Part shown: positions 1 through 64,000 of the stretch, in pieces
How positions within the stretch are numbered: position 1 is the first letter of the stretch
How the letters are laid out: the number at the start of each line of letters is the position of its first letter
IMG/VR virus record: IMGVR_UViG_3300017917_002466
Span: 124,001 to 188,000 of that record
Length of the DNA: 64,000 bases
Strand: one strand, 5' to 3'
Translations under genes and position numbers: made by a program
The notes under the pieces: model-generated
What the model was told of the DNA's origin: nothing
The model's database searches: none
Seen by the model: only the letters and a program-made list of their open reading frames with translations

Positions 1-235
1 CAAAGTCATAACACTTTTGAACAAAGCAATCTCTAGCCCCTGTGCAGTTATATTATTCTGATTGCGAAAAGTTGCGAATGATTCAGCATCAGAAATAACA
101 GACCTACGGAAAATATTTACCATACTTTCCAAAGCATCTTCACAATGCTTATCCCAGACTTTCGTTACGTCTTTCATTTAAATCTCCTTTCAATATGAAT
201 ATAACATATTCTTTCAAACTAATCAAGCTCTACTA

Positions 236-598
236 TTATTTATCTATAGCTTTGTCTGAATTCTTGAATTCCATTCTCTCGTTCTCTTTCATATTACGAA
301 GTCCTTTTCTTTTCTCAATGTCAAACTTAACATCATTGAGAATAAGCGCACTCAAGAAGCGAATGGATTCTTTTTCGTGCTGATAAATCTCCTTCGCAAT
401 CTTCTTGCTTCTTTTCTGCAACATTTGCAGAACAGTTTCCCTCATAGGATGCTTGACAAGAATATCCGACCATCCACTAAAAGAATCCTCATCTTCATAG
501 TCCTGTACAGCCATTTCAGGATAAAGATCATCCCAAATACGAACTTTGAGAGTTAGGTATTCAGGGACTGGAGGCTTCACAAACTTTTTCTTAGCCAT
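236..598 (-). CDS. hypothetical phage protein, paralog of 25333..25620
   Basis: 120 aa ORF; shares FSGW[ST]DI and HxKES[IV]RFL with 25333..25620. Confidence 0.7.
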   Translation of the reverse strand: MAKKKFVKPPVPEYLTLKVRIWDDLYPEMAVQDYEDEDSFSGWSDILVKHPMRETVLQMLQKRSKKIAKEIYQHEKESIRFLSALILNDVKFDIEKRKGLRNMKENERMEFKNSDKAIDK

Positions 599-903
599 TA
601 GAACTTCCTCACTTCTGCAAGTTCAACTTTGATACCGGCCTTATGAAGTGCAATACTGTTCAGAATATGTGCGGAGAATCCTTCGGGGAAGTTCACTTCA
701 CCCAACTGGGCTCCCATAAAATCCGCACACATAACACAAAAGAATCCGCAGTCATTATTGCTAGGATATTCGGTGGGACAAGGAAGATCAGTTCTTCCAA
801 GTGTCTTCAACACACAGCTATCATCATAAACCTTCGGGAAGATACCGCTGTTGTTAAGGACTTCCAAGATGTCTTTCAGAGCCGGATTGCTAGGACCTTT
901 CAT
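598..903 (-). CDS. hypothetical protein
   Basis: 101 aa ORF overlapping neighbours' start/stop codons. Confidence 0.6.
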   Translation of the reverse strand: MKGPSNPALKDILEVLNNSGIFPKVYDDSCVLKTLGRTDLPCPTEYPSNNDCGFFCVMCADFMGAQLGEVNFPEGFSAHILNSIALHKAGIKVELAEVRKF

Positions 904-1136
904 TGTAGGACTTCTTTCTTCTTCTGTTGGGGAATATCTTTCTTGTTAGCCACATCTATCAATCTTGAAAAGTAAACCATCACATCAACAATCTGTTGAG
1001 CGCCAACTTCTCCCTTATCAGCCCTTTTATCCATATCTTCTATCATAAACTTCAGACGAAGAAATCTTCCACCACCGTCTGCACCGGCCATACAGTCCAT
1101 AATGTTATCAAAATGCTTTTGTGTTTCTTTTCTCAT
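900..1136 (-). CDS. hypothetical protein
   Basis: 78 aa ORF directly downstream of a TTGACA/TATATT promoter. Confidence 0.6.
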   Translation of the reverse strand: MRKETQKHFDNIMDCMAGADGGGRFLRLKFMIEDMDKRADKGEVGAQQIVDVMVYFSRLIDVANKKDIPQQKKKEVLQ

Positions 1137-1167
1137 ATTCTTAATATAAACCCAAAAAACGATTTTG

Positions 1168-1485
1168 TCAATACAAATCTTCGCTCAGCAATGTCTTTGT
1201 AATGCCACTATCCTCAATTTGTCCATTATCAACAGCCAACTTATAGGCTTCCTGTCGGTTCAAGAATCTATCATAGCTTGTAACAAATCCCTGCACATTC
1301 TCAATATGTACTGGTGGTTCAGTCTCAGGTCTTCCCTCAATGATCCTTCTTGTCATAAAGCAGTTATGATGCCTTCGACCACAAACAACATAACCACTCG
1401 TTATATTCTTTGGCTGATGAAGGTATTCCTTTCCATCCTTAAAATGAATGGCTGCACAGAGAATATATTCTATCTTATCTTCCAT
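1168..1485 (-). CDS. conserved phage hypothetical protein
   Basis: ILCAAI, GRRHHNC, QGF..S..RFLNR.EA and LLSEDLY motifs typical of a widespread phage family. Confidence 0.7.
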   Translation of the reverse strand: MEDKIEYILCAAIHFKDGKEYLHQPKNITSGYVVCGRRHHNCFMTRRIIEGRPETEPPVHIENVQGFVTSYDRFLNRQEAYKLAVDNGQIEDSGITKTLLSEDLY

Positions 1486-2170
1486 TTTTACTCCAGTCTC
1501 GGATGATAATTTTCACACTTATCATTCACAAGAGGCTTACCACATTCATCACAACAAGATACCTTCCTAAAGTAACTACCACAGCTACAAGTCAACACAA
1601 AGTAATAATCCGTATAAACCTGTACACCATTCACCTGATGTTCTTTACTTTCAGTCATTCTTTTATTACCAGCCAAGCACATCAGTACTTGCATATTCTA
1701 CCCCCTTAAAAACCATATCTCCTTTCTCCCTTCAATATAAACCAAAGTCCATAGATTGTCAAGAAGCCAATTTATTTTTACAAGGTTCCCAAAGGGATTC
1801 CTTAACAATTTCCTAGAAAAAGGGGGGAGGGGTCATTGGATGGATTTTAGAACTAATAAAGGTCAAAGAGAAAGGGCTTTTGTGGAATTCAAAGATTTTG
1901 GGGGAAAAACAAGAACAAAAAAGGCTTTCAAAGATTTTGAGGAAAAACGGGCTTGATAGTCAAGGCTCGGAAAATCCGAACCCCCTATTTTCCCGATTTT
2001 TTGGTTTTCCTATAACCTGGATTTGGCCCCCTACCACCTCCAGCATATACCCAGCCCCCACCCCCTTTATTATATGTAAGCCCCTCCATATCCCCCTTAC
2101 ACATTAGAATACCCCGGCCCCACCCCCATATTCTTTTAAGTTAATCAAGCCTCCCCCGGCCCCCCATAAT

Positions 2171-2209
2171 AAAAAAAGGTATGGCCCCAGTACATAGCCG
2201 GGGGCCACC
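2171..2209 (-). terminator. intrinsic terminator
   Basis: GC-rich hairpin tggcccc...ggggcca next to an A-tract (U-tract on the minus strand). Confidence 0.55.
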
Positions 2210-2358
2210 CTTCCCCCAGCATAGCTATACTTTCTTGTGGGATCGGGTGAGGCTACCTATACTGTATAATATAGTTTTTAAAACTAATATTAAAGATTCT
2301 AATACTATATCAAATACCCTTAACAGGCGATAGAGTATGGTGTAAGTGGTTGTGTTCA

Positions 2359-2748
2359 TTAAGATTCTTTTGTGTTAAGTTGTTCTTCTATTCTCTGTAT
2401 CTCTGCGGTATCTTTGGCCACTCTGGCTCTTAAATACTGAAGCCTTCTCTTGGTCTTGCCAGTCAGTATGCCTTGGTCAATATTGGCCTTGTCACCAACA
2501 GTACCGCCTTGCTTGACAATGGTATAACGAGAATCAGGGGCTCCGAATTTTTGGTCGATGGTGGTACTGAATCCAGTGGTATTGCGGAACTCTTTGCCAG
2601 TCTTGGAGCAAAGAATAACTTGGTAGGTCAAGCCATTGTCCCAGAAACTCTTCCCGATTTCAGTTACCTTCCAGTACTTCAGAACAGTAGTTTGGTTCCA
2701 CCTATTGCACAGTACGCTGAAGATGTCACCGACTGAAAGCTTGGGCAT
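2359..2748 (-). CDS. hypothetical protein
   Basis: 129 aa ORF with coiled-coil-like C-terminus. Confidence 0.65.
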   Translation of the reverse strand: MPKLSVGDIFSVLCNRWNQTTVLKYWKVTEIGKSFWDNGLTYQVILCSKTGKEFRNTTGFSTTIDQKFGAPDSRYTIVKQGGTVGDKANIDQGILTGKTKRRLQYLRARVAKDTAEIQRIEEQLNTKES

Positions 2749-2751
2749 AGC

Positions 2752-3159
2752 TTATCCTTTTGGGTTGTAAGTATATGGCTGGTTCCACTTGCCGATATTG
2801 ATATGAGTGTACCAACCAACATCAAAAAAATCTACTTGGGCGTCACTGTTGTCGTGGTTGCCGACATTCATAGCCTCTATCAGTTCAGCCAGACAAGCCT
2901 TGGCCTGACCAGTGAAGTGCTCGTGGAACCAGTACTCATTGACTTGCAGGTGGCCGTCAAGCACTGTGCTTCGGTTGTTACGGTCGGCCTCAACCATCCG
3001 GTTGAAGTTACCCACAAAGTCAATTGGTCCTGACTTGATGTTCAGCACCAGAGTACTGTGGTGACGAACGGCCAGTGTGGCCTTGAGTCCGTACTTTCGG
3101 AGTATGGACTGGATGGCTGGGGTTAGTGACCGCTTGTTCTGCTGGCTCATGTAAGCCAT
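2752..3159 (-). CDS. phage protein resembling LPD29-like polyvalent-protein domain
   Basis: GNHDNSDAQVDFFDVGWY motif; own promoter and AAGGAG RBS. Confidence 0.55.
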   Translation of the reverse strand: MAYMSQQNKRSLTPAIQSILRKYGLKATLAVRHHSTLVLNIKSGPIDFVGNFNRMVEADRNNRSTVLDGHLQVNEYWFHEHFTGQAKACLAELIEAMNVGNHDNSDAQVDFFDVGWYTHINIGKWNQPYTYNPKG

Positions 3160-3505
3160 AGGTTACTCCTTTCTTACTAATTAATATACATTCGGAAGTT
3201 CAGACTGTCAAGTTTTATTTTTGTGACTTACCTACTCTTATCAAGCACCTTGAAAGCCAGTTCACTGAAGGAATGAACTGGAGTAACCACGGTCTATATG
3301 GTTGGCACATTGACCATATAATACCTTGTTCTTCATTTGACTTGACAAAGCCGGAAGAACTTGCTAAGTGTTTTCACTATACTAACCTTCAACCACTTTG
3401 GGCTAAAGATAACTTATCAAAAGGCTCCACTTAATTTACTCGGCTAAACCAGAAGACGACCTCGCCCTCGGGTCACTTTTAATATAATACAAAGTGGCCT
3501 GAATG

Positions 3506-3790
3506 TCAAGCCCTCTTTAGATTCTTTCGGTGAGACTGTGGGTAGTTAACTCTTAACCACTTCATCCATTTAACAGAGTCAATGGTTATGGTTCCAACCA
3601 CATTTACTTCCCCGTCTTCCCTTGCAAGCTTCGCTGCGTGGTATCTGGCCGCACTTACTGAATTGAGTCCCTTCCAGTCTCGCGAGTAGACTATTAAGCT
3701 TTCAATTCCGGGATACCACTCCCACTCGCCCTTTTCAGACAAGTAGTATGGCTGGCCACTAATGCAAACATAAGGAACGTAGAACTTCAT
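3506..3790 (-). CDS. hypothetical protein
   Basis: ORF, likely start MKFYVP. Confidence 0.55.
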   Translation of the reverse strand: MKFYVPYVCISGQPYYLSEKGEWEWYPGIESLIVYSRDWKGLNSVSAARYHAAKLAREDGEVNVVGTITIDSVKWMKWLRVNYPQSHRKNLKRA

Positions 3791-4074
3791 GTTAGGCTCT
3801 TTCAATTGTGATAAGGTGGAAGCCATTAAAGACTTTGTGGTTCTTTCGGACTATGAAGGAAGCCCAATCCAACTCAATCCGCTGACCAAGGAAAGCACCG
3901 AAGTCGACTCGGCCAAAGTGAGGAAGAACAAAGGAAGTACCAGCCGAAGCCCTTGTCAGCTTCTTCTGGACGATTGAGGAGAGAATGTGATTGAGAACTT
4001 TGAACATATCGTTCCCCTTTCTGTACATCTAATATAATACAAAGGGGCCTGAATGTCAAGCCCCTTTTTGTATT

Positions 4075-4186
4075 TGGTGGCAGCGGCTGGATTCGAACCA
4101 GCATCGGGACGACCACTACTTATCTAGAATGTTCGTGACCGTCAGGCACACCATTGGCCCTTTGTGTATTTGTCCTACACGCTGCC
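4075..4186 (-). ncRNA. tRNA-like RNA (112 nt) with non-canonical anticodon region
   Basis: Acceptor stem GGCAGCG/CGCTGCC + A + CCA; T-arm GCTGG-TTCGAAT-CCAGC; central part too long and branched for a standard tRNA. Confidence 0.7.
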
Positions 4187-4206
4187 AGTAAGCTTGTTGA
4201 AGTTGA

Positions 4207-4509
4207 TTACACAAACTCGTAGCACTCGACAGCCGGACCGTTCCGCATATTCTCACTGACAATCACAGCCTGAACCATCGGCCACTCGGCACGGTCGATG
4301 TTGCGCCACTTGGCGATGTAGGAAACATTCTTGGCGCAAGCTATCGGCTCGTCACAACACATTGAGCCAATCTTGTAGCCGTTCTTGTCCATGAACTTCT
4401 CAGCCTGACTCTCAGCCTCAAAGTCCTCGGTGGACTCAAAGCGGGCGATCATCACAGCCTTGCGACCAGTTTCCCTTGCGATCGTCTCAGCGGTTGACTT
4501 GTTGCTCAT
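4207..4509 (-). CDS. hypothetical protein
   Basis: ORF MSNKSTAE with AAAGG RBS and own promoter. Confidence 0.65.
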   Translation of the reverse strand: MSNKSTAETIARETGRKAVMIARFESTEDFEAESQAEKFMDKNGYKIGSMCCDEPIACAKNVSYIAKWRNIDRAEWPMVQAVIVSENMRNGPAVECYEFV

Positions 4510-4823
4510 TGATTGTTTTCCTTTCTGTACATTCAATATACATCAAGCGAGTCGGTTTGTCAAGCTCTATTTTTGGTATTTCCGTACAGACATAATACTT
4601 GATACTCTTCACCATCAGAGTAAGGAATCTTTTTATTTGACATTTCAGCAAAAACAAACCGAACACCTTGATTTCGAAGGTCTTGAGCAGCTGCTTGAAG
4701 GTCAGAAATTAACTCTTCTACCGAACCACCTACGCTTATTTCAACTTCTACTCTTCGCATATTCCCTCCTTTTGTACATATAATATACAACAAATGAGCT
4801 TGAAAGTCAAACTCTTTTTATAT

Positions 4824-5591
4824 TTAGTAACATCTAAGCAAGCGCTTTGTGTGCAGGGCCCCGGCGGGAAGGTGGCGTCCGTCAAGTGAATACGTCTCCA
4901 GTCGACCGGGGCGCACCGCGACCGGCGGTCTGTGGCGGCTGTCCAATACACCCGCCCTGGGCACCAGAGAAAACAATCCGGAAAGCGTACTGATACTGTG
5001 ATTGTCGTAGTTGCTCAACTGGATATAACAGGCGTCCGACTGCGGGAGATCGGTGCCCACGGTCCAGAGCCATGAACTGCCGCTGAGCCGTGCGGTCGTC
5101 AACGTCTGGAAATTGATACCGCCGTCGGTTGACAGTTCGACGCGCAGGTCGGCCTGAAGACCGATCTGCCAGGTAATCTCATACGTCGAACCCAATTCGA
5201 TATTCTCTCCGCCGGTAGGCGTCAGGACGAGAAATGGAACATCCTCCTGCACCGTTACCGATATACTGTCAACGACGGTAAACTCTCCGTCGTAGGCAGA
5301 CAACTGGAACACGTACGCTCCCGCCATCGAGAACACAACCAGAGACGACTTCGCGCCCGGAGCCCGGATATCGGCTCCGCCGGCAGGCCCGTCAACCTGC
5401 GTCCACTGATATTGCAGTTGTGCATTGAGCAGGCTGTCGTCCGTCGCAGTGGCGAAAAACCGGAAGGTCTGTCCAAGTCGAAACGTCGTATCGTGTCCGG
5501 CATTGACAACCGGCGGATTATTCTGAACGCCCCACACCCCGGACGACAGCATCAAAATACCCAGAATTGCGGAAAAACCGAGCCGAGTCAT
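4824..5591 (-). CDS. secreted PKD/Ig-like domain protein of bacterial type, possibly C-terminally truncated
   Basis: Signal peptide; NNPPVVNAGHD, YQWTQVDGP and GAYVFQLSAYDG PKD/REJ-like motifs; second Ig-like domain (PTGGE, LSTDGGINF); YSLDGR tail; GC-rich. Confidence 0.75.
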   Translation of the reverse strand: MTRLGFSAILGILMLSSGVWGVQNNPPVVNAGHDTTFRLGQTFRFFATATDDSLLNAQLQYQWTQVDGPAGGADIRAPGAKSSLVVFSMAGAYVFQLSAYDGEFTVVDSISVTVQEDVPFLVLTPTGGENIELGSTYEITWQIGLQADLRVELSTDGGINFQTLTTARLSGSSWLWTVGTDLPQSDACYIQLSNYDNHSISTLSGLFSLVPRAGVLDSRHRPPVAVRPGRLETYSLDGRHLPAGALHTKRLLRCY

Positions 5592-5621
5592 AAAACATCA
5601 CCCCCATTTAATTCACATTGC

Positions 5622-5718
5622 CTACAACGTTTACGCAATGGGCGAAGCGCACCGTCTACAAAAAAGTTTATCTTCCTCCTTACCACAAACGGTGCATTTT
5701 GCCCTTGCGCTGTTGTGT
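5622..5718 (-). repeat. attC-like site
   Basis: Minus strand ACACAAC agcgcaagggc...gcaccgt...acggtgc...gcccattgcgtaaac GTTGTAG. Confidence 0.8.
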
Positions 5719-5734
5719 GATGTGTTGCGAGTAC

Positions 5735-5881
5735 CTAAATGTTAATAGCTATTGTTGTACAAATAAACCCTGATAATAATCCAATCCCACTACCAGCAGA
5801 TGGAGGTAAATTAAAAAGAATGCTTATGCCACAACTAATGAAACATCCAATAACAAAACCAATAATCACACGACACAACAT
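5735..5881 (-). CDS. cassette-borne 48 aa membrane peptide
   Basis: AGGAGG RBS; MLCRVIIGFVIGCFISCGISILF..., two hydrophobic segments. Confidence 0.6.
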   Translation of the reverse strand: MLCRVIIGFVIGCFISCGISILFNLPPSAGSGIGLLSGFICTTIAINI

Positions 5882-5924
5882 AATACCTCCTTTAAAAATT
5901 TAAGAGCAACATTTTGCACAACGT

Positions 5925-6170
5925 TTACGCAACGGTAGATGTGTTGCGCTTACTTGGTTCACAAATATCATCTACAAACTTAAACTGACAATCGGGATAC
6001 CACTTGCACTTCAAACATTGGCGCAACATTTCTACCTTGCGGTGTTGTGTGTTGCGGAGGAAGGCTACCTCAGATTCCAGAGCAATTATGCGCTTTTGAC
6101 TACGCACACAAACCAACATTTGAAAAAAACCGATTGCCACCAAAACGATGATTGAAATTGAGTTAAGCAT
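5925..6170 (-). CDS. cassette ORF (TM, coiled coil, Cys-rich tail encoded in attC)
   Basis: AGGAG RBS; reads through attC 5917-6050. Confidence 0.65.
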   Translation of the reverse strand: MLNSISIIVLVAIGFFQMLVCVRSQKRIIALESEVAFLRNTQHRKVEMLRQCLKCKWYPDCQFKFVDDICEPSKRNTSTVA

Positions 6171-6252
6171 AATTGCTCCTATAATGATAAAAAGCCGACC
6201 GTAGTTTCACACAACGGTTTGCCGTGTGTTGTGTGATGTTTAACCGCGCCTC

Positions 6253-6399
6253 CTAATTTTCTTTCGGCGCAGGCACTTGAGTAAACTTACCATCAAGAGT
6301 AACCTCGAAATAATTACCACAACAATCCCGAACCAATTCTATATCACGATAACCGCCTACAGGCTCGTAACCAAGTTTGCGAAGAATATAGCAGTTCAT
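6253..6399 (-). CDS. cassette-borne 48 aa protein
   Basis: AAGGAG RBS; MNCYILRKLGYEP... Confidence 0.55.
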   Translation of the reverse strand: MNCYILRKLGYEPVGGYRDIELVRDCCGNYFEVTLDGKFTQVPAPKEN

Positions 6400-6455
6400 T
6401 TTTGCTCCTTGCGCCGAACTATTAATTCAAAGCGCGGTTAAATTTCGCACAACGT

Positions 6456-6761
6456 TCAGCGCACAGCCGATGCGGTACGCCCCGTGCTACGCTTCCCACG
6501 TTTCGGCTTGCGCTTGTTGGCCGATGTGCCTGCCGACTCAAATTTTACCAGCGGGCGACCCGGCGTAGTTACGAGAAGTCGAAGAAAGTAAATCGCTGCA
6601 TCGTTAGCCACTTTGTGCAGCTTTTTATAAGAATCGCGGCAGCCTTGTTGCCTGAACGTGTCAACAAAAGCCATTGCGATATTCGACTGCCACGCATATC
6701 GATACCCTTCGTCTTTTTTCAGGGCTGCCGCCACCATTTTGAATGCCTGTTGAAACTTCAT
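6456..6761 (-). CDS. cassette ORF, paralog of 33538..33795
   Basis: MKFQQAFK..AL..D.G...A.Q.NIAMA shared with 33538..33795; basic tail encoded by attC. Confidence 0.7.
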   Translation of the reverse strand: MKFQQAFKMVAAALKKDEGYRYAWQSNIAMAFVDTFRQQGCRDSYKKLHKVANDAAIYFLRLLVTTPGRPLVKFESAGTSANKRKPKRGKRSTGRTASAVR

Positions 6762-6818
6762 TTTGCTCCTTTCGCCCGCCTACAAGATGGTTCGGCAGGC
6801 ATTTTGGCCAACGTGTTG

Positions 6819-7061
6819 CTAAACGGCTGATAGTTGCCGAATAGCCTGCAAAGATTGTCGAGCCAACACATACTGACCGTTGGACGTATACTCATCGTAA
6901 TCACGCAAACGTGAGGCAATTTCAGCCTTTAGTTGTTGTAGGCTGTTTGAGGAGGCTTCCATCAATTTTGCAGCACAAACAAGTGCCGCCTCTGCACTTC
7001 CAATATCTCCAACACTTAAAGCCAATTGAGCATTATGAATGTGTGATAGTATGTGCTGCAT
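6819..7061 (-). CDS. cassette ORF
   Basis: GGAG RBS; reads through attC. Confidence 0.6.
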   Translation of the reverse strand: MQHILSHIHNAQLALSVGDIGSAEAALVCAAKLMEASSNSLQQLKAEIASRLRDYDEYTSNGQYVLARQSLQAIRQLSAV

Positions 7062-7350
7062 ATAACTCCAATGAAAAGTTTATTTCCACCAACGTTGACA
7101 AATGCTGAAGTGCCCGCCTATATAACCTCTACCTTAATGTCAGCGGGCATTTGGGTCGAGGCATCCGAGCCAGCATTTGTTTGTTGTGTGCTGTGACGAC
7201 CGGCTACCTTGATTTTCTGTGCGGCGACCTTACGCAACTTATTGGCAACGACTTCCGCAACAGGATCGGGGCCGATGACTTCGATATTCATATGATTCCT
7301 TTCGCCGCACCTATTTATAGAAAAGCCGGGCGGCATGGCATCACAACGTT

Positions 7351-7617
7351 TCAGGCACTCGCCTGTTGTTTTTCTGCGACTCTATATTGACAAGACTCTG
7401 CCACGCAATACCCACGATTGACATTTAATGGGCACTTATGTTCCGATCCGAGACAGCAGAAAAATTGCAGGCTGCCTGTGTTGTATGAAGGTTTTGTTGA
7501 CTCCACCAGTGCTGCTTTTATGCGAAGCCACGCAAGATACTGGAGTCGCGACATACCGATATCACCCCAAGCCGAATCAACACTTTCTATATCTTCTTGT
7601 AGCATAAAAGCCTCCAA
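7351..7617 (-). CDS. first cassette ORF of array 1 (start may be 7605)
   Basis: Directly follows attI-like site; Cys-rich tail encoded in attC. Confidence 0.6.
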   Translation of the reverse strand: MEAFMLQEDIESVDSAWGDIGMSRLQYLAWLRIKAALVESTKPSYNTGSLQFFCCLGSEHKCPLNVNRGYCVAESCQYRVAEKQQASA

Positions 7618-7640
7618 TACGGTTCAACAAAACTTTTGTA

Positions 7641-7680
7641 CAACTAGTTAAATGATGTCATTCCCTTGTCTAACTCTTTG
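7641..7680 (-). other. attI-like recombination site, copy 1
   Basis: 40 bp identical to 33852-33891; ends at the GTT of the first cassette. Confidence 0.8.
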
Positions 7681-7697
7681 TTTTCTCCTATACATTT

Positions 7698-7726
7698 AAT
7701 ATACAACAGGAAACCGTTCTTGTCAA
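7698..7726 (-). promoter_or_regulatory. promoter facing cassette array 1 (Pc-like position)
   Basis: TTGACA-N17-TATATT immediately upstream of the attI-like site. Confidence 0.8.
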
Positions 7727-7991
7727 GCCCTTTCTTACATCACCGAAACAAACAGATTCACGTCAGGGGCTTCCATTGCCTTCTTCAAAAATTCAACATC
7801 GGCATCTGTAATGGGCCGAAGGAACTTCTTCTGATTCTCAACCATATCGCTCTTGGCGATTACCAAGGCACGATAGTTGTCATACTCTCGCTTCGTCCAA
7901 CCACCAGTGAAATTCATGTTGCCTCCCTTTCTTACTATCAATATACACTATGGAAGAAGGATTGTCAAGCCCCAAAGTTGAAGTCCTTTTA

Positions 7992-8074
7992 TTTAATCGT
8001 TTAAAAATCCACCGTAGGCTTTATCCTTGGCTTACTAAACCCTCGGCTTTATCCTGTCTTCTTAAGCGATTAAA
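7992..8074. repeat. paired-palindrome module TTTAANCGNTTAAA x2
   Basis: Same layout at 12067-12150; inverted half copy at 10640-10661. Confidence 0.7.
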
Positions 8075-8134
8075 TAAGGGTAAAAAAAGAAGGGGAAACC
8101 TTTGCTTCCCCCAGTTAGATCACATCTTCGGTTC

Positions 8135-8320
8135 TTAGGCAGCCAAACTTGCTACCCAGTTGTAACCAGCAATCAAGTAAGGCACTATTGTATTATAGAC
8201 CTGAATAGCCAGACTCCATACCTGAGGAACGAGAGCCACGACGAAGGTTACCAGAGTCACAACCACCATCACCATAAAACTGAACACTGTCACCAGAATC
8301 CCACCGATTGTTGCGAACAT
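8135..8320 (-). CDS. small hydrophobic membrane protein
   Basis: MFATIGGILVTVFSF...; followed by hairpin plus U-tract at about 8082-8112. Confidence 0.6.
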   Translation of the reverse strand: MFATIGGILVTVFSFMVMVVVTLVTFVVALVPQVWSLAIQVYNTIVPYLIAGYNWVASLAA

Positions 8321-8649
8321 CTTCCTTCTCCTTTGATTGTTTGTGTCTTCCCTACCGACACATATAATATAAGCTCTGCAAACCAATTTGTCAAGCCCTA
8401 AAAAAGAAAACCGGGACCGATAGAGAAGGGGAGAGGGAGGAATCGATCCCGGTTTCTTTGAAGCAACTTTAAAGATGGTAGCTTTTTGATTTGTCTTTTA
8501 GCCGCATCAACTCGGCGCAGTCAACTACCGAAACTGCTTGCAATCTTAATATACATTACTCGGGTCGTTTTGTCAAGTCCTTTTAATAAAAAAATAAAAG
8601 CTATCGAGAACCGATAGCTTTTCAAGCAAGGAAGGATAAAATGAGGAAA

Positions 8650-9117
8650 TTACTGAGCAGATGCCATATCGGCTTTTGCTGAGGCTTCTGCATTTGCATC
8701 AACCGGGATTTCATCATTGACGATCACCTCAGGAATATCTATAATATTTTCCGGATGAACGACTTTCTGCTTACGGCTTTTATTTACCCGACTTGAATTG
8801 GACTTACTTTCTTTGGTCACGATTGCAATACCATTTTTCTTGAGCATTGCAACGATTTTTGAAACGCTCATACCAGTCTTTTTCGCAATTTCACTGGCTG
8901 TACGTTTTCCTTTACGACCAAGAGCAAGAACACGATATTTCGCTCTTCGACCAGCAACTTTGTCAGACCCTTTTGTATTTGCATACACAGTCTGATAAGT
9001 CATCCCGGTCATCTCAGCAGCTTCTGCAAGCGTCTTACCAGCAGCAACCAAAGCCTTCGCTGCGGCTGTTCGAGACTTGTACTCTACACCTTCAATCTTC
9101 ACACTCTGCTTAGCCAT
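8650..9117 (-). CDS. putative HTH DNA-binding protein
   Basis: TLAEAAEMTGMTYQTVY and TASEIAKKTGMSVSKI HTH-like motifs; AGGAGG RBS before MAKQS. Confidence 0.6.
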   Translation of the reverse strand: MAKQSVKIEGVEYKSRTAAAKALVAAGKTLAEAAEMTGMTYQTVYANTKGSDKVAGRRAKYRVLALGRKGKRTASEIAKKTGMSVSKIVAMLKKNGIAIVTKESKSNSSRVNKSRKQKVVHPENIIDIPEVIVNDEIPVDANAEASAKADMASAQ

Positions 9118-9197
9118 TTGGCCCTCCTTATTGGTTTGTTGTTTGCAGAGTCCTATTTGGACTTTCAATATCAATATACAATGTTTTCCCGAACTTG

Positions 9198-9515
9198 TCA
9201 AGTCCCTTCTTCAACGGAGAAAGCCATCAGAATCTTGTTCACCTGTTCACTGGTGATGCTTCCAAAGTCAAGCCCTCGGTCATAGTTGAACAAGAGCTTT
9301 TCACGATAGAAGCCAGGCCAAACATTTGTCTTGGAAATAATCAATTTGGAAACCCGACCTTCGTTGATACCGAAGATTGAGGGGTTTACATAGACCTTGG
9401 ATTGAAACCAATGTCCATCAACCTGACCCGTGACCCAGTTGCCTGAGCTTTCGGTGACTTCCACACCCTCAACCTGTTGATAGGAACCTACATAATCATT
9501 AAGATAGTTAATCAT
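9198..9515 (-). CDS. hypothetical protein
   Basis: S.FGINEGRVSKL motif; own promoter. Confidence 0.6.
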   Translation of the reverse strand: MINYLNDYVGSYQQVEGVEVTESSGNWVTGQVDGHWFQSKVYVNPSIFGINEGRVSKLIISKTNVWPGFYREKLLFNYDRGLDFGSITSEQVNKILMAFSVEEGT

Positions 9516-9574
9516 TTTGTTTTCCTTTCTGTACATTCAATATACATCAAGAAGACTGTTTTATCAAGCACATT

Positions 9575-9796
9575 TCAATCATATTCAGGAACTTCAAAAT
9601 CTTTGCGATCATCATATCCGCCGCCGTGAAACAACTGAGCACAATCCTCACAACAAAAATCCTGATCTTTGTCGGAAGGCTCAAATTCACATCCGCACCA
9701 CCGGCACACTCTTTTCTCATCTTTCCAAGCTTCTGGGCATCCTTGTTCGTGACAAAGTAATCCATTGATAACAAGAGATTCACAAGATGAACACAT
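9575..9796 (-). CDS. Cys-rich zinc-binding protein, paralog of 17633..17811
   Basis: MC.SCE.LVING.LCHE.GCP.AW shared. Confidence 0.7.
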   Translation of the reverse strand: MCSSCESLVINGLLCHEQGCPEAWKDEKRVCRWCGCEFEPSDKDQDFCCEDCAQLFHGGGYDDRKDFEVPEYD

Positions 9797-12163
9797 ATTA
9801 AATGATCTCCATTTCTAGAGAATCTTCCATCGCGCTGATGGTCGCCATCTCGGTCAGCCACTCATCGTCGTCCCAACGTCCGTCTTCCTCGGTCACGACC
9901 ACGTTTAGATTCTCGTTCATATTCCCTCCCTTTCTGTACTTCTAATATACATCAAAGGAACGGATTTGTCAAGTCCTAATCTTCGTAATCTTGAAGAAAG
10001 CCATCCAGATGCCAAGCCTCAATACAGGCCCGAACTGGGGCAGACTTCTGACCACGCCAAGAAATGCCGGCTTCAGTCAAGTCGATTTGTGCATCCCATT
10101 CACCTTCGTTGGCCAATTCAATGGCCTGCTTGGCAAGGCCGAACACACATCCGGGAAGCGGCGGGTAGTGGTTGGACTGAAGGTGCCAACGAAGTGCAAT
10201 GTCGGCATCAGTCAGTTCAAGCATTGATTCAAGTCCCATTCGGCCCATTATCCATTCTCCCTGTTCATTTTGACGCACTCGTCCTGCACCACCGGATGCC
10301 AGACTCCAGAAATCTCGGTGAGGGGCTTATAGTTCTCTCTGGCCCACTTGCGGAACTCGACTTCTTCTGCTGCGGTCAATTCACGAAAGAGTATCATATC
10401 TTATCTCCCTTCCTTTCTCCTGTAACTCAGCACAACATTATTATAACATTGCCCGCATCGAGATTTAAGATCAACCAATTCGCCTTGGTTAGACATTGAA
10501 AATATAATGAACTCAAACGGAACCCATCTTTTACATTCGGCACATTGAACATATATGTGTTTGTTCGTTATCATAAGAATAATATACATCAAAGAGGCTG
10601 GTTTGTCAAGCTCTATCTTCATCTTTGTTTTAACATCTATTTAATCGTTTAAGAAGACAGGCAAAAAGAAAGGGAAGGTAATAACATACCTTCCCAATCA
10701 ATCTGAACCGGAGATGTTGTATAAAGTCTTAACCCCGAACAAGCATACGCATTTTGATCGCGTAAACAGTTTGTGGTCGAATTCCAGTCTTCCGAGCAAT
10801 CTCCGAATCCGACATATTGCTGTTGACGAGCAGGGTCCGAACATACGCGGAACGGGAACGATACTTTACGACACCAATCTTCTTCGCCTTCATCTGAACA
10901 CCTTTCGTTAAGGATTGTTTGTCTTGCTTACACATCTAATATACTCAAAAGAAACTGATTTGTCAAGCCCTATCAGTTCATTTCAAAAGAAATATCGGCA
11001 TCAGCACGGAATGAACCATCAACATAATCACCATCAGGAAGGGGAATAGTCTCATCTTCTTCCGCAATCCGAATAGCATCTTCAAGACATTTTGCTTCGA
11101 CGGTTACAACACCGTACATTTCCCAAGAAACCGCAACATTGAATTTTGCCATCTTGTCTCTCCCTTTGTTTGTTGTTTCCCCTACCGACACATATAATAT
11201 ACAAAGAGAATACTGATTTGTCAAGTCCCTAATTGAAGTTTCTTACAGGATCGCCATAACTATAAAAGAAATAATGACTACTACAACAAATGCAAAAACT
11301 AATCCACCTAAATCACAAATTATTGACCATAACAACCAAAGAAGTTTAACTGCTGCCACAAGCAGAATAAGCCCACCAATAATAACCGCAGCAAAAGTAA
11401 GCAATGTAGTTACCATTCATTTCTCCTTTGATGTTTAATTTTACGAGAATACTTGGTCTTATCACGCATTACTTGACCTTGCTTTTGACCACGCAGCTTT
11501 AAAATAAGAACTCCATTAATAGAGACTAAACCACCGTAAGTATATTTTGAGGACTTCATTTTTCTTTCCTTCTTTCGCATATTCAATATACATTAAAAAT
11601 ACTGATCTGTCAAGCCTTATGTTTCAATGGTGAAAAGTTCTCTCTAATGTATTTGATTTTGTTTTGAATCTCATCAAAACTATTTCCACAAAAAGTTGCA
11701 CCTGTACGATTACAATTAAACGTACATAGTGAAAATTTTTCACTGTAAAACATTCCTATGAATTCTACATCTTCAAATTCATTGGCTAAATCTTTGCCCA
11801 ACTCTTCAAGCATCTTCAATCTCCTTCAAGGTATAGAATCTATATTATATCATCTTGCGGGCGCTTTGACAAGTATTTATACAAGAAGGGATTGTATTCT
11901 CTCTTCCTCACATCTAATATACTCACGAAATACCGTCTTGTCAAGCCCTATTTTTTATTAAAGAAAGGGCTTGACTTTATAGCTTCTATAGCTTATATTA
12001 AAGGTGTGGCAAGGCCAGCGAACGGGGAGGTCGTCTTTAAGTTTAAGCGATTAAATAAGAGTTCTATTTAAGCGATTCAAATTCAATCGTAGGCTTTAGG
12101 TGAGGGATTACTAGGGATAGCTTCTTAACCTGTCTTCTTAAGCGATTAAACGATGATTAAAAC

Positions 12164-12264
12164 TATAAATACTGTTGTAGTAGGGAGACAGAGGAGTCGA
12201 CACCTTTTCTCAACCATACTTGAGATTATCCCTACTTAATCTACTTAACCTGTATGGAGGGAAT
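12164..12264 (+). ncRNA. TATAAATA promoter plus structured pseudoknot leader RNA, copy 1
   Basis: P1 agtaggga/tccctact; P3 tctcaa-ccatac-ttgaga; loop pairs with gtatgg overlapping the SD. Confidence 0.75.
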
Positions 12265-12957
12265 ATGCAAAAACTTTCTAAAGAAGATTTCATTTCCAAG
12301 GCTAATCAAATCCACCAAAATCGTTTTGATTATTCAAAAGTTGAATACTACGATAATAAAACTAAGGTTTGTATTATTTGCAAAGAACATAAAGAGTTCT
12401 ATCAACAACCAAGCAAACATCTTCTTGGTCAAGGTTGTCCAATATGTTCAGACCAAAAATTAACATTAGATAAGTTTATTTCAAAAGCAAATCAAACTCA
12501 TAACTTCTATTACGATTATTCTGAAGTTGTTTATGTTAACTGGAAAACTAAAATTTGTGTGGTATGTCCAGCACACGGAAAGTTCTGGCAAAGACCAGAT
12601 GTTCATTCGTCTGGTCAAGGATGTCCTATATGTAAATCTTCAAAAGGCGAAAAAGAAGTTGAAAAATGTTTAACCAACAAAGGAATTACATTCATTCCAC
12701 AAAAACGATTTGAAGATTGTCGTGGTAAAGTCAAACCTTTACCTTTTGACTTTTACTTACCAGAACATAATATTTGTATTGAATACCAAGGTAAACAACA
12801 CTACCTAAAAGAAAGTAAGTTCTATTCGGAAGAACTTTTACAGAATGATAAAACAAAAGCCCAGTATTGTTTCGATAACAACATTAGGCTTATCGTGATC
12901 CCATATTGGGAAGACGTTTATAAATGTCTACGATTTTTTGGTAGCGAAAGAGGTTGA
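12265..12957 (+). CDS. free-standing endonuclease (two zinc-ribbon repeats plus DUF559/Vsr-like PD-(D/E)xK domain)
   Basis: FISKANQIH...YDYS...C..H...GCPIC repeats; PFDFYLP...IEYQGKQH; GGAGG RBS. Confidence 0.8.
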   Translation: MQKLSKEDFISKANQIHQNRFDYSKVEYYDNKTKVCIICKEHKEFYQQPSKHLLGQGCPICSDQKLTLDKFISKANQTHNFYYDYSEVVYVNWKTKICVVCPAHGKFWQRPDVHSSGQGCPICKSSKGEKEVEKCLTNKGITFIPQKRFEDCRGKVKPLPFDFYLPEHNICIEYQGKQHYLKESKFYSEELLQNDKTKAQYCFDNNIRLIVIPYWEDVYKCLRFFGSERG

Positions 12958-13092
12958 CTTTAAAAAAACATTAAATCCTTTCTGTAAAGAAATGAAAGGG
13001 CTCTGGTCGCTTGGCGTCCGTGGCCCCTTCCCCCAATTTACCAACCCATTGACTTGATACATACAATATATATCAAAAAAAGTTGTTTTGTC

Positions 13093-13190
13093 AAATGGAA
13101 TTTGTTTATGTAAAGATTGTCATAAAAAATTTCACAGTATGTTTGGTATAAAACATACTGTAAAATCTATGATAGACGATTTTTTAAAAA
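13093..13190 (+). pseudogene. HNH endonuclease C-terminal remnant
   Basis: Translates NGICLCKDCHKKFHSMFG, similar to the end of 24660..25343. Confidence 0.7.
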
Positions 13191-13457
13191 CTACCAACCC
13201 ATCGACTTAACCATCTCACGACATTTGATTTGAGCAGGAGTATATTCGAGGTCTTTCTTCCATTCACCAGTCGTCTTGTCTCTATAGGCGATAATATCGC
13301 TGGTATACACACTTCCGCACTCCGTCTCAAAGCCATAGACCCGACAGATGGTCGTGGAACCACGGGCTGAACCAAGAACGTCGGCTTCCCAGCCGTTGCG
13401 CTGCATCACCCGAAAGCCCTTCTTGTTCTTCGCATCCCACAGTTCGGCAGTCTTCAT
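13191..13457 (-). CDS. hypothetical protein
   Basis: ORF MKTAELWD with own promoter. Confidence 0.6.
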   Translation of the reverse strand: MKTAELWDAKNKKGFRVMQRNGWEADVLGSARGSTTICRVYGFETECGSVYTSDIIAYRDKTTGEWKKDLEYTPAQIKCREMVKSMGW

Positions 13458-13540
13458 TCCCCATCCCTTCGTTAAATGTTTGTTTCTCTCACCTACACAT
13501 TTAATATACAACAGAAAAGGGATTTTGTCAAGCCCTATAT

Positions 13541-13909
13541 TCACCACGAAGACTGGTAGATACAAGGCTTGTTTGCGGCGATGGCATTGTCCAGAATCTT
13601 CAAGGTGGACTCCAAGTCCTGAATGTAGTATTCGTCATAGTCCGTTCCACCGAAGAAAAATCCGCCCTGAGTAGGAAGCATTTTTTCCGCCAGAGAGAAG
13701 TCGCTCTTCTTGGCAGCGGCCAAGACCTTGTTGACGGTTGAACGAAGGGACTTCAGCTTGGTGACAGAGACGAGGGACCCCTGGCATTCGTCAATACCCT
13801 TCTGGCAGTTCTGTACGAACCATTTGTGAATTGCGTTGGCCTTGCGCCAATATCCGACATTAACGTTCTGGCCATTCACATTGCGGAACAAATACATATC
13901 CAGACCCAT
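13541..13909 (-). CDS. conserved phage hypothetical protein
   Basis: MGLDMYL, YWRKANAIH.WF, LPTQ.GFFFG and YQSSW family motifs. Confidence 0.75.
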   Translation of the reverse strand: MGLDMYLFRNVNGQNVNVGYWRKANAIHKWFVQNCQKGIDECQGSLVSVTKLKSLRSTVNKVLAAAKKSDFSLAEKMLPTQGGFFFGGTDYDEYYIQDLESTLKILDNAIAANKPCIYQSSW

Positions 13910-14234
13910 ACGCCTCCCTTATGTTGATTGTTTCTTTTCCCTACATATCTAATATACATCAAGGAAATTGTTTTGTCAAGCCTTAATTACGAAAAGAATC
14001 AACTCGCATTAGTTGATCTTTTCAAGAGAAAATGTTTCGCCTTCATAAACATATTTCAACTGAACATCTTCTGCTTCTGCTCTTGTCAAGATTTTGGGGT
14101 TTGCACCCTTTGCACCCTTTGCAACATAAATCGGCATCCCTTGAACAGTTCCCTCAAAGACCCAAACTTTCCCCTCTGCATCTGTTACCTTTGCAATGTA
14201 TAATTCTTTCATATTTGTTTTTCCCCATCCTCTC

Positions 14235-14645
14235 TTAATTTGTTTTTCCATAGTTGTCAAGGAATTTTTGAATTGCAGGAAGAAGAACATTATGAAAAGA
14301 ATCAACGATTATTTTAGCCGATTCATAATCTGGTGCTAAGTCTTCATTAGTCACGACGAATCCTGCATCCATATTGGACTGACCTTGATTAAAAATATTT
14401 ATAAAGACTTCCTTTGCCATTTGAAGAACAATATCGTCATCTTCATTAATGTTTGAATTAACAAGATTGGTTTTGAAAAACATATCTGCTTCCCAATCTT
14501 CTTTGGCGGCATTATATTCTTTTTGAACAAAAGTGTCAAAAGAAATTTTTTCATTGAGGGTTTTTTCAATATCATAATGCATTGAATGAAGTTCTTTCAA
14601 ACCAATATCATCAATCCATTCGATAAGACTGGGGAACTGAATCAT
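14235..14645 (-). CDS. hypothetical acidic protein
   Basis: 136 aa; GGAGG RBS; own promoter. Confidence 0.6.
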   Translation of the reverse strand: MIQFPSLIEWIDDIGLKELHSMHYDIEKTLNEKISFDTFVQKEYNAAKEDWEADMFFKTNLVNSNINEDDDIVLQMAKEVFINIFNQGQSNMDAGFVVTNEDLAPDYESAKIIVDSFHNVLLPAIQKFLDNYGKTN

Positions 14646-14715
14646 ATTTCCTCCCTCGTTAATGTTGTTCTTTCAACACATATAATATACAACAAGAACT
14701 GAAAAAAGTCAATCC

Positions 14716-15066
14716 CTATTTGACATTATCAAATTTTACCATAGCTGCATTTTTGCTATTAAAAGACCAGGCCCAATCACCAAACGATTCATTACCTGGA
14801 AACATTTCCGAAGGTGGATAATTATATACTTGACCTTTCTTTTTACCGTGCTTTTGAATCAATGAATATCCTTTTTGAACCTTAATCAAAAAGACTTCGT
14901 ATCCGACAGTCTTGCCGACCTCTCCATTGATTTCTTTTTCTATCTTTTGTTCGTAGACAGCTGCCTTGTCTGAACGACAGACCTGAACGTATTCGTATCC
15001 GTTCTTGGACTTCGTCTGAGGCAGCTTCTCGTAGGTCTTTGGGGCAGGTGCTTTGGTTCGTGCCAT
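14716..15066 (-). CDS. hypothetical protein
   Basis: GYEVF and E.FP.NE.FG.WAW; own promoter. Confidence 0.65.
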   Translation of the reverse strand: MARTKAPAPKTYEKLPQTKSKNGYEYVQVCRSDKAAVYEQKIEKEINGEVGKTVGYEVFLIKVQKGYSLIQKHGKKKGQVYNYPPSEMFPGNESFGDWAWSFNSKNAAMVKFDNVK

Positions 15067-15178
15067 TGTTCTTTCTCCCTTCCCTAATAATATACATCAC
15101 GGACGAAGGATTGTCAAGCCCTAAAAAAATGAATATGCCGCCAGTTTGGAATCCTTTCAGTTAAAGTTATCTTCTTTC

Positions 15179-15502
15179 CTATATAAAATTGACAATTCTT
15201 GAAATTCGATTTCGATAAACTTCGGTCTCAGTTATCGTTCTCTTTTTGCAATCTACGGTCACAAGGTATTCAATGTCTCCGTGCATATTGGTTCCGATGC
15301 CGTAGCCAGTCTCGCCAGCCTCATCGCCGCGAACCATCTCACAGAAGATGATGCGAGCAAGATATTCAGGATCATCCTGGCGGCCCTTCCCAACAGGACT
15401 GTTGACAGCCTTCACAACCTTATCCATCAGATTGTCGCCATCCCAATGCTGGTACAGATAGACACCTTCATCCTTGATAAACACCTGCGCTCTTGTTCCC
15501 AT
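15179..15502 (-). CDS. conserved phage hypothetical protein
   Basis: MGTRA, YLYQHWDG and HGDIEY motifs. Confidence 0.7.
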   Translation of the reverse strand: MGTRAQVFIKDEGVYLYQHWDGDNLMDKVVKAVNSPVGKGRQDDPEYLARIIFCEMVRGDEAGETGYGIGTNMHGDIEYLVTVDCKKRTITETEVYRNRISRIVNFI

Positions 15503-15552
15503 TGTTTTCCTCTCTTTCTATACAGATAATATACATCAAGGAAATTATTTTG

Positions 15553-15858
15553 TCAAGACCTTTTATTTCCACATTGACCACAGTAATTATCTTTGTCATT
15601 AAAAGCGTTTCCGCAATTACGACAATAATTATCTTTCTTACAATTTTTCACGGGAGTTGTAGCCAATGTACTTATTAATCCTTCATCTCTTGCTTCGTCA
15701 ATATGCCTGCAATTTTTACGATATTCAAATCCTCTACAATCACAAGTAATAACACCATCAACAAACTTAATAGTATAATCATTTCCACTGTATGAATGAC
15801 ATATAATCTCATGACATTCATCATTCATTATCAATTCAAAATCATCTTTAAAACTCAT
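15553..15858 (-). CDS. SWIM zinc finger plus zinc ribbon protein
   Basis: TCDC.GF.YR..CRHI; C-terminal CxxC...CxxC. Confidence 0.7.
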   Translation of the reverse strand: MSFKDDFELIMNDECHEIICHSYSGNDYTIKFVDGVITCDCRGFEYRKNCRHIDEARDEGLISTLATTPVKNCKKDNYCRNCGNAFNDKDNYCGQCGNKRS

Positions 15859-17418
15859 TGGGTAACCTTTCGTTTATATTCCACAATATTCACATGATCC
15901 ATTGATATGAAACAAATGATAATTTCTCTCAGTGATATATCCGTAATCATACATGCCATGTTTAACAGGAACCATAAACTTATTAGGTCGAGTTTTCCAA
16001 GTCTTCACTTTGCCGTTGACTCTCCAACGAACACAAGTACCATCAGCATTCATTTCATCATTCATCGCGAGAACATCATGATAATGAAGATTTTTAGCTT
16101 TATCAATTGTCAATGCAACCATCTTATTCCTCGCCTTCTATTCTGTCAATGTTGATTTCTTGTTCATCATTGTTAGTATCATTTTCGATACCGGCAACTT
16201 CACAAAGAGAATCCCAGACTCCAATTTCGATAGCATAATCTGTTAAATCACTTTTACGAAGTACCATATTGTTTCTCCCTTCAACAATAATATACAACAA
16301 AACATCCGATTTGTCAAGCCCTAAAATCTCTCGACAACCGTAAAGTGATCACCTTTCCCTCTTGCGGCGATCTCAGGCAATTGTTTTTCGCAACCAGCCA
16401 GAGTCCTGAAGCCTGACCAATCCATCTCGTCATAAAGAATAAGGAAGTTTGCGCTCTCAACATTTCCCCTTGGTTCACTTACCTTAATGAACGAACCAAA
16501 ATGTTCCTGACAGTAGATTAATTGGTCCATGATGTTTAGCCTTTCATTAGTTAGTTATCTTACGCCTGTAGTATCCATACGGAACTGACATATCAGGAGT
16601 ATTGACTTTATTACCAAAAAGCTGTTCACCTACACTCTTCCATTTTCTGTAGATCGGTTCATTGCGAACCATCAAAGACACATCATCACCCTTGACAATT
16701 ATCTCCCCAATGTTCAACAGACGATAACCCTCGCCAGGATAAACCACTTCGTAAAAGAAAGCTTTCATAGTTCACATACTCCAATAGGTTTCGGATGAAG
16801 GATCGCAACACAAGGGAGTGTTTACGGGCTGTGTGAATTCTTTGCCACTTATCAAATTCTTTTTTGTCACCTGCTTTTCGATTTTAGTATGAAAGATAGA
16901 TTCGTCTTCGATAGCATAATCGTCTTTATTTGTTAAAACTATTCCCATATCATTAAACTCTCTTTTCATAACACGAGTCATGAATCCCTTTGCAGTTCTT
17001 TTAAATGTAAACCTTTTGGGATTTAATGAACCACCTAATAGTCTTGTAGTCTTTTTATTGTATATGATATACATATTAAATCCTTTCTATGCATTTAATA
17101 TAATACATAAAAGAAGAAAAGTCAAGCCCTATTTTAATCTATTTAATAAATCAATTGCTTGCTGTTGATACTTTTCAACTTTATTAAAATTATCTGTGAT
17201 AAAGAAATAATCGGTTCCGGTGTTTCCTAATACACATGAACTATCCATCCAATATGAATATCCATCCGAGTCTGTATAAGACCAATAAAATCCATCAGAA
17301 GTCTTTATACTTAGGCTAACTCTTTTTGAATATTCCCATTCACTTTTGTCTCTATTCCATTGACGAGTAAATACATTATTCTTTGTAAAGACTAAATCAG
17401 TTATATTGTAATTCATAA

Positions 17419-17622
17419 TCAATCCTCCTTAAAAAACTTTTTTGTTTTATTCCTCGGCAATTCGTTCCAATTTCTTACCGCTATTTTATGATCAAATTCG
17501 TCTGCGTGTTCGTCATTACGACCATTATTTTGTTTGGGACCAGTCATCAAACACACATTACATTCGACATAAACATAACGATCATTCAGATCAGTACTAC
17601 CACAATTAGGACAAGGTTTCAT
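17419..17622 (-). CDS. Lar-like restriction alleviation zinc ribbon protein
   Basis: MKPCPNCGS, VECNVC, A...WN pattern. Confidence 0.55.
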   Translation of the reverse strand: MKPCPNCGSTDLNDRYVYVECNVCLMTGPKQNNGRNDEHADEFDHKIAVRNWNELPRNKTKKFFKED

Positions 17623-17632
17623 TTGATTTCTC

Positions 17633-17811
17633 CTAGCTGTTATGATTATAATAACAATCATCAGAACAACAAGTTTGATTATTAGATTCTGGCTTAAAAT
17701 CACAACCACACCAAAGACAATTACGAACTTCATTCATCCATGCATCAGGACAACCATGTTCATGACAAAGAACACCATTAATAACGAGAGTTTCACATGA
17801 TCGACACATAG
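17633..17811 (-). CDS. Cys-rich protein, paralog of 9575..9796
   Basis: MCRSCETLVINGVLCHEHGCPDAW. Confidence 0.65.
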
Positions 17812-17869
17812 ATTGTTTTATCCTTTCTGTATATCTAATATACATCAGAATGATTATTATGTCAAGCCC

Positions 17870-18590
17870 TATTTTCTTTTATTTGGGGCTTGACAATATT
17901 AAGCCCGTGTTGTATATTATAATCATAGGGTGACGAAAGTCATCAGAAGAGGCCAAGGGCGAGGGTAGCCCGCCCAGCCGGAGACGGGTTTAAGCGCTTA
18001 AACAAAGGCCCTCAAAAATCCTCCCTCACCAAACCCCTATTTAAACGCTTCAAATTCCATCGTAGATAGGAGCCTTTGTTGCCCCTATAAGGCCCCCTGC
18101 TACAGGATCAAACCTAGTGTCTATTTAAGCGGTTTGAATCAATTCCCATTGACACAATGTGGCGAGGCTGTGACACATCAAAATTGGGCTTAAGCGGTTA
18201 GCCTATTTAAACGATTAACAAAAAAAGAAAGGGCTTGACAAACACTCTGCTATGATGTATATTAATAGTACTGGAAGCCTCCAGCGAACGGGGAGATCGC
18301 TCTTTGATTTAACCGCTTAAATGAATGCTTAAGTTTCTTCGCCTTTGTCAATCCTTTTAGTCAATCTTCTCTGTCAATTTATCCCCTCTGAAACAGCTAA
18401 ATATAATCTCTCATTATCCCCTATGAAAACAAGCCCTATTATCCCCTCTGAAATATCCCCCAAAGGCTCATTGACAATTACCTTCTAATATGTTATCTTG
18501 TATTATAGGTGGTGAAAGAGCCTATCCGAGCGTTTGCGGGCTTATGGGGGCTCTAGTACCCACGTATTTAAGCCCTTAAAAAGGAGCCTT
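17870..18590. promoter_or_regulatory. divergent non-coding control region with plus-strand promoters, palindromic sites and direct repeats
   Basis: TTGACA promoters at about 17890, 18235, 18471; TTTAANCGNTTAAA-like sites; three ttatcccct[ca]tgaaa repeats at about 18379-18454. Confidence 0.65.
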
Positions 18591-18595
18591 GACAG

Positions 18596-18865
18596 ATGAT
18601 GAAACTAGTCCATTCCTTCTTGCGATTCATATGGAGTAACCTCATAGGCATTCTCAGTTGGCTATGGTTGATATGGGTGACTGCAAGCCTATTGGATATG
18701 GGAAGCAGGCTTGACAAATTAGAGAAGCAAAATGGGCTTATCTTAGAATGGATATTGATGCAGGGGCAAGATGTTGGAAAGCTTAAACAGGCTCCGAATG
18801 AATCCGATACATCACAAGTCCCATATGGAAATTCGGATAGATGGAAAGGCTTAAATTGGCTTTAA
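18596..18865 (+). CDS. membrane-anchored hypothetical protein
   Basis: N-terminal hydrophobic helix followed by short coiled coil. Confidence 0.55.
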   Translation: MMKLVHSFLRFIWSNLIGILSWLWLIWVTASLLDMGSRLDKLEKQNGLILEWILMQGQDVGKLKQAPNESDTSQVPYGNSDRWKGLNWL

Positions 18866-19032
18866 GCATATGGAAATGTGGATGGATGGAAAGAGTTTGG
18901 GAGGCTTGATTAAGCCCACAACGAGAGAGTGAATAGGCCCTATCTTTATTAAAGTGGGAGATTGTGGGATAAAGTGGGCCTTCGTGGGGAAATCTGGATA
19001 GAAAATCAATAGCTTACGCGGGAGCCTTCCTT

Positions 19033-22000
19033 ATGGAAAGATGGAGAATTAGACCTGATGATTGTCATTTTGATTCTGTTTGCCCCTTTTATGATTCAAA
19101 GAAAAATAGATGTACTAATATCAAAATGGCCTTTAGAAAGAAGTGTATTGTTTGGGAAGCCCTTCCTGTATCAAACTTTGATATATTGATAGACCTTGGA
19201 GTTAATCGTGATGATGAATGGTCAAGGGAAGAAGTTTTACAATGGAGAGAGTTTGGAAATCTGGATGGATTTTCTGGGAGTTAAGCCTATTATGGAAAGA
19301 TGGATTATCAGTAAAACATATTCGGAATACATTAAAGATGTTATGGACATTGTGGTTCGTATGAATAAGTATAAAGATGTTGCGACTAATTTATTTGGCA
19401 ACTGTCTTAATGGGCCTTTTTTGTTAGATAGGGTTGAGAATGGTTTGTTTAAGTCTAATGCTATGGTTTCTGTTGACAAGGTAAAAGATAATGAAAAGTT
19501 TAACTTTGTAATGTATGTTGAGTCTGGAAATCTGGATGGATAATCTATATGAGAAGATTTTATACTTTAAAGAAACACTGGGACAAGGATTGTTTAAAAG
19601 CCTTTGAGTCTCGTATGACGGATATATTAGAATACATTGATTACTATAAAAGAAGTAATATATGGTTAGATTCTGATATTAAAAGCATTGAGAATTGTAG
19701 AGAAGATGTTACTATAATTTACAATGGATTAAGAACGAAAGGAACTATATAAGAAGGTGGGAAGGTAACAAAGTATGATAGAAGATTGAACGGAAACCTT
19801 TATGAAGCAGAATTTCGGATGGATGTTTTGGTATGGAAGTCTTCATTTGGGCAAATGGGGAGTACTGATACTGATTTTGAATTCTTCTTTAACTACTTGG
19901 AGAATATGAATGATAAGATGGCATATTAAAAAGATCAAAGCCAAGTGGTGGAAGATAACCTTCCCTTGGTTAGATAAGATAACTAAGATAAGAGTTGACA
20001 GAAGGTTAGATGTAATGGTAGCTATTAATTTCTTGAAAGGTTGTCGTCACGAAGGTGGTATTCCTTGCGTTGAAAGAATGTATGTTGAAGGTAAAGGATA
20101 CACAAGCCTCTATGAAAGAAAGAACTATCTTGATTGTTTGGAGAATGGAGTTTGACTTATGCAAAGATGGAAGATTGATAGAGTATTTTTCTCTGAGGAA
20201 GAAGCCGAAGGTATGCTTGGTGAATGGCTTGATGTTCGTCTTCACTTAGACTATTTGGAAAATGATTGGCACGGCCAGAAGCTTCTTGAAACGCTTGAGG
20301 AAGATCAAGTATGATAAAATATAAAGGGTTTAAAAACGACCACGATAAAGCAAGAAAAGAAGTCCTTGAAAAAATGAAGGATATGATTGAACTAAGGGAA
20401 TGGTGTGTTAGACATAATTCTCTTTCTTGTGACTTAGATGATTTTAATAATTTCCTTGAGATAATTGAAAAAGGTGGCAATGATAATGTATAAGTGGAGA
20501 ATTCTTAAATTCAAGACAAGAAAGGATGCTGAGTTTATACTTGAACAAAGGTTAGATGTTTTGAAGTATGTTCCGACAGTAATTAACAAGGAACCATATT
20601 TTGAAATGCTTGAGTATGATGAAGAGCTAATAGAAGAAGAGACATTTAACAAAGACAGGTCTTTACTGTAGATACATAATAAGGTGAAGCTAATATGAAA
20701 AGATGGAAGACAAGAGACAAGAAGCCAGAAACAGTAGAACTCTATATGGACATATTAAAGGCTGAAGAGTTCTTCAAATTCTTGGATAATGAAAGTATAT
20801 TTGACAAAAAGCAAAGATACCCTGATAACTTTCAAAGATACATTATCAAGTCCGAGTTCGGTAACAATGAAGGTAAATATGTATAGATGGAAAGTTCAAA
20901 GGCTAAGTAGGAACAAAGAGATGCTTGAAAGGCGAATGGATGCCTTAGTAGCAAAAGAATATATTCTACATAACAAGTTTGAAGAAAGTATTATTGCTTG
21001 GAGTGGTGGCCCTCATCTCATTAAAAAGTTTGAACATTATTTGACGTTTCTTGAGAGTGGAATAATGGAGAAATAAAGTTAGCTAAATGTATGTAACCCA
21101 TTGGAGGACTTATGATAAGATGGGTTTCAAAAAAGGTCAAAACAGTTCCAGCAACAGACTGGATTACAATGGAGAAAACTGAGCAAGAATTATTGGATGA
21201 ATTGGCGTATCAGATGGATATTCAAATAGTTAAGCAGCTAATGTCAAAAGAAGGTGGGTGTTTTGTCAGGGTGTTTTGATGACTGATATAGAAGAATACC
21301 TTGAATGTTTGGAGAATTCAGTATGAGAAGGTGGAGTTTCAAAAAGAACGGGAACAATGAAGAGTTTGATTCTTTTAGACTTATGACTGATATTTTAGTT
21401 TATTTGAATAATATGAAAGAGATAACAGCCAAATCTGTTAGTAATCCAGAAACCCTGAAATTCTATATCCAACATCAAACGGATAAAATAATTGCTTCAA
21501 TTGAAGAAGGAGATGGCTCAAATGGTTAGATGGCATATTGTCAAAGGAAGAAAAGAAGAACCCGAACTTACCAAGAGATTCACCGATGTTCAGTATGAAA
21601 TTGATTGTTGGAAGTCTCTTAAACTAACCGCGGGATGGGCTGACGAAAAAGGAATTCAAGAAGCAGTTAAAAATACTTTACATAGTCTTGAGTTTGGAAG
21701 GTAGACAAATGGTAAAATGGAGATTCCATAAACTTTGTTTAGATGCTGATGAGTTGCACGAAGAATGTCTTGACATAATAACACGACGAAGAAATTTGTT
21801 TAGAAGATATGAGGATGAAGAAATGGATTGTTTAATACAAGAAGATTGGAAGTCCGAACTAAGGTCAATAGAATATGATTAAGTGGAGCGCAAACGGTTC
21901 AAATGGTCAAAGAAGAAAGAGGATAATAGCCACATTATCTGATTTAAAGATATGTGAAGCTTGCATTAATGAATATGATACTTTTCAAAATTACTTAGAA

Positions 22001-22723
22001 ATTCTTGAAGATGGTCAAGACGATGGGAAGTTTCCTGCTCAAATTCAAAATAAAATTATTGTAGGTATTGAAAAATTAAATTGGACTGATTTTAACTTTT
22101 CTATGTAAAGATTTTATATGATACGTTGGAAAATCTATAAATCGAAAAACAAGAGTTCTATAAGAGCCAGAAACAATATGATGAACTTTTATAATTGGAG
22201 TAACGCTATTAAACAAGTCGGGAAAAAAATTAATGCAGATTATTCTAAACATATTAGCGAAAGATTAACATTAATTGAGTCAGAAGAAGTTTATATAATT
22301 AAAAGGAATATTTAAGCTTGCATAACTTATTGGAAAATATTATATTATGATAAGGAAATGGAGGGTTAATAAAGGAAAGTCAGTTCAGGCTAGCTTTACT
22401 ATTTCTAAGCTAGGCCATCAAGGATTTATTTCACCAAACCCAAAAGACTTTGAAAAGTACTGTGACATAATGAGTGATGAATTAAAGTTCAGAAAACTAT
22501 TTACTGATCCAAATACTATTAAAAGATACGAAGAATTTTTGGAGAATGACTGATGCAAAGGTGGATAGTTCCAAAACAGATTCGTAAGTGGGAAGCTGTC
22601 ATTGAGGAAAGGGATCGTTGTATGGATGTTTTGAAAGATATTGAATATTACTCAGGAATTTGTTTGGTTAGAGTAGACCCTTTAAAAGTTAGAATGGCTG
22701 AACTATCTGTATGGGAAAACTAA
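19033..22723 (+). other. tandem run of about 17 small ORFs, about 15 starting M-x-[RK]-W or a close variant
   Basis: MERWRI, MERWII, MIRWHI, MQRWKI, MYKWRI, MKRWKT, MYRWKV, MIRWVS, MRRWSF, MVRWHI, MVKWRF, MIKWSA, MIRWKI, MIRKWRV, MQRWIV. Confidence 0.8.
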
Positions 22724-22995
22724 TTGTATTTAATTATGTAAAGTTATGATAAAATTTATGTACGAACAAGTTTCTATGTTTACTTTTTGGTTTGAAATTC
22801 GTGGAAATTATGGTGAATTACTTTATCCAAAATCGACAATATCTGCACCTGCAATGTCTATAATAAAAGAAATTTTGACAGACTATTTGTTTGCCAGAGA
22901 AATTAATAATAATACTTCTAAGATATTTAATAATGAAAGTTTAAGCCCTGAAGAACAAATAGATTTATTAACAATAATAATTCACAAACTAGAGG

Positions 22996-23604
22996 ATGCT
23001 GACAATGACAAATAATGATAAAACTTTTATTGGTTGGGCGATAAATGAATGTATTAAAGAAGGTGTTAGTGTTCATTTAGTTCCTAAACAATCTATTAAA
23101 TTTGATAACGAAGATTGTGCTGGTTGTTTTAGTGATGGAGACAGAGAACTTTATGTAGCCACTAAAACTTCATTTAAAAATTTCTTTCCAACGTTTCTTC
23201 ACGAATTTTGTCACTTTAAACAATGGCAAACAAAAGAACCATCATATATGAAAGTCTGCAATAATCCTGAAGTTGATGCTGATATGTGGGAATGGATCGA
23301 GGGAAAAGATATTCCGATGAAAAGAGTTAGAAAGTCAATTCACTCTTATAGATTAATGGAGTTGAACTGTGAGAAGATGGCCTTAAATTATATAAAGAAT
23401 TTTGATTTATCTATTAACAAAGAGCATTATATTGTAGCCGCAAATGTCTATGTGTTGTTCTATGGGGTGATTGAGGAAACAAGAAAGTGGTTCAAGTACT
23501 CTCCTTATGATGATAGACTCTTTGATTTGGTACCAAAGAATTTTGTAAGGAGTTTCAGACTTCCGAAGGGGTTTAAAAAGAGGGCGTTGTCAGTGTGTTA
23601 TTGA
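22996..23604 (+). CDS. putative zincin-like metalloprotein
   Basis: FLHEFCH HExxH motif with downstream E. Confidence 0.6.
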   Translation: MLTMTNNDKTFIGWAINECIKEGVSVHLVPKQSIKFDNEDCAGCFSDGDRELYVATKTSFKNFFPTFLHEFCHFKQWQTKEPSYMKVCNNPEVDADMWEWIEGKDIPMKRVRKSIHSYRLMELNCEKMALNYIKNFDLSINKEHYIVAANVYVLFYGVIEETRKWFKYSPYDDRLFDLVPKNFVRSFRLPKGFKKRALSVCY

Positions 23605-23712
23605 ACTTATCATTTTGATACTTTTTGAAGACGAACATTCTTACCAGTCTTTTCACAGTAAGATTTTATCCACTTCTTTTCAGATTGTCTTTTGACAGTC
23701 TGACCACAATGT

Positions 23713-24174
23713 TTACAGTGATATTTTTGTGCTTTCATATTTCAACAGTTCTTCGTCACCCCAGTTTTCATCTATTGCTACAAATCCAAGCTTCTTGAAA
23801 AGATGATTAGATACTTTGTTTTCTTTAGTTGTGGAAGTATAGATTGGAACATCTGGTGGGGCTTCTTGAAGAATAAGTTTAATTGCATTAGTAGCTATTC
23901 TTTTCTTTCGGAAATTTGGATGGATCATTAGCCTTTGAATCCAAAAACCGGGAGCTTCTTCTCCTTTTTCAATTCCATAAGAAACCATACCACAGTCAAT
24001 CCAATTGCCGGTAGATTCATCTTTAGCCTGAATCCATCTGATACAATCAGAATATACTTTGAAAGACTCGGCAGCCCCAACTACAAAGTTTTCTTCTTCA
24101 TCAACTGAAACGTATTCTATTTTTAGGGCTTCATCCAAATCAGTACCGGAAAGTTGTATAAGTCGGATTTGCAT
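23713..24174 (-). CDS. GNAT family acetyltransferase
   Basis: IQRLMIHPNFRKKRIA and N..S..LFKKLGF motifs. Confidence 0.8.
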   Translation of the reverse strand: MQIRLIQLSGTDLDEALKIEYVSVDEEENFVVGAAESFKVYSDCIRWIQAKDESTGNWIDCGMVSYGIEKGEEAPGFWIQRLMIHPNFRKKRIATNAIKLILQEAPPDVPIYTSTTKENKVSNHLFKKLGFVAIDENWGDEELLKYESTKISL

Positions 24175-24484
24175 ATCTTATCTCTTGTTTTCCCAAGTAT
24201 ACATCTCGTTCTTCCAATGTCATTTCTTCAACAGAGTAACTATCAATACAATAGTTTGCGATTCTGGCAAGGTCTGTACACACTCCGTTCTTCATATGTA
24301 GAATTCTAAATACCTTTTCTTTACAAATTTTCAGGGCTGTTTCAAAGGTTTCGTTATTTCTAAGTACAAATTTCTTGACGAAACTTACCCTGTTCTTCCT
24401 AATATAAAGTTCTATTATACCACCACGAAGGCCGGTATAATTAACTCTCCACCTAACTATTCCTCTTTCAACCGCTTCATTCAT
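24140..24484 (-). CDS. hypothetical protein
   Basis: 114 aa ORF below a minus-strand promoter. Confidence 0.55.
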   Translation of the reverse strand: MNEAVERGIVRWRVNYTGLRGGIIELYIRKNRVSFVKKFVLRNNETFETALKICKEKVFRILHMKNGVCTDLARIANYCIDSYSVEEMTLEERDVYLGKQEIRYANPTYTTFRY

Positions 24485-24558
24485 GCTTCAGCCAATCTAT
24501 TTTGGAGTTTATACATATAATTATATCATTTGATATTTGATTTGTCAAGAAGTAATAT

Positions 24559-24659
24559 CATAAATATTTGTAGAAGTTAGGAGACAGCCTCCGGCCGGTG
24601 GTTTCTTTACCGCAATAAAGATTATCTTAACTTCCTTACTTAACCTTTGCGGAGGAGCC
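24559..24659 (+). ncRNA. late-type promoter plus structured pseudoknot leader RNA, copy 2
   Basis: gaagttagga/tcttaacttc; tcttta-ccgcaa-taaaga; ttgcgg(agg). Confidence 0.8.
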
Positions 24660-25343
24660 ATGATTCTTTCTAAAACTGTTCAAGTTAAAATTAGCCGAAG
24701 AAATATTAAACATTATTTGTCTCTTGGTTATGTTATTCCAAAACATACTGATATTTATAATCGCCTTTGTAATCAAATAGGGATTCTAATTGAAGTATCT
24801 ATTGGACATTTACTCAAAGGAAGTAAAGTAAAAGTTCTTTGTAAATGTGACGAATGTGGAAAAGAAAATTTAACTTATTACAACGAATCTCTTAAATTCA
24901 AATATATTTGTAAAAATTGTGCTGCTAACCAACCTAAAAGATTAGAAAAGTTAAAAAATGCTATGACTGGTAAAAAACATTCCGAAGAAACTAAAAAGAA
25001 AATGAGTGAACATAATTGGGCAAAGAATCATACTGGAAAACTACATCCTTGTTACAATTCTAATCTTACTTTTGAAGACCGATATCTAGGTAGAAATAGA
25101 AATGTACAGCCAGAAAATTATCAATGGAAAAAGAAAGTTAAAGAAAGAGATAATCATATTTGCCAAAAATGTGGCTCAAAAGAAAATCTATGCGTTCATC
25201 ATCTTAACAACTATAAATCATTTGAAAACGAAAGGTATGACATTAAAAATGGAATTACCTTATGTGTTGGATGTCATAAGGAATTCCATAAAAGATATGG
25301 TCGTTTAACTACCAAAGAGCAAATAAAGGATTTTATAGGGTAA
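24660..25343 (+). CDS. HNH homing endonuclease with NUMOD3-like motif
   Basis: KHSEETKKKMSE; RDNHICQKCG...VHH...NGITLCVGCHKEFH. Confidence 0.85.
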   Translation: MILSKTVQVKISRRNIKHYLSLGYVIPKHTDIYNRLCNQIGILIEVSIGHLLKGSKVKVLCKCDECGKENLTYYNESLKFKYICKNCAANQPKRLEKLKNAMTGKKHSEETKKKMSEHNWAKNHTGKLHPCYNSNLTFEDRYLGRNRNVQPENYQWKKKVKERDNHICQKCGSKENLCVHHLNNYKSFENERYDIKNGITLCVGCHKEFHKRYGRLTTKEQIKDFIG

Positions 25344-25620
25344 TGCTAGAACGATCCACAACTTCAAAAGGCTCTCGTTTCATTACTTTATCAGCCAAAA
25401 ATCTAACTGACTCTTTCTTGTGTTTGCAAAGAAGTACAGCCATCTTACGGCCTTCGTCGTTATCTTTGTTGTCAACCATCTTAATGACCATCTTGAGCAA
25501 GTCGGTATCCATTCGGATAATGTCAGTCCATCCACTGAAGGCTTCATCTGTGTCTTCATCCTGAATAGACATCTCAAATGCATTGGCATACTTTCTATAC
25601 TTTTCAATCAATACTGCCAT
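25333..25620 (-). CDS. hypothetical protein, paralog of 236..598
   Basis: FSGWTDI and HKKESVRFL. Confidence 0.65.
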   Translation of the reverse strand: MAVLIEKYRKYANAFEMSIQDEDTDEAFSGWTDIIRMDTDLLKMVIKMVDNKDNDEGRKMAVLLCKHKKESVRFLADKVMKREPFEVVDRSSITL

Positions 25621-25632
25621 TATTCAAACCTC

Positions 25633-26481
25633 CTAACGGGCATTTCGCACAACAGTGTCCTGCGCGGGGCTTCTTAGCGCATGGATGCGCTCTTCTGCTA
25701 TCCGGCAGTATTTCTCTTCCTTCTCAATTCCGATGTAATTCCGGCCAGTATTAATACAAGCGATTGCAGTAGTACCGGAACCAATGAACGGGTCTAAAAT
25801 TGTATCACCACAAAAAGAATAATAAGAAATCGCTTTTGTAGCCAACTCTAATGGGAACGGAGCTGGATGTCTATTACGCTCCGGGTTGATTTTCCATACA
25901 TTTGTTCTTTCGTAACCATCCAGCACTTTGGATTTTTTTATTATCTCTTGTGAATGAGAACGAATTGATTTGTCCAGTAAGCACCCCGGCTTTGAAAACA
26001 CCAGTATATATTCTGTAATATTAAATGTTTTGTACGCAACTGGTCTACGATGGTGCGAAAATTTGATTGCTCGACTTGATGCACCATCTGGCTTTACCCA
26101 TATAATGTCGTCTAAGAATGTCCATTTTTTTGAAAGCATAGAACAAACATCAAACGGTATTGGTATTCGTTTTGATTCTGTGCTTCTTTTTTTCCTCGCT
26201 TCAATAACGCATGACAAGTTCAGCACAAATATTCCCGCCGGTTTTATCTTTGTATGTGCCGTATTAAAAACTGTGTCTAAAAAAGATAGATACGAGGCAT
26301 ACGATTCGTATTTTGAATAACACCTTGCATTATAATACGGCGGTGATGTTAAAATCATATCCACGCTCTCGTCTGGTATAGTCTGCATGACTTCGAGGCA
26401 GTCCCCGCATGTTACGGTATTTGTCTTCGGCGCAGGACGCGCCGTGTCTTGCCCCGCGCCTATAATTTCAGAATTTGCCAT
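25633..26481 (-). CDS. DNA methyltransferase (N4-C/N6-A, beta-type motif order), last unit of array 2
   Basis: GDCLE, ILTSPPY, HPAPFP, ILDPFIGSGTT, GIE; ATG 5 nt after GTTAGGT. Confidence 0.9.
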   Translation of the reverse strand: MANSEIIGAGQDTARPAPKTNTVTCGDCLEVMQTIPDESVDMILTSPPYYNARCYSKYESYASYLSFLDTVFNTAHTKIKPAGIFVLNLSCVIEARKKRSTESKRIPIPFDVCSMLSKKWTFLDDIIWVKPDGASSRAIKFSHHRRPVAYKTFNITEYILVFSKPGCLLDKSIRSHSQEIIKKSKVLDGYERTNVWKINPERNRHPAPFPLELATKAISYYSFCGDTILDPFIGSGTTAIACINTGRNYIGIEKEEKYCRIAEERIHALRSPAQDTVVRNAR

Positions 26482-26516
26482 ATTGCACCTAACGGTTCGG
26501 CAAACGTAAGCCGTGC

Positions 26517-26738
26517 CTACGAATGCGTGCGACAAGGATATTTTACGTGAACGCACTGACGGTCGTAATTCTCCACACAGCACGTTGTTTGGCATGGCTT
26601 GCTTTGCCTGTTGTTTGTCTGTTGAGCGAGTACAGCGGATTTCAGAGTTTGCCAATGCAACCGCCCCTTAGTTTGCAAGTGCTCCGATAACTCATCAAAC
26701 CATTGAACCGCATCAGATATTTCGTTACTCATTGGCAA
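26517..26738 (-). CDS. cassette ORF with attC-encoded Cys-rich tail
   Basis: One ORF per cassette; AGGAG RBS. Confidence 0.55.
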   Translation of the reverse strand: MPMSNEISDAVQWFDELSEHLQTKGRLHWQTLKSAVLAQQTNNRQSKPCQTTCCVENYDRQCVHVKYPCRTHS

Positions 26739-26780
26739 ACTCCTATCAGTAAATTTAAGAGCGAAATTGCAAACAACGTA

Positions 26781-27095
26781 TCACGCACCCGCCCGTTGTT
26801 TGTCCGTTATCCACTTACAGCACCGAGGGCACCAAGCATCTATACCGCTATATGGATACACTGGTGCCTTACCACATGTAGGACAAATTACGGGCTGCGT
26901 GTGTTGTGGGACCGTGGGCAATTCTACCGCAATCTCTGCGCGGCGATCTTTTACCCATTGCTCCATTTCGATTTGATCATTACTCAATACCACCAACGCA
27001 TCATTAGGGATTTTCCCACCATGACGAAAAGGTGCCGTGACCTTGTTGACTCGGCAAAGGAACATCTCAAGCCTGTGTATGTCTTCGACGCGCAT
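26781..27095 (-). CDS. cassette ORF with attC-encoded zinc ribbon
   Basis: CPTCGK...CPRC lies inside attC 26771-26909. Confidence 0.6.
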   Translation of the reverse strand: MRVEDIHRLEMFLCRVNKVTAPFRHGGKIPNDALVVLSNDQIEMEQWVKDRRAEIAVELPTVPQHTQPVICPTCGKAPVYPYSGIDAWCPRCCKWITDKQRAGA

Positions 27096-27721
27096 AATAA
27101 TTCCTTTTGAATTGCCCATGTACCACAACGTTTAGCGCACGGGTGATAGTTTGCCCGTGGCTCGACAAAGCCCACACTTTACCATACCAGTACCAGGATC
27201 GTCGGATAAATACTCGCCACTACCCATACACGTAGGGCAAATTTTACCCTGCGCTTGTTGGTTGATGCGGAGGGAAGCCACCTCAGCCTCCAGCGTGGCG
27301 ATAGCCCGTTCAAGAGACAAAAACCGATTCATAACAAATGATGGATCAGAGAAATCAATTTCGTTTACCACGCCACACCTCCATGTATAAAAAGCTGACC
27401 GAAGTTTCAACCAACGTCTGCCCTATGCTGACGTTTCTGTTTCAGAAATGTGGGAGTCATCGACCGAACAGCATTGGGCTGTTGTTTGCTGTGCGCTCGC
27501 TTCCACAAAACCTGCGGTTTGCGGAGTATCGAGAGGGCACCAATTTGGTATTTCAAAAGTAACATTGATAACAGACCTACCGCCATATAGAGGATGGTTG
27601 CAAATAAATCCACTCTGACTGTAGCACAAGGGACATTCGTTACAGCAACTAATTTTGATTACACGCATGAGCAAACCGCCTATCTATTCTCAAAAGAGCG
27701 CATTGCAACCAACGGTATCGG

Positions 27722-27958
27722 CTACGCCTGAAGTTTGCCCGTACCGTGACAACGCCAACAGTCCTTACCATTGTTATAATTATTGGTAGAACCAGACCCA
27801 GCAGGGAAACAGTCAGGGCAAATTTTAGGCTGGCCGTGTTGGTGGATGTGACGCTTGCTTCCACCAATTTTGCGGCGGGTCTTAAACTGATCCTCGCCAT
27901 AGTGGCCGGTTATGTAATTATCAAGTTCCTGACTCATGCGCTTATCGTTGCCGAACAT
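27722..27958 (-). CDS. cassette ORF with DnaJ-like Cys-rich tail
   Basis: ICPDC..GSG...CWRCHGTGK; GGAGG RBS. Confidence 0.6.
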   Translation of the reverse strand: MFGNDKRMSQELDNYITGHYGEDQFKTRRKIGGSKRHIHQHGQPKICPDCFPAGSGSTNNYNNGKDCWRCHGTGKLQA

Positions 27959-28590
27959 ATTTCCTCCCGCCGCTTACCAGTTAAAAGCAAGCGGCATTTA
28001 CACCAAGTTTGGCGCATTCGCACGAAGTTACGCCGTCTTATCGCACCAACAAGTAGAACACTGCTTGTGAGCAACATCAAACGGGCATATATCCAAGCCC
28101 CATTTACAAGAAGGCGTAATTTTGTGCTGCGCCTGTTGGTGGATGTGCCGCGTTTCTTCCGCAATGTCAGGCTGGCAATCTTCCAGCATGATAGGGCAAG
28201 AACCGGCGTGATCCACTATTTCATCTTGAGTGCCAAAGAAGCCGCAATATTTACATTTGCCAGCCATATAATAAACCTTTCTTGAAACGCGGCATTTACA
28301 CCAACGTTTGCTCAACCGCACGATAGTTGTCGCAATCGATCTACCACTGCTGTAACATAAGACACATAAACCTTGTGCTCAACAAACTCTTTGTAAAGAC
28401 TATCGGCTATTGCGGCAATTTCGTGCTTGAGCTGTTGTACGTCTGTGGAAGGAGCGGCTTCCTCAGCTTTAAGTGCTCGCATCACGGCAGGGCAACGGTC
28501 TACGTTTATACCCATACCGCTACACGGCAAAATGAATGACTTGTTATCCACGCGAGCACCTCCTAAATCGTAAAGAGCGACTGGAATTGC

Positions 28591-28722
28591 GTACAACGGT
28601 TCAGCAACGTGCGCCGTGCCTACAGGGCTTCACGGCAATATGGACACCACACAAACCCAGTATGGGCCTTGCCAAGACGAAGCCACTCGTGAAATTGGCA
28701 TGGCGTACTTGCCGTGTTGTGC
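28591..28722 (-). repeat. attC-like site, near-identical to 29438-29570
   Basis: About 105 bp internal identity with 2 visible substitutions; encodes NTASTPCQ[FY]HEWLRLGK.HTGFVWCPYCREAL. Confidence 0.85.
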
Positions 28723-28844
28723 GATGAATTTGTTGACTCCCTAATGTAAGCGCGAATTGCTTCTAACGCGGTAAAATCTTTTGAATATTTACACATTCTC
28801 TCTACTTGCAAAACGGCTTCGTGTATATCCATTCGCGCCTCCAA
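28620..28844 (-). CDS. cassette ORF (body family shared with 31415..31663)
   Basis: ALE.IRA...ESTNSSHN shared; tail shared with 29468 cassette. Confidence 0.65.
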   Translation of the reverse strand: MEARMDIHEAVLQVERMCKYSKDFTALEAIRAYIRESTNSSHNTASTPCQFHEWLRLGKAHTGFVWCPYCREAL

Positions 28845-28895
28845 TATGGTTCAACAAACTTTTGCACAACGGTTCGGCAAACGGGCGAAGTTGGT

Positions 28896-29063
28896 TTACC
28901 TCGACACGGAGGGCTGTTCTACGCCAATTTCGCCCTTTGCCTGTTGTGCGATGTTGTTTTTAATTACCTTAATTTCAGCGGCGATTTCTCGTAACCGAAG
29001 ATTATTAGCTACAACAAAGCACCACAACGATAAATAAGCCAGAAAGACAAAAAACCATTTCAT
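28896..29063 (-). CDS. cassette-borne 55 aa membrane protein
   Basis: MKWFFVFLAYLSLWCFVV... Confidence 0.55.
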   Translation of the reverse strand: MKWFFVFLAYLSLWCFVVANNLRLREIAAEIKVIKNNIAQQAKGEIGVEQPSVSR

Positions 29064-29109
29064 AATCGCCGCCTATAAATCAAAGATTAAAAACCATTTC
29101 GCCTAACGT

Positions 29110-29406
29110 CTACCGCATCGCACGAAGTTGCCGCGCCCAAACCCACAACCTACGATAAACCCCTGACGGTAGATTATTGTTATTGTCTACAAAGGCTTCC
29201 ATTTCTGCGGCAATTTTGTGCTGCGGTTGTTGCACGGGGCGCTTCGCCCGAACCGTTCGGCCCGTTTCCAAATTATCCAGCGCGGTGCGGACTGCTATTG
29301 CCCCGCTGTGGCCGAGAGAATAATTGACAACGGCAACCGCTTTGCCGTTACGACATACCTCAAACGCATAGCCAGTATCTTCTATCTCATATTTGGCACC
29401 GCGCAT
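29110..29406 (-). CDS. cassette ORF
   Basis: AGGA RBS; tail ..WARQLRA shared with 30599 cassette. Confidence 0.6.
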   Translation of the reverse strand: MRGAKYEIEDTGYAFEVCRNGKAVAVVNYSLGHSGAIAVRTALDNLETGRTVRAKRPVQQPQHKIAAEMEAFVDNNNNLPSGVYRRLWVWARQLRAMR

Positions 29407-29437
29407 ATTAACATCCTATCTTTAAGGGCCGAATGGC

Positions 29438-29570
29438 GTGCAACGTTCTCGGCAATGTACGCCGTGCCTACAGGGCTTCACGGCAATATGGACACCACAC
29501 AAACCCAGTATGGTCCTTGCCAAGACGAAGCCACTCGTGATATTGGCATGGCGTACTTGCCGTGTTAGGC
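29438..29570 (-). repeat. attC-like site, near-identical to 28591-28722
   Basis: GCCTAAC...GTTGCAC. Confidence 0.85.
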
Positions 29571-29701
29571 GATGTAGAAAGCGACTCCTTAACGTCCTCA
29601 AATTTGACAAATTCACCGTCGTCGCACTCCTCCATCCGAGCATGCGTGCCATACATATCGCTCGTGACCTTATAATCGTACCGTGTCAAATTTACATCCA
29701 T
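29468..29701 (-). CDS. cassette ORF (NLTRY...G..VKF.D.KE body family)
   Basis: Body related to 32217..32474 and 31696..31962. Confidence 0.6.
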   Translation of the reverse strand: MDVNLTRYDYKVTSDMYGTHARMEECDDGEFVKFEDVKESLSTSPNTASTPCQYHEWLRLGKDHTGFVWCPYCREAL

Positions 29702-30598
29702 ATATCGCTCTCGCTTTCTATTTCGCATAACGTCTGCCACACGGTTGATCGTTACGGCCTACCTTGCCAATCACCAGATTCACGTTCAGGAACATCATAT
29801 CGCCGTTTAGATAAATCTCCATAATATGAATAGGCCGTAATGTCAACCTGTGGCTGTTGTACGTCTGTGGAAGGAGCGGATTCTTTAGTTAATGCGGTGC
29901 AGCCATGACCGACACCCTGAACACCTTGCCACTCCCACCGAGCTTGTATATAGTGACGACAATCTTTGAACATTTGCACCGCCTTATAGATCGTTTAGAG
30001 CGACTGGAATAGCGTACAACGTGTGCCAAAGTATGAAGGTGTGAAACAATTTGCGAAGCGAACATACTTTGGCTGTTGTGTGTTGGTTTTCGCTCCACAA
30101 TATTAAAAAGCAATTTGGCGATTGTAACGAGGCCAACTCAACCACCCTCGTATCCCATCGGGCGTCCCCTTTGGTGGTCTACATAGCCGTGGACGGCTTA
30201 GCCAAATTGCCTATAAATTCAAAGAGCGAAAACTTACACACAACGTATACGCTATTGTGAAGTAACTATGTTATTTAGGCGCTCCTCTAACTGTGAAATA
30301 AGCGACAATGCCTGTGGATACGACTCCATTGCTGACGGAACTGAATCCCGTAGAAACTTGAGCGCCGCCACAATAGCGTTGTTGTGCGAAGGTTTTAACG
30401 CCTCCTCACAAAACATTTTTATGCGACCCCACGCCAGTTGTTCAGACGAAGACCCTTTTGCATTAACAAGTGCGCTAACAGATGATAGTTCATTTTCAAG
30501 CATAAAAACTCCTAAATAAAAAGCGTTAAAACTTTTGCACAACGGGATCAGGCATTGCCCGACAGTTTGCGCGGTGCTTCACAAGCGATACAAACGCT

Positions 30599-30895
30599 TC
30601 ACAAAGCGCGAAGTTGCCGCGCCCATTTACTTAACTGCTCTGCACTTGGTACGCCACCGATATTTGCTATGCGCACACCATCCTCAAGCTCAGTGGCAAT
30701 TTGGGCGATAGCCGCGCTTTGTGTGTTGGTTGATGTGGAAGGAATGCCCACCTTATTTTTCTTTCGGCGGGTAATCTTTCTCCACCACGAATGAACAACG
30801 GAACAGATAATAGCAACCAATCCTATTGCCAACGCTACGCCAAGGAACACCAGCCCAAACACATCATGAAACGTCCATACGAAAATAGAACCCAT
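30599..30895 (-). CDS. cassette ORF, membrane protein
   Basis: AGGAG RBS; long hydrophobic segment. Confidence 0.6.
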   Translation of the reverse strand: MGSIFVWTFHDVFGLVFLGVALAIGLVAIICSVVHSWWRKITRRKKNKVGIPSTSTNTQSAAIAQIATELEDGVRIANIGGVPSAEQLSKWARQLRAL

Positions 30896-30954
30896 TTTTT
30901 TCTCCTTACCCGCCGAACTATTAATTCAAAAGCGGGATTTATTTTGCACAACGG

Positions 30955-31131
30955 TCAGCGCACAGCCGATGCGGTACGCTTACCATTTTTGCTACCCCGT
31001 TTCGGCTTGCGCTTGTTGTGTGCTGTTCGGCGCGACTCTAATCGCTCCCAGGCGGCCAGCTCCGCATCACCACGGGCCTCCGCCGCACCCATCACAGCAT
31101 CAAAATCATCAGGACCATAATCGTTTTTCAT
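30955..31131 (-). CDS. cassette ORF of 58 aa; basic tail shared with 6456..6761
   Basis: HNKRKPKRGSKNGKRTASAVR vs ANKRKPKRGKRSTGRTASAVR. Confidence 0.6.
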   Translation of the reverse strand: MKNDYGPDDFDAVMGAAEARGDAELAAWERLESRRTAHNKRKPKRGSKNGKRTASAVR

Positions 31132-31414
31132 TTGGCCGCCTTTACAATAACGCTCTCACGCCGAATGGCATCACAACGTTCACCGCACGCCGGATGCGGT
31201 ACTCCGTTTACGGCTGCGGGTGTTGTGCGAAGTGCGGCCCGCTTCCGCAAGTATTGGCGCGACTTCGCTACGGTGCGCCCACTGACCTTCCTTGTCAAAC
31301 ACAAACCTTGCAATTACTTTTCCACAGCAAATCTCAGTTTTCAATGAATACCACTGCAGTTTTTTTCGCGCCATTATAACCTCCAAAAGGGCCGCATTTT
31401 GCACAACGTCTGCG

Positions 31415-31663
31415 CTACTGGTGCTGTGCGCATACTAAGCAGGCATGTTTTTTACACTTTCGACTAGTAATTACACCACAGTCGTAACCAGCTCCGATGT
31501 GCGCTTCGCATGGCACCATAGCGCTGTTGTGCGATGAATTTGTTGACTCCGCCAGTGCTGCGCGAATGGTTTCCAATGCACATTTACAATCTGGACACTG
31601 GTGTTGATCCACGACTATTTGAAAATGAGCCAAGGCTTTCTTAATTTCCATTCGCGCCTCCAA
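31415..31663 (-). CDS. cassette ORF
   Basis: 5' end near-identical to that of the 28620 cassette. Confidence 0.6.
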   Translation of the reverse strand: MEARMEIKKALAHFQIVVDQHQCPDCKCALETIRAALAESTNSSHNSAMVPCEAHIGAGYDCGVITSRKCKKHACLVCAQHQ

Positions 31664-31695
31664 TATGGTTCAGCAAATTTTTCGCACAACGTATG

Positions 31696-31962
31696 CTAAA
31701 CGGCTGATGCCTTGCGCTGGATAAAATAGTCGTGAACATCTGGATACCACACACATTTACGACATTTATATAAATCCTCGTAATCGCTACCATAGTACGT
31801 TTCACATTCCTTACAGCGCAAGGTTTCAGCCTTTAGCGGTTGGTTGCCTGTTTGTGAAAGCTCCTTAGTGTCGGCAAATTTTAAATATACTCCGTCACCA
31901 CCTTGATGTATGTCGCAATCACAATCGCAACTATTAAACACAAATGTTCTGAAATTTGCCAT
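31696..31962 (-). CDS. cassette ORF with zinc-binding tail
   Basis: AAGGAG RBS; CKEC...CRKC inside attC. Confidence 0.6.
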   Translation of the reverse strand: MANFRTFVFNSCDCDCDIHQGGDGVYLKFADTKELSQTGNQPLKAETLRCKECETYYGSDYEDLYKCRKCVWYPDVHDYFIQRKASAV

Positions 31963-32216
31963 ATAATATCGCTCCTTTCACAAATTGCAACCAACGGTTG
32001 CCAAAGTATGAAGTTTACGTTTCGTAAATTTGCGAAGCGAACATACTTTGGCTGTTGTGTGTTGGTTTTCGCTTCACAATAATGTAAGGCGCGGGGCTGC
32101 ATAGGCTGAGTAGTGACCACCGCAGCATATATCTCCACCGAAAGTACGGTGAACCCTCAATTGTCACCGCGCCATATAAATTCCAAAGAGCGAAAACTTT
32201 CACACAACGGTTCGCA

Positions 32217-32474
32217 CTACTGCTGTTCGTGCCAATCGGTTCGTTTGCCAGTAAACCTACTGCACGCATGGCACGTGGGGCTGACACAACCACCTATGTT
32301 ACGTTTGCAAGATTGGCATGACAGCATAGCGCTGTTGTGCGATGAATTTAGAAGCTCCTTAATGTCGTCAAATTTAACCCAAGCCCCCTCATCGGATGCA
32401 ACCATTTGATGAAAATTATCCATAGTTTTAGTACGGTTAAACCACTCTAAATTATAACGGGTTAAATTTGCCAT
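32217..32474 (-). CDS. cassette ORF with zinc-binding tail
   Basis: 5' UTR identical to the 31696 cassette, different attC. Confidence 0.6.
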   Translation of the reverse strand: MANLTRYNLEWFNRTKTMDNFHQMVASDEGAWVKFDDIKELLNSSHNSAMLSCQSCKRNIGGCVSPTCHACSRFTGKRTDWHEQQ

Positions 32475-32868
32475 ATAATATCGCTCCTTTCACAAATTGC
32501 AACCAACGTTTACGCAACGGGTGAAGTCGCCACAACTTTTAGATTATGACAATACCCTTGCTTTAATGTACAATGATCCGATAAACACTTTAAACTACAC
32601 TCGATTTCACCCTTGCGTTGTTGGTTGTCTGTAAAATTTTCTACCTTAGATGCAAGAGCGGCACACCATACGAGATGGGTATACTGCTCCTTATCTAACG
32701 TAGATTTACAACCAATACTATCAAACCATTCTCTACAAGTGCCGCTCATATAAACTCCAAAGAAAATTTTATTGCAACCAACGTTTGACAAATGGTGAAG
32801 TCGTGTACTCACGATTTAGGCTTTTCGTTACCATTTGTTTGTTGTAAGATGTTTATGCCACTTCCTTA

Positions 32869-33165
32869 TTATCCGTTGGCGCATCTTTGTTTTTTGATAT
32901 AGTCTAAAAGTGTAACCTGTTCTTTTTCTGGTAACTGTTCAATCACTTTTTTATTGAAAAAATATTCATCCGTAAAACCACCAACAAAATCTAACCATTT
33001 TCCTGAAATCTTTGGTAATGGTAACTCGGTGCCCCGATAAGATGCAGACATAAATATCTCTGCTGGTACGCCGTTTAATTTCCGGTAAAGTGTTCCCCCA
33101 CCACTTTTCTGATGTTCCTCTGGATACGGTGGGTTCCAAACGCCTGTGAATTTTAGTTTTTGCAT
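32869..33165 (-). CDS. cassette ORF ending before its attC
   Basis: AGGAG RBS; 98 aa. Confidence 0.65.
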   Translation of the reverse strand: MQKLKFTGVWNPPYPEEHQKSGGGTLYRKLNGVPAEIFMSASYRGTELPLPKISGKWLDFVGGFTDEYFFNKKVIEQLPEKEQVTLLDYIKKQRCANG

Positions 33166-33496
33166 TTTTTCTCCTGCGCCAACATCTGAATATCAGAGTG
33201 GCATAAATTTCTTACAACGTTCACCGCACAGCCGATGAATTGCGCTGCCAGTTACAAGAAAGATTTTTTACACATACATCACCAAACCCTGCTTGATAAC
33301 TACACATTCCACTATATGCACAAAGCAATTTTTCGGCTTGCGGTTGTTGTGGGATGTGGAGCGCAGGTTCCTTAGTGTCCTGCGCGGCACGCTTCGCCCA
33401 AAAATCAATCCATTCATCACGAGTAATAGCTGGTTTAGATGGCATAATGTGACTTTCTATGAGCCGCGCCTATCATATAGACCTGCGCGGAATTTA

Positions 33497-33560
33497 CCAC
33501 AACGTCTGCGCAACTGCGCGTAGTTGGGCCTTGACAATTACGACGCTTGCGCTGTTGGTG
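33497..33560 (-). repeat. attC-like site of first cassette of array 2
   Basis: CACCAAC agcgcaa...ttgcgcagac GTTGTGG; R'' matches the cassette start GTTGGTG. Confidence 0.85.
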
Positions 33561-33795
33561 GATGTGCCTGCCGACTCCGCTTGCTCTGCGGGCGAACCGG
33601 CGTCAACAACAGCGCGAGGAAATGATCGGCGGCGCGATTGCCTATAGTGTGCCGTTTGGCCGATGAATCACGGCTACCCTCCCAACGAGCACAGTCGTAA
33701 TACGCCATGGCGATGTTGGCCTGATAGGCACGGTACAGCCCCTTGTCGCGCCGTAACGCCCTTGTGAATACCTTGAACGCCTCTTGAAACTCCAC
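33538..33795 (-). CDS. first cassette ORF of array 2, paralog of 6456..6761
   Basis: AGGAGG RBS; GTG start. Confidence 0.7.
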   Translation of the reverse strand: MEFQEAFKVFTRALRRDKGLYRAYQANIAMAYYDCARWEGSRDSSAKRHTIGNRAADHFLALLLTPVRPQSKRSRQAHPPTAQAS

Positions 33796-33851
33796 AGGCG
33801 CCTCCTTATTGTTCGCCCGCCTACAATCGCGTTCTCGGCAGGCATTTACAC

Positions 33852-33891
33852 CAACTAGTTAAATGATGTCATTCCCTTGTCTAACTCTTTG
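33852..33891 (-). other. attI-like recombination site, copy 2
   Basis: CAAAGAGTTAGACAAGGGAATGACATCATTTAACTAGTTG, identical to 7641-7680. Confidence 0.8.
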
Positions 33892-34095
33892 ATTTTCATA
33901 AAATTTTTTAAACTTATTGCTCAATTTATCTAATGGATAACCGTCTTGTATTAAAGCCCTTATTACAGCATACCGAATATATTTAGAACGAGTAATTTTT
34001 AGCTTTTCTCCTTGATGCAAACAACCAGTTGCTAAAACTGGTTCTAAATATATCTTATAGTCACTTCTTATCTTATCAGACCATTTTGCTTTCAT
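33859..34095 (-). CDS. small basic protein, possible ribbon-helix-helix DNA-binding protein, overlapping the attI-like site
   Basis: ITRSKYIRYAV motif; promoter TTGACA-N17-TATATT at 34102-34130. Confidence 0.5.
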   Translation of the reverse strand: MKAKWSDKIRSDYKIYLEPVLATGCLHQGEKLKITRSKYIRYAVIRALIQDGYPLDKLSNKFKKFYENQRVRQGNDII

Positions 34096-34368
34096 ATTTT
34101 AAATATATATTATTTTAATGAATTTGTCAACCCCTCTGAACAATTATATCATCAGCCAACATTGCAATACCTTTGTTATCGCTTCTTCTATTTAAAATTG
34201 CGGTCTTGAAATCTCTTGTCATTAACTTCTTTGCGACTTCGTATTCTTCATCAGTCAAATTGAATGTAGATGGATATACCCTCATATTTCGGTTGATCGC
34301 AGACATATCCCAAACTTCAAGAACCTTTGTCTTGCTTGTCAGTTTAAAGTAAGGCTGAATACGTTCCA

Positions 34369-34740
34369 TTAGGCAACCTTTCGACTTTCCTTGTACTTCC
34401 TGAAGTTCTCTACAATCTGATTATGTTTTTCTCTTGAGCAGTAAAAACACCAGTTGCCTTGTAGTTTGTTTGAGTCCGGCAAAAGACAACCAAACATTGT
34501 TTTCTCAACTCCATTAATAACTATTCTCTCAATTGAAACAATACGGGCTTGTTCAAAGTCAATATCAAATTCACAGTTTGAAGCTTCTTCCGCTTTCTTC
34601 TTTATCTGGTCGGCATAATCTCGATTCATCCGTTCAATGACGTTACGAAGCTCTCCGTTCTCTTTCTCCAATTTCTCAACCTTATCTTGAAGAAGTTTGG
34701 CGTCAACTAGATAATCCAATCCTTTGAAGAAATTCCACAT
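34369..34740 (-). CDS. hypothetical coiled-coil protein
   Basis: AGGAG RBS; own promoter. Confidence 0.6.
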   Translation of the reverse strand: MWNFFKGLDYLVDAKLLQDKVEKLEKENGELRNVIERMNRDYADQIKKKAEEASNCEFDIDFEQARIVSIERIVINGVEKTMFGCLLPDSNKLQGNWCFYCSREKHNQIVENFRKYKESRKVA

Positions 34741-34795
34741 AAAGTTCTCCTTTTCTATAATATAATGATTGCCAAATGTTTTGTCAAGGTCTTTC

Positions 34796-34990
34796 TATAA
34801 ATACATATAGAAGTTAAGAGACAGCGACTGATCCTCGTTTCTTTGCTTACCCAAAGATTATCTTAGCTTCCTCACTTAAACTCGGTAAGGAGTATCTTAT
34901 GCCAAGAAAATCCACTCGTGAAGAATTCATTACTAAAGCTAATCAAATCCACAATTTCAAATATGATTACTCCAATACAACGAATCAATT
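34796..34990 (+). pseudogene. leader RNA copy 3 plus N-terminal endonuclease remnant
   Basis: cttacc/ggtaag pseudoknot; ATG 34899 MPRKSTREEFITKANQIHNFKYDYS then homology lost. Confidence 0.75.
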
Positions 34991-35835
34991 ACGGAAACTT
35001 TGTCCCATCTATAACAGACTGTTTTTGTAATTCATCAATCTTAAACTGCGCTAACTTTCCTAGCTTTTCGTGTTTGATATAAAGGATGGCTCCCGTATCT
35101 GAAGCCATTATTTTTTCAAATCCATCCTTCTCGTCTTCGGTTAGAGTATCTCTGTAGATTTCTTTGTAGTGTTCGTCAACAACATGGCAATCAAACAACT
35201 TCACATCACCCAAAGTTGTTACCTGTAAAATTGGATTGATAAAGTACTTAAGCATCTTGAACAATTGGAGTAAAGTTGTCCTGAGTCCAAGAGAATCTTA
35301 AACAGTTTAAACAAGGAATTTGACCAGAATAACAATAAGGTTTTCCAGATGTTACCATTAGATAAAGCTGATATGAACCACAATTCTTACAATCATCACT
35401 CATATGCTGACCTCCTTTACATTTGGAACAATTTCTATCCTGTATGCATTCTCTATCTTCTATATTTTTCATCTAAGAAAAACATCGCCTCTTTTAAGTG
35501 AATCTATGATTTTAGATTCTTCTTCCTCTTTTGTCTTCTCCATCATTTTTTGAAAGTCTACTCTAGTTGATTTATCCGGTCTGTCACCACATTCTTGACA
35601 AGTCATTTTATTAGTAGTTACATCAACCGAGATATTAAAACTACCACATTTTTGACATTTATAAACACTGTTACAATCAACATCAAGTTCACCGTCTAAA
35701 AAAGGATTTGGTACTCCTTGTTTAGTAGTTGGTGAAATATTTTTTAATGTATTTTTACTTGGGATTAATTTATTTTTTTGTTTATATTCATTATATAGAT
35801 TTTCTAATTCTCCTTGCATAATTATTCCTCCTTTA

Positions 35836-36082
35836 TATAAATATATATATGAAGTTAGAAGACAGGGAGTAATTAACCTTTCTTTGCCAATCCAAAGATT
35901 ATTCTGACTTCCTTGTTGTGGCTCTAAAAAACATCTTCAAGCCCATCATATTAACAACTTCAGAGATTTCAAAGAACAAAGGCTTCTAGTCGAAAACGGT
36001 ATTACTTTGTGTCAAGAATGTCATAAATTAATTCATAAACAATTCGGTCGTTTAACTAATAGAAAAAACTTAAACGAATTTA
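35836..36082 (+). pseudogene. leader RNA copy 4 fused to HNH C-terminal remnant
   Basis: Leader breaks after P1; CCGSKKHLQAHH...NGITLCQECHKLIHKQFGRLT. Confidence 0.75.
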
Positions 36083-36826
36083 TGAATCTTCAATCTTCTT
36101 GAAAACATCTATTTCACAAATTTCATTTTCTTGATGTTGAAAAACTAAACGGTAATGATCTCTTATTTCTTTTTTGAGTTTTTCACTTCTTTCTCTATTA
36201 ACAACTGAAACTATTAAAGAATCTTTTCCATCTGATTGTTTAATCACTTGTTGAAATATTGGAAAGAAAAAAGAGTCCGTTGTCAAAGTATAAGGCTTCC
36301 AAATTTCATTTTTCATTCTTCTTTTTCCTTTTGTATTTTACCTTAATCTTTTTAAATTCTTTTTGACTTTTTTCAATTGACTTTTGCCCTTCTTGTACTA
36401 TTGAAATAATTATTTTATCTTCGAGATTGATGGGATGGTCTATCTCAATAGTACTTTGACTTTCTCTTACATATTCGTGTATTCCAGAAAAAGACTTTGT
36501 CCAAATGCTAAAACAGTATTCTTTCCAGATAACTTCATATCCTATTACTTTATCAATAAATTTTCTAACTTCTTTATTGTTATGAGTACGATTAAGAATT
36601 GCAGTCTTACCAGTGTCAGAACAAATCTTCTTTATTAAAGAAATATGATTAATATTAATAAAACTTTCATAGATAAAAGAGTTGTTAATATCAGTATAAT
36701 AATTTAATATCTTCAAAGGAATACTGTTATCAGCAACAGCAATAAAAGCCTTTGGAGCTTTACCGTATTTAATACAATAGACTGTAAGTTTCTTTTTCAT
36801 TTTTCTCATTTCTATTTATTATCTTA

Positions 36827-37486
36827 TTAAGATTTTCCATTGTCAATCCTCACAAACTTTTTTGAAAAATGATTATAGATAATACCCCATTTATTTTTAA
36901 GATGTTCTTTGACTTTAATTGGAAATCCTTTATAAATAAAAGCACATCTATTTAAAGAACAAGTTACCGATGACTTAAAATAATTCTTACAAAAATTAAA
37001 ATGTGGTTTAGAAATTAATTTTAAAAGATAAGGATTTGTAATATATAAAGTTTGAATTTCAGCAAGTTCATCGTGTATTTCATTATTACTATACTCGTTA
37101 AGATAAAGTCTTTGAATTGGAAATTTTTTAATATAATCTTGAATTATTGTTGGATAAATTTGATATTGAAGTAAGTGTGAAAATTCGTGAATAGTAATAC
37201 CAAAAAGAGTTATATCTTGAAGACTACCGGGACAATAAGGCTCTTCAAAATCTTGTTTTTCGACTTCGTTCTGATTCTTGCATATTAATGGATTAACAAA
37301 AATTCTATACTTTTGACCTTTCTCAAAAGGTTTATATAATCCTGCTTCTACACTAGAAAAATCATAAGCAATAGATAAGTTTATATTGATTTTATTTTTC
37401 TTTAAAAATTTTTCAATAAGAATTATTGCTGCTTGAGTATCATCGAGTGGAACGTCAACCTCAACCCAAATTTTCTTCTTTGTCAT
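36827..37486 (-). CDS. putative zinc metalloprotein
   Basis: IHEFSH and DELAE motifs. Confidence 0.55.
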   Translation of the reverse strand: MTKKKIWVEVDVPLDDTQAAIILIEKFLKKNKININLSIAYDFSSVEAGLYKPFEKGQKYRIFVNPLICKNQNEVEKQDFEEPYCPGSLQDITLFGITIHEFSHLLQYQIYPTIIQDYIKKFPIQRLYLNEYSNNEIHDELAEIQTLYITNPYLLKLISKPHFNFCKNYFKSSVTCSLNRCAFIYKGFPIKVKEHLKNKWGIIYNHFSKKFVRIDNGKS

Positions 37487-38198
37487 TTTCTTTTTCCTTG
37501 GCTATAACAATTAAAGAATTAATAATAATATTTTTGGGAATGATAGTATTTTCTTCTTTACTATTTTTTACCAGTAAAGAAGAAAGTCGATTTTCATTAG
37601 CTAATCTAAGATCATTTTCCCAAATATTAATTATGTTTTCTTTTTCTGATTCATCAAACCATTTTCCAATAAAAATAATATTTTGCGCCTGATTTAATTC
37701 AATTCGATACCTCATTAATAAACCTCCTTATAAATCTTAAAAATTTTTTATTTAGCATAATATCCAGCTAATAGTCTGTCCAAAAGAAGTTTAAAGTGTT
37801 GTAACGTACATCTTGGGCAAATGTTTGTGTTACAATGATTGTCGTCTGAGCATTCTTCGCCCCAAGGAATACTTGCAACCATTGGAGTATCACCACTAGA
37901 AGCTAGATTTATTTCTCTGTCTTTTGGAATTTTATGCTTTGGAGCGATCTTAGCGATTATCTCTGGCATATTCGCGTGAACAAACTTAAAGGAACCAAAG
38001 TCCTGCTGTTCCTTTAGCTGTGCAATCTTTTCTGTTATTGCTTCGGAGTCTTGAGTCTTCTTTTGAAGTTTGACTTTCAAGATTTCTAATTCTTCAATTA
38101 GCTTCTCCTGTTCTTCCTGAAGTTCCTTCATTTGTTTCATATCAATCTCCTGTTAAATATTCATTAATATTATATCATTTTTTCAAAAAGTTAAAAAA

Positions 38199-38858
38199 TT
38201 ATCTAAACTTACCAACATCTTTGTGACCGTGATTTAAATTAAGATTTCCAATTTCACAAATTTTTTGTACTCCAATTTGATAGTTATTTATGAAAATTTC
38301 ATATTGTCCTTTATATAAATTTAAAAAAGACTGAATTCCTTCTCTTGGATGTATCCACATACATCCATTTTCTTTATAAGTTTCAAATTCTTTGTGTGAA
38401 ATATAAAACCAATTGTCCTCAACCAACATATTAAAATCATCAAAAAGAAGTATTCCATTTTCTTTTAAAATTCTCCAAGATAAAATTGCGTCTTCTAATA
38501 CAGATGGTGCAAAATGGTCACCATCAATATATATCAAATCATACTTATTACCTCTAACATATTCCTCAAGTAAAGAAGAAAATGAATAATCGCACTTCCA
38601 TTTAAATCTACTAATGTCATTATCTTTTGACCATTCTTTAAAATTATGACTAAAGTTAGGCTCGTGTGCATTTGGATCAATTGTCGTTAGTTTACAATTT
38701 GGTAAATTTTCCAGAAGATAAAAAGTTGTTTTTCCTTCAAAAGTTCCAATTTCAAGTATTTCAGGACAAGTATTGTGTTTAAAATGACTTACTATCTTTT
38801 CAAAGTTTTTGTAATGAAAATCGTTCCAAAAGTCCATACTGAACTTATAATCTTTCAT
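38199..38858 (-). CDS. class I SAM-dependent methyltransferase (Methyltransf_24-like)
   Basis: LEIGTFEG, YDLIYIDGDH, GILLFDD. Confidence 0.85.
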   Translation of the reverse strand: MKDYKFSMDFWNDFHYKNFEKIVSHFKHNTCPEILEIGTFEGKTTFYLLENLPNCKLTTIDPNAHEPNFSHNFKEWSKDNDISRFKWKCDYSFSSLLEEYVRGNKYDLIYIDGDHFAPSVLEDAILSWRILKENGILLFDDFNMLVEDNWFYISHKEFETYKENGCMWIHPREGIQSFLNLYKGQYEIFINNYQIGVQKICEIGNLNLNHGHKDVGKFR

Positions 38859-39049
38859 ATTGCCTCGTTTTCAGAAATTTTTCTTCCATCTTCCTTCATC
38901 TTGCGATAGGCCCGACATTGTTGAACAGTGGCTGCAGAACCACTCTTTGAAGCATTCTTACACTTGCAGAATTCGTATTGACCCCATTTACAACAATATA
39001 TGCTTGGGCAATCATAATTATCCATATCAACCTCCTATTTTTATTATAA

Positions 39050-39171
39050 CATATTTATCAAAAAACGACAAAATTAAAAATAACTTTTGTAAACAAAATA
39101 ATATCACCCTTATAAAAATTACTTATAAAGATGATATTACAAATTATTTAAATATGTGCGTCATAAATTGA
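39050..39171 (+). pseudogene. DUF559-like endonuclease C-terminal remnant
   Basis: KNDKIKNNFCKQNNITLIKITY resembles QNDKTKAQYCFDNNIRLIVIPY of 12265..12957. Confidence 0.6.
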
Positions 39172-39663
39172 AAGAAGAGTATCATCGGGTAATCCTATCA
39201 ATGTAGTGTTGGACTTCAAGCCAATCCCAATAAGGCTTGGTATATGGAACAGGCTTAGTTAACTTTTTGGTCTCCATCTTTCTTCTCCTTCTTTACTTTC
39301 TTGTGCATTGAGTAAGAACCCCAACAAGTGCATCCTGCATATGGTACGCCGGGATTCTCTTTATGAAAATCACAGGTATGACTCTCAGTCCTACATTCGT
39401 AGTCGTCTGGGTTATAGTCTACTTGCATATGATTCAACCTCCCGTTCAAATTCAACAATAATAGAAATAAGTTGTTCCTTTGTCATGTTCTTATACTTTT
39501 CTTTTATCGGATGGCAAACTCCATATTCTTCTGGTACCAATCCCAATTGATCTTTGATGTAATTGTAAGTATGTTCGGGATGATCTATTGGTAAACAATC
39601 CCTACGATACATCATTCCGCCGTGACTCCACCATACAGGAATTTCAATTTCAGACTTCATATC

Positions 39664-40152
39664 CTAATCCTTCTTATAAGCCCTAAAAATACAACCCAAG
39701 TATTGTCTTACCTCTTGGAAAATCTTTGTTGACTCTTCTGGGTCTTTTCCGCGATTTCCGGCAACATTCAATATTACAATATTGTTTTTATCAATCCAAT
39801 CTGTGACATCAAAAATAAATGGTAAATCTTTTAAATCACATTCAAATGATAACTTATTATAAAATTGAATAGCTTTTTTAGTACAGATTGTTCCAGGTGA
39901 ATTAAAATCGTTTGCTATAAGAAGAGTTGCATCACTATCTTTTACATTACAGTATGTTCTTGGTGAATAGTTTGGAGAAGTATGCTCTATCAATCCGAGT
40001 TTGGCAAGAGATGGTCTGGGTCCATATACTGTTTTATATCCAAGAGGAGCAGTACCACCAGTAATTAACCCACAATCTCTAGCAGCAGCCAACGCAGCTA
40101 AATCAACTCCATATTGTCCACCACTGTAAATTGTTGTTAAAGTTTTTTTCAT
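39664..40152 (-). CDS. SLOG-family putative molybdenum carrier (YpsA-like) protein
   Basis: SGGQYGVD.AAL, RT..NVKDSDATL, LNVAGNR. Confidence 0.8.
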   Translation of the reverse strand: MKKTLTTIYSGGQYGVDLAALAAARDCGLITGGTAPLGYKTVYGPRPSLAKLGLIEHTSPNYSPRTYCNVKDSDATLLIANDFNSPGTICTKKAIQFYNKLSFECDLKDLPFIFDVTDWIDKNNIVILNVAGNRGKDPEESTKIFQEVRQYLGCIFRAYKKD

Positions 40153-40573
40153 ATGATTAATATACCATTTTGTTGTCAATCTGTCAATAGAAAACTATAA
40201 ACACCTAAAGATGATATTAAAATTAAACTTCAAAACAATCTTTTACCAATCTCATATAAATCTACCGAAAAACGCCGATGCATCAACCTAACAGTAAAGT
40301 ACTCTCTTAAAGTATGTCTGGCATTTTCATCTTCAAAAAAACTGTTCGTTGAAGGTCTGTCGCCGTGTTCTAAGAGTAAAGGATGTTTAATGTACAATAC
40401 ACACCATTTCAACTCAGCAGACTTTGTTACAATCATATCAATATTTGATATTATTTTTGGGTTGAGTCCACTTATCCATATCTTTTCAGAAAATATCAAA
40501 GTATCAAAGTCAACTCCGAACTGAATAGAATAAAATCCTTTCTTGGTGCTTCCGCGATCTATTATCAGTTTCA

Positions 40574-41320
40574 TTACTTCTTTGCGTTTACCAATTGTGC
40601 CTGAAACTCTGGCATCGCAGTAGTGTTATTTGAAAAACTTTGGTTCCTCAACTGAGTTATCTTATCAGGAGTCAGAAGACTTATTCCAAGTTTCTGCTCG
40701 TCATTCGTTCCCCATCCATTAGCGTCAATCTTTCCATACTTCTCATAGTATTCATCAACGCCAATTGTAAAGCTTTGCTTCGGTCTTACAATCCAATTCT
40801 TAATCCTTTCATACATTGAGTTACCATCAATGATAGTAACTGGGTCGTTCCTTGTCTCAAAATGCTCTTGGAGCATTAAAGCTAGCCCTTCAATCCGCAA
40901 TCCATATCCTTCGTACTGATGAATTGCTTCATTGACTCCATCACCCTTATTGTACAGTTCATCGGAAACTGGATTGTCTGTCCATATATGCCAAACGAAG
41001 TTATTAAAATACCTTGGGTTCCAATGATATTTTTGTGCAATATTTATTAGATTTACAAACTGGTCAACGTGTTGTTCAGGAGCATAAAAGAAAACATAAG
41101 CCTGGCTATTGTGGTGGGTTTTCGGTTCTTCTTCTTTCTCGTAAGAATATCCACAGCAAGAAAACTTCGGTATCATACCGATTCGGGCAAGTTCAAAGAC
41201 TAGCGGACGAATCGGTTTGTCAACGCATTCCCAAACTGTTCTCTTGTCTCTATCAGCGTTTATCTTTTTGAATCTTTTCTGAAAGGCTTTCCTCTGAATC
41301 GGCGTGACTCTGGACTCCAT
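40574..41320 (-). CDS. hypothetical protein
   Basis: VD..I.PLV..L...G..P.FSCCG motif; AAGGAG RBS before MESRV. Confidence 0.6.
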   Translation of the reverse strand: MESRVTPIQRKAFQKRFKKINADRDKRTVWECVDKPIRPLVFELARIGMIPKFSCCGYSYEKEEEPKTHHNSQAYVFFYAPEQHVDQFVNLINIAQKYHWNPRYFNNFVWHIWTDNPVSDELYNKGDGVNEAIHQYEGYGLRIEGLALMLQEHFETRNDPVTIIDGNSMYERIKNWIVRPKQSFTIGVDEYYEKYGKIDANGWGTNDEQKLGISLLTPDKITQLRNQSFSNNTTAMPEFQAQLVNAKK

Positions 41321-41618
41321 TATCAACTCCTTGTTGAAGTTCTCTTTCAATTTTATCAATCTCAATTTGGATTCTATTTTTATCCGAAGTCAATTTAGCA
41401 AGAGCGGTCTTCAAGTTGTTCTCTCTGTCAGCCGCATTTATTTGTTTACAAAATGGACAACGCCTTTCTCTTGTAGGGTCAAAAGTACTCATTGTGCTTG
41501 AAACATCTATATCGTAAGTCTCTCCACATAAGTCACACACAAATTCAGCCCAAATCTTTTCAAGAGGGTCAGACCTTTTACTTTTATAACCGCTTCCAAA
41601 ATAACGTAAAAATCGCAT
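41253..41618 (-). CDS. zinc ribbon plus coiled-coil protein
   Basis: CDLC...CPFC. Confidence 0.55.
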   Translation of the reverse strand: MRFLRYFGSGYKSKRSDPLEKIWAEFVCDLCGETYDIDVSSTMSTFDPTRERRCPFCKQINAADRENNLKTALAKLTSDKNRIQIEIDKIERELQQGVDNGVQSHADSEESLSEKIQKDKR

Positions 41619-42061
41619 AAAATTTCCTTTCTTAATATTTTGTTAGTAAACCTTCTAACTTTCTCCAAGGATTTTTCCAATTGAGATAATATTCGTAAAC
41701 TCTTCCGACTGCCCAATATCCTATAAAAAATAAAATACTAGAAGTAATAGAAATACTAAATCCAATAATAAAACAATATATATAATCATTTATCATAAAA
41801 TATCCTGAAGTGAGTTTTTTTCTTTTTTTCTTTTCTTTTCCTTTTTTTCTTTCTTTTTTTGTTTTTTATCAGAGCAAGTTTTTCTTATTTTATTTTTATT
41901 ATCATCTAATTCCGATTCTATTTCAACTTTTCCTTTTTTAATTCGACGATAGTAAGAACATCCAGTTTTTGGATCAGGTTTTTTAATAAGAATTGTTTTA
42001 AAGAAACAATCTTTATTATAAAGATGACAGTTCGTAATTTCGCAGTCCATTAATTTTTCTT

Positions 42062-42460
42062 TTAAAATTTTTGCTGATTTTTTATAAATAAATTTCTTTT
42101 ATATTCATTTCTATGATCGGGACACATTTTTGGATATACAAAAATATTTGGAAATATTTTGATTTTAAACTCGTTATTACAACCTGGAAGTTTACAATTA
42201 GCCTTAATTATAACTGGGTTAGTATAACTATGCATAATAGTTTGATTTGGGTTACGAGATTCTTCTTCGGCTTTCTTGGTGGCGATCTTGGCGGCATCAA
42301 TTATCTTACGATATTTACGATGACGGTGTTCTGTACAAAATTTTCCCTTTCCAGTCATTTTTTGTTTTATTTTACATCCTGGAAAAGCACACTTCTTAAA
42401 TTTAAGTTTTTCACAATGCTGCTTACCAGATTTCTTTGGAACTATAAATGGTACGCTCAT
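42062..42460 (-). CDS. Cys-rich basic protein
   Basis: Two C..PGC...C..HR repeats. Confidence 0.6.
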   Translation of the reverse strand: MSVPFIVPKKSGKQHCEKLKFKKCAFPGCKIKQKMTGKGKFCTEHRHRKYRKIIDAAKIATKKAEEESRNPNQTIMHSYTNPVIIKANCKLPGCNNEFKIKIFPNIFVYPKMCPDHRNEYKRNLFIKNQQKF

Positions 42461-42565
42461 AAACCTCCAATAAATAAAATTAAACCGATGAGGTTCTTGT
42501 TATAATATACAAAATCCTATCTATAATATAATATTAGGAAACCGTTTTGTCAATAAAATTTTTTG

Positions 42566-43456
42566 TCAATTACAAGCTATTATAGAAGGTTTATTAGCCA
42601 TTTCTTCTCCGACTCTCTTGTATTGGTCAAGAAATTGAACTCCGTCAAGCTTATCAATAGCCTTTGGAATAGCAATGTCATAGTAGCTCATTGAAATCTT
42701 TTTCTTTGAAGAATTACACATTGCCTGTAATCCATAGACTTGTTCTTGACGAACTTGTTCTCTGGCTAGTCCACCATCATCAATTTCAAGGAAAGAAAGA
42801 ATCTGACGAACAAATTTATACTTTTTAGCTTTATTGAATAAAATATTTTCATCAGAAAATCCACAACCAATAATATCAAAATGCCAATTTTCATTTGGCC
42901 AAAGAATGAAAGCATCAACAAGACCATAAGCAATAGGAATATTGGCTACTCCCATTCCACCATCCATCCATACGGATTTATTTTGTTCGTCAATCAATGT
43001 TCCGAAATAGAAAGGAGCAGCAAAAGACTTACATGTCGAAGTAACAAGATATTCTTGTCCATCCTTTTGTTCCCAAGACTTAAAGAAGTGATTTCTCTTG
43101 TCACAAAGATTAACAGAAGTTATTTGAACTTTTGTCAAACAATCAGCCATTTTTATCATTCCAATTTCTTTGACAAAAATTTCAATGAAGTGTTTTCTAT
43201 TATACATTGGAATTGGTGGAAGCCATTGTCTTTCAAATATCTTCTTGACCATACTTGGATAAATAGCTTCAAGATAATCCATTGTAATCTTTCCAGAAGC
43301 TATCATTGCGGCATTGATAGCCCCAACAGAGCTTCCTACAATCAAGTCATAATATTTGGAAAGAGGACCAACTTCAGCTTCTTTCTTTTTCAAAACTTGG
43401 GCTTGTGCGTAGCCTTTTACACCACCACCGCTTAGAATCATTATTCGTTTAGACAT
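42566..43456 (-). CDS. patatin-like phospholipase
   Basis: SGGGVKG, GSSVG, DGG motifs. Confidence 0.9.
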   Translation of the reverse strand: MSKRIMILSGGGVKGYAQAQVLKKKEAEVGPLSKYYDLIVGSSVGAINAAMIASGKITMDYLEAIYPSMVKKIFERQWLPPIPMYNRKHFIEIFVKEIGMIKMADCLTKVQITSVNLCDKRNHFFKSWEQKDGQEYLVTSTCKSFAAPFYFGTLIDEQNKSVWMDGGMGVANIPIAYGLVDAFILWPNENWHFDIIGCGFSDENILFNKAKKYKFVRQILSFLEIDDGGLAREQVRQEQVYGLQAMCNSSKKKISMSYYDIAIPKAIDKLDGVQFLDQYKRVGEEMANKPSIIACN

Positions 43457-43785
43457 TTTTTAATTCCTCTTTATCTTGATTAAAGTTTTCACATTTTTCT
43501 TTTAATAAATGTCCGCATTTTTCCCATTCAAAACAATTTTTACAACAAGAATTATTCCATTTTTCTCTTAAAGATGATGCACTTAGTTCAATCATTTCTA
43601 AAACAAATTTTTCACCTGGGTCTTTTCCTTTATTAATTCCATCAAAATATTTTGCATCATTCAAATATTTAATTTCTACTTTTATAAATCTTTGGTCTTT
43701 TTGAGACATTTTTGCTCCTTTTCATATAAATACTATATGAAGAAAAAATTAGGATAAACCCTAATCAAAAAGGAGTCAATTTTAA

Positions 43786-43899
43786 ATGAAAAATTATTCT
43801 ACATCTTTTATAAAAAGATCAAATATTATACATAAAAATAAGTATGAATATTCTGAAATTATTTATATTAATAATAAAACTAAAGTCAAAATATATTGA
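43786..43899 (+). pseudogene. N-terminal endonuclease remnant behind a TATAAATA promoter
   Basis: MKNYSTSFIKRSNIIHKNKYEYSEIIYINNKTKVKI; TATAAATA at about 43725; AAGGAG RBS. Confidence 0.6.
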
Positions 43900-43935
43900 A
43901 AATATTTTAATAAGTAAAATATTCTAAAGGCTTTA

Positions 43936-45240
43936 CTAAATTCTGTTATCTTCAAATCGGTCTAGAAAAGTTTTAAATCCCCACATCACAGGAGGATTAG
44001 AGTTTTTTGTACTCATAAGCCACAATACTTTACATTTTGGTTGGTGGGGAGGAGAAGCACAACCATCAGTATAAACTACCAATCCATCAACCTTTTCTTT
44101 ATCAGCTAAATTCATTATTTGCTCAAAGTCAGTTCCTCCCCTACCAAGACAAGTAAAACTCTTTCTGGCTTTTCTAAAGTTCTTTTCCACAATTTTTATT
44201 TCTGTATCAAACTCCACAAAAGTTATCTTACAATAGTGAAGTAGTTTATTCACAACACCAAAACCATATGCCAAATCTTCATCAGTCATTGAACCAGAAC
44301 TATCAACAGCAAAGATAACGTGTGGCATATAAACTCGTCTATAACCTGGGAGTTCAATATCCCAACGTCTATTCAAACGCATACGGCTACTAATACTTTT
44401 TCCTGTCAATACAGAAGCGCCAAATTTTCTAATAACATCTGAAGCTCTTACTTTTGGTTCAAGAGTCGCAAGAATTGATGCCTGTGCAGTACCAGTATAT
44501 CGTCCCCATTGTCTTGTCCTATGACGAACTTTATCAACGAAAGTCTTTATATCAGTATCAAATCCATTATTCTTTCCCCAACCCTGATTGCCATTACTAT
44601 TAGGGTCAGTATATTTCGTCATTGCTTCTTTTTCATTATCAAACTCTTGGAATCCATCACCATCAGCATTTTCATCTCGTTGGTCTTGTTCATCTTCAGT
44701 TTGAGAGATTACTTTTTGAACCATATCTTTCTTTTGTTCGTCAGACATTGACCCCCAAATCTTTTGAATTTGTTTATTGACCTTATCGGCTCTTTCTAAA
44801 AGTTCTCGGAAATATTCTTCAAAAGCTAAATTATCTTTCAAACCAAATCTTTTTGGGTCGGGAGTTATTTCATCAATTCCTTGGAGAAGTTTCTCAACAT
44901 CACCGTTTGAAAGTTGATTAATTGCTAAAGAAGAAGAAAGGTGAGCGATGTTTGCCGGTTCTTTCAGTCTGGTGGTGGGGTGACGAAGAAGCACACGCAT
45001 ACCTTCCGTATAAAGTACCAATTCAAGTTTTTCAAGAGAGATTGTAGTAATAAAGTTTGGGTTATACCTAAGAGATACTCGGTCTTGTCTAGTAACATCA
45101 ATACCCATTGTGTCATATTGTGGGTCTGGAATCTTATCCAACATTGACAAAGCACCAAATAAAACATTATCTTTTCTCCAAAGAGAAAAAATAACCTTAT
45201 CTATTTTTTGTTTGGCTCTTTCTATATTTTCATTATTCAT
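43936..45240 (-). CDS. DUF2201-type protein with C-terminal VWA domain
   Basis: DSSGSM MIDAS, GRGGTDF, YTDG. Confidence 0.85.
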   Translation of the reverse strand: MNNENIERAKQKIDKVIFSLWRKDNVLFGALSMLDKIPDPQYDTMGIDVTRQDRVSLRYNPNFITTISLEKLELVLYTEGMRVLLRHPTTRLKEPANIAHLSSSLAINQLSNGDVEKLLQGIDEITPDPKRFGLKDNLAFEEYFRELLERADKVNKQIQKIWGSMSDEQKKDMVQKVISQTEDEQDQRDENADGDGFQEFDNEKEAMTKYTDPNSNGNQGWGKNNGFDTDIKTFVDKVRHRTRQWGRYTGTAQASILATLEPKVRASDVIRKFGASVLTGKSISSRMRLNRRWDIELPGYRRVYMPHVIFAVDSSGSMTDEDLAYGFGVVNKLLHYCKITFVEFDTEIKIVEKNFRKARKSFTCLGRGGTDFEQIMNLADKEKVDGLVVYTDGCASPPHQPKCKVLWLMSTKNSNPPVMWGFKTFLDRFEDNRI

Positions 45241-45279
45241 TTAGAATATTCTTTCTATCAAATATAATATATAAATAAC

Positions 45280-45370
45280 AAACAGAAGATGACATTATTA
45301 GACTAAATCATTTTACTAACTTAGAGTTATTGACAGTAGAAGATCACAAGAAAATACATTCTGGTGATCT
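45280..45370 (+). pseudogene. HNH endonuclease remnant
   Basis: TEDDIIRLNHFTNLELLTVEDHKKIHSG. Confidence 0.55.
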
Positions 45371-45382
45371 TCTACTAAACGA

Positions 45383-46648
45383 TTAGCCTTTTAGTAACTC
45401 ATCAATGTCAGGATCGTTGAAATGGTTTTCCTCATCCTCTTTCTCTTTCGGTGTTTTCCCGTGAATTAGGTCTATAAAATCATCCACTAATCCTTTGATA
45501 TTACTGGAAAGTAATTTATCGGGCCACGATTTGTGATTCTCGGTTGTTGCTTCACTGATGTAGTCATAAAAATCACAGCGAAGTTCATTGGGAAGGCACT
45601 TGAGATATTGGTACACATTAAATGCGTACTTATCGGCCTGTTTCTTTCCAGTGGGACTTTCCATCTCTCCAAAGTACTGTTCTTCTTCCTCTTCAAGATG
45701 AATTGATAATTCAAGGTTTAGTAACAAAATTTCTTGGTTGGAACATTTCTTGACTTTTTCTTCCAAATCTTTTGTCCAGTTTGTTACGATACTTCCAGGA
45801 TTTATCCCCTTCTTCTGTTCCTTGATGAAAGCATAGAAAGCCGAAGATGCACTTTCTCCAATGATTCCAGCCGAAATATCCCTAAGTGTAACAAAGTCTT
45901 CTTCGTTCAAAATCTTTGGATTCTTCTTGATGATATTGCTCATCCTTACCCAAGAACGTCGGGAAGGATAGACTACGCCCATCTTTCCGTTAGATGGAGG
46001 GTCAAGGTGCAATGCTCCGAACTTGGCAATGAATCCGATAACAAGCTTATGAACCTTTGCATCAATAGCCCAGTAAATCCATTCCTTGCGTGAAGGAGCG
46101 AACCCATAAACATTGAATCGGTCAAAAAGGGCTGGGTCAAGCTCGGTAACCTGATATCCAAACTTATCGTCAAGAGGATTGATTGCAGCGATGATTCGGG
46201 TGCAATCAGGAAGCTTCAATCCGTTGAGTTGACGGTTGAGAGCCATATCCATAATGCACTGATAGACCTCGGGCTTTCCTCGGTTGAACTCATCAAGGAA
46301 AAGAACGAGCTTGGTATTATTGTCTCTCGGCCACCATTTTGGTGGTGCGAATTCTGTTATTTTCTGTGAAACTTCTTTTCCATCATAAATGAAAGTAACT
46401 ATAGTTCGATCTGGCAAACCAATCAAATCACCAGCATCAGCCATCTGGCCAAGGAAAAGCATAATGACGGCATACCCACGCTTCTCAAAATAAGCCTTCA
46501 TAAACTCGGATTTGCCGATACCGTGAATACCAACGGCCATAATGGCTTGGTCTTCTGGAGTCATTTCAAGAATGTTTATCCAGTCTTTTGCCTCAAGCTC
46601 ACGAACCATATCCAAGGAACCGTTTGAACCACCTTCAATCTTGGACAT
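45383..46648 (-). CDS. MoxR-like AAA+ ATPase
   Basis: GIHGIGKS Walker A, LFLDEFNR Walker B, LDPALFDRF. Confidence 0.9.
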   Translation of the reverse strand: MSKIEGGSNGSLDMVRELEAKDWINILEMTPEDQAIMAVGIHGIGKSEFMKAYFEKRGYAVIMLFLGQMADAGDLIGLPDRTIVTFIYDGKEVSQKITEFAPPKWWPRDNNTKLVLFLDEFNRGKPEVYQCIMDMALNRQLNGLKLPDCTRIIAAINPLDDKFGYQVTELDPALFDRFNVYGFAPSRKEWIYWAIDAKVHKLVIGFIAKFGALHLDPPSNGKMGVVYPSRRSWVRMSNIIKKNPKILNEEDFVTLRDISAGIIGESASSAFYAFIKEQKKGINPGSIVTNWTKDLEEKVKKCSNQEILLLNLELSIHLEEEEEQYFGEMESPTGKKQADKYAFNVYQYLKCLPNELRCDFYDYISEATTENHKSWPDKLLSSNIKGLVDDFIDLIHGKTPKEKEDEENHFNDPDIDELLKG

Positions 46649-47339
46649 TATGAACCCCTTTCAATTGGTGTTACTTATGAAGCTCTTCGTCTATTTCTTC
46701 TTCGTACTCTTCATCTTCTTCAAGACTATCAAGGTCTATCTTTCTAAGGTAATCTTTTACCTTCTGTCTACTTTTCTTTTGAGACTTGCCGACTTTCTCC
46801 ATTCCATAGTTGTCAGCGTCATAATAGTTTTCACGGAAAGTCTTACTCATTTGATTAGGCTCCTTTTCCCTTTCTTACTCTTTTGAAAAAGCAACGAGTA
46901 CATTGCGTTAAATTGTTTGCATCAGCAGGCTGAATGAAATATTGGTTGCAGAATTTACAACGACAAATCTTCCCAGTCCACATAATGCGGATACGTTCAA
47001 AAATGTTATAGTGCTTTGGTATTGTTCCAAACAAAGAAAACTTCTTGAGCCAGCATTGTATTGGATTCTTGATTGATAATTCGTATTCATTGATTTCTTG
47101 GAAGACATTGCATTCTTTGACTTGGTCAAAAAGCATACTGAAGTGTTCAAAACTGCCATCCCCTTTATGTAAGAAGTGGCAAAAACCATTCTCTTGATGT
47201 GGTTTGTCTTTTTGAATTGACCAATATGGGCAAGTTCCATCACTATCCCAACAATATATTCCCTGTGGAATATTCTCAATTTTTCTTTCTTTCATACTTT
47301 CAATATACATCTGTTTGCGAAAAAGTCAAGTAGTAAAAT

Positions 47340-47476
47340 CATAAATATTTATAGAAGTTAAGAGACAGCGACTGATCCTCGTTTCTTTGCCAGTACAAAG
47401 ATTATCTTAACTTCATCTACACAAACCGTACTGGAGGTTCTATGATAGTTTCTAAAACAATTCTAATAAAAGAGTT
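47340..47476 (+). pseudogene. leader RNA copy 5 plus minimal HNH remnant
   Basis: ccagta/tactgg pseudoknot; ATG 47442 MIVSKTILIKEF resembles MILSKTV...IKDF ends of 24660..25343. Confidence 0.7.
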
Positions 47477-48051
47477 TATGAATTTATAACACGAAAAGCA
47501 TCAACAACAAATCTAATTTGATATTTACAATCGCTTATTGCGTTATGTTTCTGATCTTTGTCATCTGAATATTTACTTGTTGATATTTTTGAAAGCCAAG
47601 TTATTGTTCTACAATCAAATATATGCTTATAACTCCAAGGAGTTATAAGATTATATTCATTATAAGCTTGATTTAAAAGAGGAATATCAAAACCATTGCC
47701 CCAAACCTTAAAATTCTCTACAAGATTATTAGAACAAAAATCATTAAGTAAATTCAAACATTCCAATAAACTAATATTCCTATATGCTTCACTTTGTTCT
47801 TTTCTTACATTTTCGGGTTGGTTAAACCAAAATTTAATAGAACCCCATTCAATGTTTCTATTTGTTTGAGTTTCAATAATTGGATAAATTTCAAACTCTT
47901 TCCCCAATGTTCCATCTGTAATATTAAAACAAACTGCTCCAATACTTAAAACTACTGCATTCGTTTGAACTCCAAGAGTTTCAAGGTCTATCATAAGATG
48001 ATGTAGCTTCTTACTTTCTGCGGCCGGTACTGCGTTTATTTCTTCTGACAT
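47476..48051 (-). CDS. DEDD 3'-5' exonuclease (exonuclease VIII/Rv2179c-like)
   Basis: MIDLETLG, WGNG.D, DCRT, HNAISDC. Confidence 0.85.
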   Translation of the reverse strand: MSEEINAVPAAESKKLHHLMIDLETLGVQTNAVVLSIGAVCFNITDGTLGKEFEIYPIIETQTNRNIEWGSIKFWFNQPENVRKEQSEAYRNISLLECLNLLNDFCSNNLVENFKVWGNGFDIPLLNQAYNEYNLITPWSYKHIFDCRTITWLSKISTSKYSDDKDQKHNAISDCKYQIRFVVDAFRVINS

Positions 48052-48595
48052 CTGTAGTCCTTTCTCGGAGCGCGTCAAAGAATGCATCCTCGCCATAATC
48101 GTCGTCACAATCTTCTTTACAAACATTCGTTTTCTTTACCTTTACAGGCTTCTCTTTGGATTCAAGTTCCTTTATTCTATTTCTAAGCCTTTCTATTTCT
48201 TCCTCATATCGTGAAACATCTGAGTTAGCGTGACCAACAACGGTCTTTCCTTTCTCTACAATCACTGGCTTGAGGACTTGAAAATTATCGTGGAATGAAT
48301 TCTTATTCTCATTTATCATATCTAATCCTTTATGAAGTCCATCTTCTTGCTTCTACGTTTCAGTATCATCCATCCTGTGCGAATGACAGAGAATCCCATC
48401 ACAAGTACAGTCAATATTGCTATTGATAGTTTCACAATGATAAGAGCATTGCTGTCTTGGTCGTCTATCTCAATCATGTGTTACCTTCTTTATCTCTTTC
48501 AACACAATAGCATAAATAAAGACCATAAAAAAGTACCAAACCAATACCACCAACTATTACAATAACAAGAGAAGCTATTAACCATTGTGGCAATA

Positions 48596-49579
48596 TCATA
48601 GATAATTTTTTCTGGCTATTTCAATAGCCCTTTCAACTACAGTCTTCACATTGCATCCGTAAAGACCGGCACAACTGAAGCTGTTCAACTCCATTACCGA
48701 AAACTTATCTTGAGCATTCTTACAAATATCAACTGTGTACATCGGGTCGGGCTGATATACTTTAGCAGTCGCCTTCGCAAGCTCCAATGCCTGTTCCTCA
48801 AAGGAAGGAGAATAGTCTGATTCACTTTCCTTCTTGTATTGACTACCCGTAATGATTTCACCCTCAGCAGCAATGAATCTCCACTCAGCCACGATTCTAT
48901 CTTCATGACCAACCGGCCGAGCAAGAAGCAGTATATCTTCTTCCTTGGTTCCTTCACGAACCCAGAACCAATCCGAAGACCAGTATGGTTCATTTACTAT
49001 AAAAACCATACCAGTAAAAGGTTTCAATCCAGAGCTTGGTCTAATGAAGATTCGGCCTGTCTGTGGTTCCCCTATTGACTCTATGTATTTTTCAATACCT
49101 TTCTCTACGTTTATCCTTGAATCAAACAAACAGTAACCATTGAACAATGGGATTCCTGCGCTTTGAAGAATTGGGTAATACCGGCAACATTCGTAGTTTT
49201 CAACAGTAAGCCACGGTCCGGGCTTCCAATTAGTCTGCTTCTTAATCTGAAGCGCAAAGTTTATAGAAGTTTGAGTGAGTACGAAATCATCCTTGTCAAT
49301 GAAAGACAAGTCCATTCCTTCTATCGGAATGTACTTCTCAACGTGAACATCACATCCTTGTTTCTTGGCTTCTTCAGCCAAATCACCAAAGCGATTGTCA
49401 GGATGAAAGTCTTCTATAAACCATCTTGGATTAATCATTTGATATTTCCCATTTCTATCCTTTTCTATAATATAATATGTAACTCCAAGTTTGTCAAGAG
49501 CTTTCTTCCAAATTTCTGTTTCTTGACGAAGACATTCGGATTTCCAGACTGGAAAGCCTTCTATGATGAATTTAATCAT
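48596..49579 (-). CDS. ATP-grasp domain protein (DUF4343/R2K-like)
   Basis: FIRPSSGLKPFTG, EWRF, VDI, VMELNSFSCAGLY. Confidence 0.8.
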   Translation of the reverse strand: MIKFIIEGFPVWKSECLRQETEIWKKALDKLGVTYYIIEKDRNGKYQMINPRWFIEDFHPDNRFGDLAEEAKKQGCDVHVEKYIPIEGMDLSFIDKDDFVLTQTSINFALQIKKQTNWKPGPWLTVENYECCRYYPILQSAGIPLFNGYCLFDSRINVEKGIEKYIESIGEPQTGRIFIRPSSGLKPFTGMVFIVNEPYWSSDWFWVREGTKEEDILLLARPVGHEDRIVAEWRFIAAEGEIITGSQYKKESESDYSPSFEEQALELAKATAKVYQPDPMYTVDICKNAQDKFSVMELNSFSCAGLYGCNVKTVVERAIEIARKNYL

Positions 49580-49753
49580 TTGGCTTCCTTAAATATTATG
49601 CAACCACAATACTTACATCCACAAGGATACATTTCTGCATAAGTATCAAAGTGTCGGTAATAAGGATGGCCGCAAGTACAGACTCTATCATCCCCGTAGT
49701 TAGGATTGTAATGTCTATCAGTTAATACTCTCTTTGTAATGATATATGGCTTC

Positions 49754-49945
49754 TCAGGCTTTTTCATTCTTCAATTCCTTCTTGGCCTGCTTCTCCAAAG
49801 CATCCCACTTCTTTTGGTCAGCTACGATTTGAATTGCTTGACCCATTTCCTCAAGGACTTTCATTGAAGCATGAGAGCCTTGGACGATTTGTTTTCCACG
49901 CCTCATATTCAAATCCTTACGCATTACTATTACTTGTTTGACCAT
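49754..49945 (-). pseudogene. truncated Pth2-type peptidyl-tRNA hydrolase
   Basis: MVKQVIVMRKDLNMRRGK..QGSHAS is the Pth2 N-terminus; remainder absent. Confidence 0.65.
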
Positions 49946-49946
49946 A

Positions 49947-50300
49947 TTATAGTTTCTCCCAAAGGAAAGGAACATACTGTGCTTGAATTCCATAATCCTC
50001 AAAGAGCTTAATCATCAATTTTGCGGCTGGACGGTTAATTGAATGAACGAAAATCTGATTCGGAACTCTGTCTCGGTTCTGAACCAACCACTTCACAACT
50101 CCATATCCGGTATTATCACCGGCTAGTACATATGTCTTACCACCAAGGTCGTGGTCAAGCATCAACACATCAAATTCAAAGGACTCCAAAGCAGCAATAC
50201 AATCTTTTGAAGTTGTAGTAAAGACTACATCGTTTCCGATAAGCTTCTGCTGAAATGTCTTGGTCCTTTCTGGACAGTCTTCAAGAATTAATATCTTCAT
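49947..50300 (-). CDS. cyclic-phosphate processing receiver domain protein
   Basis: ILILED, LDHDLG, TGY, VHS.N motifs. Confidence 0.75.
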   Translation of the reverse strand: MKILILEDCPERTKTFQQKLIGNDVVFTTTSKDCIAALESFEFDVLMLDHDLGGKTYVLAGDNTGYGVVKWLVQNRDRVPNQIFVHSINRPAAKLMIKLFEDYGIQAQYVPFLWEKL

Positions 50301-50301
50301 A

Positions 50302-51126
50302 TTACTCCTTGTCTACATCAACCCATTTCTGAATATAGTTTCTGTCTTGTGTGAAGATAGGAATTTCAGTATCAATAACATATTCTGTTCTTATTGTAGG
50401 ATTTCCAAGTATCTGTAGTCTATCTTCTTTTGATTTAGGAAATCCATCTTTATCATCCAAGTTATATGTGAGTCCATCTTTAATACAAACACTTCTTTTA
50501 TAGACGCAAGTTCCCCTTTTCTTGTGAGTTTCTGTATCATTCCAGTTGATACCTTTCTGTGAGAAAAGCATTTCCTGAATTGCTTCACAAGACTTATGGT
50601 CAAGTTCCTTGTGAGAGAAGTGGGCTCTTCCAACCATCTGAATAGAGTTGCGAGTACAGTCCTGCTGTCTCCAAATTATCACATTAACAACATCATCTTT
50701 CGGAACGTTAAATGCTCTGGCATCAAACAAAGCTGGCTTTTTATCATATCTTTCAGGAAATTTAGCCATAAACTCGTGATTAAAGAAAGCAGTTGCCATT
50801 GAAGCCGCAACAGACTCAACTTTACTTTTACGATAGTCAAACCAAGCACAGGTTTCAATTCTTGTATAATCAGTTAAAAGTAGCGTAATTTCATCGCTTT
50901 GAGTATAACCGAACGAACAACCTTCAATATTCTTTACAAGAGCTTGAGTTGTTCTTTGCATACATTCAATAAGATTATCGTCAAAAGGTCTATTCATTCC
51001 TCTTGTTAAAGTATGAAAAGCGCACCCATCCAAACGAATAATAACTGGTACGCGTCTAGTCAAATATATTTCGGTTGCCTTTTCATATTCTTTACATCTA
51101 TCGCCTAATGATCTTTTGTCTGACAT
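50302..51126 (-). CDS. tRNA(His) guanylyltransferase Thg1-like protein
   Basis: IRLDG.AFH, YTQSDEI, FDARAF, WRQQD..RNS, GINWND. Confidence 0.9.
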   Translation of the reverse strand: MSDKRSLGDRCKEYEKATEIYLTRRVPVIIRLDGCAFHTLTRGMNRPFDDNLIECMQRTTQALVKNIEGCSFGYTQSDEITLLLTDYTRIETCAWFDYRKSKVESVAASMATAFFNHEFMAKFPERYDKKPALFDARAFNVPKDDVVNVIIWRQQDCTRNSIQMVGRAHFSHKELDHKSCEAIQEMLFSQKGINWNDTETHKKRGTCVYKRSVCIKDGLTYNLDDKDGFPKSKEDRLQILGNPTIRTEYVIDTEIPIFTQDRNYIQKWVDVDKE

Positions 51127-51181
51127 AGATACTCCTTGGTAATATAATATGGTCGCGGCTAGTTTGTCAACTAGCCACAAC

Positions 51182-52108
51182 CTATTTGGTGAGAAGAGCT
51201 TCCAGTTTGTCAAGACGCTCCCAAACATCTTTAACAGAAATGTACTCTGTAGTCTGTTTTTTCATTCCACTCTCACTACCATACCATTGTTCAATAGCAT
51301 TAGCGAGAAGAACTTTAAGTTCTCCTGTTCTTGGTTGTGGGGAAATTGTGGTTTGATTAAGAGATTTCTTTTCAAGAATATCCAATCTTTCAAGAGCATA
51401 CTTCTCAAACCTTTCCCAAGTTCCCCAAGTACCTTCTCTCATACTTTTGGCTTCTTCTTTATTATTCATCAAATCAATAGTTCCGTTATCCAAAACCTGA
51501 TTGATTTGGTCAATGAGCCTCAATATTTGAGAAGCTTGTTTAACATCCATTCCAAACTGTTCAAGCATAAATTGTCTCTTAGGGTTTTCGGTTTTACCTC
51601 TTTTAATATCATTTCTCATACGATGAAGCTGTGCAAAAGCATAACCCTTAAAAGCCATTACTGTTCTAAGAGATAAAAACTTCTCAGCATTATCTCTTAG
51701 CATCCAAGCAATATCTGTACCAAAGGTAACCAAGTGTCTTCTAACAAAAAGACATTCAATAAGATTTGGTGAACCTTTAATTCCAGTAAGATAAAAAAAT
51801 CTAACTAAACTATTCCACTCTCCTTCAACATCAGTCTTACCATCAGGAGTAAGAATTCTACTTTTTTCTCCTTTGACTTCTTTACTTTCAAAATTGGGAA
51901 CATTATCAAAACCAATTACATATCCGTACTTTTGAGGAAAAAGATGGACTTCTTGTGGCATAACTAATGCGACAATATCAATATCTGATTGCGGAGTATT
52001 AAGTCCATAAGCTTGGCTTCCGACAATACACTCATAAAGTAAATTTTCTCTAATCCAAAGTTCTTGTTTTTGAAATTTTTCTTGAACAAATAAATCCGTG
52101 TAAATCAT
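51182..52108 (-). CDS. DNA polymerase beta superfamily nucleotidyltransferase
   Basis: GSQAYGLNTPQSDID, PNLIE, FKGYA..Q. Confidence 0.85.
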   Translation of the reverse strand: MIYTDLFVQEKFQKQELWIRENLLYECIVGSQAYGLNTPQSDIDIVALVMPQEVHLFPQKYGYVIGFDNVPNFESKEVKGEKSRILTPDGKTDVEGEWNSLVRFFYLTGIKGSPNLIECLFVRRHLVTFGTDIAWMLRDNAEKFLSLRTVMAFKGYAFAQLHRMRNDIKRGKTENPKRQFMLEQFGMDVKQASQILRLIDQINQVLDNGTIDLMNNKEEAKSMREGTWGTWERFEKYALERLDILEKKSLNQTTISPQPRTGELKVLLANAIEQWYGSESGMKKQTTEYISVKDVWERLDKLEALLTK

Positions 52109-52982
52109 TATATCCTTCCTTTTTGAAAACCTTTATCTTTTCATTTCGTTGTTTCGGAATAGGACATCTTTCAAATCCATAAATCAACCATTGGCTTTGA
52201 CACCACTCTTCATCACGACTATCCATATCCCAGTATGGACAAACTATTTTCCCAACTGAACATTTATGTTTCTTCATAAATCTTCTTTCCTTTGTCTATC
52301 GCAAAAGTTTCAATCCATGAACCAGATACTTCCTTTGAAGCTTCCTTTGCTTTCTTCTTGGTTGAATACACTCCATAAATGGACTGTGGATTGAACTGGC
52401 AACAGTAGAACATGACTATGTAGACTTTCTTCATTTATTTTCCCCTTATAAGTCTTCCAACACTTTGCCATTTCTTTACGAAGTTTGCAATCAGTGATAT
52501 AACCAAAACCAAGATGCTTACTACACCGTTTCTTGTAAAGACCATTAACGTCATTACACTGCAGTTCCTGACTGGTATGCTGATAAGGACAATGAAGTTC
52601 CTCAATCGGGAGAGGCTTCTCACCATTAAGCCAATCCTTGTAAGCGACTCCAAACTTTGAGAAGTGAATAGTTTTTCCTTCTATAGTTTAATTCTTTTTC
52701 TTCCAAATTCCAGTACTAAAACAATTATTACACAAAATCTTCATTGGTCGACCAACCCAAGCATGAAATATATCGCTTGGCTTTACTTCAAGAGCCATCC
52801 ATCCACCGTCCAGTTCAAAATTTGAATCCCAATGAGTTTCTAGTTTGCGACCACAACAGCAACAGAAATGAACAATGCGAATGCCTTTATCTTTTATAGA
52901 TTGGACTCTGGCGGTTCTTTGTAGCCTTCGGTCCTCGGCAGTTTCAATCCGTCCGATATTTTCATCTGTGCCTTCAAACATT

Positions 52983-53816
52983 TTATTGACACTTTTCGTT
53001 TTCGTCCAGAATGAGATTGATAGCTTTTCCAATTCTGCTGACAAGAGGAATCACAGCATCAACAGTTTCCTTCTTCAAGTTGTCAGCATACTTGTCAATG
53101 TATTCGTATGTGTTCTTTGTACCAGCCTTCAAACCAAACATCCTCATAAGTACGGCTGCTCCGAACTCTGCGACAATCTCTTGGTTAGAATCTTGACCAG
53201 CCTTGATTGCTCCCTGCACCTTCTCGTCTGCGGCATGGACAAGTTCGTGAAAAAATGCCTGCTGGTCGTCCGTTGCCATCACAATTTCTTTGCGTTCAGG
53301 TGAGAAGTATGCATAGAAAGAAGGGTTATCAAATCCCTGCCTGACCTTCATCCCCCAATTTTTTGCGACCTTCTCACAGAGGAACTGTGGCATTTCCTTG
53401 TCAACCTTGTAGTCTACATCTTTCCCTTCAGTCTTTTCCACTCCCCAAACTGCGATAGGGTTGAAGCCCACCAAAATCGGAATCTTCTTTTCCTTTCCAT
53501 CCTTATCCAGTACAGGCTTCCCGTCGTTGTCAAGGACTGGCTTCAGCCAAAGCTTCGGGGCGATGATACAGAAGTTCCCCGCCTTCGTAACCTTGCGTCC
53601 AACCTTGAACCAAGCCCTCGGGCCTCTTGCGTCAAAAGTACCGTGACGCATCATAATCAGTCGGTTCAGGATTGACCAGTTGTCAGAAGGAATGTCTATA
53701 CCTCTGCGGAACATAGACTTCGCCACAGTCTCCAAAGACTCTGGCTCCTTGAACATCTTCAACAGCCCTTCAATTTCCCCTCGCACCTTGTCGTTGGACA
53801 ACATACTTCTGGCCAT
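52983..53816 (-). CDS. ArdC-like antirestriction protein (ssDNA-binding plus zincin domain)
   Basis: WS..N.L, W...GRKV.K, FFHELVH, EIVAE.GA. Confidence 0.7.
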   Translation of the reverse strand: MARSMLSNDKVRGEIEGLLKMFKEPESLETVAKSMFRRGIDIPSDNWSILNRLIMMRHGTFDARGPRAWFKVGRKVTKAGNFCIIAPKLWLKPVLDNDGKPVLDKDGKEKKIPILVGFNPIAVWGVEKTEGKDVDYKVDKEMPQFLCEKVAKNWGMKVRQGFDNPSFYAYFSPERKEIVMATDDQQAFFHELVHAADEKVQGAIKAGQDSNQEIVAEFGAAVLMRMFGLKAGTKNTYEYIDKYADNLKKETVDAVIPLVSRIGKAINLILDENEKCQ

Positions 53817-53875
53817 ACAAACCTTCCTTTCTTATGATTATAATATACATCAAAGGAAAGAAAATGTCAAGAGGA

Positions 53876-53912
53876 AAATAAAAAAGATTGCCGGGCTTAA
53901 GACCCGGCAATC
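53876..53912 (-). terminator. intrinsic terminator
   Basis: agattgccggg-cttaaga-cccggcaatct next to an A-tract. Confidence 0.75.
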
Positions 53913-53988
53913 TCCAGTCCGTGAGTGGTTTGGGACGCTCAAGCAAGAAGCGCTAGCGTACTTGCCTGCTGTGTTGCTCCCGCCTTGT

Positions 53989-55188
53989 TCACTTCGTGTT
54001 TCCTGCTCCTTCAACACCCAAGTCAAGCGCAAGGTCTTTGGCTGTCTTGGCTGTCAGGAGATTGACAAGTTCATTAGCCCCTGAAGCCGACCTGCTATTA
54101 CCTTCACCCATGACAACAGTCGGAACCCAGTTACCAGCATAACCCTTGATAGCTTCAGCATATGCCTTGTTGATTTCAACAATTGCCTCAATCTTCTGTT
54201 CAAGGGCTCCGTTAGCCTGCATAACAAGCCTCTTATATGATGCCTCACCTTCTCCACGAAGGATGTTTGCACGCTTCTCCTGCTCGGCGGTCTTTGCTTC
54301 AAGTGTAGCAACTTCAAGCTTCTGCTGAGCTTCTGTTACTGCCGTTGCTTTAATTACTTCTTGATCCCACTTTGCCTTGGCTGCATCGGCCTCTCCGTTC
54401 TTGGCAACAGTGATAGCCCTCTGCTCGGCCTTCTTGGCTTCTGCTATGGAAGTTTGAACGTCCATTGTAATCTGTTGCTGTTGCTTAATCTGGTCTTCAA
54501 CAGCCTTGTCATACGGAAGCTGGTCAATCGCAAAGTTGAAGGTACGGATTCCGAAGTCCTTGATGGCTGACTCTTCCTGACGGGCAAGAAGTCCACTACT
54601 ATCTTTGACAATCTCAACCAAAGTTACAGTCTTCTCTGCACCTGTCATTTGGTCATTGGTCTTAACTTCTTTAGAGATAGTCTTGTACACACCATTGGAA
54701 ATCTGGTCTTCTACATATGAGATAAGGTAGTTGCGCTTCTCGGCATAAGACTCCTTGGAACTCATAAGAGGGCCAGTCATATAGATTGCCTTGTTCACAA
54801 TAGTCTGAATCAACTGAGTTTCAAGGGATGCCTGATTACTAAACTTATTCTGAACCTTGGTAAGATAATCCTTATTCAGTGGCATTTCATACTGAACTGA
54901 TCCCATCATTGTTCCGTGTCCACCATCATTGAAACGAACGGAAGTCTTGAACTGATAGATGGAACGCTTCTTGTACTTGGTGACCTTTCCGAAACCTTGC
55001 CACTTGATACCTGCATCGGTATACCAAGCGAGCTTTCCTGCGATGGGTGACTGAATACAAGCGATTTCGTCAGTATCTACGTTCTCAAAGATGTTACCCG
55101 CAAAAGCGATAACAATGATACCGACGACTACGATACTAACGATAGATGCAATTACTCCAACCGGATTGCGCTTCAATTGCTGGGTCAT
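53989..55188 (-). CDS. SPFH/Band 7 domain membrane protein
   Basis: N-terminal TM, VRFNDGG, coiled coil with EA repeats. Confidence 0.8.
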   Translation of the reverse strand: MTQQLKRNPVGVIASIVSIVVVGIIVIAFAGNIFENVDTDEIACIQSPIAGKLAWYTDAGIKWQGFGKVTKYKKRSIYQFKTSVRFNDGGHGTMMGSVQYEMPLNKDYLTKVQNKFSNQASLETQLIQTIVNKAIYMTGPLMSSKESYAEKRNYLISYVEDQISNGVYKTISKEVKTNDQMTGAEKTVTLVEIVKDSSGLLARQEESAIKDFGIRTFNFAIDQLPYDKAVEDQIKQQQQITMDVQTSIAEAKKAEQRAITVAKNGEADAAKAKWDQEVIKATAVTEAQQKLEVATLEAKTAEQEKRANILRGEGEASYKRLVMQANGALEQKIEAIVEINKAYAEAIKGYAGNWVPTVVMGEGNSRSASGANELVNLLTAKTAKDLALDLGVEGAGNTK

Positions 55189-55457
55189 AAACTAACTTCT
55201 CCTTTTGGTTTTGATTGTTTTACGAATTTCACGAGCTTCTTTTTCCAAATCAACTTCAGAGGATTCCTGATTGAGTTCGCGAATTTCACTCTGAATCTTC
55301 TGTTCCTTTTGGAACATTGGGAACATCTTGGTTCCTTTTAGTGACGGGACTAACATTTGAGTGACAATTAGAATCATCACCGTCACGCATACAGCGAACT
55401 CAAACAGTGAAAGAAAGAACATACCTTGACCTCCTTTCTTTTTTAAAACTTTAAATA

Positions 55458-56312
55458 TTATTCACCATCAACACAATCATAACCACAATCAGGACAATTA
55501 TAGATTTTACCATTCTTGCCGTTTTCAATATTCATTTCACACCCACATTCTGGACAATCATTATCTTCTTCATCTTCTTCTGTACCAATGAGTAAAAGCT
55601 CATAATCGCAAGAATCAGCTATCAACTCTCCTTTTTTATTAGTAAGACCTTCGCTAATTAATATATCTTGTAACAAACAAGCAGCTGTATAACCAATGCT
55701 TAAACCTTTTTGAATTGTAAAAGGGTTTGCGTTTCCTTCATCATAAACTAATTTAACAGTTTTAGTAAAGTATTTTTCTTTCAATTCTTTTTTGTGTTTT
55801 TCTTTTGCTTCTTTTGCTTCCTCTGCTTCTTTTTTTCTAGCTAATCTTTTTTCTTCTGCTTTATTTGTTACTTCATATTCTTCTTCGTATTCTTGATTTT
55901 CCAAATATTCTTCTGTTGATTGAAAAGAATCTTGATAATCTTCTCTATTCGGCGTTAGAGAATCATCAAGCTCTTGTAGTCTCTCAAGCTCCTTATCAAG
56001 CTTCTTTTGATTTCTCTTGCTTATAAAAGAACCAGCGGAAATGCCGGCTCCAAAAGAAAGAGATTCGTTTCTACTGTTTCTCTTTTCATTATCCGATCTT
56101 TTTCTTTCAGCATCTTTTTCGTTTCTCATCCTTCTTTCATAGTCACCAATCGTTTCAGTTGATCTTGAACCACAACTCAAACACTTCCTGTCTTTGAAAG
56201 ATTTTGAAGGGCAACTATTATTACTACATCCAGTACTACCACAATCTTTGCATCGGTATATCCAACCGCTGCATCTAATATGATTATGGACTGCTTCACA
56301 CAAAGTTTTCAT
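55458..56312 (-). CDS. hypothetical protein with zinc ribbons and possible FtsK-gamma-like segment
   Basis: Terminal CxxC motifs; IQKGLSIGY..A..L.D.L..EG. Confidence 0.5.
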   Translation of the reverse strand: MKTLCEAVHNHIRCSGWIYRCKDCGSTGCSNNSCPSKSFKDRKCLSCGSRSTETIGDYERRMRNEKDAERKRSDNEKRNSRNESLSFGAGISAGSFISKRNQKKLDKELERLQELDDSLTPNREDYQDSFQSTEEYLENQEYEEEYEVTNKAEEKRLARKKEAEEAKEAKEKHKKELKEKYFTKTVKLVYDEGNANPFTIQKGLSIGYTAACLLQDILISEGLTNKKGELIADSCDYELLLIGTEEDEEDNDCPECGCEMNIENGKNGKIYNCPDCGYDCVDGE

Positions 56313-56322
56313 ATTAAACCTT

Positions 56323-57489
56323 TTATATCTTATCTAAGCAACTTTTGAGATAATTAAAATAATCTTGATCTTCTGTCATAGACTTGGAAATATTATTGCT
56401 AAGTTTACAAACAGGTAGTCCATTAACAGAAATCTGCTTACAAACATTTTGTAGTGGCTCAAGTCCAAGATCATTAGATAAATAAGTTCCAATCCCGAAC
56501 ATAGTTTTTATTCTATGATTAAAACGAATAGCTAACTCAAACATCTTTGGAAAATCAAGTCCGTCAGAAAAAATCAATACCTTATTTTTTGGGTTAATTC
56601 CCAAAGCATTATAGTGATTTAGTACCATCTCACCCCAGACTATAGGATCACCAGAGTCGTGCCTCAAACCAGAACTTCTATTAGCAATATCTGGTGATAG
56701 ATCAAGTAACATTTTTTTATCACCTAACGTATCAGACAAAAGAATTCCTAAATCATTTCCATAAAAATCTAACCAAGTTTCAATCGCCATTTTCTGACTG
56801 TTCATAGGATGAGTAAAGGCTTGGAACAAAGTAAAAAACTCGTGTGCCATTGTGCCTATAGGTTTGATATTGAAACGCCTTGCCAAATCCACATCACTAG
56901 TTCCAATAATAACTCCATTATCAGCAAGATTTTTTGTTATGAACTCGTGCCATTCTGTAGTGTACGCTCTCCTACCCCCAAATTCTGCAATCAAAGGAGT
57001 ATAGCCATTCTTGCGTTCAAATTCTTTGAACATCGCAATTTTCTGAACAAGCCTATTTCTACCTTCAGAAATAAGATTATCATTAATAGGATTTACATTC
57101 CTACTATAAACCTCATGTACAATTTTCAAAACAAATATTTCAAATAGACTTACGTTTGTTAATGGTCCTTCCATTTCAATAGCCAAATTCCCATCTTTCT
57201 CACCAACATTAATATAATGCCTTTTGAGTCTGAAATCATCAAGATAGTTTATAAAACATTCACTAAAATAAGGAATAACAGCAAGATATTCAAGTTCATC
57301 ATTAGTAAAATTCAAATCACATAAACAGTCGATCTCATCTTCAATCTCTTTTTTAAATGGTAAGAGATTGATTCCGACATTTCTACACTTGAATTTATAC
57401 TTTGCTAATACATTAGGAAACTTCTGAAAAAAGATATTCAACATCGTCAGTTTGTAATAGTCTTGACTCAATAAACTTTTGATTATCAT
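56323..57489 (-). CDS. pncB: nicotinate phosphoribosyltransferase
   Basis: DYYKLTM, EFG.RR, GTMAHE, RHDSGDP, IFSDGL, FGIGT. Confidence 0.92.
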   Translation of the reverse strand: MIIKSLLSQDYYKLTMLNIFFQKFPNVLAKYKFKCRNVGINLLPFKKEIEDEIDCLCDLNFTNDELEYLAVIPYFSECFINYLDDFRLKRHYINVGEKDGNLAIEMEGPLTNVSLFEIFVLKIVHEVYSRNVNPINDNLISEGRNRLVQKIAMFKEFERKNGYTPLIAEFGGRRAYTTEWHEFITKNLADNGVIIGTSDVDLARRFNIKPIGTMAHEFFTLFQAFTHPMNSQKMAIETWLDFYGNDLGILLSDTLGDKKMLLDLSPDIANRSSGLRHDSGDPIVWGEMVLNHYNALGINPKNKVLIFSDGLDFPKMFELAIRFNHRIKTMFGIGTYLSNDLGLEPLQNVCKQISVNGLPVCKLSNNISKSMTEDQDYFNYLKSCLDKI

Positions 57490-58185
57490 TCAATTCCTCT
57501 TTCTTACTTCAATACACTTTCAATACGATTCTTTATTGCGGTCTTTAATTGAAGTTCCTTTTTATACATCTAATATAAATCAAGGTAAAGGATTTGTCAA
57601 GTTATTTCTTTCTTGCTTCTCTAAATTGTTTCAATTGTTCAAGCTTACCATTTAAAAACTTAGCTGGTAAAAAGAAAATATCTCCACACACTTGAAGAAA
57701 TTCCACAATAGGTTCAAGTGTTTCAATTGCAACAACAAGTTCTTTATCAGCAATTGCTTCACCAACACGAAGTCTATTCAAAACATCCGAAGTTGTTTGA
57801 TGTTCGGATTTCATCTATCCTCCCTTCCAAAAGTCTCCATCCAATATGTTAAAATTTTAATAGATTCTTTATTATTAACTTTAAACTTCTTTTCAATATA
57901 TGGAGCAGCTCCAAACATGTTAGTTTTACCTGACTCTCTTAATTCATCAAGAAAGTCAAGATGATCTTGAGTTACATAATCTGGTCTTGACATTTAATCA
58001 TTCTCCATTGGTAGTGATTCTACAATTAATTTTCTTCCCCACTTAATATCCAGTTCTTCAATAGTAAAAGCTCTTCCTTTATCAATTTCATTTAGTTGAT
58101 GTACAATTTTGATTTCATCATTATCAGCATAATGAATTTTAGCAGGAAAATTAATCATGACTTAGACTCCTTCGTTTAGAATAAT

Positions 58186-58554
58186 TTAAATTACCCTCAT
58201 ATAAAGAGTTTTGAAATACTTACCGTATTCAATACTATCGTCTATCATTAAATCAATATTTTGTTGCTTACAATATTTGGCTTTAGCATAGTTCCAATCT
58301 TCATTTTTGAAAAATGGATCATTAGGAGTCTTCCAATAAACTTCTTTACCTTGCGAAAGAAGATCGTCTGCTATGCTATAAAAATGAGTGTATTGAATTC
58401 CAAATTCTTTTAATTGAGATTCTATTTCAGGAGTTCTTTGCGAACCAGTTATAATGTAAACATTATGACCTTGTTCAATCAACCTTTTAGTAAAGGTTGT
58501 AAAAAACTTTGGCTTTGCATCAATTGTGTTATGTATGTCTACTCCGAACCGCAT
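58186..58554 (-). CDS. HAD-superfamily hydrolase-like protein
   Basis: FGVDIHNTI, IITG, IDLMIDD. Confidence 0.65.
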   Translation of the reverse strand: MRFGVDIHNTIDAKPKFFTTFTKRLIEQGHNVYIITGSQRTPEIESQLKEFGIQYTHFYSIADDLLSQGKEVYWKTPNDPFFKNEDWNYAKAKYCKQQNIDLMIDDSIEYGKYFKTLYMRVI

Positions 58555-59818
58555 AACAACTTTAAGCCTTTCTAAACCAATCCCACAAATAGTTCTTTCC
58601 CTTAAACTCTGGCTGGAGACTAAAGCTGTCTATTGTATTGTACTCTCCGTACACATCAACCCAATCCCCTCGGAACCCTTTGATTTTGTAGGTCTTGTTT
58701 TTGAAGAAAGCACATCCGACTGGGTCAGAAATTTCTGGAACATCTCGTTCTGCAAGGAGAAAATCATTTGGAACAATTACCTCAAAGCATTCCATAAACG
58801 TATCCTTTCTATGTAACTAATATAATATCTGTGAAAGGATTTGTCAATGGTTATTTGAAATATTCATAACCATTTGTGCCAAAGCTCCAATATCATCTGA
58901 AATAAAATCAAGGGCTTTAGAAAGTTCTCTTCTTGTTACCATTTTATCTGGACTTCTTTTCATCTTTTCTACAAAGCTATCCCAATCTTTTTGTCTAAGT
59001 TCAGAATCTTTATTTTCCGTTTTCATAGTAAACTTCATTCCACTTCTGATTCTTCTTTCTTGATATTGAACTTTTTGCCTTTCACGCTATTGCCGTGAAC
59101 GCATTCGTGTTCAATGTTGTTGGGCTTTGAACCTTGACACCAACGATAGTTCTTAGTGTAGGGAGCATAAACTGGACATTCACAACACTTCATAGAAACC
59201 TCCTATTCTGAAATTATATCAAACTGGTCACCGATTTTATTCAAAGTATTGGCAAGTTGTTTGGCCAAAGACTTTAGCCATTCCTCAGACCTACCATTCA
59301 TTACCCTGTCTTGTTCTTCTTCTGATAAGTCTTCAAAGACAACATTAGCATACTTCTTGGTATCTTCGTTCAAAGTCCTGAAATAAATGCCCGAAAGTTT
59401 TCTACGTTCTTTAGCCATTTTCTAATCTCCTTTATCTGTTTCATTAAGGATTCTATTAGCCCTACGTTTAACATTACCCGGCTTCTTATACATCATTTTC
59501 AAATAATCTTCAGCAGAAATTGAAGCACTCGAGACAGTAGGACGATAAGTACCAGAAACTGTTCTACCATCCATCGTAGTTGCTGTCAAAGGATTAAAGC
59601 CATTGTCATACATTCTATTATAATGATCTACTTCTTTCCTTATATCTTCAATGTAGTCTGTATTCTTCTTAGCCTTCTCAATCACTACTTTCATTGTAGG
59701 AGTTACTGTTTTCGGTGGCCTTGGCTTAGGCTTCGGAAGCATTGCCTTGATTGTTTTCAATTCTTCAAGAAGATTCTTGAAAGTTGAATCAAGGAAATCA
59801 ACATACTTCAAGTAAAGC

Positions 59819-60427
59819 TTAATCATATAATTCACCTTCAATTTTAAAAAAATTTCTACCAATAAAAGAATTAAAAATTAACCAAGCTTTTGCACTTATT
59901 TTATTATTTGGATTTTCTAAAATTTCTTGAACTTTATTTTTGTCGGCTATAATAATTTCTATTTCTTCACTTGATTCATTATTTTTATTTGAGATTTCTC
60001 CTTCAGCTTCACAAAAAACAATTGAAATTGATTCATCTGAAAGACCCGCGCTGTTTATAATAAATGGACTTATATGTTTTATTTTTGTCACATTTAGTCC
60101 AACTTCTTCAAAAAATTCCCTACGAGCAGCTTCTTCAATACTTTCATTTTTGTCAATTAATCCTGCTGGCAGAGAAAATTCATAATCCTGAAGTGGAACT
60201 CGGAACTCTTTGATAACTACAAGCCTCAAATCTCTTTGATATCCTGCACCAACTGGCATTGTAATCCATCCCTTATCAACAACAGCCGCAATATAAACTG
60301 CCTTCATTCCGTTTGGTCTAGAACACCAAGTCCAATAATTTGTTTGATTTTTTTTATTAAGATATTCAGTTGCAAGTAAATCAAGAAATTGTGTTTTAAT
60401 TAGTGGTTTAGTTCTCAATATTTTCAT
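59819..60427 (-). CDS. NUDIX hydrolase (ADP-ribose pyrophosphatase-like)
   Basis: PAGLIDKNESIEEAARREFFEEVG Nudix box; EFRVP; SAGLSDE. Confidence 0.9.
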   Translation of the reverse strand: MKILRTKPLIKTQFLDLLATEYLNKKNQTNYWTWCSRPNGMKAVYIAAVVDKGWITMPVGAGYQRDLRLVVIKEFRVPLQDYEFSLPAGLIDKNESIEEAARREFFEEVGLNVTKIKHISPFIINSAGLSDESISIVFCEAEGEISNKNNESSEEIEIIIADKNKVQEILENPNNKISAKAWLIFNSFIGRNFFKIEGELYD

Positions 60428-61004
60428 AAAGCTTTTCCTTTTTAATAAAACGTACAATTTTTTTATTTGTCAATGCAGTAGCACAATTAAAATTACCCCG
60501 ACTCAAAAGCTTTCTTATATAAGTAGAACTACATTCACAATTTTTTATAAGCAACATTTGATGTGGCTTAATTAAATACCAAGTTTCAAGATGTTGTTCG
60601 ATATAATCGCCTCTTTCAAAAATAATAAATGGAACTGATTGTATTAATGATTCATAATTAGCCCAAGTATTAATATGGTCTGCACAGTCCCTTCCTATAA
60701 TAACACTAAAATTATATTTTTCAAACATAAAACGAAGAATAGCTATCATATCATACATACGACCACTTATATTCATTTCTTCATATCGCTTAACCTTAAT
60801 ACGACCAAATAAACTAGGAAATATTAATTTACACATTTTAATTCTATGTTCAAAAGATACTTGATTATTTTTATGTGGATGGTTATAAGTAGGAAGTACC
60901 CAAACTTCATTAACAAGATTCTTTTCCAAACAAGCTTTTACAATTGCTAGATGTGAAATGTGGGGTGGATTAAAAGAACCCCCTAGTATTCCGATCTTTT
61001 TCAT
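60408..61004 (-). CDS. nadD: nicotinate-nucleotide adenylyltransferase
   Basis: GGSFNPPH..H, IIG.D, SSTYIR. Confidence 0.9.
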   Translation of the reverse strand: MKKIGILGGSFNPPHISHLAIVKACLEKNLVNEVWVLPTYNHPHKNNQVSFEHRIKMCKLIFPSLFGRIKVKRYEEMNISGRMYDMIAILRFMFEKYNFSVIIGRDCADHINTWANYESLIQSVPFIIFERGDYIEQHLETWYLIKPHQMLLIKNCECSSTYIRKLLSRGNFNCATALTNKKIVRFIKKEKLYENIEN

Positions 61005-61012
61005 ATTATTCT

Positions 61013-61321
61013 TTACGGAAGAATGATACCACTCTTAGTCTTATTACCAACTGTTCCTGGTTTTCCACCCGTAATTACTGATACAATCTGCTGAAAGTTA
61101 TGGTTCAGAGCATCCATATTATGCATCATCGTTACTGACATTTGAGCCAAACCTTCAATGTTTCCAGAAACGAACTCAACAACTTCCAAGAGTTCGGACT
61201 TGGTAACAGTTGCATCAGGATTATCTTTCAAATCCTGAACAAAAGCATCCCACTTAGCTTTGCGGGCTTCGTATTCTTTCTTCATTTCCTCTTTGGTCAT
61301 TTCCTTCTGTGGCTGTTCCAT
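61013..61321 (-). CDS. hypothetical protein, paralog of 58844..59038
   Basis: WD.FV......PD..VT..EL....F.S..I..LAQM shared. Confidence 0.65.
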   Translation of the reverse strand: MEQPQKEMTKEEMKKEYEARKAKWDAFVQDLKDNPDATVTKSELLEVVEFVSGNIEGLAQMSVTMMHNMDALNHNFQQIVSVITGGKPGTVGNKTKSGIILP

Positions 61322-61344
61322 TTTAGCTTCTTGGTATGATGATT

Positions 61345-62127
61345 TTATGTCTTATTAAGTTTACAGATTGGTGGCATATTCATTTTATGAAAACTATTAT
61401 TATGTCTCTTAACATAAATTGTTAAAATTTCTTTTTGTCTATCTGTTAATTCTATAAACATTCTTTCATAAACTTTTACTGGCAAATATGAATACTTTTC
61501 ATAATATTCCATTGCCCATTCAAGTTCAGGATAAGTTGCACCTATCTGATCTTCATCCGAACGATCATCTTCCCATAATCCGTCTGTAGGTTTTGCTTCA
61601 ACAATCTCTTTATTAATATCAAAATGTTTAGACAAATCCCATACTTCAGTCTTCAATAAATCACCAATTGGACTAATATCAACTCCACCATCTCCATACT
61701 TTGTAAAAAAACCTACACCAAAATCTTCAACTTTATTTCCAGTACCAGCTACAACATACCCATAACTATTAGCAAAGTTATACAAAGTCACCATTCTTAA
61801 ACGCGATCTGGCATTTACTAAAGCTAAATCTGAAATTGCATCAAATGGAATACTTTTTTTCCATACTTCAAAAGTTTCCGTCAAATCAACCTCAAAAGAA
61901 GTAACATTCGTAAAATTCCTTTTCAACCAATTCATATGGTTATGGGCTCTATCTAAATGAGATTTTGGTTGATGAATTGGCATTGAAACAACAATAACGG
62001 GTTTTTTAGTTTTAGCACAAAGAGTACTAACTAATGCAGAGTCAACCCCACCACTAATACCAATAACAAAACCATTGTAACTCTGTAGCCAATTAACAAT
62101 TTGTTTTTCAACTTTAATGCAGTCCAT
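61345..62127 (-). CDS. nadE: NH3-dependent NAD+ synthetase
   Basis: GISGGVDS, N.RSRLRM, GTGNK.E, GFFTKYGDG, PTDGLW. Confidence 0.93.
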   Translation of the reverse strand: MDCIKVEKQIVNWLQSYNGFVIGISGGVDSALVSTLCAKTKKPVIVVSMPIHQPKSHLDRAHNHMNWLKRNFTNVTSFEVDLTETFEVWKKSIPFDAISDLALVNARSRLRMVTLYNFANSYGYVVAGTGNKVEDFGVGFFTKYGDGGVDISPIGDLLKTEVWDLSKHFDINKEIVEAKPTDGLWEDDRSDEDQIGATYPELEWAMEYYEKYSYLPVKVYERMFIELTDRQKEILTIYVKRHNNSFHKMNMPPICKLNKT

Positions 62128-62144
62128 AACACTTTATTTTCGTA

Positions 62145-62675
62145 TTAAAGTTTTGCTACTGCAAAGTGCGCTCCAGCAGCGCGCATTTCTTTGATTGCTA
62201 CTTCGGTAGTTTCTGGAGCAACCCCAGCAATTGCATTCTCAAAGACGTAAGTCTTAATCCCAAGTTTACAAAGACCAAGAACAGCCGCCTTCACACAGTA
62301 GTCAGTGGCAACTCCAGCGATCCAAGCATCAGTAATCTTATTCTTTTTCAACCAATCTACAATCTCCTTGCTTCCAAGTTCTGGATGAAAAACATCATAA
62401 GTCTTTTTATTAAAAACCACTGCTTTATTAGCGGCACATTCTATTATACTAGCTTGTCCGCTGGTTTCTGTTATACAATGAGGTGGAAAAATCTTAAACT
62501 CTGGATCGTTGACATCGTGACAGTCCATTGTCTTGATAAGAAGAATATTGTCTTCTTTAACCATTTCTGTAATTTTGGCAAGAACTGGCCTAATTTTATC
62601 GGTATTCGGAACAGCCAGTGTTCCACCAAAAAAGAAATCATTTTGACAATCAACTAGAACAATTACCTTTTTCAT
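62145..62675 (-). CDS. pncA: nicotinamidase
   Basis: VDCQNDF..GGTLAV, PPHC, GVATDYCV. Confidence 0.9.
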   Translation of the reverse strand: MKKVIVLVDCQNDFFFGGTLAVPNTDKIRPVLAKITEMVKEDNILLIKTMDCHDVNDPEFKIFPPHCITETSGQASIIECAANKAVVFNKKTYDVFHPELGSKEIVDWLKKNKITDAWIAGVATDYCVKAAVLGLCKLGIKTYVFENAIAGVAPETTEVAIKEMRAAGAHFAVAKL

Positions 62676-62741
62676 ACTATATACTCCTTTGTTGAGTTCA
62701 CAATAATATAATATCTTGTAACAAGTTTGTCAAGGACAATC

Positions 62742-62897
62742 TATAAATACCTTTAGAAGTTGGGAGACAAGGGCCGTACACCTTTTTCTTGCCAATCCAA
62801 GAATTACCTCAACTTCCTTACTTATACCTGATTGGAGAGCTATTGTCATAAAGATATTCATAAAAGATTTAGTAAATTTACAACAGAAGAATACTTA
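62742..62897 (+). pseudogene. leader RNA copy 6 fused to HNH C-terminal remnant
   Basis: ccaatc/gattgg pseudoknot; CHKDIHKRFSKFTTEE. Confidence 0.7.
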
Positions 62898-63172
62898 ATT
62901 CTGTTTATCTAGTTTATTAGATTCGTCAAAATATTGTTTGATTATTTTCAAAACTTGAACCCAGAACACCTTTATTGAAAGTTCTTTGGATTCTCTCATA
63001 TTGTTATCCACGTATCTTATCCCTTTTTCAAAATCCAGAGTATCGTGCAAAAAACCTATAAGAATATAATCAAGTTTATTATTCATCTTATTTGGAACCA
63101 TAGACTGAAGTTCAGCTAATTCCTTTATCATCTTGATAACTAAATCTTTCTTAGTCTGATTTTTTCTTACGT

Positions 63173-63275
63173 TCATAGAATGTAGACCTTGACTGTTGTT
63201 TCACCAAAACATTCGTTAATCATCTTCTCAACGATTGACCACTCACCATTGGTCAACCCACAACCAATCTTTATA
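63173..63275 (-). pseudogene. macrodomain C-terminal remnant
   Basis: KIGCGLTNGEWSIVEKMINECF...VKVY matches the macrodomain (P)xIGCGLxGGxW motif. Confidence 0.6.
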
Positions 63276-63552
63276 CTTAATCATTAAAACAACACTCCCT
63301 CGTCCATAAGACGAATCTTTTTTTCTTTTTCACATTTTTCAATACATTCATCACATAGGGCTACTTGATAGACATTTCCATCAAAAAGACTTCCGTATGG
63401 CATTTGAAGAAGAAAAGTCACCCCACCGTTTACATTGTTGAATGATTTGTTAAGGATACTCTCAAGCTTCTTTCCGCAAATCATACAGACTGGCTTCTTA
63501 AATTTCTTCTTGTTGTTCATTTCTTCCTCCGTTAAATATTTATCATTAAAAA

Positions 63553-63656
63553 TATAAATACAAGTAGAAGTTAAAAGACAGCGTAGGCATACGTTTCTTT
63601 GCTCACTCAAAGATTATTTTAACTTCACTAACATAAACCTAGTGAGAGGTATATCT
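63553..63656 (+). ncRNA. TATAAATA promoter plus structured pseudoknot leader RNA, copy 7
   Basis: gaagttaaaa/ttttaacttc; tctttg-ctcact-caaaga; agtgag(agg). Confidence 0.8.
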
Positions 63657-64000
63657 ATGCGTCCTAAAATTATCAAAGATGAATTTATCCAGAAAGCTAA
63701 TTTTATTCATAATAATAAATTTAATTATGATTTAGTTGTTTTTAACAACGCAAATGATAAAATAACTATCAAATGTAATGATTGTCAAAATATATTTATT
63801 CAAAGATTAAGTTCACACATAGAAAAAAATCACCCTAAAGGATGCCCAAATTGTGCAATAAAACAACAATCCAATGTTCGTTTATATAAAGCATCAAACA
63901 AATTTCATAAAACTATTCAAATTAAACAACCAGATATTGATTTTTCAAAAGATACTTATAGTGGTTGGAATAAGCCTTATAAATGTATTTGTAAAAAATG
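63657..64000 (+). CDS. free-standing endonuclease-type protein with zinc-ribbon repeat, runs off the window
   Basis: MRPKIIKDEFIQKANFIHNNKFNY...C..C...GCPNC, same N-terminal family as 12265..12957. Confidence 0.7.
   Translation, partial: MRPKIIKDEFIQKANFIHNNKFNYDLVVFNNANDKITIKCNDCQNIFIQRLSSHIEKNHPKGCPNCAIKQQSNVRLYKASNKFHKTIQIKQPDIDFSKDTYSGWNKPYKCICKK

What the first reader, a model, noticed from the sequence alone, without database searches (positions are those of the whole stretch)
19033..22723. Tandem family of about 17 small proteins sharing an N-terminal M-x-[RK]-W motif
Seen: consecutive 50-85 aa ORFs, often translationally coupled, with otherwise divergent sequences. About 15 start M-x-[RK]-W or a close variant; many have a central D[IV] and end ...[LIV]E.G. 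Inference: a rapidly diversified paralog array with a shared targeting or docking peptide (by analogy to the T4 internal-protein capsid targeting sequence), or a panel of inhibitors of host defence proteins.
Basis: partly seen in the sequence, partly recalled or inferred. Interest (0 to 1): 0.65.

Follow-up and report, generated by a model that had tools for sequence, protein, structure and literature searches.

The report
Array of small early phage proteins
A 254-kb uncultured pond phage related to T4 carries about 19 tandem genes for a previously undescribed family of 50-85-residue proteins. The shared N-terminal M-x-R/K-W motif is real and protein-level. It looks like part of a small helical fold made early in infection rather than a T4-style capsid-targeting tag, and the same domain is elsewhere fused to pieces of the major capsid protein.

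Summary
Eighteen consecutive + strand ORFs (19033-22723), plus a probable 19th (22746-23015), form one family. Fifteen M-x-[RK]-W tetrapeptides lie on this strand against 0.12 expected (P about 1e-26). Across 81 members from four phage lineages, M1, W4, D22 and E57 are 94-100% conserved. R/K3 uses five different codons and orthologs have dN/dS of 0.09-0.46, so the motif is selected at protein level.

The C-terminal LE.G codons also supply the next gene's ribosome-binding site. The family has no Pfam, PHROG or structural relative. AlphaFold2 (pLDDT 85) gives an extended N-terminal segment on a helical hairpin.

Arrays of 8 to about 30 copies occur only in close relatives and sit behind consensus sigma70-type promoters. 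They gain and lose whole genes between otherwise identical genomes.

There is no T4-type cleavable targeting peptide: L/I-x-E occurs in the first 15 residues of 1 of 88 members. Homology to the capsid propeptide is not detectable. However, the only fusion partners found are conserved capsid-protein segments, as in a 118-residue protein elsewhere in this genome.

Best reading, at moderate confidence: an early-expressed panel of small binder proteins for host take-over or counter-defence, with an unexplained link to the capsid protein.

The parts
17890..17918 (+). Consensus sigma70-type promoter (TTGACA-17-TATATT) pointing at the array. Its -35 hexamer lies inside a GC stem-loop (17886-17906).
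   Evidence: The strict motif occurs 55 times in the genome against 2.1 in shuffles.
18235..18263 (+). Second consensus sigma70-type promoter pointing at the array. A weaker third one lies at 18471-18499.
   Evidence: Equivalent promoters stand upstream of the arrays of relatives.
18596..18865 (+). 89-aa ORF with a hydrophobic N-terminus. Its 3' end and the following 170 nt (18822-19011) hold remnants of array junction motifs (YGN.D / RWK).
   Evidence: repeat families D1, D11.
19033..19284 (+). Member 1, 83 aa, starts MERW, ends ..EFGNLDGFSGS.
19292..19543 (+). Member 2, 83 aa, starts MERW. Its ortholog in contig L004 is 67% identical.
19549..19752 (+). Member 3, 67 aa, variant start MRRF.
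19786..19929 (+). Member 4, 47 aa from a TTG start. It keeps the RMDVL and YLEN blocks but has lost the N-terminal motif. An ATG at 19775 is out of frame, so this is probably a decayed copy.
19910..20155 (+). Member 5, 81 aa, starts MIRW. Its ortholog in L004 is 67% identical, with dN/dS 0.09.
20159..20314 (+). Member 6, 51 aa, starts MQRW.
20311..20493 (+). Member 7, 60 aa, variant start MIKY. Its start overlaps the previous stop (ATGA).
20486..20671 (+). Member 8, 61 aa, starts MYKW.
20695..20886 (+). Member 9, 63 aa, starts MKRW. Its ortholog in L004 is 33% identical.
20879..21076 (+). Member 10, 65 aa, starts MYRW. This was the first AlphaFold2 target.
21112..21279 (+). Member 11, 55 aa, starts MIRW. 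The expected C-terminal block (..EEYLECLENSV) lies in the +1 frame at 21280-21325, so the gene is frameshifted relative to its intact 78-aa ortholog P0041.
   Evidence: repeat D4.
21323..21529 (+). Member 12, 68 aa, starts MRRW.
21522..21704 (+). Member 13, 60 aa, starts MVRW. This was the second AlphaFold2 target (pLDDT 85).
21709..21882 (+). Member 14, 57 aa, starts MVKW.
21875..22108 (+). Member 15, 77 aa, starts MIKW, with a 30-aa tail after the LE.G block. An ortholog is present in L008/L009.
22118..22315 (+). Member 16, 65 aa, starts MIRW (R encoded by CGT).
22347..22553 (+). Member 17, 68 aa, variant start MIRKW.
22553..22723 (+). Member 18, 56 aa, starts MQRW.
22746..23015 (+). 89-aa ORF starting MIKF, with LTDYL and KLED blocks. 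It is a probable divergent 19th member. It is conserved at 39-55% identity at the distal end of the arrays of relatives, and its G001 ortholog starts MLRW and hits the family HMM at E 5e-4.
22996..23604 (+). 202-aa SprT/IrrE-like HExxH metallopeptidase. It is a conserved neighbour of the array (35-45% identity in L005, L006, L008 and G001, in varying orientation). A functional link is not shown.

Best explanation
The stretch is a lineage-specific multigene family (18-19 copies here) of small cytoplasmic proteins built on one mini-fold. The fold is an extended N-terminal segment (M-phi-R/K-W-x-phi-x-K) on a two-to-three-helix hairpin. The helices carry a near-invariant Asp (..R-M-D-[IV]-L..) and Glu (..[YF]-L-x-x-[LIV]-E-[YF]-G).

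Shown:
- The genes are real and under purifying selection.
- They are translationally coupled.
- They stand behind consensus host-type (sigma70-like) promoters in this phage and in three relatives.
- Arrays grow, shrink and form chimeras by recombination between copies.
- The family is confined to one clade of freshwater T4-like jumbo phages.
- The same domain is fused to conserved segments of the major capsid protein in separate conserved genes.

Inferred:
- The array is one early operon.
- The N-terminal motif is an integral part of the fold or of a conserved binding face: the aromatic residue goes into the helical groove and R/K3 and K8 pair with D22 and E57. It is not a detachable, cleavable address tag.
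- The variable linker and inter-helix loop give each copy its own specificity. The array would therefore be a panel of small binders used early in infection for host take-over or counter-defence.
- The capsid-fragment fusions use the same domain as a carrier to display capsid-protein epitopes early in infection.
For: Family is real and protein-level:
- HMM and alignments.
- R/K3 is encoded by AGA, AGG, CGT, AAA and AAG.
- Orthologs have dN/dS of 0.09-0.46.
- W4, D22 and E57 are conserved at 94-99% across 81 members from four lineages.

Fold:
- AlphaFold2 with 81 sequences gives pLDDT 85, with residues 1-12 non-helical yet confident (block mean 84) and helices at 13-37 and 42-58.

Early context:
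- The strict sigma70-type motif occurs 55 times in the genome against 2.1 in shuffles.
- 29 of these lie on the - strand of the adjacent 20 kb, and two on the + strand lie directly upstream of the array.
- The same motif occurs on the coding strand upstream of, or inside, the arrays in L005, L006, L007, L008 and G001.

Coupling:
- Overlaps of -1 to -8 nt occur, and Shine-Dalgarno sites lie inside the preceding gene's last codons.

Turnover:
- L004 has 10 genes where this phage has 2 between shared orthologs.
- A 667-bp indel between otherwise 99-100% identical L008 and L009 creates a chimeric gene.

Restricted range:
- There are 41 hits at E<=1e-3 in 1.84 billion representative proteins. Forty are 50-89 aa; the other is a spurious 1318-aa repeat protein.
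- The family is present in G001 (capsid protein 86% identical) and was not found in records whose capsid proteins are only 60-62% identical, one of them at least 90% complete.

Capsid-fragment fusions:
- A genome-wide HMM hit lies at genome position 68642.
- hhalign of the fusion N-domain against the family gives Prob 96%, E 2e-9.
- Conserved homologs are 43-80% identical.
- A second fusion type occurs in L052.
- The fragment keeps the capsid amino-acid sequence (pN 0.20) while synonymous sites are saturated (pS 0.71).
Against: - No partner, target or phenotype is known.
- No transcript or proteome data exist. The only run that holds this DNA is a pond DNA metagenome.
- Early timing rests on promoter consensus alone.
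- The packing of the N-terminal segment is read from confidence values only, because coordinates could not be inspected.
- The fold is too simple to give any informative structural neighbour (best Z 5.0).
- The conserved N-terminal peptide could still be a docking motif for a common partner.
- The capsid-fragment fusions point to capsid biology, which an anti-defence reading explains only by adding a decoy hypothesis.
Confidence: 0.45

Rival explanations
1. Capsid-targeted proteins. The N-terminal motif would direct the proteins into the prohead core, as the T4 internal-protein targeting sequence does. The gp21-like prohead protease would trim them at the conserved Glu, so they would be packaged peptides or core components.
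For: - The phage has a T4-type capsid protein and a T4-type prohead protease.
- T4 internal proteins are diverse apart from a conserved N-terminal targeting sequence, and gp21 cleaves after Glu (PMC3012670, PMC9026906).
- A near-invariant Glu lies near the C-terminus.
- The domain is found fused to capsid-protein fragments at the position where the capsid propeptide would be.
Against: - L/I-x-E occurs within the first 15 residues in only 1 of 88 members.
- At the conserved Glu, the P3 position is variable and the hydrophobic residue is at P2, so the site does not fit L/I-x-E.
- Cleavage there would release only about 6 residues (median).
- The array lies 115 kb from the head genes, behind host-type promoters.
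- Profile-profile comparison with the capsid propeptide is not significant (Prob below 1%).
- The proteins are not basic (median pI 6.0).
Confidence: 0.15
2. Modulators of the phage's own capsid protein. By Rosetta-stone logic, the fusions mean the free domain works with the major capsid protein or with whatever handles it (chaperonin, elongation factor). Possible roles are timing folding or assembly, or excluding the capsids of co-infecting relatives.
For: - The only fusion partners found for the domain among 65-206-aa proteins are two different conserved capsid-protein segments, equivalent to T4 gp23 residues 90-133 and 262-308.
- These fusions are conserved and under purifying selection.
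- In one 38-kb contig, the fusion gene lies about 2 kb downstream of the array on the same strand.
Against: - The closest complete relative, G001, has an array but no fusion gene.
- The array members themselves show no similarity to any other protein of the phage.
- An early operon of about 19 diverged copies is hard to explain for a single conserved partner.
Confidence: 0.15
3. Ribbon-helix-helix-like dimeric DNA binders or antitoxin-like regulators. The alternating hydrophobic/basic N-terminal segment would pair with that of a second subunit to form a DNA-reading beta ribbon, followed by two helices.
For: - The N-terminal pattern is phi-basic-aromatic-x-phi-x-basic.
- An extended segment followed by helices is predicted in a 50-65-aa protein.
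- A Phd/YefM antitoxin cluster is among the loose structural neighbours of the Atlas model (TM 0.62/0.44).
Against: - No RHH, Arc/MetJ/CopG or antitoxin family hit appears in Pfam even at E up to 1.
- The linker between the N-terminal segment and the first conserved helix varies by more than 20 residues, which is unlike RHH proteins.
- The TM values are at chance level for so short a protein.
- No toxin partner genes are present.
- Dimerisation was not tested.
Confidence: 0.1
4. Nucleotide-level artefact. The shared start would reflect a favoured translation-initiation or recombination context (ATG-NNN-AGA-TGG-A), and the shared end would reflect the next gene's ribosome-binding site, with no shared protein function.
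For: - The C-terminal E.G codons (GAG NNN GGA) do form the GGAG/GGA Shine-Dalgarno sequence of the next gene.
- Junction sequences recur as DNA repeats and as decayed remnants upstream of the array.
- Unequal recombination between copies is seen.
Against: - Position 3 uses five codons from two amino acids.
- Position 4 is always aromatic (W, Y or F).
- D22 inside the protein is 95% conserved.
- E57 is 99% conserved even where no gene follows closely or where the next residues differ.
- Motifs persist between lineages whose synonymous sites are saturated.
- AlphaFold2 confidence rises with alignment depth, from pLDDT 69 to 85.
Confidence: 0.02
5. Precursor peptides of a ribosomally made natural product, with conserved leader-like ends and a variable core, processed by the neighbouring HExxH peptidase.
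For: - There are many tandem small genes with conserved ends and variable middles.
- A metallopeptidase gene is a conserved neighbour.
Against: - The proteins are predicted to fold (pLDDT 85).
- No modifying enzymes (cyclase, dehydratase, radical SAM) or exporter lie next to the array.
- The peptidase is of the SprT/IrrE type common in phages, and its orientation relative to the array varies.
Confidence: 0.03

Closest known systems
T4 internal proteins IPI, IPII and IPIII with their capsid targeting sequence (PMC3012670, PMC9026906)
   Same: Both are sets of otherwise unrelated small phage proteins that share a conserved extreme N-terminal peptide, in a T4-type phage that has a gp21-type prohead protease. 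At least one T4 example (IPI) is an anti-restriction protein.
   Different: - The T4 sequence is a roughly 10-residue propeptide that ends in an L/I-x-E cleavage site. Here no such site follows the motif (1 of 88).
- The rest of the protein here is also homologous (D22 and E57 blocks), so this is a whole-domain family, not a shared tag on unrelated cargo.
- The copy number is about 19 rather than 3.
- The context is an early promoter region, not head genes.
Small early ORFs of the hyperplastic regions of T4-type phages, shuffled through promoter/stem-loop cassettes (Arbiol et al. 2010, cited from memory and not checked here)
   Same: Both involve a dense field of consensus early promoters with small, lineage-specific ORFs of unknown function and fast gene-content turnover. 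One promoter upstream of the array overlaps a GC stem-loop (17886-17906).
   Different: Inside this array the genes are not separated by promoters. They are translationally coupled, and they are paralogs of each other. Turnover is by recombination between the copies themselves.
Paralogous inner-body / ejection protein families of phiKZ-like giant phages (PMC9026906)
   Same: Both are multi-copy paralog families in very large phage genomes, processed (in phiKZ) after Glu by a gp21-like protease.
   Different: The phiKZ-type proteins are tens of kDa, are encoded with structural genes, and are shown to be in the virion. Here the proteins are 6-10 kDa with no evidence of being structural.
Gol region of T4 gp23, which activates the Lit protease (mentioned in PMC9712102 and PMC12926258; the residue range of about 93-122 is from memory)
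   Same: The capsid segment fused to the MxRW domain in the 118-aa protein aligns to T4 gp23 residues 90-133. That is the same, most conserved, stretch of the capsid protein.
   Different: Gol is part of the full capsid protein and acts as an immune trigger. Here the segment is a separate small gene fused to another domain, and its function is unknown. This concerns the fusion genes, not the array members.
DSAD1, a phage protein that competes with the tail tube protein for the DSR2 sensor (PMC11087589)
   Same: It is a precedent for a small phage protein that blocks an immune sensor at the site where a structural protein would bind. This is the logic of the decoy reading of the capsid-fragment fusions.
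   Different: There is no sequence or fold relation, and DSAD1 is not a fragment of the structural protein. This is purely an analogy of mechanism.

Membership tests
T4-type capsid targeting sequence (CTS) proteins | An N-terminal propeptide of about 10 residues that ends in an L/I-x-E site cleaved by the prohead protease | tested here: not met
   [LI]-x-E occurs within the first 15 residues in 1 of 88 members and within the first 25 in 15 of 88. The definition is taken from PMC9026906.
T4-type capsid targeting sequence (CTS) proteins | Sequence relation to known internal-protein families | tested here: not met
   No Pfam or PHROG family matches at E up to 1 beyond single chance-level hits.
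T4-type capsid targeting sequence (CTS) proteins | Presence in proheads or virions, and proteolytic processing | not testable with these tools
   The phage is uncultured and comes from a pond metagenome. No proteome is available.
Propeptide (N-terminal region) of the T4-type major capsid protein | Detectable homology to the first 70 residues of this clade's capsid proteins | tested here: not met
   hhalign of 88 members against 16 capsid N-termini gives Prob 0.2% in local mode and 0.1% in global mode. The fusion N-domains against the capsid N-termini give Prob 0.3%. A shared [YF]GN[LM].G[YF] motif is at chance level: 6 genome-wide matches against about 1 expected by my rough estimate from residue frequencies.
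Pfam Gp23 (PF07068); applies to the fusion proteins only | Score above the curated cut-off | tested here: met
   Genome 68840-68986 scores 46.5 bits against a cut-off of 24.4, covering profile positions 7-54 only. It aligns to T4 gp23 residues 90-133. None of the 18 aligned members has any Gp23 hit, and the genome-wide Gp23 search finds no match in the array.
Ribbon-helix-helix DNA-binding proteins | Match to an RHH family profile | tested here: not met
   No RHH-type family appears among the Pfam hits of the 18 members at E up to 1.
Ribbon-helix-helix DNA-binding proteins | An N-terminal strand directly followed by two helices, forming an intertwined dimer | tested here: inconclusive
   The monomer model has an extended N-terminus plus helices, but the linker length varies by more than 20 residues. 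Dimer formation was not tested.
Early promoter / stem-loop cassettes of T4-type hyperplastic regions | Each small ORF flanked by its own early promoter | tested here: not met
   No strict-consensus promoter lies between 18264 and 23604 on the + strand. The genes overlap or are 3-43 nt apart. The flanking - strand region does show one promoter per 0.7 kb.

The most novel reading that the evidence does not exclude
The MxRW domain is a small carrier or binding module of a counter-defence system that works by molecular mimicry of the phage's own capsid protein. Early in infection the phage would make domain fusions that display the two most conserved capsid-protein segments, one of them the Gol-equivalent stretch. 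These would occupy, without activating, host sensors or host factors that recognise the capsid protein. The roughly 19 free-standing paralogs would be diversified versions aimed at other sensors. This would be the first family of phage-encoded structural-protein decoys.
Probability: 0.1. Interest if true: 0.85.

Novelty: new variant of a known kind. Interest (0 to 1): 0.55.

Why it matters
- Large phages carry many small early genes of unknown function, and families with enough copies to define a fold and conserved residues are rare. This one offers about 100 natural sequence variants of a single 60-residue scaffold, so it is a ready-made system for asking how phages diversify small binders.
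- The arrays change gene content between otherwise identical genomes, which marks them as being under strong and shifting selection of the kind seen for host-interaction genes.
- Small, conserved, apparently early genes that fuse this domain to the most conserved pieces of the major capsid protein are unusual. I found no report of phage-encoded capsid-fragment genes in two literature searches. Several bacterial immune systems sense capsid proteins, so these fusions are a concrete lead for counter-defence by mimicry, or for control of capsid-protein handling.

Tried and rejected
1. Alternative genetic code for the ORF-poor parts of the window: stop-codon counts per frame show no reassignment. 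Table 11 was used throughout.
2. tRNA and Rfam scans of the window found nothing.
3. blastn of the array against cultured phages found no match.
4. Pfam and PHROGs on all 18 members gave only single chance-level hits.
With the neighbouring 202-aa protein it found no relative.
6. Homology of the family to the capsid propeptide looked attractive by eye: a KW near the start, a helix like ..LLENQE.., and YGSLGGF against YGSLDGY. It was rejected by hhalign and by motif counting.
7. Mimicry of other phage proteins by the variable regions of array members: a blastp-short search against all ORFs of at least 100 aa found nothing beyond chance.
8. Fold searches with two models (Foldseek PDB twice, VIA-align against 48,161 chains, ESM Atlas) gave only generic helical hairpins, with best Z 5.0.
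9. Co-folding of one member with the major capsid protein returned 'no answer' (score 0.00 in both runs; the controls were not folded). This is neither support nor evidence against binding.
10. The T4-type late promoter word TATAAATA is absent from the + strand near the array. However, the word is only mildly enriched genome-wide (46 and 38 per strand, against roughly 28 expected by my rough estimate from base composition), so I give this little weight.
11. One hit of the big profile search, P0022 (1318 aa), is a low-complexity eukaryote-like repeat protein and was discarded.
13. Read laying was not used, because only DNA runs from the probable source sample hold the stretch.


Full report
**Where the window lies.** The window is bases 124,001-188,000 of a 253,664-bp IMG/VR virus record with terminal repeats, rated 100% complete. 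The only sequencing run that holds this DNA is a pond metagenome. The phage has a T4-type major capsid protein (Pfam Gp23, 288 bits) and a T4-type prohead protease. The capsid protein is only about 34% identical to those of cultured cyanophages. This is therefore a deep-branching, uncultured T4-like jumbo phage. Window genes include NAPRTase, an AAA plus VWA pair, an SPFH protein, an ATP-grasp protein, a DNA methylase and an HNH endonuclease.

**The observation.** Between 19033 and 22723 the + strand carries 18 consecutive ORFs of 47-83 aa.
- Fourteen start with exact M-x-[RK]-W, three with close variants (MRRF, MIKY, MIRKW), and one (19786) has lost its start.
- Fifteen such tetrapeptides lie on this strand of the 3.7-kb stretch. 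The expectation from the rest of the window is 0.12 (P about 9e-27), and shuffled windows give a mean of 3.2 in total against 19 observed.
- Neighbouring genes overlap by 1-8 nt or are 3-43 nt apart.
- The alignment shows three shared blocks: the N-terminal peptide, a helix with ..R-M-D-[IV]-L.., and a C-terminal ..[YF]-L-x-x-[LIV]-E-[YF]-G.
- An HMM of the 18 recovers 17 of them at E of 4e-9 or better and the frameshifted member (21112) at 5e-5.
- The 89-aa ORF at 22746-23015 is a probable 19th member, because its ortholog in a relative starts MLRW and hits the HMM.

**Protein level or DNA level.**
- Position 3 is encoded by AGA, AGG, CGT, AAA and AAG.
- Position 4 is W in 94% of members and Y or F in the rest. 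D22 is 95% conserved and E57 is 99% conserved across 81 members from four lineages.
- Orthologous pairs between this phage and contig L004 have dN/dS of 0.09, 0.40 and 0.46, with synonymous sites near saturation in two pairs.

The N-terminal motif is therefore selected as protein. The C-terminal LE.G is both: the Glu is conserved regardless of what follows, and its codons (GAG NNN GGA) also provide the GGAG/GGA ribosome-binding site of the next gene.

**Relatives.**
- Pfam and PHROGs give nothing.
- A profile search of 1.84 billion representative proteins gives 41 hits at E<=1e-3. Forty are 50-89 aa, and the other is a spurious 1318-aa repeat protein.
- Their contigs carry arrays. L004 has 14 copies in 3.2 kb. 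L005, L006 and L007 have 7-8 copies that reach the family profile, within longer runs of small + strand genes. L008 and L009 have more than 20 copies. A 38-kb contig has about 30 consecutive small genes; one of them is a confirmed member and no DNA could be read for the others.
- A complete 264-kb relative, G001 (capsid protein 86% identical), has at least 14 copies starting MWKW or MIRW.
- The four other records searched showed none. Three have capsid proteins only 60-62% identical, and one of those is at least 90% complete. The fourth (capsid protein 82% identical) is only 53% complete.
- The wider consensus of the C-terminus is ..L-E-[YF]-G-[SN]-[LM]-D-G-[YF].

**Evolution of the arrays.**
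- Paralogs are 15-30% identical, while orthologs are 33-67% identical. The duplications are therefore old.
- Gene content nevertheless changes fast. Between two shared orthologs, L004 has ten genes where this phage has two.
- L009 and L008 are 99-100% identical on both sides of a 667-bp insertion or deletion covering 3-4 genes. The event joins the head of one gene to the tail of another.
- In the window, member 21112 is frameshifted relative to its intact ortholog. Member 19786 has lost its start. Decayed junction motifs lie upstream of the first member.

**Structure.** AlphaFold2 gave pLDDT 69 with 32 sequences. With 81 sequences it gave pLDDT 85: residues 1-12 are non-helical but confident (block mean 84), with helices at 13-37 (kinked at 22) and 42-58. 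No search found more than a generic helical hairpin. The N-terminal 12 residues carry a mean charge of +2.7 and the last 20 a mean of -2.4. Median pI is 6.0. From these numbers I infer, without having seen coordinates, that the N-terminal segment packs on the hairpin. In that picture the aromatic residue is buried and the basic residues face D22 and E57.

**Expression context.**
- The strict motif TTGACA-N16-18-TAYAWT occurs 55 times in the genome against 2.1 in composition-preserving shuffles.
- Twenty-nine copies lie on the - strand in the 20 kb just upstream of the array, in front of small - strand ORFs. The only two + strand copies in this part of the genome lie at window 17890 and 18235 and point into the array.
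- The same motif stands on the coding strand upstream of, or inside, the arrays in L005, L006, L007, L008 and G001.
- It is established knowledge that T4-type phages use host sigma70 polymerase for early genes. I therefore infer that the array is an early operon. This is an inference from sequence, not a measurement.

**The capsid-protein link.**
- The family HMM has one hit outside the array, at genome position 68642 (E 1.7e-6). This is a 118-aa ORF.
- Its first 55 residues or so are a family member (hhalign Prob 96%, E 2e-9).
- Its residues 63-106 align to T4 gp23 residues 90-133 and are about 82% identical, by hand count over 39 residues of the alignment, to this phage's own capsid protein.
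- It is not debris. Homologs of 90-133 aa that are 43-80% identical occur in other contigs. The N-domain has dN/dS of about 0.2. The capsid-like segment differs from the real capsid gene at 71% of synonymous sites but only 20% of non-synonymous sites.
- In contig L052 a second fusion precedes it, joining the domain to the capsid segment equivalent to gp23 262-308.
- A search tuned for 65-206-aa proteins found no other fusion partner.
- G001 has the array but no fusion.
- From memory, gp23 residues of about 93-122 are the Gol peptide that triggers the Lit protease. That Gol is a short peptide within gp23 is stated in PMC9712102.

**What it is not.**
- It is not a T4-type capsid targeting sequence. 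That sequence is a roughly 10-residue propeptide ending in L/I-x-E (PMC9026906). Here 1 of 88 members has such a site in the first 15 residues. At the conserved Glu the hydrophobic residue is at P2, not P3, and a median of 6 residues would be released.
- It is not detectably related to the capsid propeptide.
- It is not an RHH family member by profile.
- A co-fold of one member with the capsid protein gave no answer either way.

**Verdict.** This is a new, clade-restricted family of small proteins in large, fast-changing, probably early-expressed arrays.
Its alternative, a panel of host-directed inhibitors, fits the context best but is untested. I hold it at 0.45.
- Capsid targeting (0.15), capsid-protein handling (0.15) and RHH-like regulators (0.10) remain open.
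- The capsid-fragment fusions are the most unusual result and the best experimental handle.

Noticed in passing
G000 genome 68642-68998 (outside the window; L003:1303-1659); relatives P0048-P0054, P0057, P0059; L052:355-678 and 656-1012: These are conserved 100-130-aa genes that fuse the MxRW domain to conserved segments of the major capsid protein (equivalent to T4 gp23 90-133 or 262-308). They lie next to replication genes: a 197-aa ORF, then RNase H. Other small genes (P0055, P0056) carry the same capsid segment without the domain.
   Followed up: partly
window 26600-33500, - strand (also about 5700): This is a second set of small (70-100 aa) - strand ORFs in a stretch of 46-48% GC, against about 36% elsewhere. 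Several share a (S/P)-S-H-N-(S/T/N)-A motif followed by Cys-rich ends. The word KPTHNSQSMFASQI recurs twice in another frame. It is possibly another paralog family or a repeated DNA element.
   Followed up: partly
window about 1-17865, - strand (genome 121,336-141,865): There are 29 perfect-consensus sigma70-type promoters in 20 kb, about one per small ORF. At 17886-17906 a GC stem-loop overlaps the -35 hexamer of a + strand promoter. This resembles the promoter/stem-loop cassettes described for T4-type hyperplastic regions (from memory).
   Followed up: partly
window 17920-18600: This is a roughly 700-bp stretch without a convincing ORF between the divergent promoters. It is GC-rich in places, with repeated near-palindromes of the type TTTAAGCGCTTAAAC (at least six copies by eye) and three direct repeats of TTATCCCCTCTGAAA (18379-18453). 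It has no Rfam match. It could hold small RNAs or regulator binding sites.
   Followed up: no
window 21112-21325: Array member 11 is frameshifted. Its C-terminal block is readable in the +1 frame and ends in an ATGA overlap with the next gene. The ortholog P0041 is intact. The cause could be a mutation, an assembly error at a G/T-rich run, or programmed slippage.
   Followed up: partly
G000 genome 69598-70542 (L003): A GIY-YIG homing-endonuclease-like ORF lies between the 197-aa ORF and RNase H. It is absent from the same position in relative L052, so it is an insertion polymorphism.
   Followed up: no
window 22996-23604: A 202-aa HExxH protein is SprT/IrrE-like by Atlas structure (TM 0.9 to phage clusters). 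It is conserved beside the arrays of four relatives, but in either orientation.
   Followed up: partly
window 43936-46648 and 56323-57489, - strand: An AAA_5 ATPase plus a DUF2201/VWA protein pair (CobS/CobT-like or MoxR-like), and a nicotinate phosphoribosyltransferase. These are auxiliary metabolic genes typical of large phages.
   Followed up: no

Follow-up and report, generated by a model that had tools for sequence, protein, structure and literature searches.

Does a phage genome carry an integron-like array of gene cassettes, and if so, which enzyme could have built it? The question is raised by a 64,000-nucleotide stretch (the window hereafter; positions 124,001 to 188,000 of the IMG/VR record IMGVR_UViG_3300017917_002466), which lies in a 253,664-bp phage contig. 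A preliminary description had proposed that the minus strand of the window holds about 26 integron-like cassettes and that the phage builds accessory gene arrays by IntI-type recombination. Our analysis confirmed the array, which is far beyond chance; the proposed interpretation was supported only in part, because the enzyme found beside the same site type in related phages is not of the IntI type.

An array of hairpin-closed cassettes in a phage genome

The coordinates and strand given in the preliminary description are right. The first boundary is the G of GTTGGTG at 33855, and the last hairpin-closed cassette ends at 26493; from there, one DNA methyltransferase unit without a recognisable hairpin runs on to about 25634. 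We counted 25 hairpin-closed cassettes (A01–A25), the methyltransferase unit and one 52-nt remnant. The GC content of the array is about 47%, whereas that of the flanks is about 33%. The features of this array (array 1) are as follows; L013, L016, L020, L028 and L030 denote loci in other phage contigs.

34102–34130, minus: phage promoter (TTGACA-17-TATATT) that would drive the 78-aa ORF and array 1
33859–34095, minus: 78-aa phage ORF directly upstream of array 1; no homology to the ORF upstream of the L016 array
33852–33891, minus: attI-like sequence, copy 1 (40 nt ending TAACTAG|TTG), overlapping the 3' end of the 78-aa ORF
25634–33855, minus: array 1
33497–33560, minus: site A01 (R'' CACCAAC ... 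R' GTTGTGG)
33212–33352, minus: site A02
32776–32847, minus: site A03
32501–32626, minus: site A04; the whole cassette (32782–32507) is 91–94% identical to cassettes in L013 and L020
32202–32340, minus: site A05
31989–32060, minus: site A06 (cassette without a convincing ORF)
31684–31845, minus: site A07; the whole cassette (31995–31690) is 93.6% identical to L016 9964–10277
31401–31532, minus: site A08
31171–31228, minus: site A09
30946–31021, minus: site A10
30589–30731, minus: site A11 (degenerate, R' GTTTGTA), followed by the 52-nt remnant (30595–30543) up to the next R' at 30543
30238–30387, minus: site A12
30014–30081, minus: site A13 (cassette without a convincing ORF; both ends like A06)
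29725–29862, minus: site A14
29438–29570, minus: site A15 (hairpin module 95% identical to A18, N-terminal part unrelated)
29101–29235, minus: site A16
28864–28949, minus: site A17
28591–28722, minus: site A18
28299–28440, minus: site A19
28001–28141, minus: site A20 (R' has lost its G: AAAC-TTGGTG)
27707–27844, minus: site A21
27409–27487, minus: site A22 (hairpin module 91–92% identical to modules in L013 and L030)
27123–27263, minus: site A23
26771–26909, minus: site A24
26487–26616, minus: site A25 (last hairpin of array 1)
25634–26493, minus: N6/N4 DNA methyltransferase unit

The methyltransferase unit starts like a cassette (GTTAGGTGCAAT), and the same cassette start is seen in L028. It is followed by an 18-nt cassette-start remnant and then GTTAGGAGG, which we infer to be the likely right half of the original insertion site.

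The cassettes are mostly about 290 bp in size. Each starts with TTGNNN of an R' box, carries a Shine-Dalgarno sequence and one small ORF, and ends in an imperfect hairpin. The layout of the hairpin is R'' (NNNCAAC), one A, a 12-bp L stem with one bulged base, a coding loop, a 4–5-nt spacer and then the G of R'. As stated in the preliminary description, the cargo consists of small phage-type genes, here ORFans; homologues of one cargo protein lie in phage contexts.

A second array and the sequence shared by both array starts

One further array, which the preliminary description missed, was found at 7644 to about 4830. It contains 7–8 cassettes, seven of them hairpin-closed (B01–B07), which brings the genome to about 33 cassettes in two arrays.

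7698–7726, minus: phage promoter directly upstream of attI-like copy 2
7641–7680, minus: attI-like sequence, copy 2
4830–7644, minus: array 2, B01–B07 plus a GC-rich PKD-domain protein unit (4824–5591)
7341–7486, minus: site B01
7087–7189, minus: site B02
6806–6941, minus: site B03
6447–6522, minus: site B04
6209–6234, minus: site B05 (minimal: R'' and R' only 12 nt apart)
5916–6050, minus: site B06
5622–5718, minus: site B07

Both arrays begin right after the shared 40-nt attI-like sequence, also missed before; 37 nt of copy 1 are identical to 7641–7677, and only two copies are present in the window. Each array lies behind a TTGACA-17-TATATT promoter. No such promoter occurs inside the arrays (no 11/12 promoter match was found inside array 1), and the next one after that of array 2 is at 4810–4782, after the array.

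Sequence and folding signatures of the sites

In integrons, the crossover in G|TT leaves the last 6 nt of R' to the next cassette, so that R'' can match the start of its own cassette. In array 1, R'' is the complement of the cassette's own start in 19 of 25 cassettes, exactly the number given in the preliminary description. The automated scoring gave 17 exact matches; with corrected R' positions, A12 and A21 also match. Only 4 of 25 match the closing R', and 3 of those are cases where both R' boxes are identical. Shuffled pairings had been named beforehand as one way to refute the signature; in 100,000 permutations, run with the automated scoring, the mean was 2.6 and the maximum was 10. In 11 other loci, 34 of 56 cassettes match their own start, against 8.4 for permuted pairings. 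In array 2, however, only 2 of 7 cassettes match exactly, and most of the rest differ by one base.

The hairpins are supported by base pairing. The 12 bp next to the R boxes pair at 11.0 of 12 on average, compared to 7.6 with swapped partners, with many compensatory pair types. On an uncorrected MAFFT alignment, 68% of cells pair against 56% in shuffles (0 of 500 reach it), and the best value is at zero slide. The DNA folding z-scores are about -3.4 and -4.5 on the two strands. The non-coding strand folds more stably in 28 of 30 sites, by 2.1 kcal/mol on average, which is the direction reported for canonical attC bottom strands (PMC5027507). The ORFs cross R'' in two different frames (xQQ or SHN), so the conservation is at the DNA level.

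We also built one covariance model from 11 short sites. At E <= 0.0025 it finds 32 sites, 21 of which were not in the training set; all are on the minus strand and inside the two arrays. Nothing else in the 64 kb reaches E <= 1.

Cassettes shared between phages

The same site type occurs in many other phage contigs. Homology blocks between cassettes start exactly at the G of R'. Two near-identical phages, L018 and L016, are 99.98% identical in the flanks and differ by two cassettes, which are inserted exactly at ...CAGTAG|TTGT in the first array position, next to a non-repeated phage sequence. Whole cassettes shared with other phages end within 4 nt of both R' boxes. Cassettes A07 and A04 are 91–94% identical in DNA to cassettes in L016 and L013, although the backbone proteins of those phages are only 28–51% identical to those of the phage studied here. 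In addition to the G of R', there is a second sharp breakpoint at R''.

These data bear on one alternative, a tandemly amplified family of small paralogous phage genes, whose conserved hairpins would act in RNA or DNA regulation (processing, attenuation or protection of the 3' end) and whose genes would be reshuffled by the very active homologous recombination of T4-type phages at short conserved stretches, as proposed for PeSL cassettes. PeSL shuffling is documented in T4-type phages (PMC2839356, PMC4122927), and PeSL-type promoter units are abundant elsewhere in the window. The modules are uniform in size (N-part about 150–165 nt, hairpin part about 60–70 or 125–135 nt), and conserved leaders of 35–45 nt and about 20 nt before R'' are shared by otherwise different cassettes. 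The very uniform cassette size and the mosaic blocks also fit a family shaped partly by homologous recombination. However, homologous recombination does not predict that R'' is the complement of the cassette's own start rather than of the R' it faces. The exact G|TT position of the difference between L018 and L016, the absence of promoters in the arrays and the tyrosine recombinase next to the array start in at least four independent contigs (described below) also speak against this alternative, which we consider unlikely.

A second alternative is an ordinary bacterial integron fragment (CALIN) picked up from the host, or bacterial DNA joined to phage DNA by mis-assembly. The GC difference would fit, and CALINs with two or more attC sites, including methyltransferase cassettes, have been reported in phages (PMC9892861). 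However, the same site type lies in many independent phage contigs from JGI, ENA, Logan and IMG/VR, always among phage genes, and both arrays of the window start at the same phage sequence behind phage promoters. One scan of 185,579 species genomes gave 74 single hits, close to the chance expectation. Only three short MAG-binned contigs held real arrays; one of them carries AAA+/VWA genes like those of the window, and one carries the Xer-like integrase. Together with the non-IntI nature of the linked recombinase, these observations make this alternative very unlikely.

A Xer-like recombinase beside the arrays of other phages

No recombinase was found in the window, as the preliminary description had noted. 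None was found in the 111 kb of the contig that were read (positions 104,272–215,723, leaving about 142 kb unread; the phmmer search covered loci up to about 206.5 kb), and one motif scan of IMG/VR, which holds the whole contig, found none in this phage.

Different from this phage, the loci L033, L044, L070 and L123 of other phage contigs encode one 268–298-aa tyrosine recombinase immediately upstream of the attI core and the array; a fifth contig, L122, ends inside its first cassette. In L070, L122 and L123, the same core follows the integrase stop. The model trained on the window hits those arrays but none of 19 control integrase loci. The recombinase is Xer/XerA-like. It scores below the NCBIfam integron-integrase cut-off and aligns to the solved IntI4 only in two pieces, so the IntI-specific domain is missing. 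The term IntI-type is therefore not supported for the enzyme. In one sub-family the recombinase is co-oriented with the array, whereas in one low-GC sub-family it is divergent.

We also considered whether the hairpins are ends of single-strand transposons of the IS200/IS605 type or targets of TnpB-associated elements, moved by one HUH/Y1 transposase that recognises hairpins and guide-target pairing. IS605 OrfB/TnpB genes lie 2–7 kb from the arrays in L013 and L016, and that family also uses folded single strands. However, no Y1 transposase or TnpB was found in the window, and no Y1 transposase was found next to TnpB in L013. The AAC/GTT inverted boxes, the G|TT crossover and the adjacent Xer-like recombinase fit tyrosine-recombinase sites instead, and we regard this possibility as remote.

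A proposed phage-borne recombination system

Taken together, these observations indicated, with good though not complete confidence, that the region is one of two arrays of promoterless mini-cassettes belonging to a phage-borne, integron-like site-specific recombination system. The evidence is comparative throughout, and no circular cassette or recombination product has been seen. Sequence comparison shows that cassettes are inserted and lost by a crossover inside GTT of R', and that new cassettes enter at one attI core (TAAC-N1-3-TAG|TTG) that lies behind a phage promoter. The remainder is inferred. The cassettes would move as circles in which the start of the cassette completes the R box, which would explain the own-start complementarity; the substrate would be a folded single strand, most likely the more stable non-coding strand. 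By association only, the catalyst would be the short Xer/XerA-like recombinase. In this phage, where the recombinase is next to neither array, it would have to act in trans from the unread part of the genome, from a co-infecting phage or from the host; alternatively, the arrays are now frozen. The second breakpoint at R'', which lies in frame inside the ORFs, lets N-terminal and C-terminal gene halves be recombined, by a mechanism not established here.

Comparison with related systems

Like integrons, the system has co-oriented promoterless cassettes behind a promoter, with new cassettes at the attI-proximal position and, in relatives, a tyrosine recombinase gene next to attI. Its sites (64–162 nt) are imperfect hairpins with outer R''/R' boxes holding the conserved AAC/GTT, inner L''/L' boxes, an unpaired spacer, a bulged base and a variable loop. 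Different from integrons, the recombinase is 264–298 aa in size, is closest to archaeal XerA and lacks the IntI-specific domain. The site geometry also differs: the spacer is 1 nt on one arm and 4–5 nt on the other, and the single bulged base sits on the L' arm, the arm that canonical attC keeps free. A geometry that is the reverse of canonical attC weighs against the model. Further differences are the ORFs, which read through the hairpin and stop in the spacer, the cassette size of only about 290 bp, the second breakpoint at R'', and the carriage by phages, with two arrays in one genome and no integrase nearby in this one.

The CALINs and integron fragments of phage genomes (Qi et al. 2023, PMC9892861) are likewise clusters of attC-type sites without a neighbouring integrase in virulent phage genomes, with DNA methyltransferase among the cargo. 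They were found with IntegronFinder, with a minimum of two attC sites per cluster, and some of those sites are recombined by IntI1. Here, 32 sites are present in two arrays with their own attI core, relatives have the linked non-IntI recombinase, and the cassette pool is shared among phages.

PeSL cassettes of T4-type phages (PMC2839356, PMC4122927) are also small accessory genes of large phages flanked by repeated motifs with stem-loops, differ between close relatives and are thought to move as modules. PeSLs are promoter plus stem-loop units recombined through homology, whereas the array sites carry no promoter, show AAC/GTT boxes and own-start complementarity, and are linked to a tyrosine recombinase.

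In Xer recombination on folded single strands (XerCD with the CTX phage attP hairpin; archaeal XerA/dif), one Xer-family tyrosine recombinase acts on a site formed by a folded single strand, with one strand exchange resolved by replication. Xer systems resolve dimers or integrate whole elements at dif, and are not known to build arrays of cassettes. Archaeal integrons (Ghaly et al. 2022, PMC9668308) likewise extend the integron principle outside Bacteria; their integrases keep the IntI-specific domain, whereas the phage recombinases do not.

Organization of the cassette array and its hairpins

In the window, the cassettes are organized as two arrays on the minus strand, which are followed by one larger unit each.
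33855 down to 26493, minus strand: 25 co-oriented units of array 1
continuing down to about 25634, minus strand: 283-aa N6/N4 DNA methyltransferase unit
7644 to about 4830, minus strand: array 2, seven hairpin sites plus a GC-rich PKD-domain protein unit

The units of array 1 are 213-436 nt in size, and most of them are 275-305 nt. Each unit contains a Shine-Dalgarno sequence and, in most, one ORF of 55-115 aa. The GC content is about 47% in the array, compared to about 33% in the flanks. Two cassettes, A06 (32208-31995) and A13 (30244-30020), have no convincing ORF; they share the first 38 nt and the last 55 nt but differ in the middle, and they may encode small RNAs. Family scans of 30 cassette proteins gave almost nothing. 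Signs of decay could also be observed in array 1: at 28007, site A20 has lost the G of its R' box, and one 52-nt hairpin-less remnant (30595-30543) follows site A11.

Every unit ends in the same kind of imperfect hairpin. It starts with the R'' box (NNNCAAC, always preceded by C), which is followed by a 1-nt spacer (A in 31 of the 32 sites of the two arrays) and one 12-bp stem; the stem is usually interrupted after 6 bp by one bulged base, mostly G on the coding strand, on the 3' arm. A loop of variable length, a 4-5-nt spacer and the R' box (GTTGNNN, usually followed by G/N-AAAT) complete the site. In the long class of sites, a third helix, recognized by eye, follows beyond a small internal loop. 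The ORFs run through R'' in either of two frames (xQQ or SHN), and usually stop in the spacer, 5-11 nt before R'. The conservation is therefore in the DNA, and the whole hairpin is coding.

Hairpins and boundary signature are beyond chance

To investigate whether the hairpins are more than chance, we first analyzed their pairing. The 12-bp stem pairs at 11.0 of 12 positions on average, compared to 7.6 when the 5' and 3' halves of different sites are combined, and most positions show several pair types. RNAalifold predicted no structure on a MAFFT alignment of 16 long sites, in which the arms are out of register because the spacers are 4 or 5 nt and the bulges are 0-2 nt. However, on the same unedited alignment, the structure that we supplied by hand gave 68% paired cells against 56% in shuffles (0 of 500 reach it), and it is best at zero slide. 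When folded as DNA, 26 of 30 sites on the coding strand and 29 of 30 on the other strand fold more than 2 sd better than shuffles; the non-coding strand is the more stable one in 28 of 30 sites.

A loose regular expression for the hairpin was not discriminating over the whole window, with 53 hits against about 21 in shuffles, whereas a covariance model was. Built from 11 short sites, the model finds 32 sites at E <= 0.0025, all on the minus strand and all in arrays, and 21 of them are outside the training set. Although the E-values are rough, owing to a shortened model calibration, nothing else in the window reaches E <= 1. Rfam, which does not contain the attC model, and tRNA scans of the window returned nothing.

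The key signature of the preliminary description, that R'' complements the start of its own cassette rather than the R' that closes the hairpin, was confirmed. In 19 of 25 cassettes the four variable bases of R'' are the exact complement of the R' at the cassette's own start, and in 4 of 25 they match the closing R'; 100,000 permutations gave a mean of 2.6 and a maximum of 10. This is the signature of a crossover between G and TT of R', as in integrons.

A second array, the attI core and the promoters

Array 2 was not recognized in the preliminary description. Both arrays start immediately after the same 40 nt, which end in TAACTAG/TTG (here and below, a slash marks the crossover point). This sequence occurs only twice in the window, in both cases without an integrase, and IMG/VR holds it only in this contig. 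In array 1 it overlaps the end of one 78-aa phage ORF, which has a strong phage promoter just upstream; in array 2 it follows such a promoter directly. The 78-aa ORF and the 84-aa ORF upstream of the array in L016, a contig of another phage, are unrelated, so there is no conserved array-adjacent accessory gene.

The promoter (TTGACA-17-TATATT) was identified by consensus scans only. It precedes nearly every small gene at 2-11.5 kb, but no 11/12 match occurs inside either array. Between 2000 and 11500 on the minus strand, fourteen near-perfect copies, usually GGGCTTGACAA...TGTATATTA, each precede a small gene, and two of them are embedded in stem-loops (4067-4041 and 3512-3496). They look like the PeSL-type promoter cassettes of T4-type phages, a second and different kind of modular unit in the same genome. 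The PeSL units flank mobile genes with a repeated early promoter plus stem-loop; in our case, such units flank the non-array genes, and the array sites lack this feature.

Search for a recombinase in the phage genome

The window is positions 124,001-188,000 of a 253,664-bp JGI/IMG-VR contig. Its genes are those of a large virulent-type phage; they include Thg1, RlaP, RtcB, RNA ligase and a CCA-adding enzyme, an NAD salvage set, NAD-dependent DNA ligase, homing endonucleases and a T4 Y16D-family protein. Megablast of the array and the flank against 50,697 phage records gave no match, and a search of IMG/VR for close relatives of the neighbouring 123-aa gene returned only the contig itself.

As the preliminary description had stated, the window encodes no integrase; no recombinase domain was found in any ORF of at least 95 aa. 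None was found in the 111 kb of the contig that we examined (104,272-215,723) either. There are 32 sites and no recombinase within 64 kb. CALINs are clusters of two or more attC sites with no integron integrase nearby; the arrays would belong to them only if IntegronFinder calls their sites as attC. No Y1 (HUH) transposase TnpA of the IS200/IS605 type was present in the window. IS605 OrfB/TnpB genes lie a few kb from the arrays in two other phages (L013 6821-7957 and L016 16921-18273), without a Y1 transposase; in L013, none was found next to TnpB.

Related arrays and cassette mobility

Two cassette proteins have relatives at 90% identity or more on other contigs, and those contigs carry arrays of the same site type among phage genes. 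They are L013, L016-L019, nine JGI contigs, several IMG/VR contigs of 47-264 kb and three short MAG-binned contigs. A pattern scan of species genomes gave mostly single chance hits. The window-trained model gives 128 hits in these contigs, co-oriented within each locus. The own-start rule holds in 34 of 56 scorable cases, against 8.4 expected; the sites of these loci were listed by our own scanner and by the model, not from curated annotation.

Three comparisons show mobility. First, L016 and L018, which come from different samples, are 99.8-99.98% identical in the flanks, but differ by two complete cassettes (604 nt) inserted exactly at ...CAGTAG/TTGT, the first position of the array. Second, cassette A07 of the window is 93.6% identical to L016 9964-10277, and A04 is 91-94% identical to cassettes in L013 and in L020, another contig. 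In both cases the homology ends within a few bases of both R' boxes, although the backbone proteins of these phages are only 28-51% identical to those of the window phage. Third, half-cassettes occur in different combinations. The first 164 nt of A04, up to and including R'', occur at 97-98% identity in L022 and L023 joined to a different hairpin module, whereas its hairpin module (151-280) occurs in L024 and L025 behind a different N-terminal part. The same pattern is seen inside the window for A15/A18, A08/A18 and A10/B04. R'' is therefore a second sharp breakpoint. We also considered a crossover only at R'', with the sites inverted relative to the genes, as the bulge position would suggest under IntI rules; this was rejected, because homology blocks and indels start at R'.

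L016 also contains large cassettes (4012-5303 and 10273-about 11000) that carry genes on the opposite strand: 198 aa plus a weak Csx3-like 143 aa in one, and 159 aa in the other. They have conserved ends (the first 55 nt and the last 210 nt) and an R'' (TTACAAC) that matches their own start.

A Xer-like recombinase lies next to the arrays in relatives

Among the ORFs next to arrays in other contigs, three carry PF00589 with an N-terminal SAM-like domain.
L033 4143-4946: tyrosine recombinase, same strand as the cassettes
L044 10226-11119: tyrosine recombinase, same strand as the cassettes
L070 249-1112: tyrosine recombinase, same strand as the cassettes

Two further family members were retrieved, L123, which has an array downstream, and L122, whose contig ends inside the first cassette. 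In all of them the gene is on the same strand as the cassettes and ends 8-45 nt before an attI core. Like L122, the L002 assembly breaks at such a junction: these independent assemblies break exactly at the attI core or inside the first cassette, as expected for a repeated or variable junction.

Table. attI cores of the recombinase-linked loci and of the window.
L123: CATCTTAACTTAG/TTAGAC
L070: ACATAACTTAG/TTGTAA
L122: ATAATAACTAG/TTGTAG
L044: GTATAACAAGTAG/TTGGTT
L033: GTATAATAAGAAG/TTGTGT
Window, both arrays: CATCATTTAACTAG/TTG

In L033, L044 and L123 the R'' of the first cassette matches that start; in L070 it differs by one base.

The recombinases of L033, L044 and L070 are 268-298 aa in size. 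The proteins have the R-K-H-R-H-Y set, and are closest to archaeal XerA, both in NCBIfam and among solved structures; however, they fall below every curated cut-off. The best NCBIfam hit is XerA (NF040815) at 130-202 bits, compared to a cut-off of 220. Integron integrases are tyrosine recombinases with an IntI-specific additional domain around patch III (PMC9668308). The phage enzymes score 114-149 bits on the integron-integrase model TIGR02249, against a cut-off of 265, and match this model and the solved IntI4 (2a3v) only as two separate stretches, so the IntI-specific domain is absent.

One low-GC group of viral contigs from IMG/VR (L132, L136, L138, L147, L134 and L139 among them; 26-29% GC) has 264-271-aa relatives of the recombinase, which are placed divergently from the arrays, as in classical integrons. 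Their sites form a second class (NNNTAAC...GTTANNN, without a bulge and with a 5-nt spacer) in arrays of up to 20 sites, and the own-start chains are long; the window model does not hit those sites. The window contig did not appear among 84 IMG/VR relatives found with two catalytic-motif patterns, nor among the top 120 of 4,426 database homologues.

Comparison with integrons and proposed mechanism

The system works like an integron in several respects. The sites are imperfect hairpins with R''/R' and L''/L' boxes and the conserved AAC...GTT, the crossover lies between G and TT of R', and in relatives the attI core is next to the integrase gene and a first-position difference is observed. The integrase and two structural features of attC are different. 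The unpaired central spacer of canonical attC is about 5 nt on both arms; here it is 1 nt after R'' and 4-5 nt before R'. By the rules worked out for IntI (PMC5027507), the extrahelical bases should sit on the arm opposite the AAC of the recombined (bottom) strand. Here the single bulge lies on the L' arm, the same arm as the AAC of the non-coding strand, which the boundaries imply is cut if the cut is at R'. Either the enzyme reads the site differently, or both arms can be cut; the latter would also explain the breakpoints at R''. The observation of an integron-like array in the preliminary description held, and its interpretation is partly supported; the IntI type is not supported for the enzyme found in relatives.

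All our evidence is comparative. The comparisons establish the sites, their boundaries, the attI core, cassette gain or loss at the first position, cassette sharing, and the linkage to a Xer-like recombinase in relatives. On the other hand, circular intermediates, single-strand folding, the strand that is cut, expression of the cassettes from the upstream promoters, as for the promoterless cassettes of integrons, and the role of this recombinase as the catalyst are inferred.

Integrons are regarded as a bacterial, and lately archaeal, device defined by IntI, and phages were known only to carry a few stray attC sites. The papers that could be searched report only small attC clusters in phages (PMC9892861) and PeSL cassettes in T4-type phages (PMC2839356, PMC4122927); among them we found no report of phage arrays with a Xer-like recombinase. 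In the phage genomes the whole logic recurs: a recombinase next to attI, hairpin-bounded cassettes without detected promoters, first-position insertion and a shared cassette pool. The recombinase comes from a different branch of the Xer/IntI group, and the site geometry differs. If confirmed, this would give a mechanism for the long-noted 'ORFan' hyperplastic regions of large phages, and would bear on how integrases that read folded DNA evolved from Xer enzymes. It would also supply a natural example of recombination sites embedded in reading frames, and possibly of programmed swapping of gene halves, and open a large pool of small phage proteins, likely host-takeover or counter-defence factors, that can be indexed through their sites.

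One further-reaching reading is possible, although we consider it slightly less likely than not. In this view, large and other phages run their own integron analogue, driven by a Xer-type recombinase that lacks the IntI domain, which stocks a pool of about 290-bp coding cassettes circulating among unrelated phages. Because the recombination hairpin is itself coding and has a second, in-frame crossover point at R'', the system would also swap the N- and C-terminal halves of small proteins, making a combinatorial generator of phage accessory proteins.

Other features of the phage genome

Two homing endonuclease genes lie on the strand opposite to the arrays.
24660-25343, plus strand: HNH/NUMOD3 homing endonuclease gene, directly beyond the end of array 1
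12220-12957, plus strand: DUF4379-type homing endonuclease gene

One complete-looking NAD salvage set was observed at 56323-63176 of the window and in locus L007; it contains NAPRTase, NAD synthase, NUDIX, an isochorismatase-type amidase and a cytidylyltransferase-like enzyme. RNA repair genes (Thg1 and RlaP; RtcB and RNA ligase further along the contig) cluster near arrays, also in L016 and in locus L028. At about 4085-4140 on the minus strand, a tRNA-like 3' end (GGTTCGAATCC...GCCACCA) lies in an intergenic stretch, although ARAGORN reported no tRNA or tmRNA in the window. At about 1800-2350, there is an odd low-complexity stretch, rich in G-runs on the minus strand, with no convincing ORF.

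Follow-up and report, generated by a model that had tools for sequence, protein, structure and literature searches.

Paired ends of gene cassettes in a giant phage, next to integron-type hairpins

Integrons carry promoter-less small genes in one orientation behind a promoter, each gene joined to an attC site, an imperfect hairpin with R'' (...AAC) and R' (GTT...) boxes, an unpaired spacer, an L stem and extra-helical bases on one arm. The folded bottom strand is recombined by the integrase IntI, and the first 6–7 nt of a cassette complement the R'' of its own attC, the footprint of crossover at G|TT. IntI is a tyrosine recombinase with a specific insertion in its catalytic domain, which is essential for integron function (PMC8138268), whereas the genesis of cassettes is unexplained (PMC5371416). 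Clusters of attC sites without integrase (CALINs) are reported in virulent phages (Qi et al. 2023, PMC9892861). In T4-type phages, repeated promoter/stem-loop motifs (PeSLs), each a local stem-loop plus an early promoter with the same sequence at every copy, flank small early genes in variable regions and are thought to drive modular shuffling; PeSL-mediated shuffling is documented in these phages (PMC2839356, PMC4122927). In the pdif modules of Acinetobacter plasmids, neighboring modules share an asymmetric 28-bp double-stranded site of the form 11-6-11, set in inverted orientation and attributed to XerC/XerD. XerCD also integrates filamentous phages at an attachment site that exists only when a single strand folds into a long imperfect hairpin with mismatches in defined places, one site per phage genome. 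Finally, MITE-like elements such as Correia elements and REPINs are units of 150–170 nt bounded by inverted repeats of about 22–26 nt.

We analyzed a 64,000-nt stretch (the window) of a 254-kb giant phage genome, which contains two arrays of tiny genes, all on the minus strand. Array 2 (about 26480–33855) holds about 25 cassettes in which gene bodies (X) alternate with attC-like hairpins (Y); its GC content is 44–48% in a phage of 31–38% GC. Array 1 (5624–7644) holds about 8 cassettes of the same kind. In 15 of 24 bodies of array 2, and in at least 3 of 7 in array 1, the body begins with GTT plus 4 variable nt (the 7-nt R box), a 4-nt spacer and a 10–14 nt arm, and ends with the reverse complement of that sequence. 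A preliminary description of the window had reported that cassette starts and ends carry such inverted repeats, with a different arm in each cassette family and a few cassettes without one. This observation is correct: the six arm pairs it listed, in X4, X9, X21, X20, X0 and one array-1 body, are all present.

Body X4 (28135–28305) reads GTTGGTG-gatg-TGCCGCGTTTC ... GAAACGCGGCA-ttta-CACCAAC, with R boxes matching 7/7 and an arm of 11 nt. R matches 6/7 in X9 (29564–29731; arm TAGAAAGCGA, 10 nt) and 7/7 in X21 (32841–33218, 378 nt; arm TTTATGCCAC(T), 11 nt), in X20 (32620–32782; arm TAAAATTTTCT, 11 nt, with spacers of 5 vs 4 nt) and in X0 (26903–27129; arm TGGGCAATTC, 10 nt). The array-1 body at 7480–7644 has the arm GTTTTGTTGA and belongs to the same family as X6 and X16, with compensated arm differences. 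X23 (33554–33855), the promoter-proximal cassette of array 2, has R 7/7 and the arm TGCCTGCCGA; it is homologous to the array-1 body 6516–6812 (GTTGGCC ... GGCCAAC), which is joined to a different hairpin and whose orthologue in L092 (L numbers denote other contigs of the comparison) carries the compensatory pair GTTAGCC ... GGCTAAC. Two cassettes lack an ORF: X11 (30075–30244) shares its shell ends with X18 (32054–32208), which has an unrelated interior, and with L088:7056–7265. Six of the 24 cassettes lack arms: X5 (28434–28597; R 7/7), 27257–27415, 29226–29444, 29856–30020, 30725–30952 and 32334–32507.

The pairing is not a chance property of the sequence. In a scan of the whole window, all 15 pairs with at least 16/22 complementarity between a GTTG... 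start and a ...CAAC end within 600 nt lie in the two arrays. A stricter scan (R at least 6/7 plus an arm run of at least 8) gives 17 hits inside the arrays and 1 outside, against 1.35 expected in block-shuffled sequence. In array 2, an arm run of at least 8 nt occurs in 15/24 cassettes but in only 4/552 non-cognate start/end pairs, a comparison that had been proposed beforehand as a test of the observation. Position by position over 50 modules from several contigs, positions 1–3 are invariant, positions 4–7 and 12–22 covary (arm matches 7.22 of 11 against 3.25 ± 0.24 in 2000 permutations, maximum 4.16), positions 10–11, the last two of the conserved spacer, are never paired, and nothing pairs beyond position 22. 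Across all contigs, strict hits number 75, with 61 distinct arm 9-mers and the same two spacer positions unpaired, although a few single-hit loci and the L089 repeat are probably chance.

DNA folds of the 24 hairpins of array 2 show a 5-bp CAACG/TGTTG stem, a 3-nt bulge, a 6-bp stem and a 1-nt bulge, with the bulges always on the same arm, as in attC. The hairpins are 58–195 nt long. In Y1 (27123–27263, 141 nt), the 3-nt bulge lies on the + strand 5' side and is followed by a 6-bp L stem; on the minus strand Y1 encodes ...INQQAQGKICPTCMGSG...KCGLCRATGK, a zinc-ribbon tail. The genes start in the body and read through the hairpin, which often encodes a CxxC...CxxC tail, to stop at its far base; by contrast, the 98-aa ORF of X21 ends inside the body. 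Y15 (31171–31228, 58 nt), the shortest complete attC-like site, is translated, and its stop codon lies 3 nt from the box. The minus-strand orientation and this read-through were missed in the preliminary description.

Several features are those of integron cassettes. The R box matches 7/7 across the body in 16/24 cassettes but across the hairpin in only 3/24; this complementarity by itself is the classical integron signature, also missed at first, and only the spacer plus arm is new. As in integrons, small promoter-less genes lie in one orientation behind a putative promoter, and DNA methyltransferases occur as cargo in both. In Vibrio (14 cassettes) and Shewanella (16 cassettes), however, none of 30 canonical cassettes has arms, and the R complementarity extends outward by only 2–5 nt, so that the feature is not routine in the ordinary cassettes examined. 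The genes of the window lie on the strand equivalent to the attC bottom strand and read through the hairpin, unlike in integrons. Compared with PeSLs, the stems here are long-range, cassette-specific and covarying, and promoter or terminator motifs are not enriched: inside and around the array there are 16 promoter-like sites against 13.6 expected and 7 terminator-like sites against 9.2 expected. As in pdif, the modules here are bounded by the same asymmetric, presumed recombination site in inverted orientation, neighboring modules share a site and a Xer-family recombinase is implicated. Compared with pdif, whose modules have neither hairpins nor module-specific arms, the conserved junction is about 12 nt (YWTC-NNN-CAAC-R), is flanked on both sides by module-specific stems and has no dyad of its own; a dyad arises only by folding. 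Compared with the single attachment sites of filamentous phages, used for chromosomal integration, this is an array of gene cassettes. MITE-like units resemble the bodies in their uniform size (15/24 bodies are 155–175 nt), but transposon ends are the same in all copies and are flanked by target duplications, whereas here the ends differ between units and covary, there is no duplication, and the units abut hairpins in strict alternation.

The same layout is found in about 25 other viral contigs and one MAG contig, and its distribution is almost entirely viral: one pattern search found 4 true arrays besides the window's own contig in viral contigs, against 1 in 185,579 species genomes. The cultured Polaribacter phage P12002L is among the carriers. 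Its gp53 and gp54 carry arms of 12–18 nt and lie next to a near-identical second copy of the attC2 site, which is reported to be recombined by IntI1 (PMC9892861); two copies of one site diverge right after GTTA. In P12002L, the genes have the opposite orientation relative to the site polarity.

No recombinase of any kind, including an integron integrase, was found in the 64-kb window, in most related loci, or in the 48,000 of 48,689 bases of P12002L that were searched. In seven of seven independent contigs, however, a distinct Xer-like tyrosine recombinase of 279–297 aa, with PF00589 and, in the closest members, PF13495, is co-oriented with an array whose first box starts about 15–45 nt after its stop codon; armed bodies were confirmed downstream in five of them, while the other two contigs end too soon. 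This recombinase lacks the 35–45 aa insertion present in Vibrio IntIA and two other IntI proteins, and both this lack and its co-orientation with the cassettes differ from integrons. Seven recombinases at 24–28% identity have no such array.

We favor, with moderate confidence, the view that the region is an orphan array of a phage-borne, integron-like cassette system, each unit consisting of an attC-like hairpin and a body whose two ends form a cassette-specific inverted repeat. The analysis itself establishes the repeat, its covariation, its strand asymmetry, its conservation across phages, its absence from the IntI arrays examined and the gene-neighborhood link to the recombinase; that recombination uses single-stranded DNA, that this recombinase carries it out, what the arms contribute, and any attI or promoter function at the array heads are inferences. 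The arms most likely act in the folded single-stranded DNA of the non-coding strand, where they would lengthen the R-box helix of the recombination site outward into a roughly 22–25 bp duplex carrying a fixed mismatch. The non-coding strand folds better in 38/49 bodies (10 the other way) and in 22/24 hairpins because the fixed mismatches are T.T/G.T on that strand and A.A/A.C on the mRNA strand, although the energy difference is modest (mean 1.3 kcal/mol). In an excised circle the arms would give a dumbbell, and circles built in silico fold in this way, with the R helix forming in 18/23 and the arms in 17/23. In the linear array, the two ends of one cassette would pair with each other and take the R boxes away from the neighboring hairpins; in a linear fold of a Y+X single strand containing X11, the R boxes pair across the body (z = -7), a competition overlooked in the preliminary description. 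The likely enzyme is the Xer-like tyrosine recombinase that is encoded directly upstream of such arrays in related phages; the window has no copy, so its arrays would be served in trans, served from elsewhere in the genome, or be relics. Against this reading, no recombinase was found in the window, in most related loci or in the searched part of P12002L, and no recombination product, whether a circle junction or an empty versus filled site, was observed. Similarity between paralogous modules also ends inside bodies, not only at boxes, so ordinary homologous recombination also shapes the arrays. The model does not explain why the genes lie on the strand corresponding to the attC bottom strand and are translated through the hairpin, nor do all cassettes have arms.

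The interpretation offered in the preliminary description is only partly supported. Its dumbbell geometry with a central R''/R' helix holds in the predicted folds, the cassette-specific complementarity and its absence from two canonical integron arrays hold, and the association with a recombinase clade different from IntI fits its suggestion of a distinct recombination mechanism; a link to cassette genesis, which it also raised, remains conjecture. Its proposal that the body is a second attC-like substrate is not supported: in the body hairpin the conserved GTT/AAC triplet, where integron crossover occurs, sits at the open end of the stem, far from the arm, whereas in an attC it abuts the spacer and the L box, and the body stem is symmetric, with none of the one-sided bulges of the Y hairpins. 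We therefore consider it doubtful that bodies and hairpins are exchanged independently, each excised between its own inverted boxes, even though they do assort. The same hairpin occurs with different bodies, as with Y6 (28591–28722), which is 88% identical to Y9 (29438–29570) but joined to an unrelated body, the similarity ending at GTT, and with a Y14-type tail on the array-1 relative of X23; the same body family occurs with different hairpins (X6/X16, X9/X17/X19). The attC sites flanking one P12002L gene were called 'divergent' (PMC9892861), meaning boxes in inverted orientation on both sides of a body. Yet sites in inverted orientation give inversion, not excision, no inverted module was seen, and the recombinant X19 has its breakpoint inside the arm, not at the box.

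Somewhat less unlikely, but still tentative, is that no dedicated recombinase is needed, and that hairpins and short conserved junction motifs promote copy-choice or short-homology recombination during phage replication, as proposed for PeSLs, the paired arms bringing together the direct repeats GTTG...GATG of neighboring cassettes and so stimulating cassette-precise deletion and duplication. Most arrays, including those of the window and of the P12002L genome (48,000 of its 48,689 bases searched), have no recombinase gene nearby, junction patches of 35–80 nt are the most conserved parts of the cassettes, and collapsed hairpins, 12 nt at 6219–6230 and just 'TA' at 33856, look like slippage products. 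Breakpoints also occur inside bodies. This view does not explain the invariant unpaired dinucleotide and conserved spacer, the one-sided bulges or the adjacency of one recombinase clade to arrays, and the array lacks the motif enrichment of PeSLs. It is improbable that the stems act in RNA, as long-range helices that bracket each cistron of a polycistronic early transcript for RNase III-type processing, stability or translational control. The arrays are promoter-less operons behind putative early-type promoters, one arm lies in the 5' untranslated region just before the ribosome-binding site, and a stem of about 22 bp with an internal loop suits RNase III, but the antisense strand folds better, cleavage of both strands of the stem would cut the reading frame at the body/hairpin junction, and the P12002L genes are oppositely oriented. 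Least likely, the repeats are unselected, decaying relics of how each cassette was first made, for example by duplication-inversion or fold-back synthesis. The six armless cassettes, which have lost or never had arms, would fit, but compensatory changes keep the pairing in orthologues and within families, the same two spacer positions are unpaired in all contigs, and pairing persists in divergent methyltransferase cassettes. The window's N6/N4 DNA methyltransferase gene (25633–26488, minus strand), at the distal end of array 2, has the upstream box TTGC-ACCTAAC (26478–26488) with an arm that contains the start codon (MANSEI); the same gene is a complete armed cassette in L058, L059, L072 and L117, and in the methyltransferase cassettes the arm, which overlaps the start codon, is still matched at the far end in proteins only 33–37% identical to that of the window.

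At the array heads, a 41-nt flank (33856–33896) next to array 2 is identical to 7645–7685 next to array 1. It reads TA followed by a degenerate box, GTTAAAT-GATG, and its TGAC-N12-GTTG motif resembles the junctions downstream of the recombinase genes in other contigs, where a conserved palindrome, GCGTCA-N-TGACGC, lies about 12 nt before the first box. Promoter-like sites lie upstream of both arrays; that of array 2, TTGACA-17-TATATT (34102–34130, minus strand), precedes a 78-aa gene and the array. The window also holds a separate promoter-plus-leader repeat family of the general PeSL type.

The window belongs to a 253,664-bp viral contig, IMGVR_UViG_3300017917_002466 (window position p = contig p + 124000), and encodes typical large-phage functions, including Thg1-like and RNA-repair enzymes, an NAD+ salvage cluster, an HNH/NUMOD3 endonuclease and DNA methyltransferases. 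Auxiliary gene sets at 55458-62675, 48596-52108, 42566-43456 and 39664-40179 comprise NAD+ salvage (NAPRTase, NUDIX, NMNAT-like, NAD synthase and isochorismatase-type), a Thg1-like guanylyltransferase with an RlaP nucleotidyltransferase and an R2K ATP-grasp protein, a patatin-like phospholipase, and a cpYpsA SLOG protein. A 10-kb stretch at 12957-22996 lacks any ORF of 150 aa or more, and the GC skew switches to positive at about 18-24 kb, so gene orientation changes there. The phage has no close relative among GenBank phages: near-identity searches with the array and with a 15-kb phage segment returned nothing. Two stretches stand out by composition, at 44-48% GC against 31-38% for most of the rest of the window: array 2 (about 26480-33855) and array 1 (5624-7644). 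Rfam gave no match in the window, either at gathering thresholds or, over the array, at E <= 1.

On the + strand, every unit reads as a box ...NNNCAAC followed by G, a hairpin module (Y), a box GTTGNNN followed by GATG or a variant, an arm, a gene body (X), the complementary arm, TTTY or TTRC, and the next ...CAAC box. The Y modules are 58-195 nt long and, as single-stranded DNA, are predicted to fold into a 5-bp CAACG/TGTTG stem, a 3-nt bulge, a 6-bp stem, a 1-nt bulge and a further stem, with all the extra bases on the same arm, the hallmark layout of an integron attC site. The genes are on the minus strand, which would correspond to the attC bottom strand by analogy with a canonical Vibrio array and with textbook attC structure. 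In 21 of 24 cassettes, an ORF starts in X behind a GGAG-type ribosome site and runs through the box, which is read in all three frames; the box conservation therefore lies in the DNA, and the idea that it reflects a conserved peptide was rejected. The ORF ends inside Y, in 13-14 cases within 3-9 nt of the far box, and many Y modules thus encode CxxC...CxxC tails. Pfam and PHROGs searches with the cassette proteins gave only a weak zinc-finger match, for cassette 1. Array 1 has the same organization. In array 2, body lengths cluster tightly at 155-175 nt (15 of 24) even for unrelated proteins, and body-plus-hairpin units cluster at about 207-227 or 280-313 nt, suggesting a size constraint. In a related array, a 130-nt module in the hairpin position (L118:9006-9139, in a contig that also carries a recombinase gene described below) has its own start codon and a 30-aa hydrophobic ORF; hairpin modules can therefore hold independent mini-genes.

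Both arrays sit behind early-type promoter motifs and share an identical 41-nt head flank, which among viral contigs occurs only in this contig and is found nowhere in the metagenome collection. No promoter or terminator motifs are enriched inside the arrays. A repeat family of about 70 nt, with at least 14 copies at 4495-17900 (e.g., 4501-4581, 9507-9579, 13465-13541 and 17807-17884; also 7690-7745), reads on the minus strand as TTGACA-17-TATATT plus a conserved leader and ribosome site and is probably a set of early promoters; one copy sits just upstream of array 1. Collapsed hairpins are also present: a 12-nt remnant lies between two boxes in array 1 (6219-6230), and at both array heads (33856-33857 and 7645-7646) only TA separates the last CAAC from a degenerate GTTAAAT-GATG box, which is the 3' end of the 78-aa gene upstream of array 2.

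The preliminary description reported that each gene body is bounded by a cassette-specific inverted repeat, and this observation is confirmed: every arm pair that it listed is present. All 15 pairs in the 64-kb window with at least 16/22 complementarity between a GTTG start and a CAAC end lie in the arrays, and a stricter scan gives 17 hits in the arrays and 1 elsewhere, against 1.35 expected in shuffled sequence. Within array 2, cognate ends share an arm run of at least 8 nt in 15/24 cassettes, against 4/552 non-cognate pairs. Over 50 modules from several contigs, positions 1-3 are invariant, positions 4-7 and 12-22 vary but match the cognate partner, positions 8-9 pair and covary, positions 10-11 never pair, and nothing pairs beyond position 22; arm matches are 7.22 of 11, against 3.25 +/- 0.24 in permutations. 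Family relationships among cassettes reduce the effective sample, yet arms differ in at least 13 cassette families of array 2, and there are 61 distinct arm 9-mers overall. Homologues of the protein encoded by body X23 of array 2 are few, and their contexts added only one informative relative, L092. The orthologue there, from another metagenome (80% identical), of the array-1 body at 6516-6812 carries a clean compensatory pair: GTTGGCC/GGCCAAC has become GTTAGCC/GGCTAAC. When circularized in silico, the cassettes fold in most cases as the dumbbell that had been predicted.

Whether such pairing is routine in ordinary cassettes, a point set beforehand as a test, was examined in two canonical IntI-linked arrays, a Vibrio chromosomal-integron segment carried by phage Va_90-11-286_p16 and the Shewanella M16-3 integron plus CALIN; it is not. 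In all 30 cassettes, the start is 7/7 complementary to the box before the cassette's own attC, the classical footprint of crossover at G|TT, but the complementarity continues outward for only 2-5 nt, and there is no spacer-plus-arm. In the Vibrio array (L091:28992-41405), the R'/R'' complementarity is 9-11 bp rather than 7 and extends 2-4 nt outward in all 14 cassettes, about the length of one recombinase binding arm. The window shows the same classical footprint, 7/7 across the body in 16/24 cassettes against 3/24 across the hairpin. The new element is therefore the conserved spacer with its fixed mismatch, plus the arm.

The same architecture, always with different arms, occurs in about 25 other viral contigs of 4-264 kb and 37-56% GC and in one contig binned as a Chitinivibrionales MAG that carries phage-like genes. 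Bodies range from 140 nt to 2.5 kb, and their cargo includes N6/N4 and C5 DNA methyltransferases and radical-SAM proteins. In the methyltransferase cassettes, the arm contains the start codon and is still matched at the far end in proteins only 33-37% identical to the window's. In the cultured Polaribacter phage P12002L, gp53 and gp54 are bounded by the R box, a 4/5-nt spacer and arms of 12-18 nt, and beside them lies a twin of the site called P12002L_attC2, which was shown to be recombined by IntI1 (Qi et al., PMC9892861); the two copies diverge immediately after GTTA, and that paper does not mention the arms. An initial scan hit around P12002L gp35 proved to be ordinary similarity between two neighboring attC sites, not an outer arm. 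One search pattern found 4 true arrays besides the window's own contig in viral contigs, but only 1 in 185,579 bacterial and archaeal species genomes. The system is therefore essentially viral, and the idea that the cassettes came from a host chromosomal integron was set aside because the motif is almost absent from these genomes yet common in viral contigs.

A candidate enzyme is encoded beside some of these arrays. In the contig L117, a 279-aa tyrosine recombinase gene (PF00589 + PF13495) ends 27 nt before the first box of an array; NCBIfam places it nearest the XerA, XerC and IntI models, all below their cutoffs. Its close homologues (43-66% identity) form a small clade, and in every context for which DNA was available, seven independent contigs (L117/118, L119, L121, L123, L125, L126 and L128), the gene is co-oriented with an array and immediately upstream of it. 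The stop codon is usually followed by a small palindrome (GCGTCA-N-TGACGC in four of the seven, weaker or absent in the others), then about 12 A-rich nt, and then the first GTTNNNN box with its spacer and arm. Armed bodies were confirmed downstream in five of the seven; L125 and L120 end too soon. More distant recombinases (24-28% identity) have no arrays nearby. The clade keeps the catalytic residues but lacks the 35-45 aa insertion that defines integron integrases and that the literature holds to be essential for integron function (PMC8138268). No member was found in the window, a search that leaves the remaining 190 kb of the contig uncovered, and an integrase sought beside the arrays of five related loci, L006, L058, L059, L072 and L088, was not found.

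The fixed unpaired positions are T.T and G.T on the non-coding strand but A.A and A.C on the mRNA strand, and a further G.T versus A.C sits on the other side of the R helix. The non-coding strand folds better in 38/49 bodies (10 the other way) and in 22/24 hairpins. This argues for a DNA-level rather than an mRNA-level structure and would supply a built-in strand mark. When a hairpin-plus-body segment is folded in silico as a linear single strand, the R boxes pair across the body and leave the hairpin closed only by its L stem (z = -7); in a circle, the same R helix serves both sides, giving the dumbbell. Most likely, the recombination site of this system has three parts: the arm helix, the fixed mismatch and R helix, and the bulged hairpin. 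In this view, the arms tie the two ends of one cassette together, which would stabilize the recombinogenic fold in a free cassette and, in the array, would either mask the R boxes or juxtapose the two crossover points. Whereas the repeats, their covariation, their distribution and the neighborhood of the recombinase genes are observed in sequence, this scheme, including recombination itself, is inference; no product of recombination was seen.

The interpretation offered in the preliminary description is thus supported only in part. The dumbbell geometry holds in the predicted folds, but the proposal that the body is a second attC-like substrate is not supported: the GTT/AAC triplet of the body hairpin lies at the open end of the stem rather than next to the spacer, and the stem lacks one-sided bulges. 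It is true that bodies and hairpins assort independently, as the same hairpin occurs with different bodies and the reverse, and a single fixed cassette phase (body plus left hairpin, or body plus right hairpin) could not be established because both kinds of linkage are broken somewhere. However, some breakpoints lie inside bodies or arms; body X19 of array 2, for example, is a recombinant whose arms no longer match. Ordinary homologous exchange therefore contributes as well. A diverged copy of the methyltransferase 5' end (arm plus MANSEI start) at 26630-26660, inside the neighboring cassette, looks like the trace of an earlier rearrangement.

Alternatively, the arrays could be shaped by recombinase-independent, hairpin-guided copy-choice in the manner of PeSLs, the stems could serve RNA processing or translational control, each module could be excised independently, or the repeats could be unselected relics of cassette genesis. 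The conserved mismatch, the compensatory changes and the recombinase adjacency count against all of these possibilities, but none is excluded.

Integrons are the textbook case of recombination sites recognized by shape rather than sequence, and their integrase is thought to need a special insertion to read that shape. Here, the same cassette logic appears in lytic-type and giant phages with two differences, the site architecture (an outward helix with a fixed mismatch) and a recombinase clade that lacks the insertion. If the link holds, it gives a second, independent solution to structure-specific recombination, offers a mechanism for the fast turnover of early and anti-restriction genes in phages, and provides a natural system in which recombination sites lie inside reading frames. 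It also bears on the open question of how cassettes are made and, practically, warns that attC callers will report such phage arrays as ordinary CALINs.

A bolder possibility, which the evidence does not rule out but which remains doubtful, is that the arrays represent a previously undescribed, phage-specific analogue of the integron. A small Xer-like recombinase without the IntI insertion would act on the three-part folded sites (arm helix, fixed mismatch, R helix, then the bulged hairpin), and the translated hairpins would supply C-terminal zinc-ribbon tails. Exchange at the shared boxes would therefore shuffle whole genes (methyltransferases and other anti-restriction cargo) between phages and also the N- and C-terminal halves of small early proteins.

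ORF-less cassette bodies at 30075-30244 and 32054-32208, and in the related loci L088:7056-7265 and L118:8866-9005, share about 35-nt ends (arm plus a CACAATA.../...ATAAATTCAAAGAG shell), while their interiors are unrelated and are themselves palindromic. They have no Rfam match and could be small RNAs, promoters or empty landing pads; in L118, one is the first cassette after the recombinase.

What the first reader, a model, noticed from the sequence alone, without database searches (positions are those of the whole stretch)
28591..32508. Protein-coding attC sites and mix-and-match of N-terminal bodies with attC-encoded C-terminal modules
Seen: most ORFs read through R'' and stop near R', so the attC encodes roughly 20-45 C-terminal residues, often CxxC zinc ribbons. 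The same attC/tail (NTASTPCQ[FY]HEWLRLGK.HTGFVWCPYCREAL; 28591-28722 vs 29438-29570) is joined to two unrelated bodies. The tail NKRKPKRG...RTASAVR is on unrelated bodies at 6456 and 30955. Conversely, related bodies carry different tails (28620 vs 31415; 29468 vs 31696 vs 32217; 28312 vs 29752; 6456 vs 33538). Established: classical cassettes move gene and attC together and attC is usually non-coding. Inference: exchange at or near R'' creates combinatorial small proteins, a protein-diversifying system.
Basis: partly seen in the sequence, partly recalled or inferred. Interest (0 to 1): 0.88.

Follow-up and report, generated by a model that had tools for sequence, protein, structure and literature searches.

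The report
Protein-coding attC hairpins in phage cassettes
A 254-kb phage genome carries two integron-like arrays of about 33 tiny gene cassettes whose recombination hairpins (attC) lie inside the genes and encode the proteins' C-terminal tails, and gene bodies and hairpin tails have been re-paired many times at one end of the hairpin.

Summary
The window is part of a 253,664-bp phage contig. It holds two integron-type cassette arrays on the minus strand (25645-33855 and 5622-7644) and no integrase.

- **Read-through:** in 28 of 29 attC-like hairpins the upstream ORF crosses the hairpin and stops 5-37 nt before the GTT core. Tails are 6-43 aa (median 35), and 11 have four or more Cys.
- **Tails are translated, at least one under selection:** one tail with an outside relative gives dN/dS of about 0.15 in the ORF frame only.
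- **Bodies and tails assort independently:** this holds inside the window and across metagenomes. Three body families each carry several unrelated tails, and three tails sit on unrelated bodies.
- **Junction position:** nine of ten mapped junctions lie within -5 to +9 nt of the AA|C of R''.
- **Whole cassettes also move:** a 369-nt cassette is 100% identical in two contexts, with junctions at G|TT of R'.
- **Departures from classical attC:** the bulged base lies on the opposite arm, and the basal stem extends to about 20 nt. The only recombinase seen beside this attC type, on another contig, is a 275-aa Xer-like enzyme without the integron-integrase insert.

The mechanism of body/tail exchange and any dedicated diversifying role remain inferred. 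I rate this a new variant of a known kind.

The parts
25645..33855 (-). Cassette array 2: about 26 cassettes of 213-436 bp (the last one, a methyltransferase cassette, is about 850 bp), all in one orientation
   Evidence: R-box sites and cassette table. No strong promoter lies inside the array. GC is 0.46-0.48 against 0.31-0.38 in the phage backbone.
5622..7644 (-). Cassette array 1: 7 cassettes with the same attC type
33856..33891 (-). 36-nt left flank of array 2 (the 3' end of the 78-aa gene 33859-34095), identical to the left flank of array 1. It ends at the G|TT junction and is a candidate attI-like site.
   Evidence: Alignment A8. The 19-mer across the junction occurs only at these two places in IMG/VR.
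7645..7680 (-). The same 36-nt left flank at the start of array 1. Here it directly follows an early-type promoter.
34102..34130 (-). Sigma-70-type promoter (11 of 12 matches) upstream of the 78-aa gene and array 2
7678..7727 (-). Early-promoter repeat copy immediately upstream of array 1
   Evidence: family D1
28591..28722 (-). attC of cassette B18. It encodes the last 32 aa (C/H...CxxC) of ORF 28620-28832.
29438..29570 (-). attC of cassette B15. It shares 109 nt at 98% identity with the B18 attC and encodes the last 32 aa of ORF 29468-29701. Its own 3' arm pairs better with the shared 5' arm, so it is the likely donor.
32202..32340 (-). attC of cassette B05, encoding a 39-aa Cys-rich tail of ORF 32217-32474. 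Against the copy in L168 the tail gives dN/dS 0.15.
31401..31532 (-). attC of cassette B08 (ORF 31415-31651). The body is related to B18 and the tail is different. This is the clearest textbook fold, with a bulged G on the 3' arm.
30946..31021 (-). attC of cassette B10 (ORF 30955-31131), a 76-nt hairpin encoding a 20-aa basic tail. The same tail is on the unrelated body A04.
6447..6522 (-). attC of cassette A04 (ORF 6456-6761). The body belongs to a widespread ~65-aa phage protein family and the tail matches that of B10.
33497..33560 (-). attC of cassette B01 (ORF 33538-33795). The body belongs to the same family as A04. The tail is only 5-6 aa.
26771..26909 (-). attC of cassette B24 (ORF 26781-27095), with a CPTC...CPRC tail. 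Residues 1-55 of the body have 38 outside relatives with other C-termini.
27123..27267 (-). attC of cassette B23 (ORF 27132-27371). The tail has two CxxCxGxG-like knuckles.
28864..32067 (-). Further attC sites within the finding's span: 28864-28949, 29101-29236, 29725-29862, 30014-30081, 30238-30387, 30589-30731, 31171-31228, 31989-32067
25633..26479 (-). N6/N4 DNA methyltransferase, the last cassette of array 2. Its ORF runs past a GTTGTGC box.
30020..30243 (-). ORF-less cassette with a short 68-nt attC. It has a sister copy at 31995-32207.

Best explanation
**What it is.** The region is part of an integron-type gene-cassette array in a jumbo-phage genome. No integrase lies within 64 kb, so it counts as a CALIN (an attC cluster lacking an integrase).

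**Layout (shown).**
- Each array is probably transcribed from a phage early-type promoter placed in front of a shared 36-nt attI-like junction.
- Each cassette has a Shine-Dalgarno 5' UTR, a small ORF (about 48-104 aa) and an attC-like imperfect hairpin.
- The hairpin lies inside the 3' end of the ORF. The two arms and the variable centre are translated, and the stop codon sits in the 3' unpaired spacer just before the G|TT crossover.
- Whole cassettes move as in integrons, with junctions at G|TT of R'.
- ORF bodies and hairpin interiors have been re-paired repeatedly, with junctions at or next to the AA|C of R''.
- At least one tail is under purifying selection as protein. About 40% of tails look like Cys4 zinc knuckles.

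**Inferred.**
- Translation through the hairpin is selected. It keeps the cassette compact, and it keeps ribosomes unwinding the hairpin on the polycistronic mRNA.
- The variable centre has been taken over to encode small C-terminal modules.
- Re-pairing happens at the R'' box in one of two ways. One is recombinase action on the coding strand, which here carries the bulged G that marks the recombined strand in classical sites. The other is short-homology recombination at the conserved adaptor sequences.
- The recombinase is probably a short Xer-like tyrosine recombinase, encoded elsewhere in the phage or by the host.
For: **Architecture and clustering of hairpins.**

**Read-through.** 28 of 29 sites against 30 of 58 in the other frames, with a shuffle maximum of 20. 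It is specific to this attC class: 22 of 31 in outside arrays of the same type, against 0 of 52 in classical AT-rich phage arrays.

**Translation signals.** Shine-Dalgarno motifs precede 21 of 30 starts. Promoters lie only upstream of the arrays.

**Shared array start.** The 40 nt ending in GTTG are identical at both array starts.

**Classical cassette mobility.** L032 and L034 share a 369-nt cassette at 100% identity in different neighbourhoods, and the edges fall at GTTG. Each cassette's first ~20 nt is complementary to the ~20 nt ending at its own R''.

**Reassortment.**
- Searches show it within the window.
- The A04/B01 body family carries at least 8 tails, all diverging right after R''.
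- The B05 body family carries at least 10 tails, all starting after SSHN, and the B05 tail sits on an unrelated body.
- The B24 body has relatives with other C-termini.

**Coding constraint.** The B05 tail against L168 shows 13 synonymous and 13 non-synonymous changes, giving dN/dS 0.15. The other two frames give about 1 or far above 1. Cys and CxxC are enriched in tails.

**Recent transfer.** B15/B18 differ by 2 non-synonymous and 0 synonymous changes in 109 nt, against 6 differences in the 30 nt of the 3' arm and R'.

**Candidate recombinase.** L034 1196-2023 sits beside an array of the same attC type.

**Published support.** attC hairpins hinder translation of downstream cassettes, and translation through them relieves this (review PMC8876359). 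Synthetic attC sites work when embedded in coding sequence (PMC7439510).
Against: - No tyrosine recombinase lies in the 64-kb window. The other 190 kb of the contig could not be read.
- The bulged base is on the arm opposite to classical sites, in 25 of 28 sites. The aadA1 control and the classical phage arrays have the canonical side. Recognition by a classical integron integrase is therefore not assured.
- Only one tail pair allowed a dN/dS test.
- Tails on the A04/B01 family are short and of low complexity, and most relatives of that body lack any tail.
- attC X is read in two frames in two contexts.
- All sequences are metagenome assemblies, and exact repeats of about 100 nt could cause chimeric joins in single cases.
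- There are no expression data.
Confidence: 0.7

Rival explanations
1. The tails are mostly by-products. Selection acts only to keep the reading frame open, so that ribosomes melt the attC hairpin in the polycistronic mRNA and stop just before the next cassette. The peptide itself has no function, and the mix-and-match pattern has no adaptive meaning.
For: - The stop lies at the last possible place, -5/-6 from GTT, in 12 sites.
- The widespread body family works without a tail in most phages.
- Its attC tails are short and basic or of low complexity.
- The same attC is read in two frames in L032 and L034.
- Published work shows hairpins hindering downstream translation.
Against: - dN/dS is 0.15 for the 39-aa B05 tail, including its centre.
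- CxxC pairs are enriched only in the ORF frame.
- Long variable centres keep the pattern CxxC...CxxC while their sequence changes.
Confidence: 0.3
2. Body/tail reassortment comes from general recombination, gene conversion or template switching at the short conserved adaptor blocks. These blocks are the 5' UTR start, the segment before R'' together with R'', and the 3' arm. On this view there is no site-specific cleavage at R''.
For: - The left edge of the 100% identical attC X lies 22 nt upstream of AA|C, at the start of a 24-nt shared adaptor.
- The 3' edge of the B15/B18 block lies inside the arm, about 20 nt before G|TT.
- Modules also break at the start codon, as in the attC plus next 5' UTR shared by A04-A05 and B10-B11.
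Against: - In three pairs with a shared tail on unrelated bodies (B15/B18, B05/L168, A04/B10), the longest exact match left of AA|C is 6 nt or less. That is too short for homologous recombination.
- Nine of ten junctions fall within 15 nt of one another.
Confidence: 0.4
3. The hairpins are not recombination sites. They are phage regulatory or RNA-processing elements, in the manner of the promoter-stem-loop cassettes of T4-type phages, and the likeness to attC is superficial.
For: - There is no integrase in the window.
- The bulge polarity is non-canonical.
- The window is rich in other repeated regulatory elements.
Against: - The AAC/GTT core boxes, the asymmetric spacer and the bulge recur at fixed positions.
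- An identical cassette occurs in two contexts with edges at G|TT.
- Two arrays start at the same junction.
- A tyrosine recombinase lies beside the same attC type in L034.
Confidence: 0.05
4. The mosaic pattern is an artefact of metagenome assembly across repeats.
For: Exact repeats of 100-110 nt exist.
Against: - The same pattern appears in independent assemblies from JGI, ENA, NCBI and Logan, with bodies 60-94% identical and junction homology far below assembler word sizes.
- The frames stay open across the junctions.
- The dN/dS signal argues for real coding sequence.
Confidence: 0.03

Closest known systems
Integron cassette arrays without integrase (CALINs) in phage genomes (Qi et al. 2023, PMC9892861)
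   Same: Same-orientation attC sites separated by single small genes in virulent or uncharacterised phages. A DNA methyltransferase is among the cargo.
   Different: - The published phage CALINs are defined by as few as two attC sites (PMC9892861). Here there are about 33 cassettes in two arrays.
- The attC sites here lie inside ORFs.
- The bulge polarity is opposite.
- Each array starts at a shared junction behind a phage promoter.
Sedentary chromosomal integrons with array-wide similar attC sites, and the finding that cassette gene and attC are unrelated (Leon and Roy, cited in PMC3053210)
   Same: The same or similar attC occurs on unrelated genes. Related genes occur with different attC sites.
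   Different: In those integrons, as generally described (my own knowledge), the attC follows the gene or overlaps only its end, so swapping it does not change the protein. Here it replaces 6-43 C-terminal residues.
Synthetic attC sites embedded in coding sequence (Nivina et al. 2020, PMC7439510)
   Same: One DNA stretch is both a structured recombination site and a protein-coding segment.
   Different: - Those sites were engineered and tested with IntI1, and they have canonical extrahelical bases.
- The sites here are natural and numerous, sit at the C-terminus, and have non-canonical polarity.
Fused gene cassettes of class 1 integrons (PMC4670013)
   Same: New ORF combinations arise when an attC is partly lost or rearranged.
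   Different: Those are described there as rare and as arising by loss of an attC. Here intact hairpins are retained and the pattern is systematic.
Short ORFs within attC that relieve the translational block (Jacquier et al. 2009, via review PMC8876359)
   Same: Translation through the attC hairpin helps expression of the next cassette.
   Different: There a separate short ORF does this. Here the cassette's own ORF does.
Promoter-stem-loop modular shuffling in T4-type phages, and XerCD recombination of the folded single-stranded CTX phage site (both from my own knowledge, not checked here)
   Same: Short repeated elements flank small early phage genes and promote shuffling. A Xer-type recombinase can use a folded single-strand hairpin.
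   Different: Neither involves hairpins that are translated as part of the protein.

Membership tests
Integron attC site / gene cassette | Inverted core sites RYYYAAC ... GTTRRRY at the two ends | tested here: met
   The consensus is about GYACAAC ... GTTGKKY. Some sites are strict matches (GTTAGGC, GTTATGC). The GTT/AAC triplets are kept in nearly all sites.
Integron attC site / gene cassette | Imperfect hairpin with an R box, an unpaired central spacer, an L box and a variable terminal structure, 57-141 nt long | tested here: met
   Lengths are 58-150 nt, and the architecture is constant across sites.
Integron attC site / gene cassette | [quoted passage not shown] | tested here: not met
   There is a single bulged base, G in 13 sites, on the 3' arm of the gene-sense strand. 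In 25 of 28 sites the extra bases are on that arm. The aadA1 control and the classical phage arrays show the canonical side. The literature rule is in PMC3053210.
Integron attC site / gene cassette | Cassettes found in different contexts with junctions at G|TT of R' | tested here: met
   L032 699-1067 equals L034 4771-5139 at 100% identity with different neighbours. Identity between sister cassettes starts at GTT.
Integron attC site / gene cassette | Gene and attC move as one unit, with the attC outside or only marginally overlapping the ORF | tested here: not met
   ORFs cross 28 of 29 hairpins. Bodies and hairpin interiors assort independently.
Complete integron | An integron integrase (a tyrosine recombinase with the extra IntI domain) adjacent to the array, with attI and Pc | tested here: not met
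   - No tyrosine recombinase lies in the window, and the rest of the contig was not readable.
- A promoter and a shared junction are present.
- The recombinase beside the same attC type in L034 is 275 aa and scores below the cut-offs for integron integrase and for XerC/D.
- It lacks about 40 residues of IntI1.
Zinc ribbon / CxxC zinc knuckle domain (tails) | Two CxxC (or C/H) knuckles about 10-25 residues apart, and a significant family match | tested here: inconclusive
   - Eleven of 29 tails have at least 4 Cys in knuckle spacing.
- Pfam matches are only weak: zf-CHCC at E 0.008 and DnaJ_CXXCXGXG at E 0.04, both below cut-off.
- No PDB sequence matched.
Diversity-generating or other dedicated protein-diversifying system | A dedicated enzyme and targeted variation of a defined protein segment | not testable with these tools
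   Only the outcome, the set of combinations, is seen. No enzyme or event rate is known.

The most novel reading that the evidence does not exclude
These hairpins may be natural structure-specific recombination sites that are used on both strands.

- Crossovers at G|TT would move whole cassettes.
- Crossovers at AA|C on the coding strand would swap the hairpin-encoded C-terminal module. That strand here carries the bulged G.
- Together these would give phages a built-in, mostly in-frame domain-shuffling device for small early proteins.
- The device would be run by a short Xer-like recombinase that lacks the integron-integrase domain.
Probability: 0.25. Interest if true: 0.9.

Novelty: new variant of a known kind. 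Interest (0 to 1): 0.75.

Why it matters
Integron cassettes are normally treated as a gene followed by a largely non-coding recombination site. Here the site is part of the gene.

- Each re-pairing of body and hairpin makes a new protein.
- This is a natural counterpart of the engineered coding attC sites, and a possible route by which phages diversify small early proteins, which are often host-takeover or anti-defence factors.
- The flipped bulge, the long basal stem and the neighbouring short Xer-like recombinase suggest an integron-like system outside the classical integrase family. Such a system would be missed or mis-annotated by current tools, which treat the attC as lying outside the gene.

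Tried and rejected
- **Rfam.** Nothing reached the gathering score in the window. The only hit in the region is a chance miRNA match on a short attC.
- **tRNA scans.** None were found in the window or in L006, so my reading of a tRNA-like cassette in L006 is not supported.
- **Phage database searches.** Neither the array nor the backbone matched anything.
- **Protein families.** Pfam on about 30 cassette proteins gave nothing significant.
- **Cassette-specific searches.** The protein search with the 28620 ORF returned only the window's own two proteins. The genome-collection scan with the cassette 5' UTR pattern found nothing, so no bacterial host or chromosomal integron of this type was identified.
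- **A pure flipped-cassette model**, with the crossover only at R'', is rejected. The identical cassette in L032/L034 is bounded by R' sites, and both arrays start at a lone GTTG junction.
- **A pure classical model**, with the crossover only at R', is rejected. Identical or near-identical hairpins sit on different bodies.
- **Uniform reading phase at R''** is not found. The phases are 16, 7 and 5, so not every body/tail pair would be in frame.
- **Literature.** Searches for natural coding attC sites found none. This is not proof of absence.

Full report
**Context.** The window corresponds to bases 124,001-188,000 of a 253,664-bp metagenomic contig (JGI 3300017917; IMG/VR UViG 3300017917_002466).
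- Nearly all genes lie on the minus strand.
- Phage-family hits include Thg1, an RlaP-like nucleotidyltransferase, an AAA ATPase with a VWA partner, NAPRTase, NAD synthase and HNH endonucleases.
- A sigma-70-type promoter repeat precedes more than 20 small genes.
- Nothing similar is present in the isolate-phage collection.
- Two islands of higher GC (0.45-0.48 against 0.31-0.38) hold the repeats in question.

**The repeats are attC-like hairpins in arrays.**
- On the minus strand each site starts with a box ending in AAC and ends with a box starting with GTT.
- DNA folding gives the same picture at site after site: a 6-7 bp R box, a spacer of 1 nt on the 5' side and 4-5 nt on the 3' side, 6 bp, one bulged base, 6 bp, a small internal loop, more stem and a weakly structured centre. 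All 13 z-scores are negative.
- A simple finder locates about 27 such sites in the two islands and about 5 elsewhere.
- Array 2 (25645-33855) has about 26 cassettes and array 1 (5622-7644) has 7. Most are 213-436 bp.
- No strong promoter lies inside. Each array is preceded by an early-type promoter.
- Each array is also preceded by the same 36 nt, which end at ...AACTA followed by GTTG. Beyond that point the two arrays differ. The 19-mer spanning this junction occurs only at these two places in the whole viral collection. This is what an attI-type junction with a crossover at G|TT would look like.
- No tyrosine recombinase is encoded in the 64 kb.

**The ORFs run through the hairpins.**
- In 28 of 29 sites the frame that is open upstream continues through R'', both arms and the centre. 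The other frames do so in 30 of 58 cases (p = 1e-5). Shuffled interiors give 12.7 on average and never more than 20.
- The stop codon is often the TAA or TGA formed by the last base of the 3' arm and the spacer, 5 nt before GTT.
- Tails are 6-43 aa, median 35.
- Most ORFs have a Shine-Dalgarno motif shortly after the preceding GTT box.
- The R'' box is read in all three phases (16, 7 and 5 sites). It is therefore conserved as DNA, not as peptide.
- Read-through is a property of this attC class. It holds in 22 of 31 sites in outside arrays of the same type and in 0 of 52 sites in classical AT-rich arrays on other large phage contigs.

**Are the tails real protein?**
- Cys is twice as frequent in tails as in bodies.
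- CxxC occurs 13 times in tails against 3 times in more than twice as many residues of the other frames. Eleven tails have at least four Cys.
- In outside arrays, hairpins with similar arms have quite different centres that still keep CxxC...CxxC.
- The one tail for which a diverged outside copy was found is the B05 tail against L168, 78% identical in DNA. It shows 13 synonymous and 13 non-synonymous differences (pS 0.56, pN 0.14, dN/dS about 0.15). The other two frames give ratios near 1 or far above 1 and contain stops.
- Family and structure searches gave nothing significant.

**Mix and match inside the window.**
- All-against-all comparison shows cassettes as patchworks of short near-identical blocks at three places: the 5' UTR, the 15-25 nt before R'', and the hairpin.
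- The B15 and B18 hairpins share 109 nt with two differences, both non-synonymous. Identity begins at the AAC of R'' and ends just past the stop.
- The 30 nt of 3' arm and R' hold six differences, and the bodies are unrelated. With no synonymous change, this is a recent transfer and not conservation by selection.
- The B15 3' arm pairs perfectly with the shared 5' arm and the B18 arm does not, so a B15-type site was the donor.

**Mix and match outside the window.**
- *The A04/B01 body family.* This body belongs to a widespread phage protein of about 65 aa. In most of 80 metagenomic loci it ends a few residues after the conserved core and has no hairpin. Where the attC type of this window is present, the ORF is extended into it. 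At least eight different tails follow the same body, and all diverge directly after R''. In one lineage the hairpin lies after the stop codon, the classical layout.
- *The B05 body family.* It has nine outside members at 44-94% identity. They carry at least ten unrelated tails that all begin after the residues SSHN, which is R''. The B05 tail also occurs on an unrelated body.
- *The B24 body.* It has 38 outside relatives that match only residues 1-55.
- *Junction positions.* Nine of ten mapped junctions lie within -5 to +9 nt of AA|C.
- *Homology at the junction.* In the three pairs with a shared tail on unrelated bodies, the longest exact match to the left of the junction is 6 nt or less.

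**Whole cassettes also move classically.**
- L032 and L034, two contigs of one study, share a 369-nt cassette at 100% identity with different neighbours on both sides. The edges fall at the GTTG of two R' boxes.
- The same two contigs share a 102-nt hairpin at 100% identity on different bodies, with the left edge 22 nt upstream of AA|C.
- Both kinds of event are therefore recent in one population. Neither a crossover only at R' nor one only at R'' explains both.
- Each cassette's first ~20 nt is the reverse complement of the ~20 nt ending at its own R''. This is expected if the excised circle re-forms a long-stemmed site from its own ends.

**Departures from classical attC.**
- In the aadA1 site of plasmid R100 the extra bases lie on the 5' arm of the gene-sense strand. 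These are the G and T of the folded bottom strand (rule in PMC3053210).
- Here 25 of 28 sites have the extra bases on the 3' arm of the gene-sense strand, 13 of them as a single bulged G at a fixed position. The outside array L034 does the same. Classical AT-rich arrays on other phage contigs have the canonical side.
- By the classical rule the coding strand would be the recombined strand and would be cut at AA|C of R''. The array starts and the L032/L034 cassette, however, point to G|TT. I cannot resolve this.
- In L034 a 275-aa tyrosine recombinase lies just upstream of an array of this attC type, in the same orientation. It is followed by an 11-6-11 palindrome and then the first GTTGGTG box.
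- That recombinase has the catalytic residues. It scores below the cut-offs for integron integrase and for XerC/D, and it lacks about 40 residues of IntI1 in the region of the integron-specific insert. From my own knowledge, that insert contacts the extrahelical bases, which would fit a different strand rule.

**Comparison with what is known.**
- Phage CALINs are described (PMC9892861).
- The lack of relation between a cassette gene and its attC is described.
- The hindrance of translation by attC hairpins, and its relief by translation through them, is described.
- Engineered attC sites inside coding sequence work.
- I found no report of natural attC sites that are systematically part of ORFs, nor of bodies and hairpin-encoded tails assorting independently.

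**Verdict.**
- The reading "exchange at or near R'' makes combinatorial small proteins" fits the pattern of junctions. It remains an inference on two points: the mechanism (site-specific action against short-homology recombination) and the purpose (functional modules against tolerated read-through peptides).
- The main caveats are that all data are metagenome assemblies, that only one tail pair gave a selection test, and that the rest of the contig and any expression data were out of reach.

Noticed in passing
window 1100-17900 and 53800-58800, minus strand: More than 20 copies of a 50-70 nt repeat: TTGACA, 17 nt, TATATT, then a Shine-Dalgarno site. It precedes small genes and looks like an early-promoter cassette reused across the genome.
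   Followed up: partly
window 24544-24647, 34780-34881, 35851-35924, 47324-47427, 62726-62827, 63538-63639: A second repeat family of about 100 nt, 65-91% identical, lying between gene blocks. Its function is unknown.
   Followed up: no
window 30020-30243 and 31995-32207, minus strand: Two cassettes without a convincing ORF. Their ends are conserved and form a 9-bp closing stem, the ~110-nt core varies, and each has a short 68- or 79-nt attC. There is no Rfam match. They may encode a small RNA.
   Followed up: partly
window 25633-26479 (-) and 24660-25343 (+): The last cassette of array 2 is an N6/N4 DNA methyltransferase whose ORF runs past a GTTGTGC box. An HNH/NUMOD3 endonuclease gene lies just beyond the end of the array on the other strand.
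   Followed up: partly
L110 842-6701, L146 4352-7416, L100 46-7753, L124/L128/L129 1426-7650, L147 267-6673: - Large IMG/VR phage contigs carry 8-14 classical AT-rich attC-like sites (cores GTTATAA / GTTAGCA).
- The sites lie directly upstream of, and in the same orientation as, a ~265-aa Xer-like tyrosine recombinase that lacks the integron-integrase insert.
- ORFs there do not enter the hairpins (0 of 52).
- This may be an integron-like platform with a short recombinase.
   Followed up: partly
window 7645-7680 and 33856-33891, minus strand: The shared 36-nt flank holds a perfect GTTAGAC core. In front of that core lies the 9-mer that precedes the crossover in attI1 of plasmid R100. The copy is exact in array 1 and has one mismatch in array 2. 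This may be chance.
   Followed up: partly
all cassettes of both arrays: The first ~20 nt of each cassette, from the preceding GTT box, is the reverse complement of the ~20 nt ending at the cassette's own R''. Beyond the R box, own pairs match at 6.7 of 17 positions against 4.5 of 17 for other pairs (p = 0.002). An excised circle would therefore have a basal stem of 20 bp or more.
   Followed up: partly
L006 11300-11960, minus strand: Another large phage contig (174,649 bp, with a 2110-aa fused RNA polymerase beta/beta' gene) carries a two-cassette cluster with the same attC type and the same 5' UTR module. ARAGORN did not confirm the tRNA-like look of one cassette.
   Followed up: partly
L170 449-6301: A Logan contig has a patatin gene, a run of small genes and a cassette of the B05 body family. 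It may be a relative of this phage with cassettes in a different place.
   Followed up: no
L032 621-707 and L034 6210-6296: The same 100% identical attC is entered in two different reading frames by two different bodies. This gives unrelated tails, and one of them runs past R'.
   Followed up: partly
window 50302-52108 and 56323-62127: A Thg1-like tRNA-His guanylyltransferase lies next to an RlaP-like nucleotidyltransferase, and there are NAD salvage genes (NAPRTase, NAD synthase). This is auxiliary metabolism typical of large phages.
   Followed up: no
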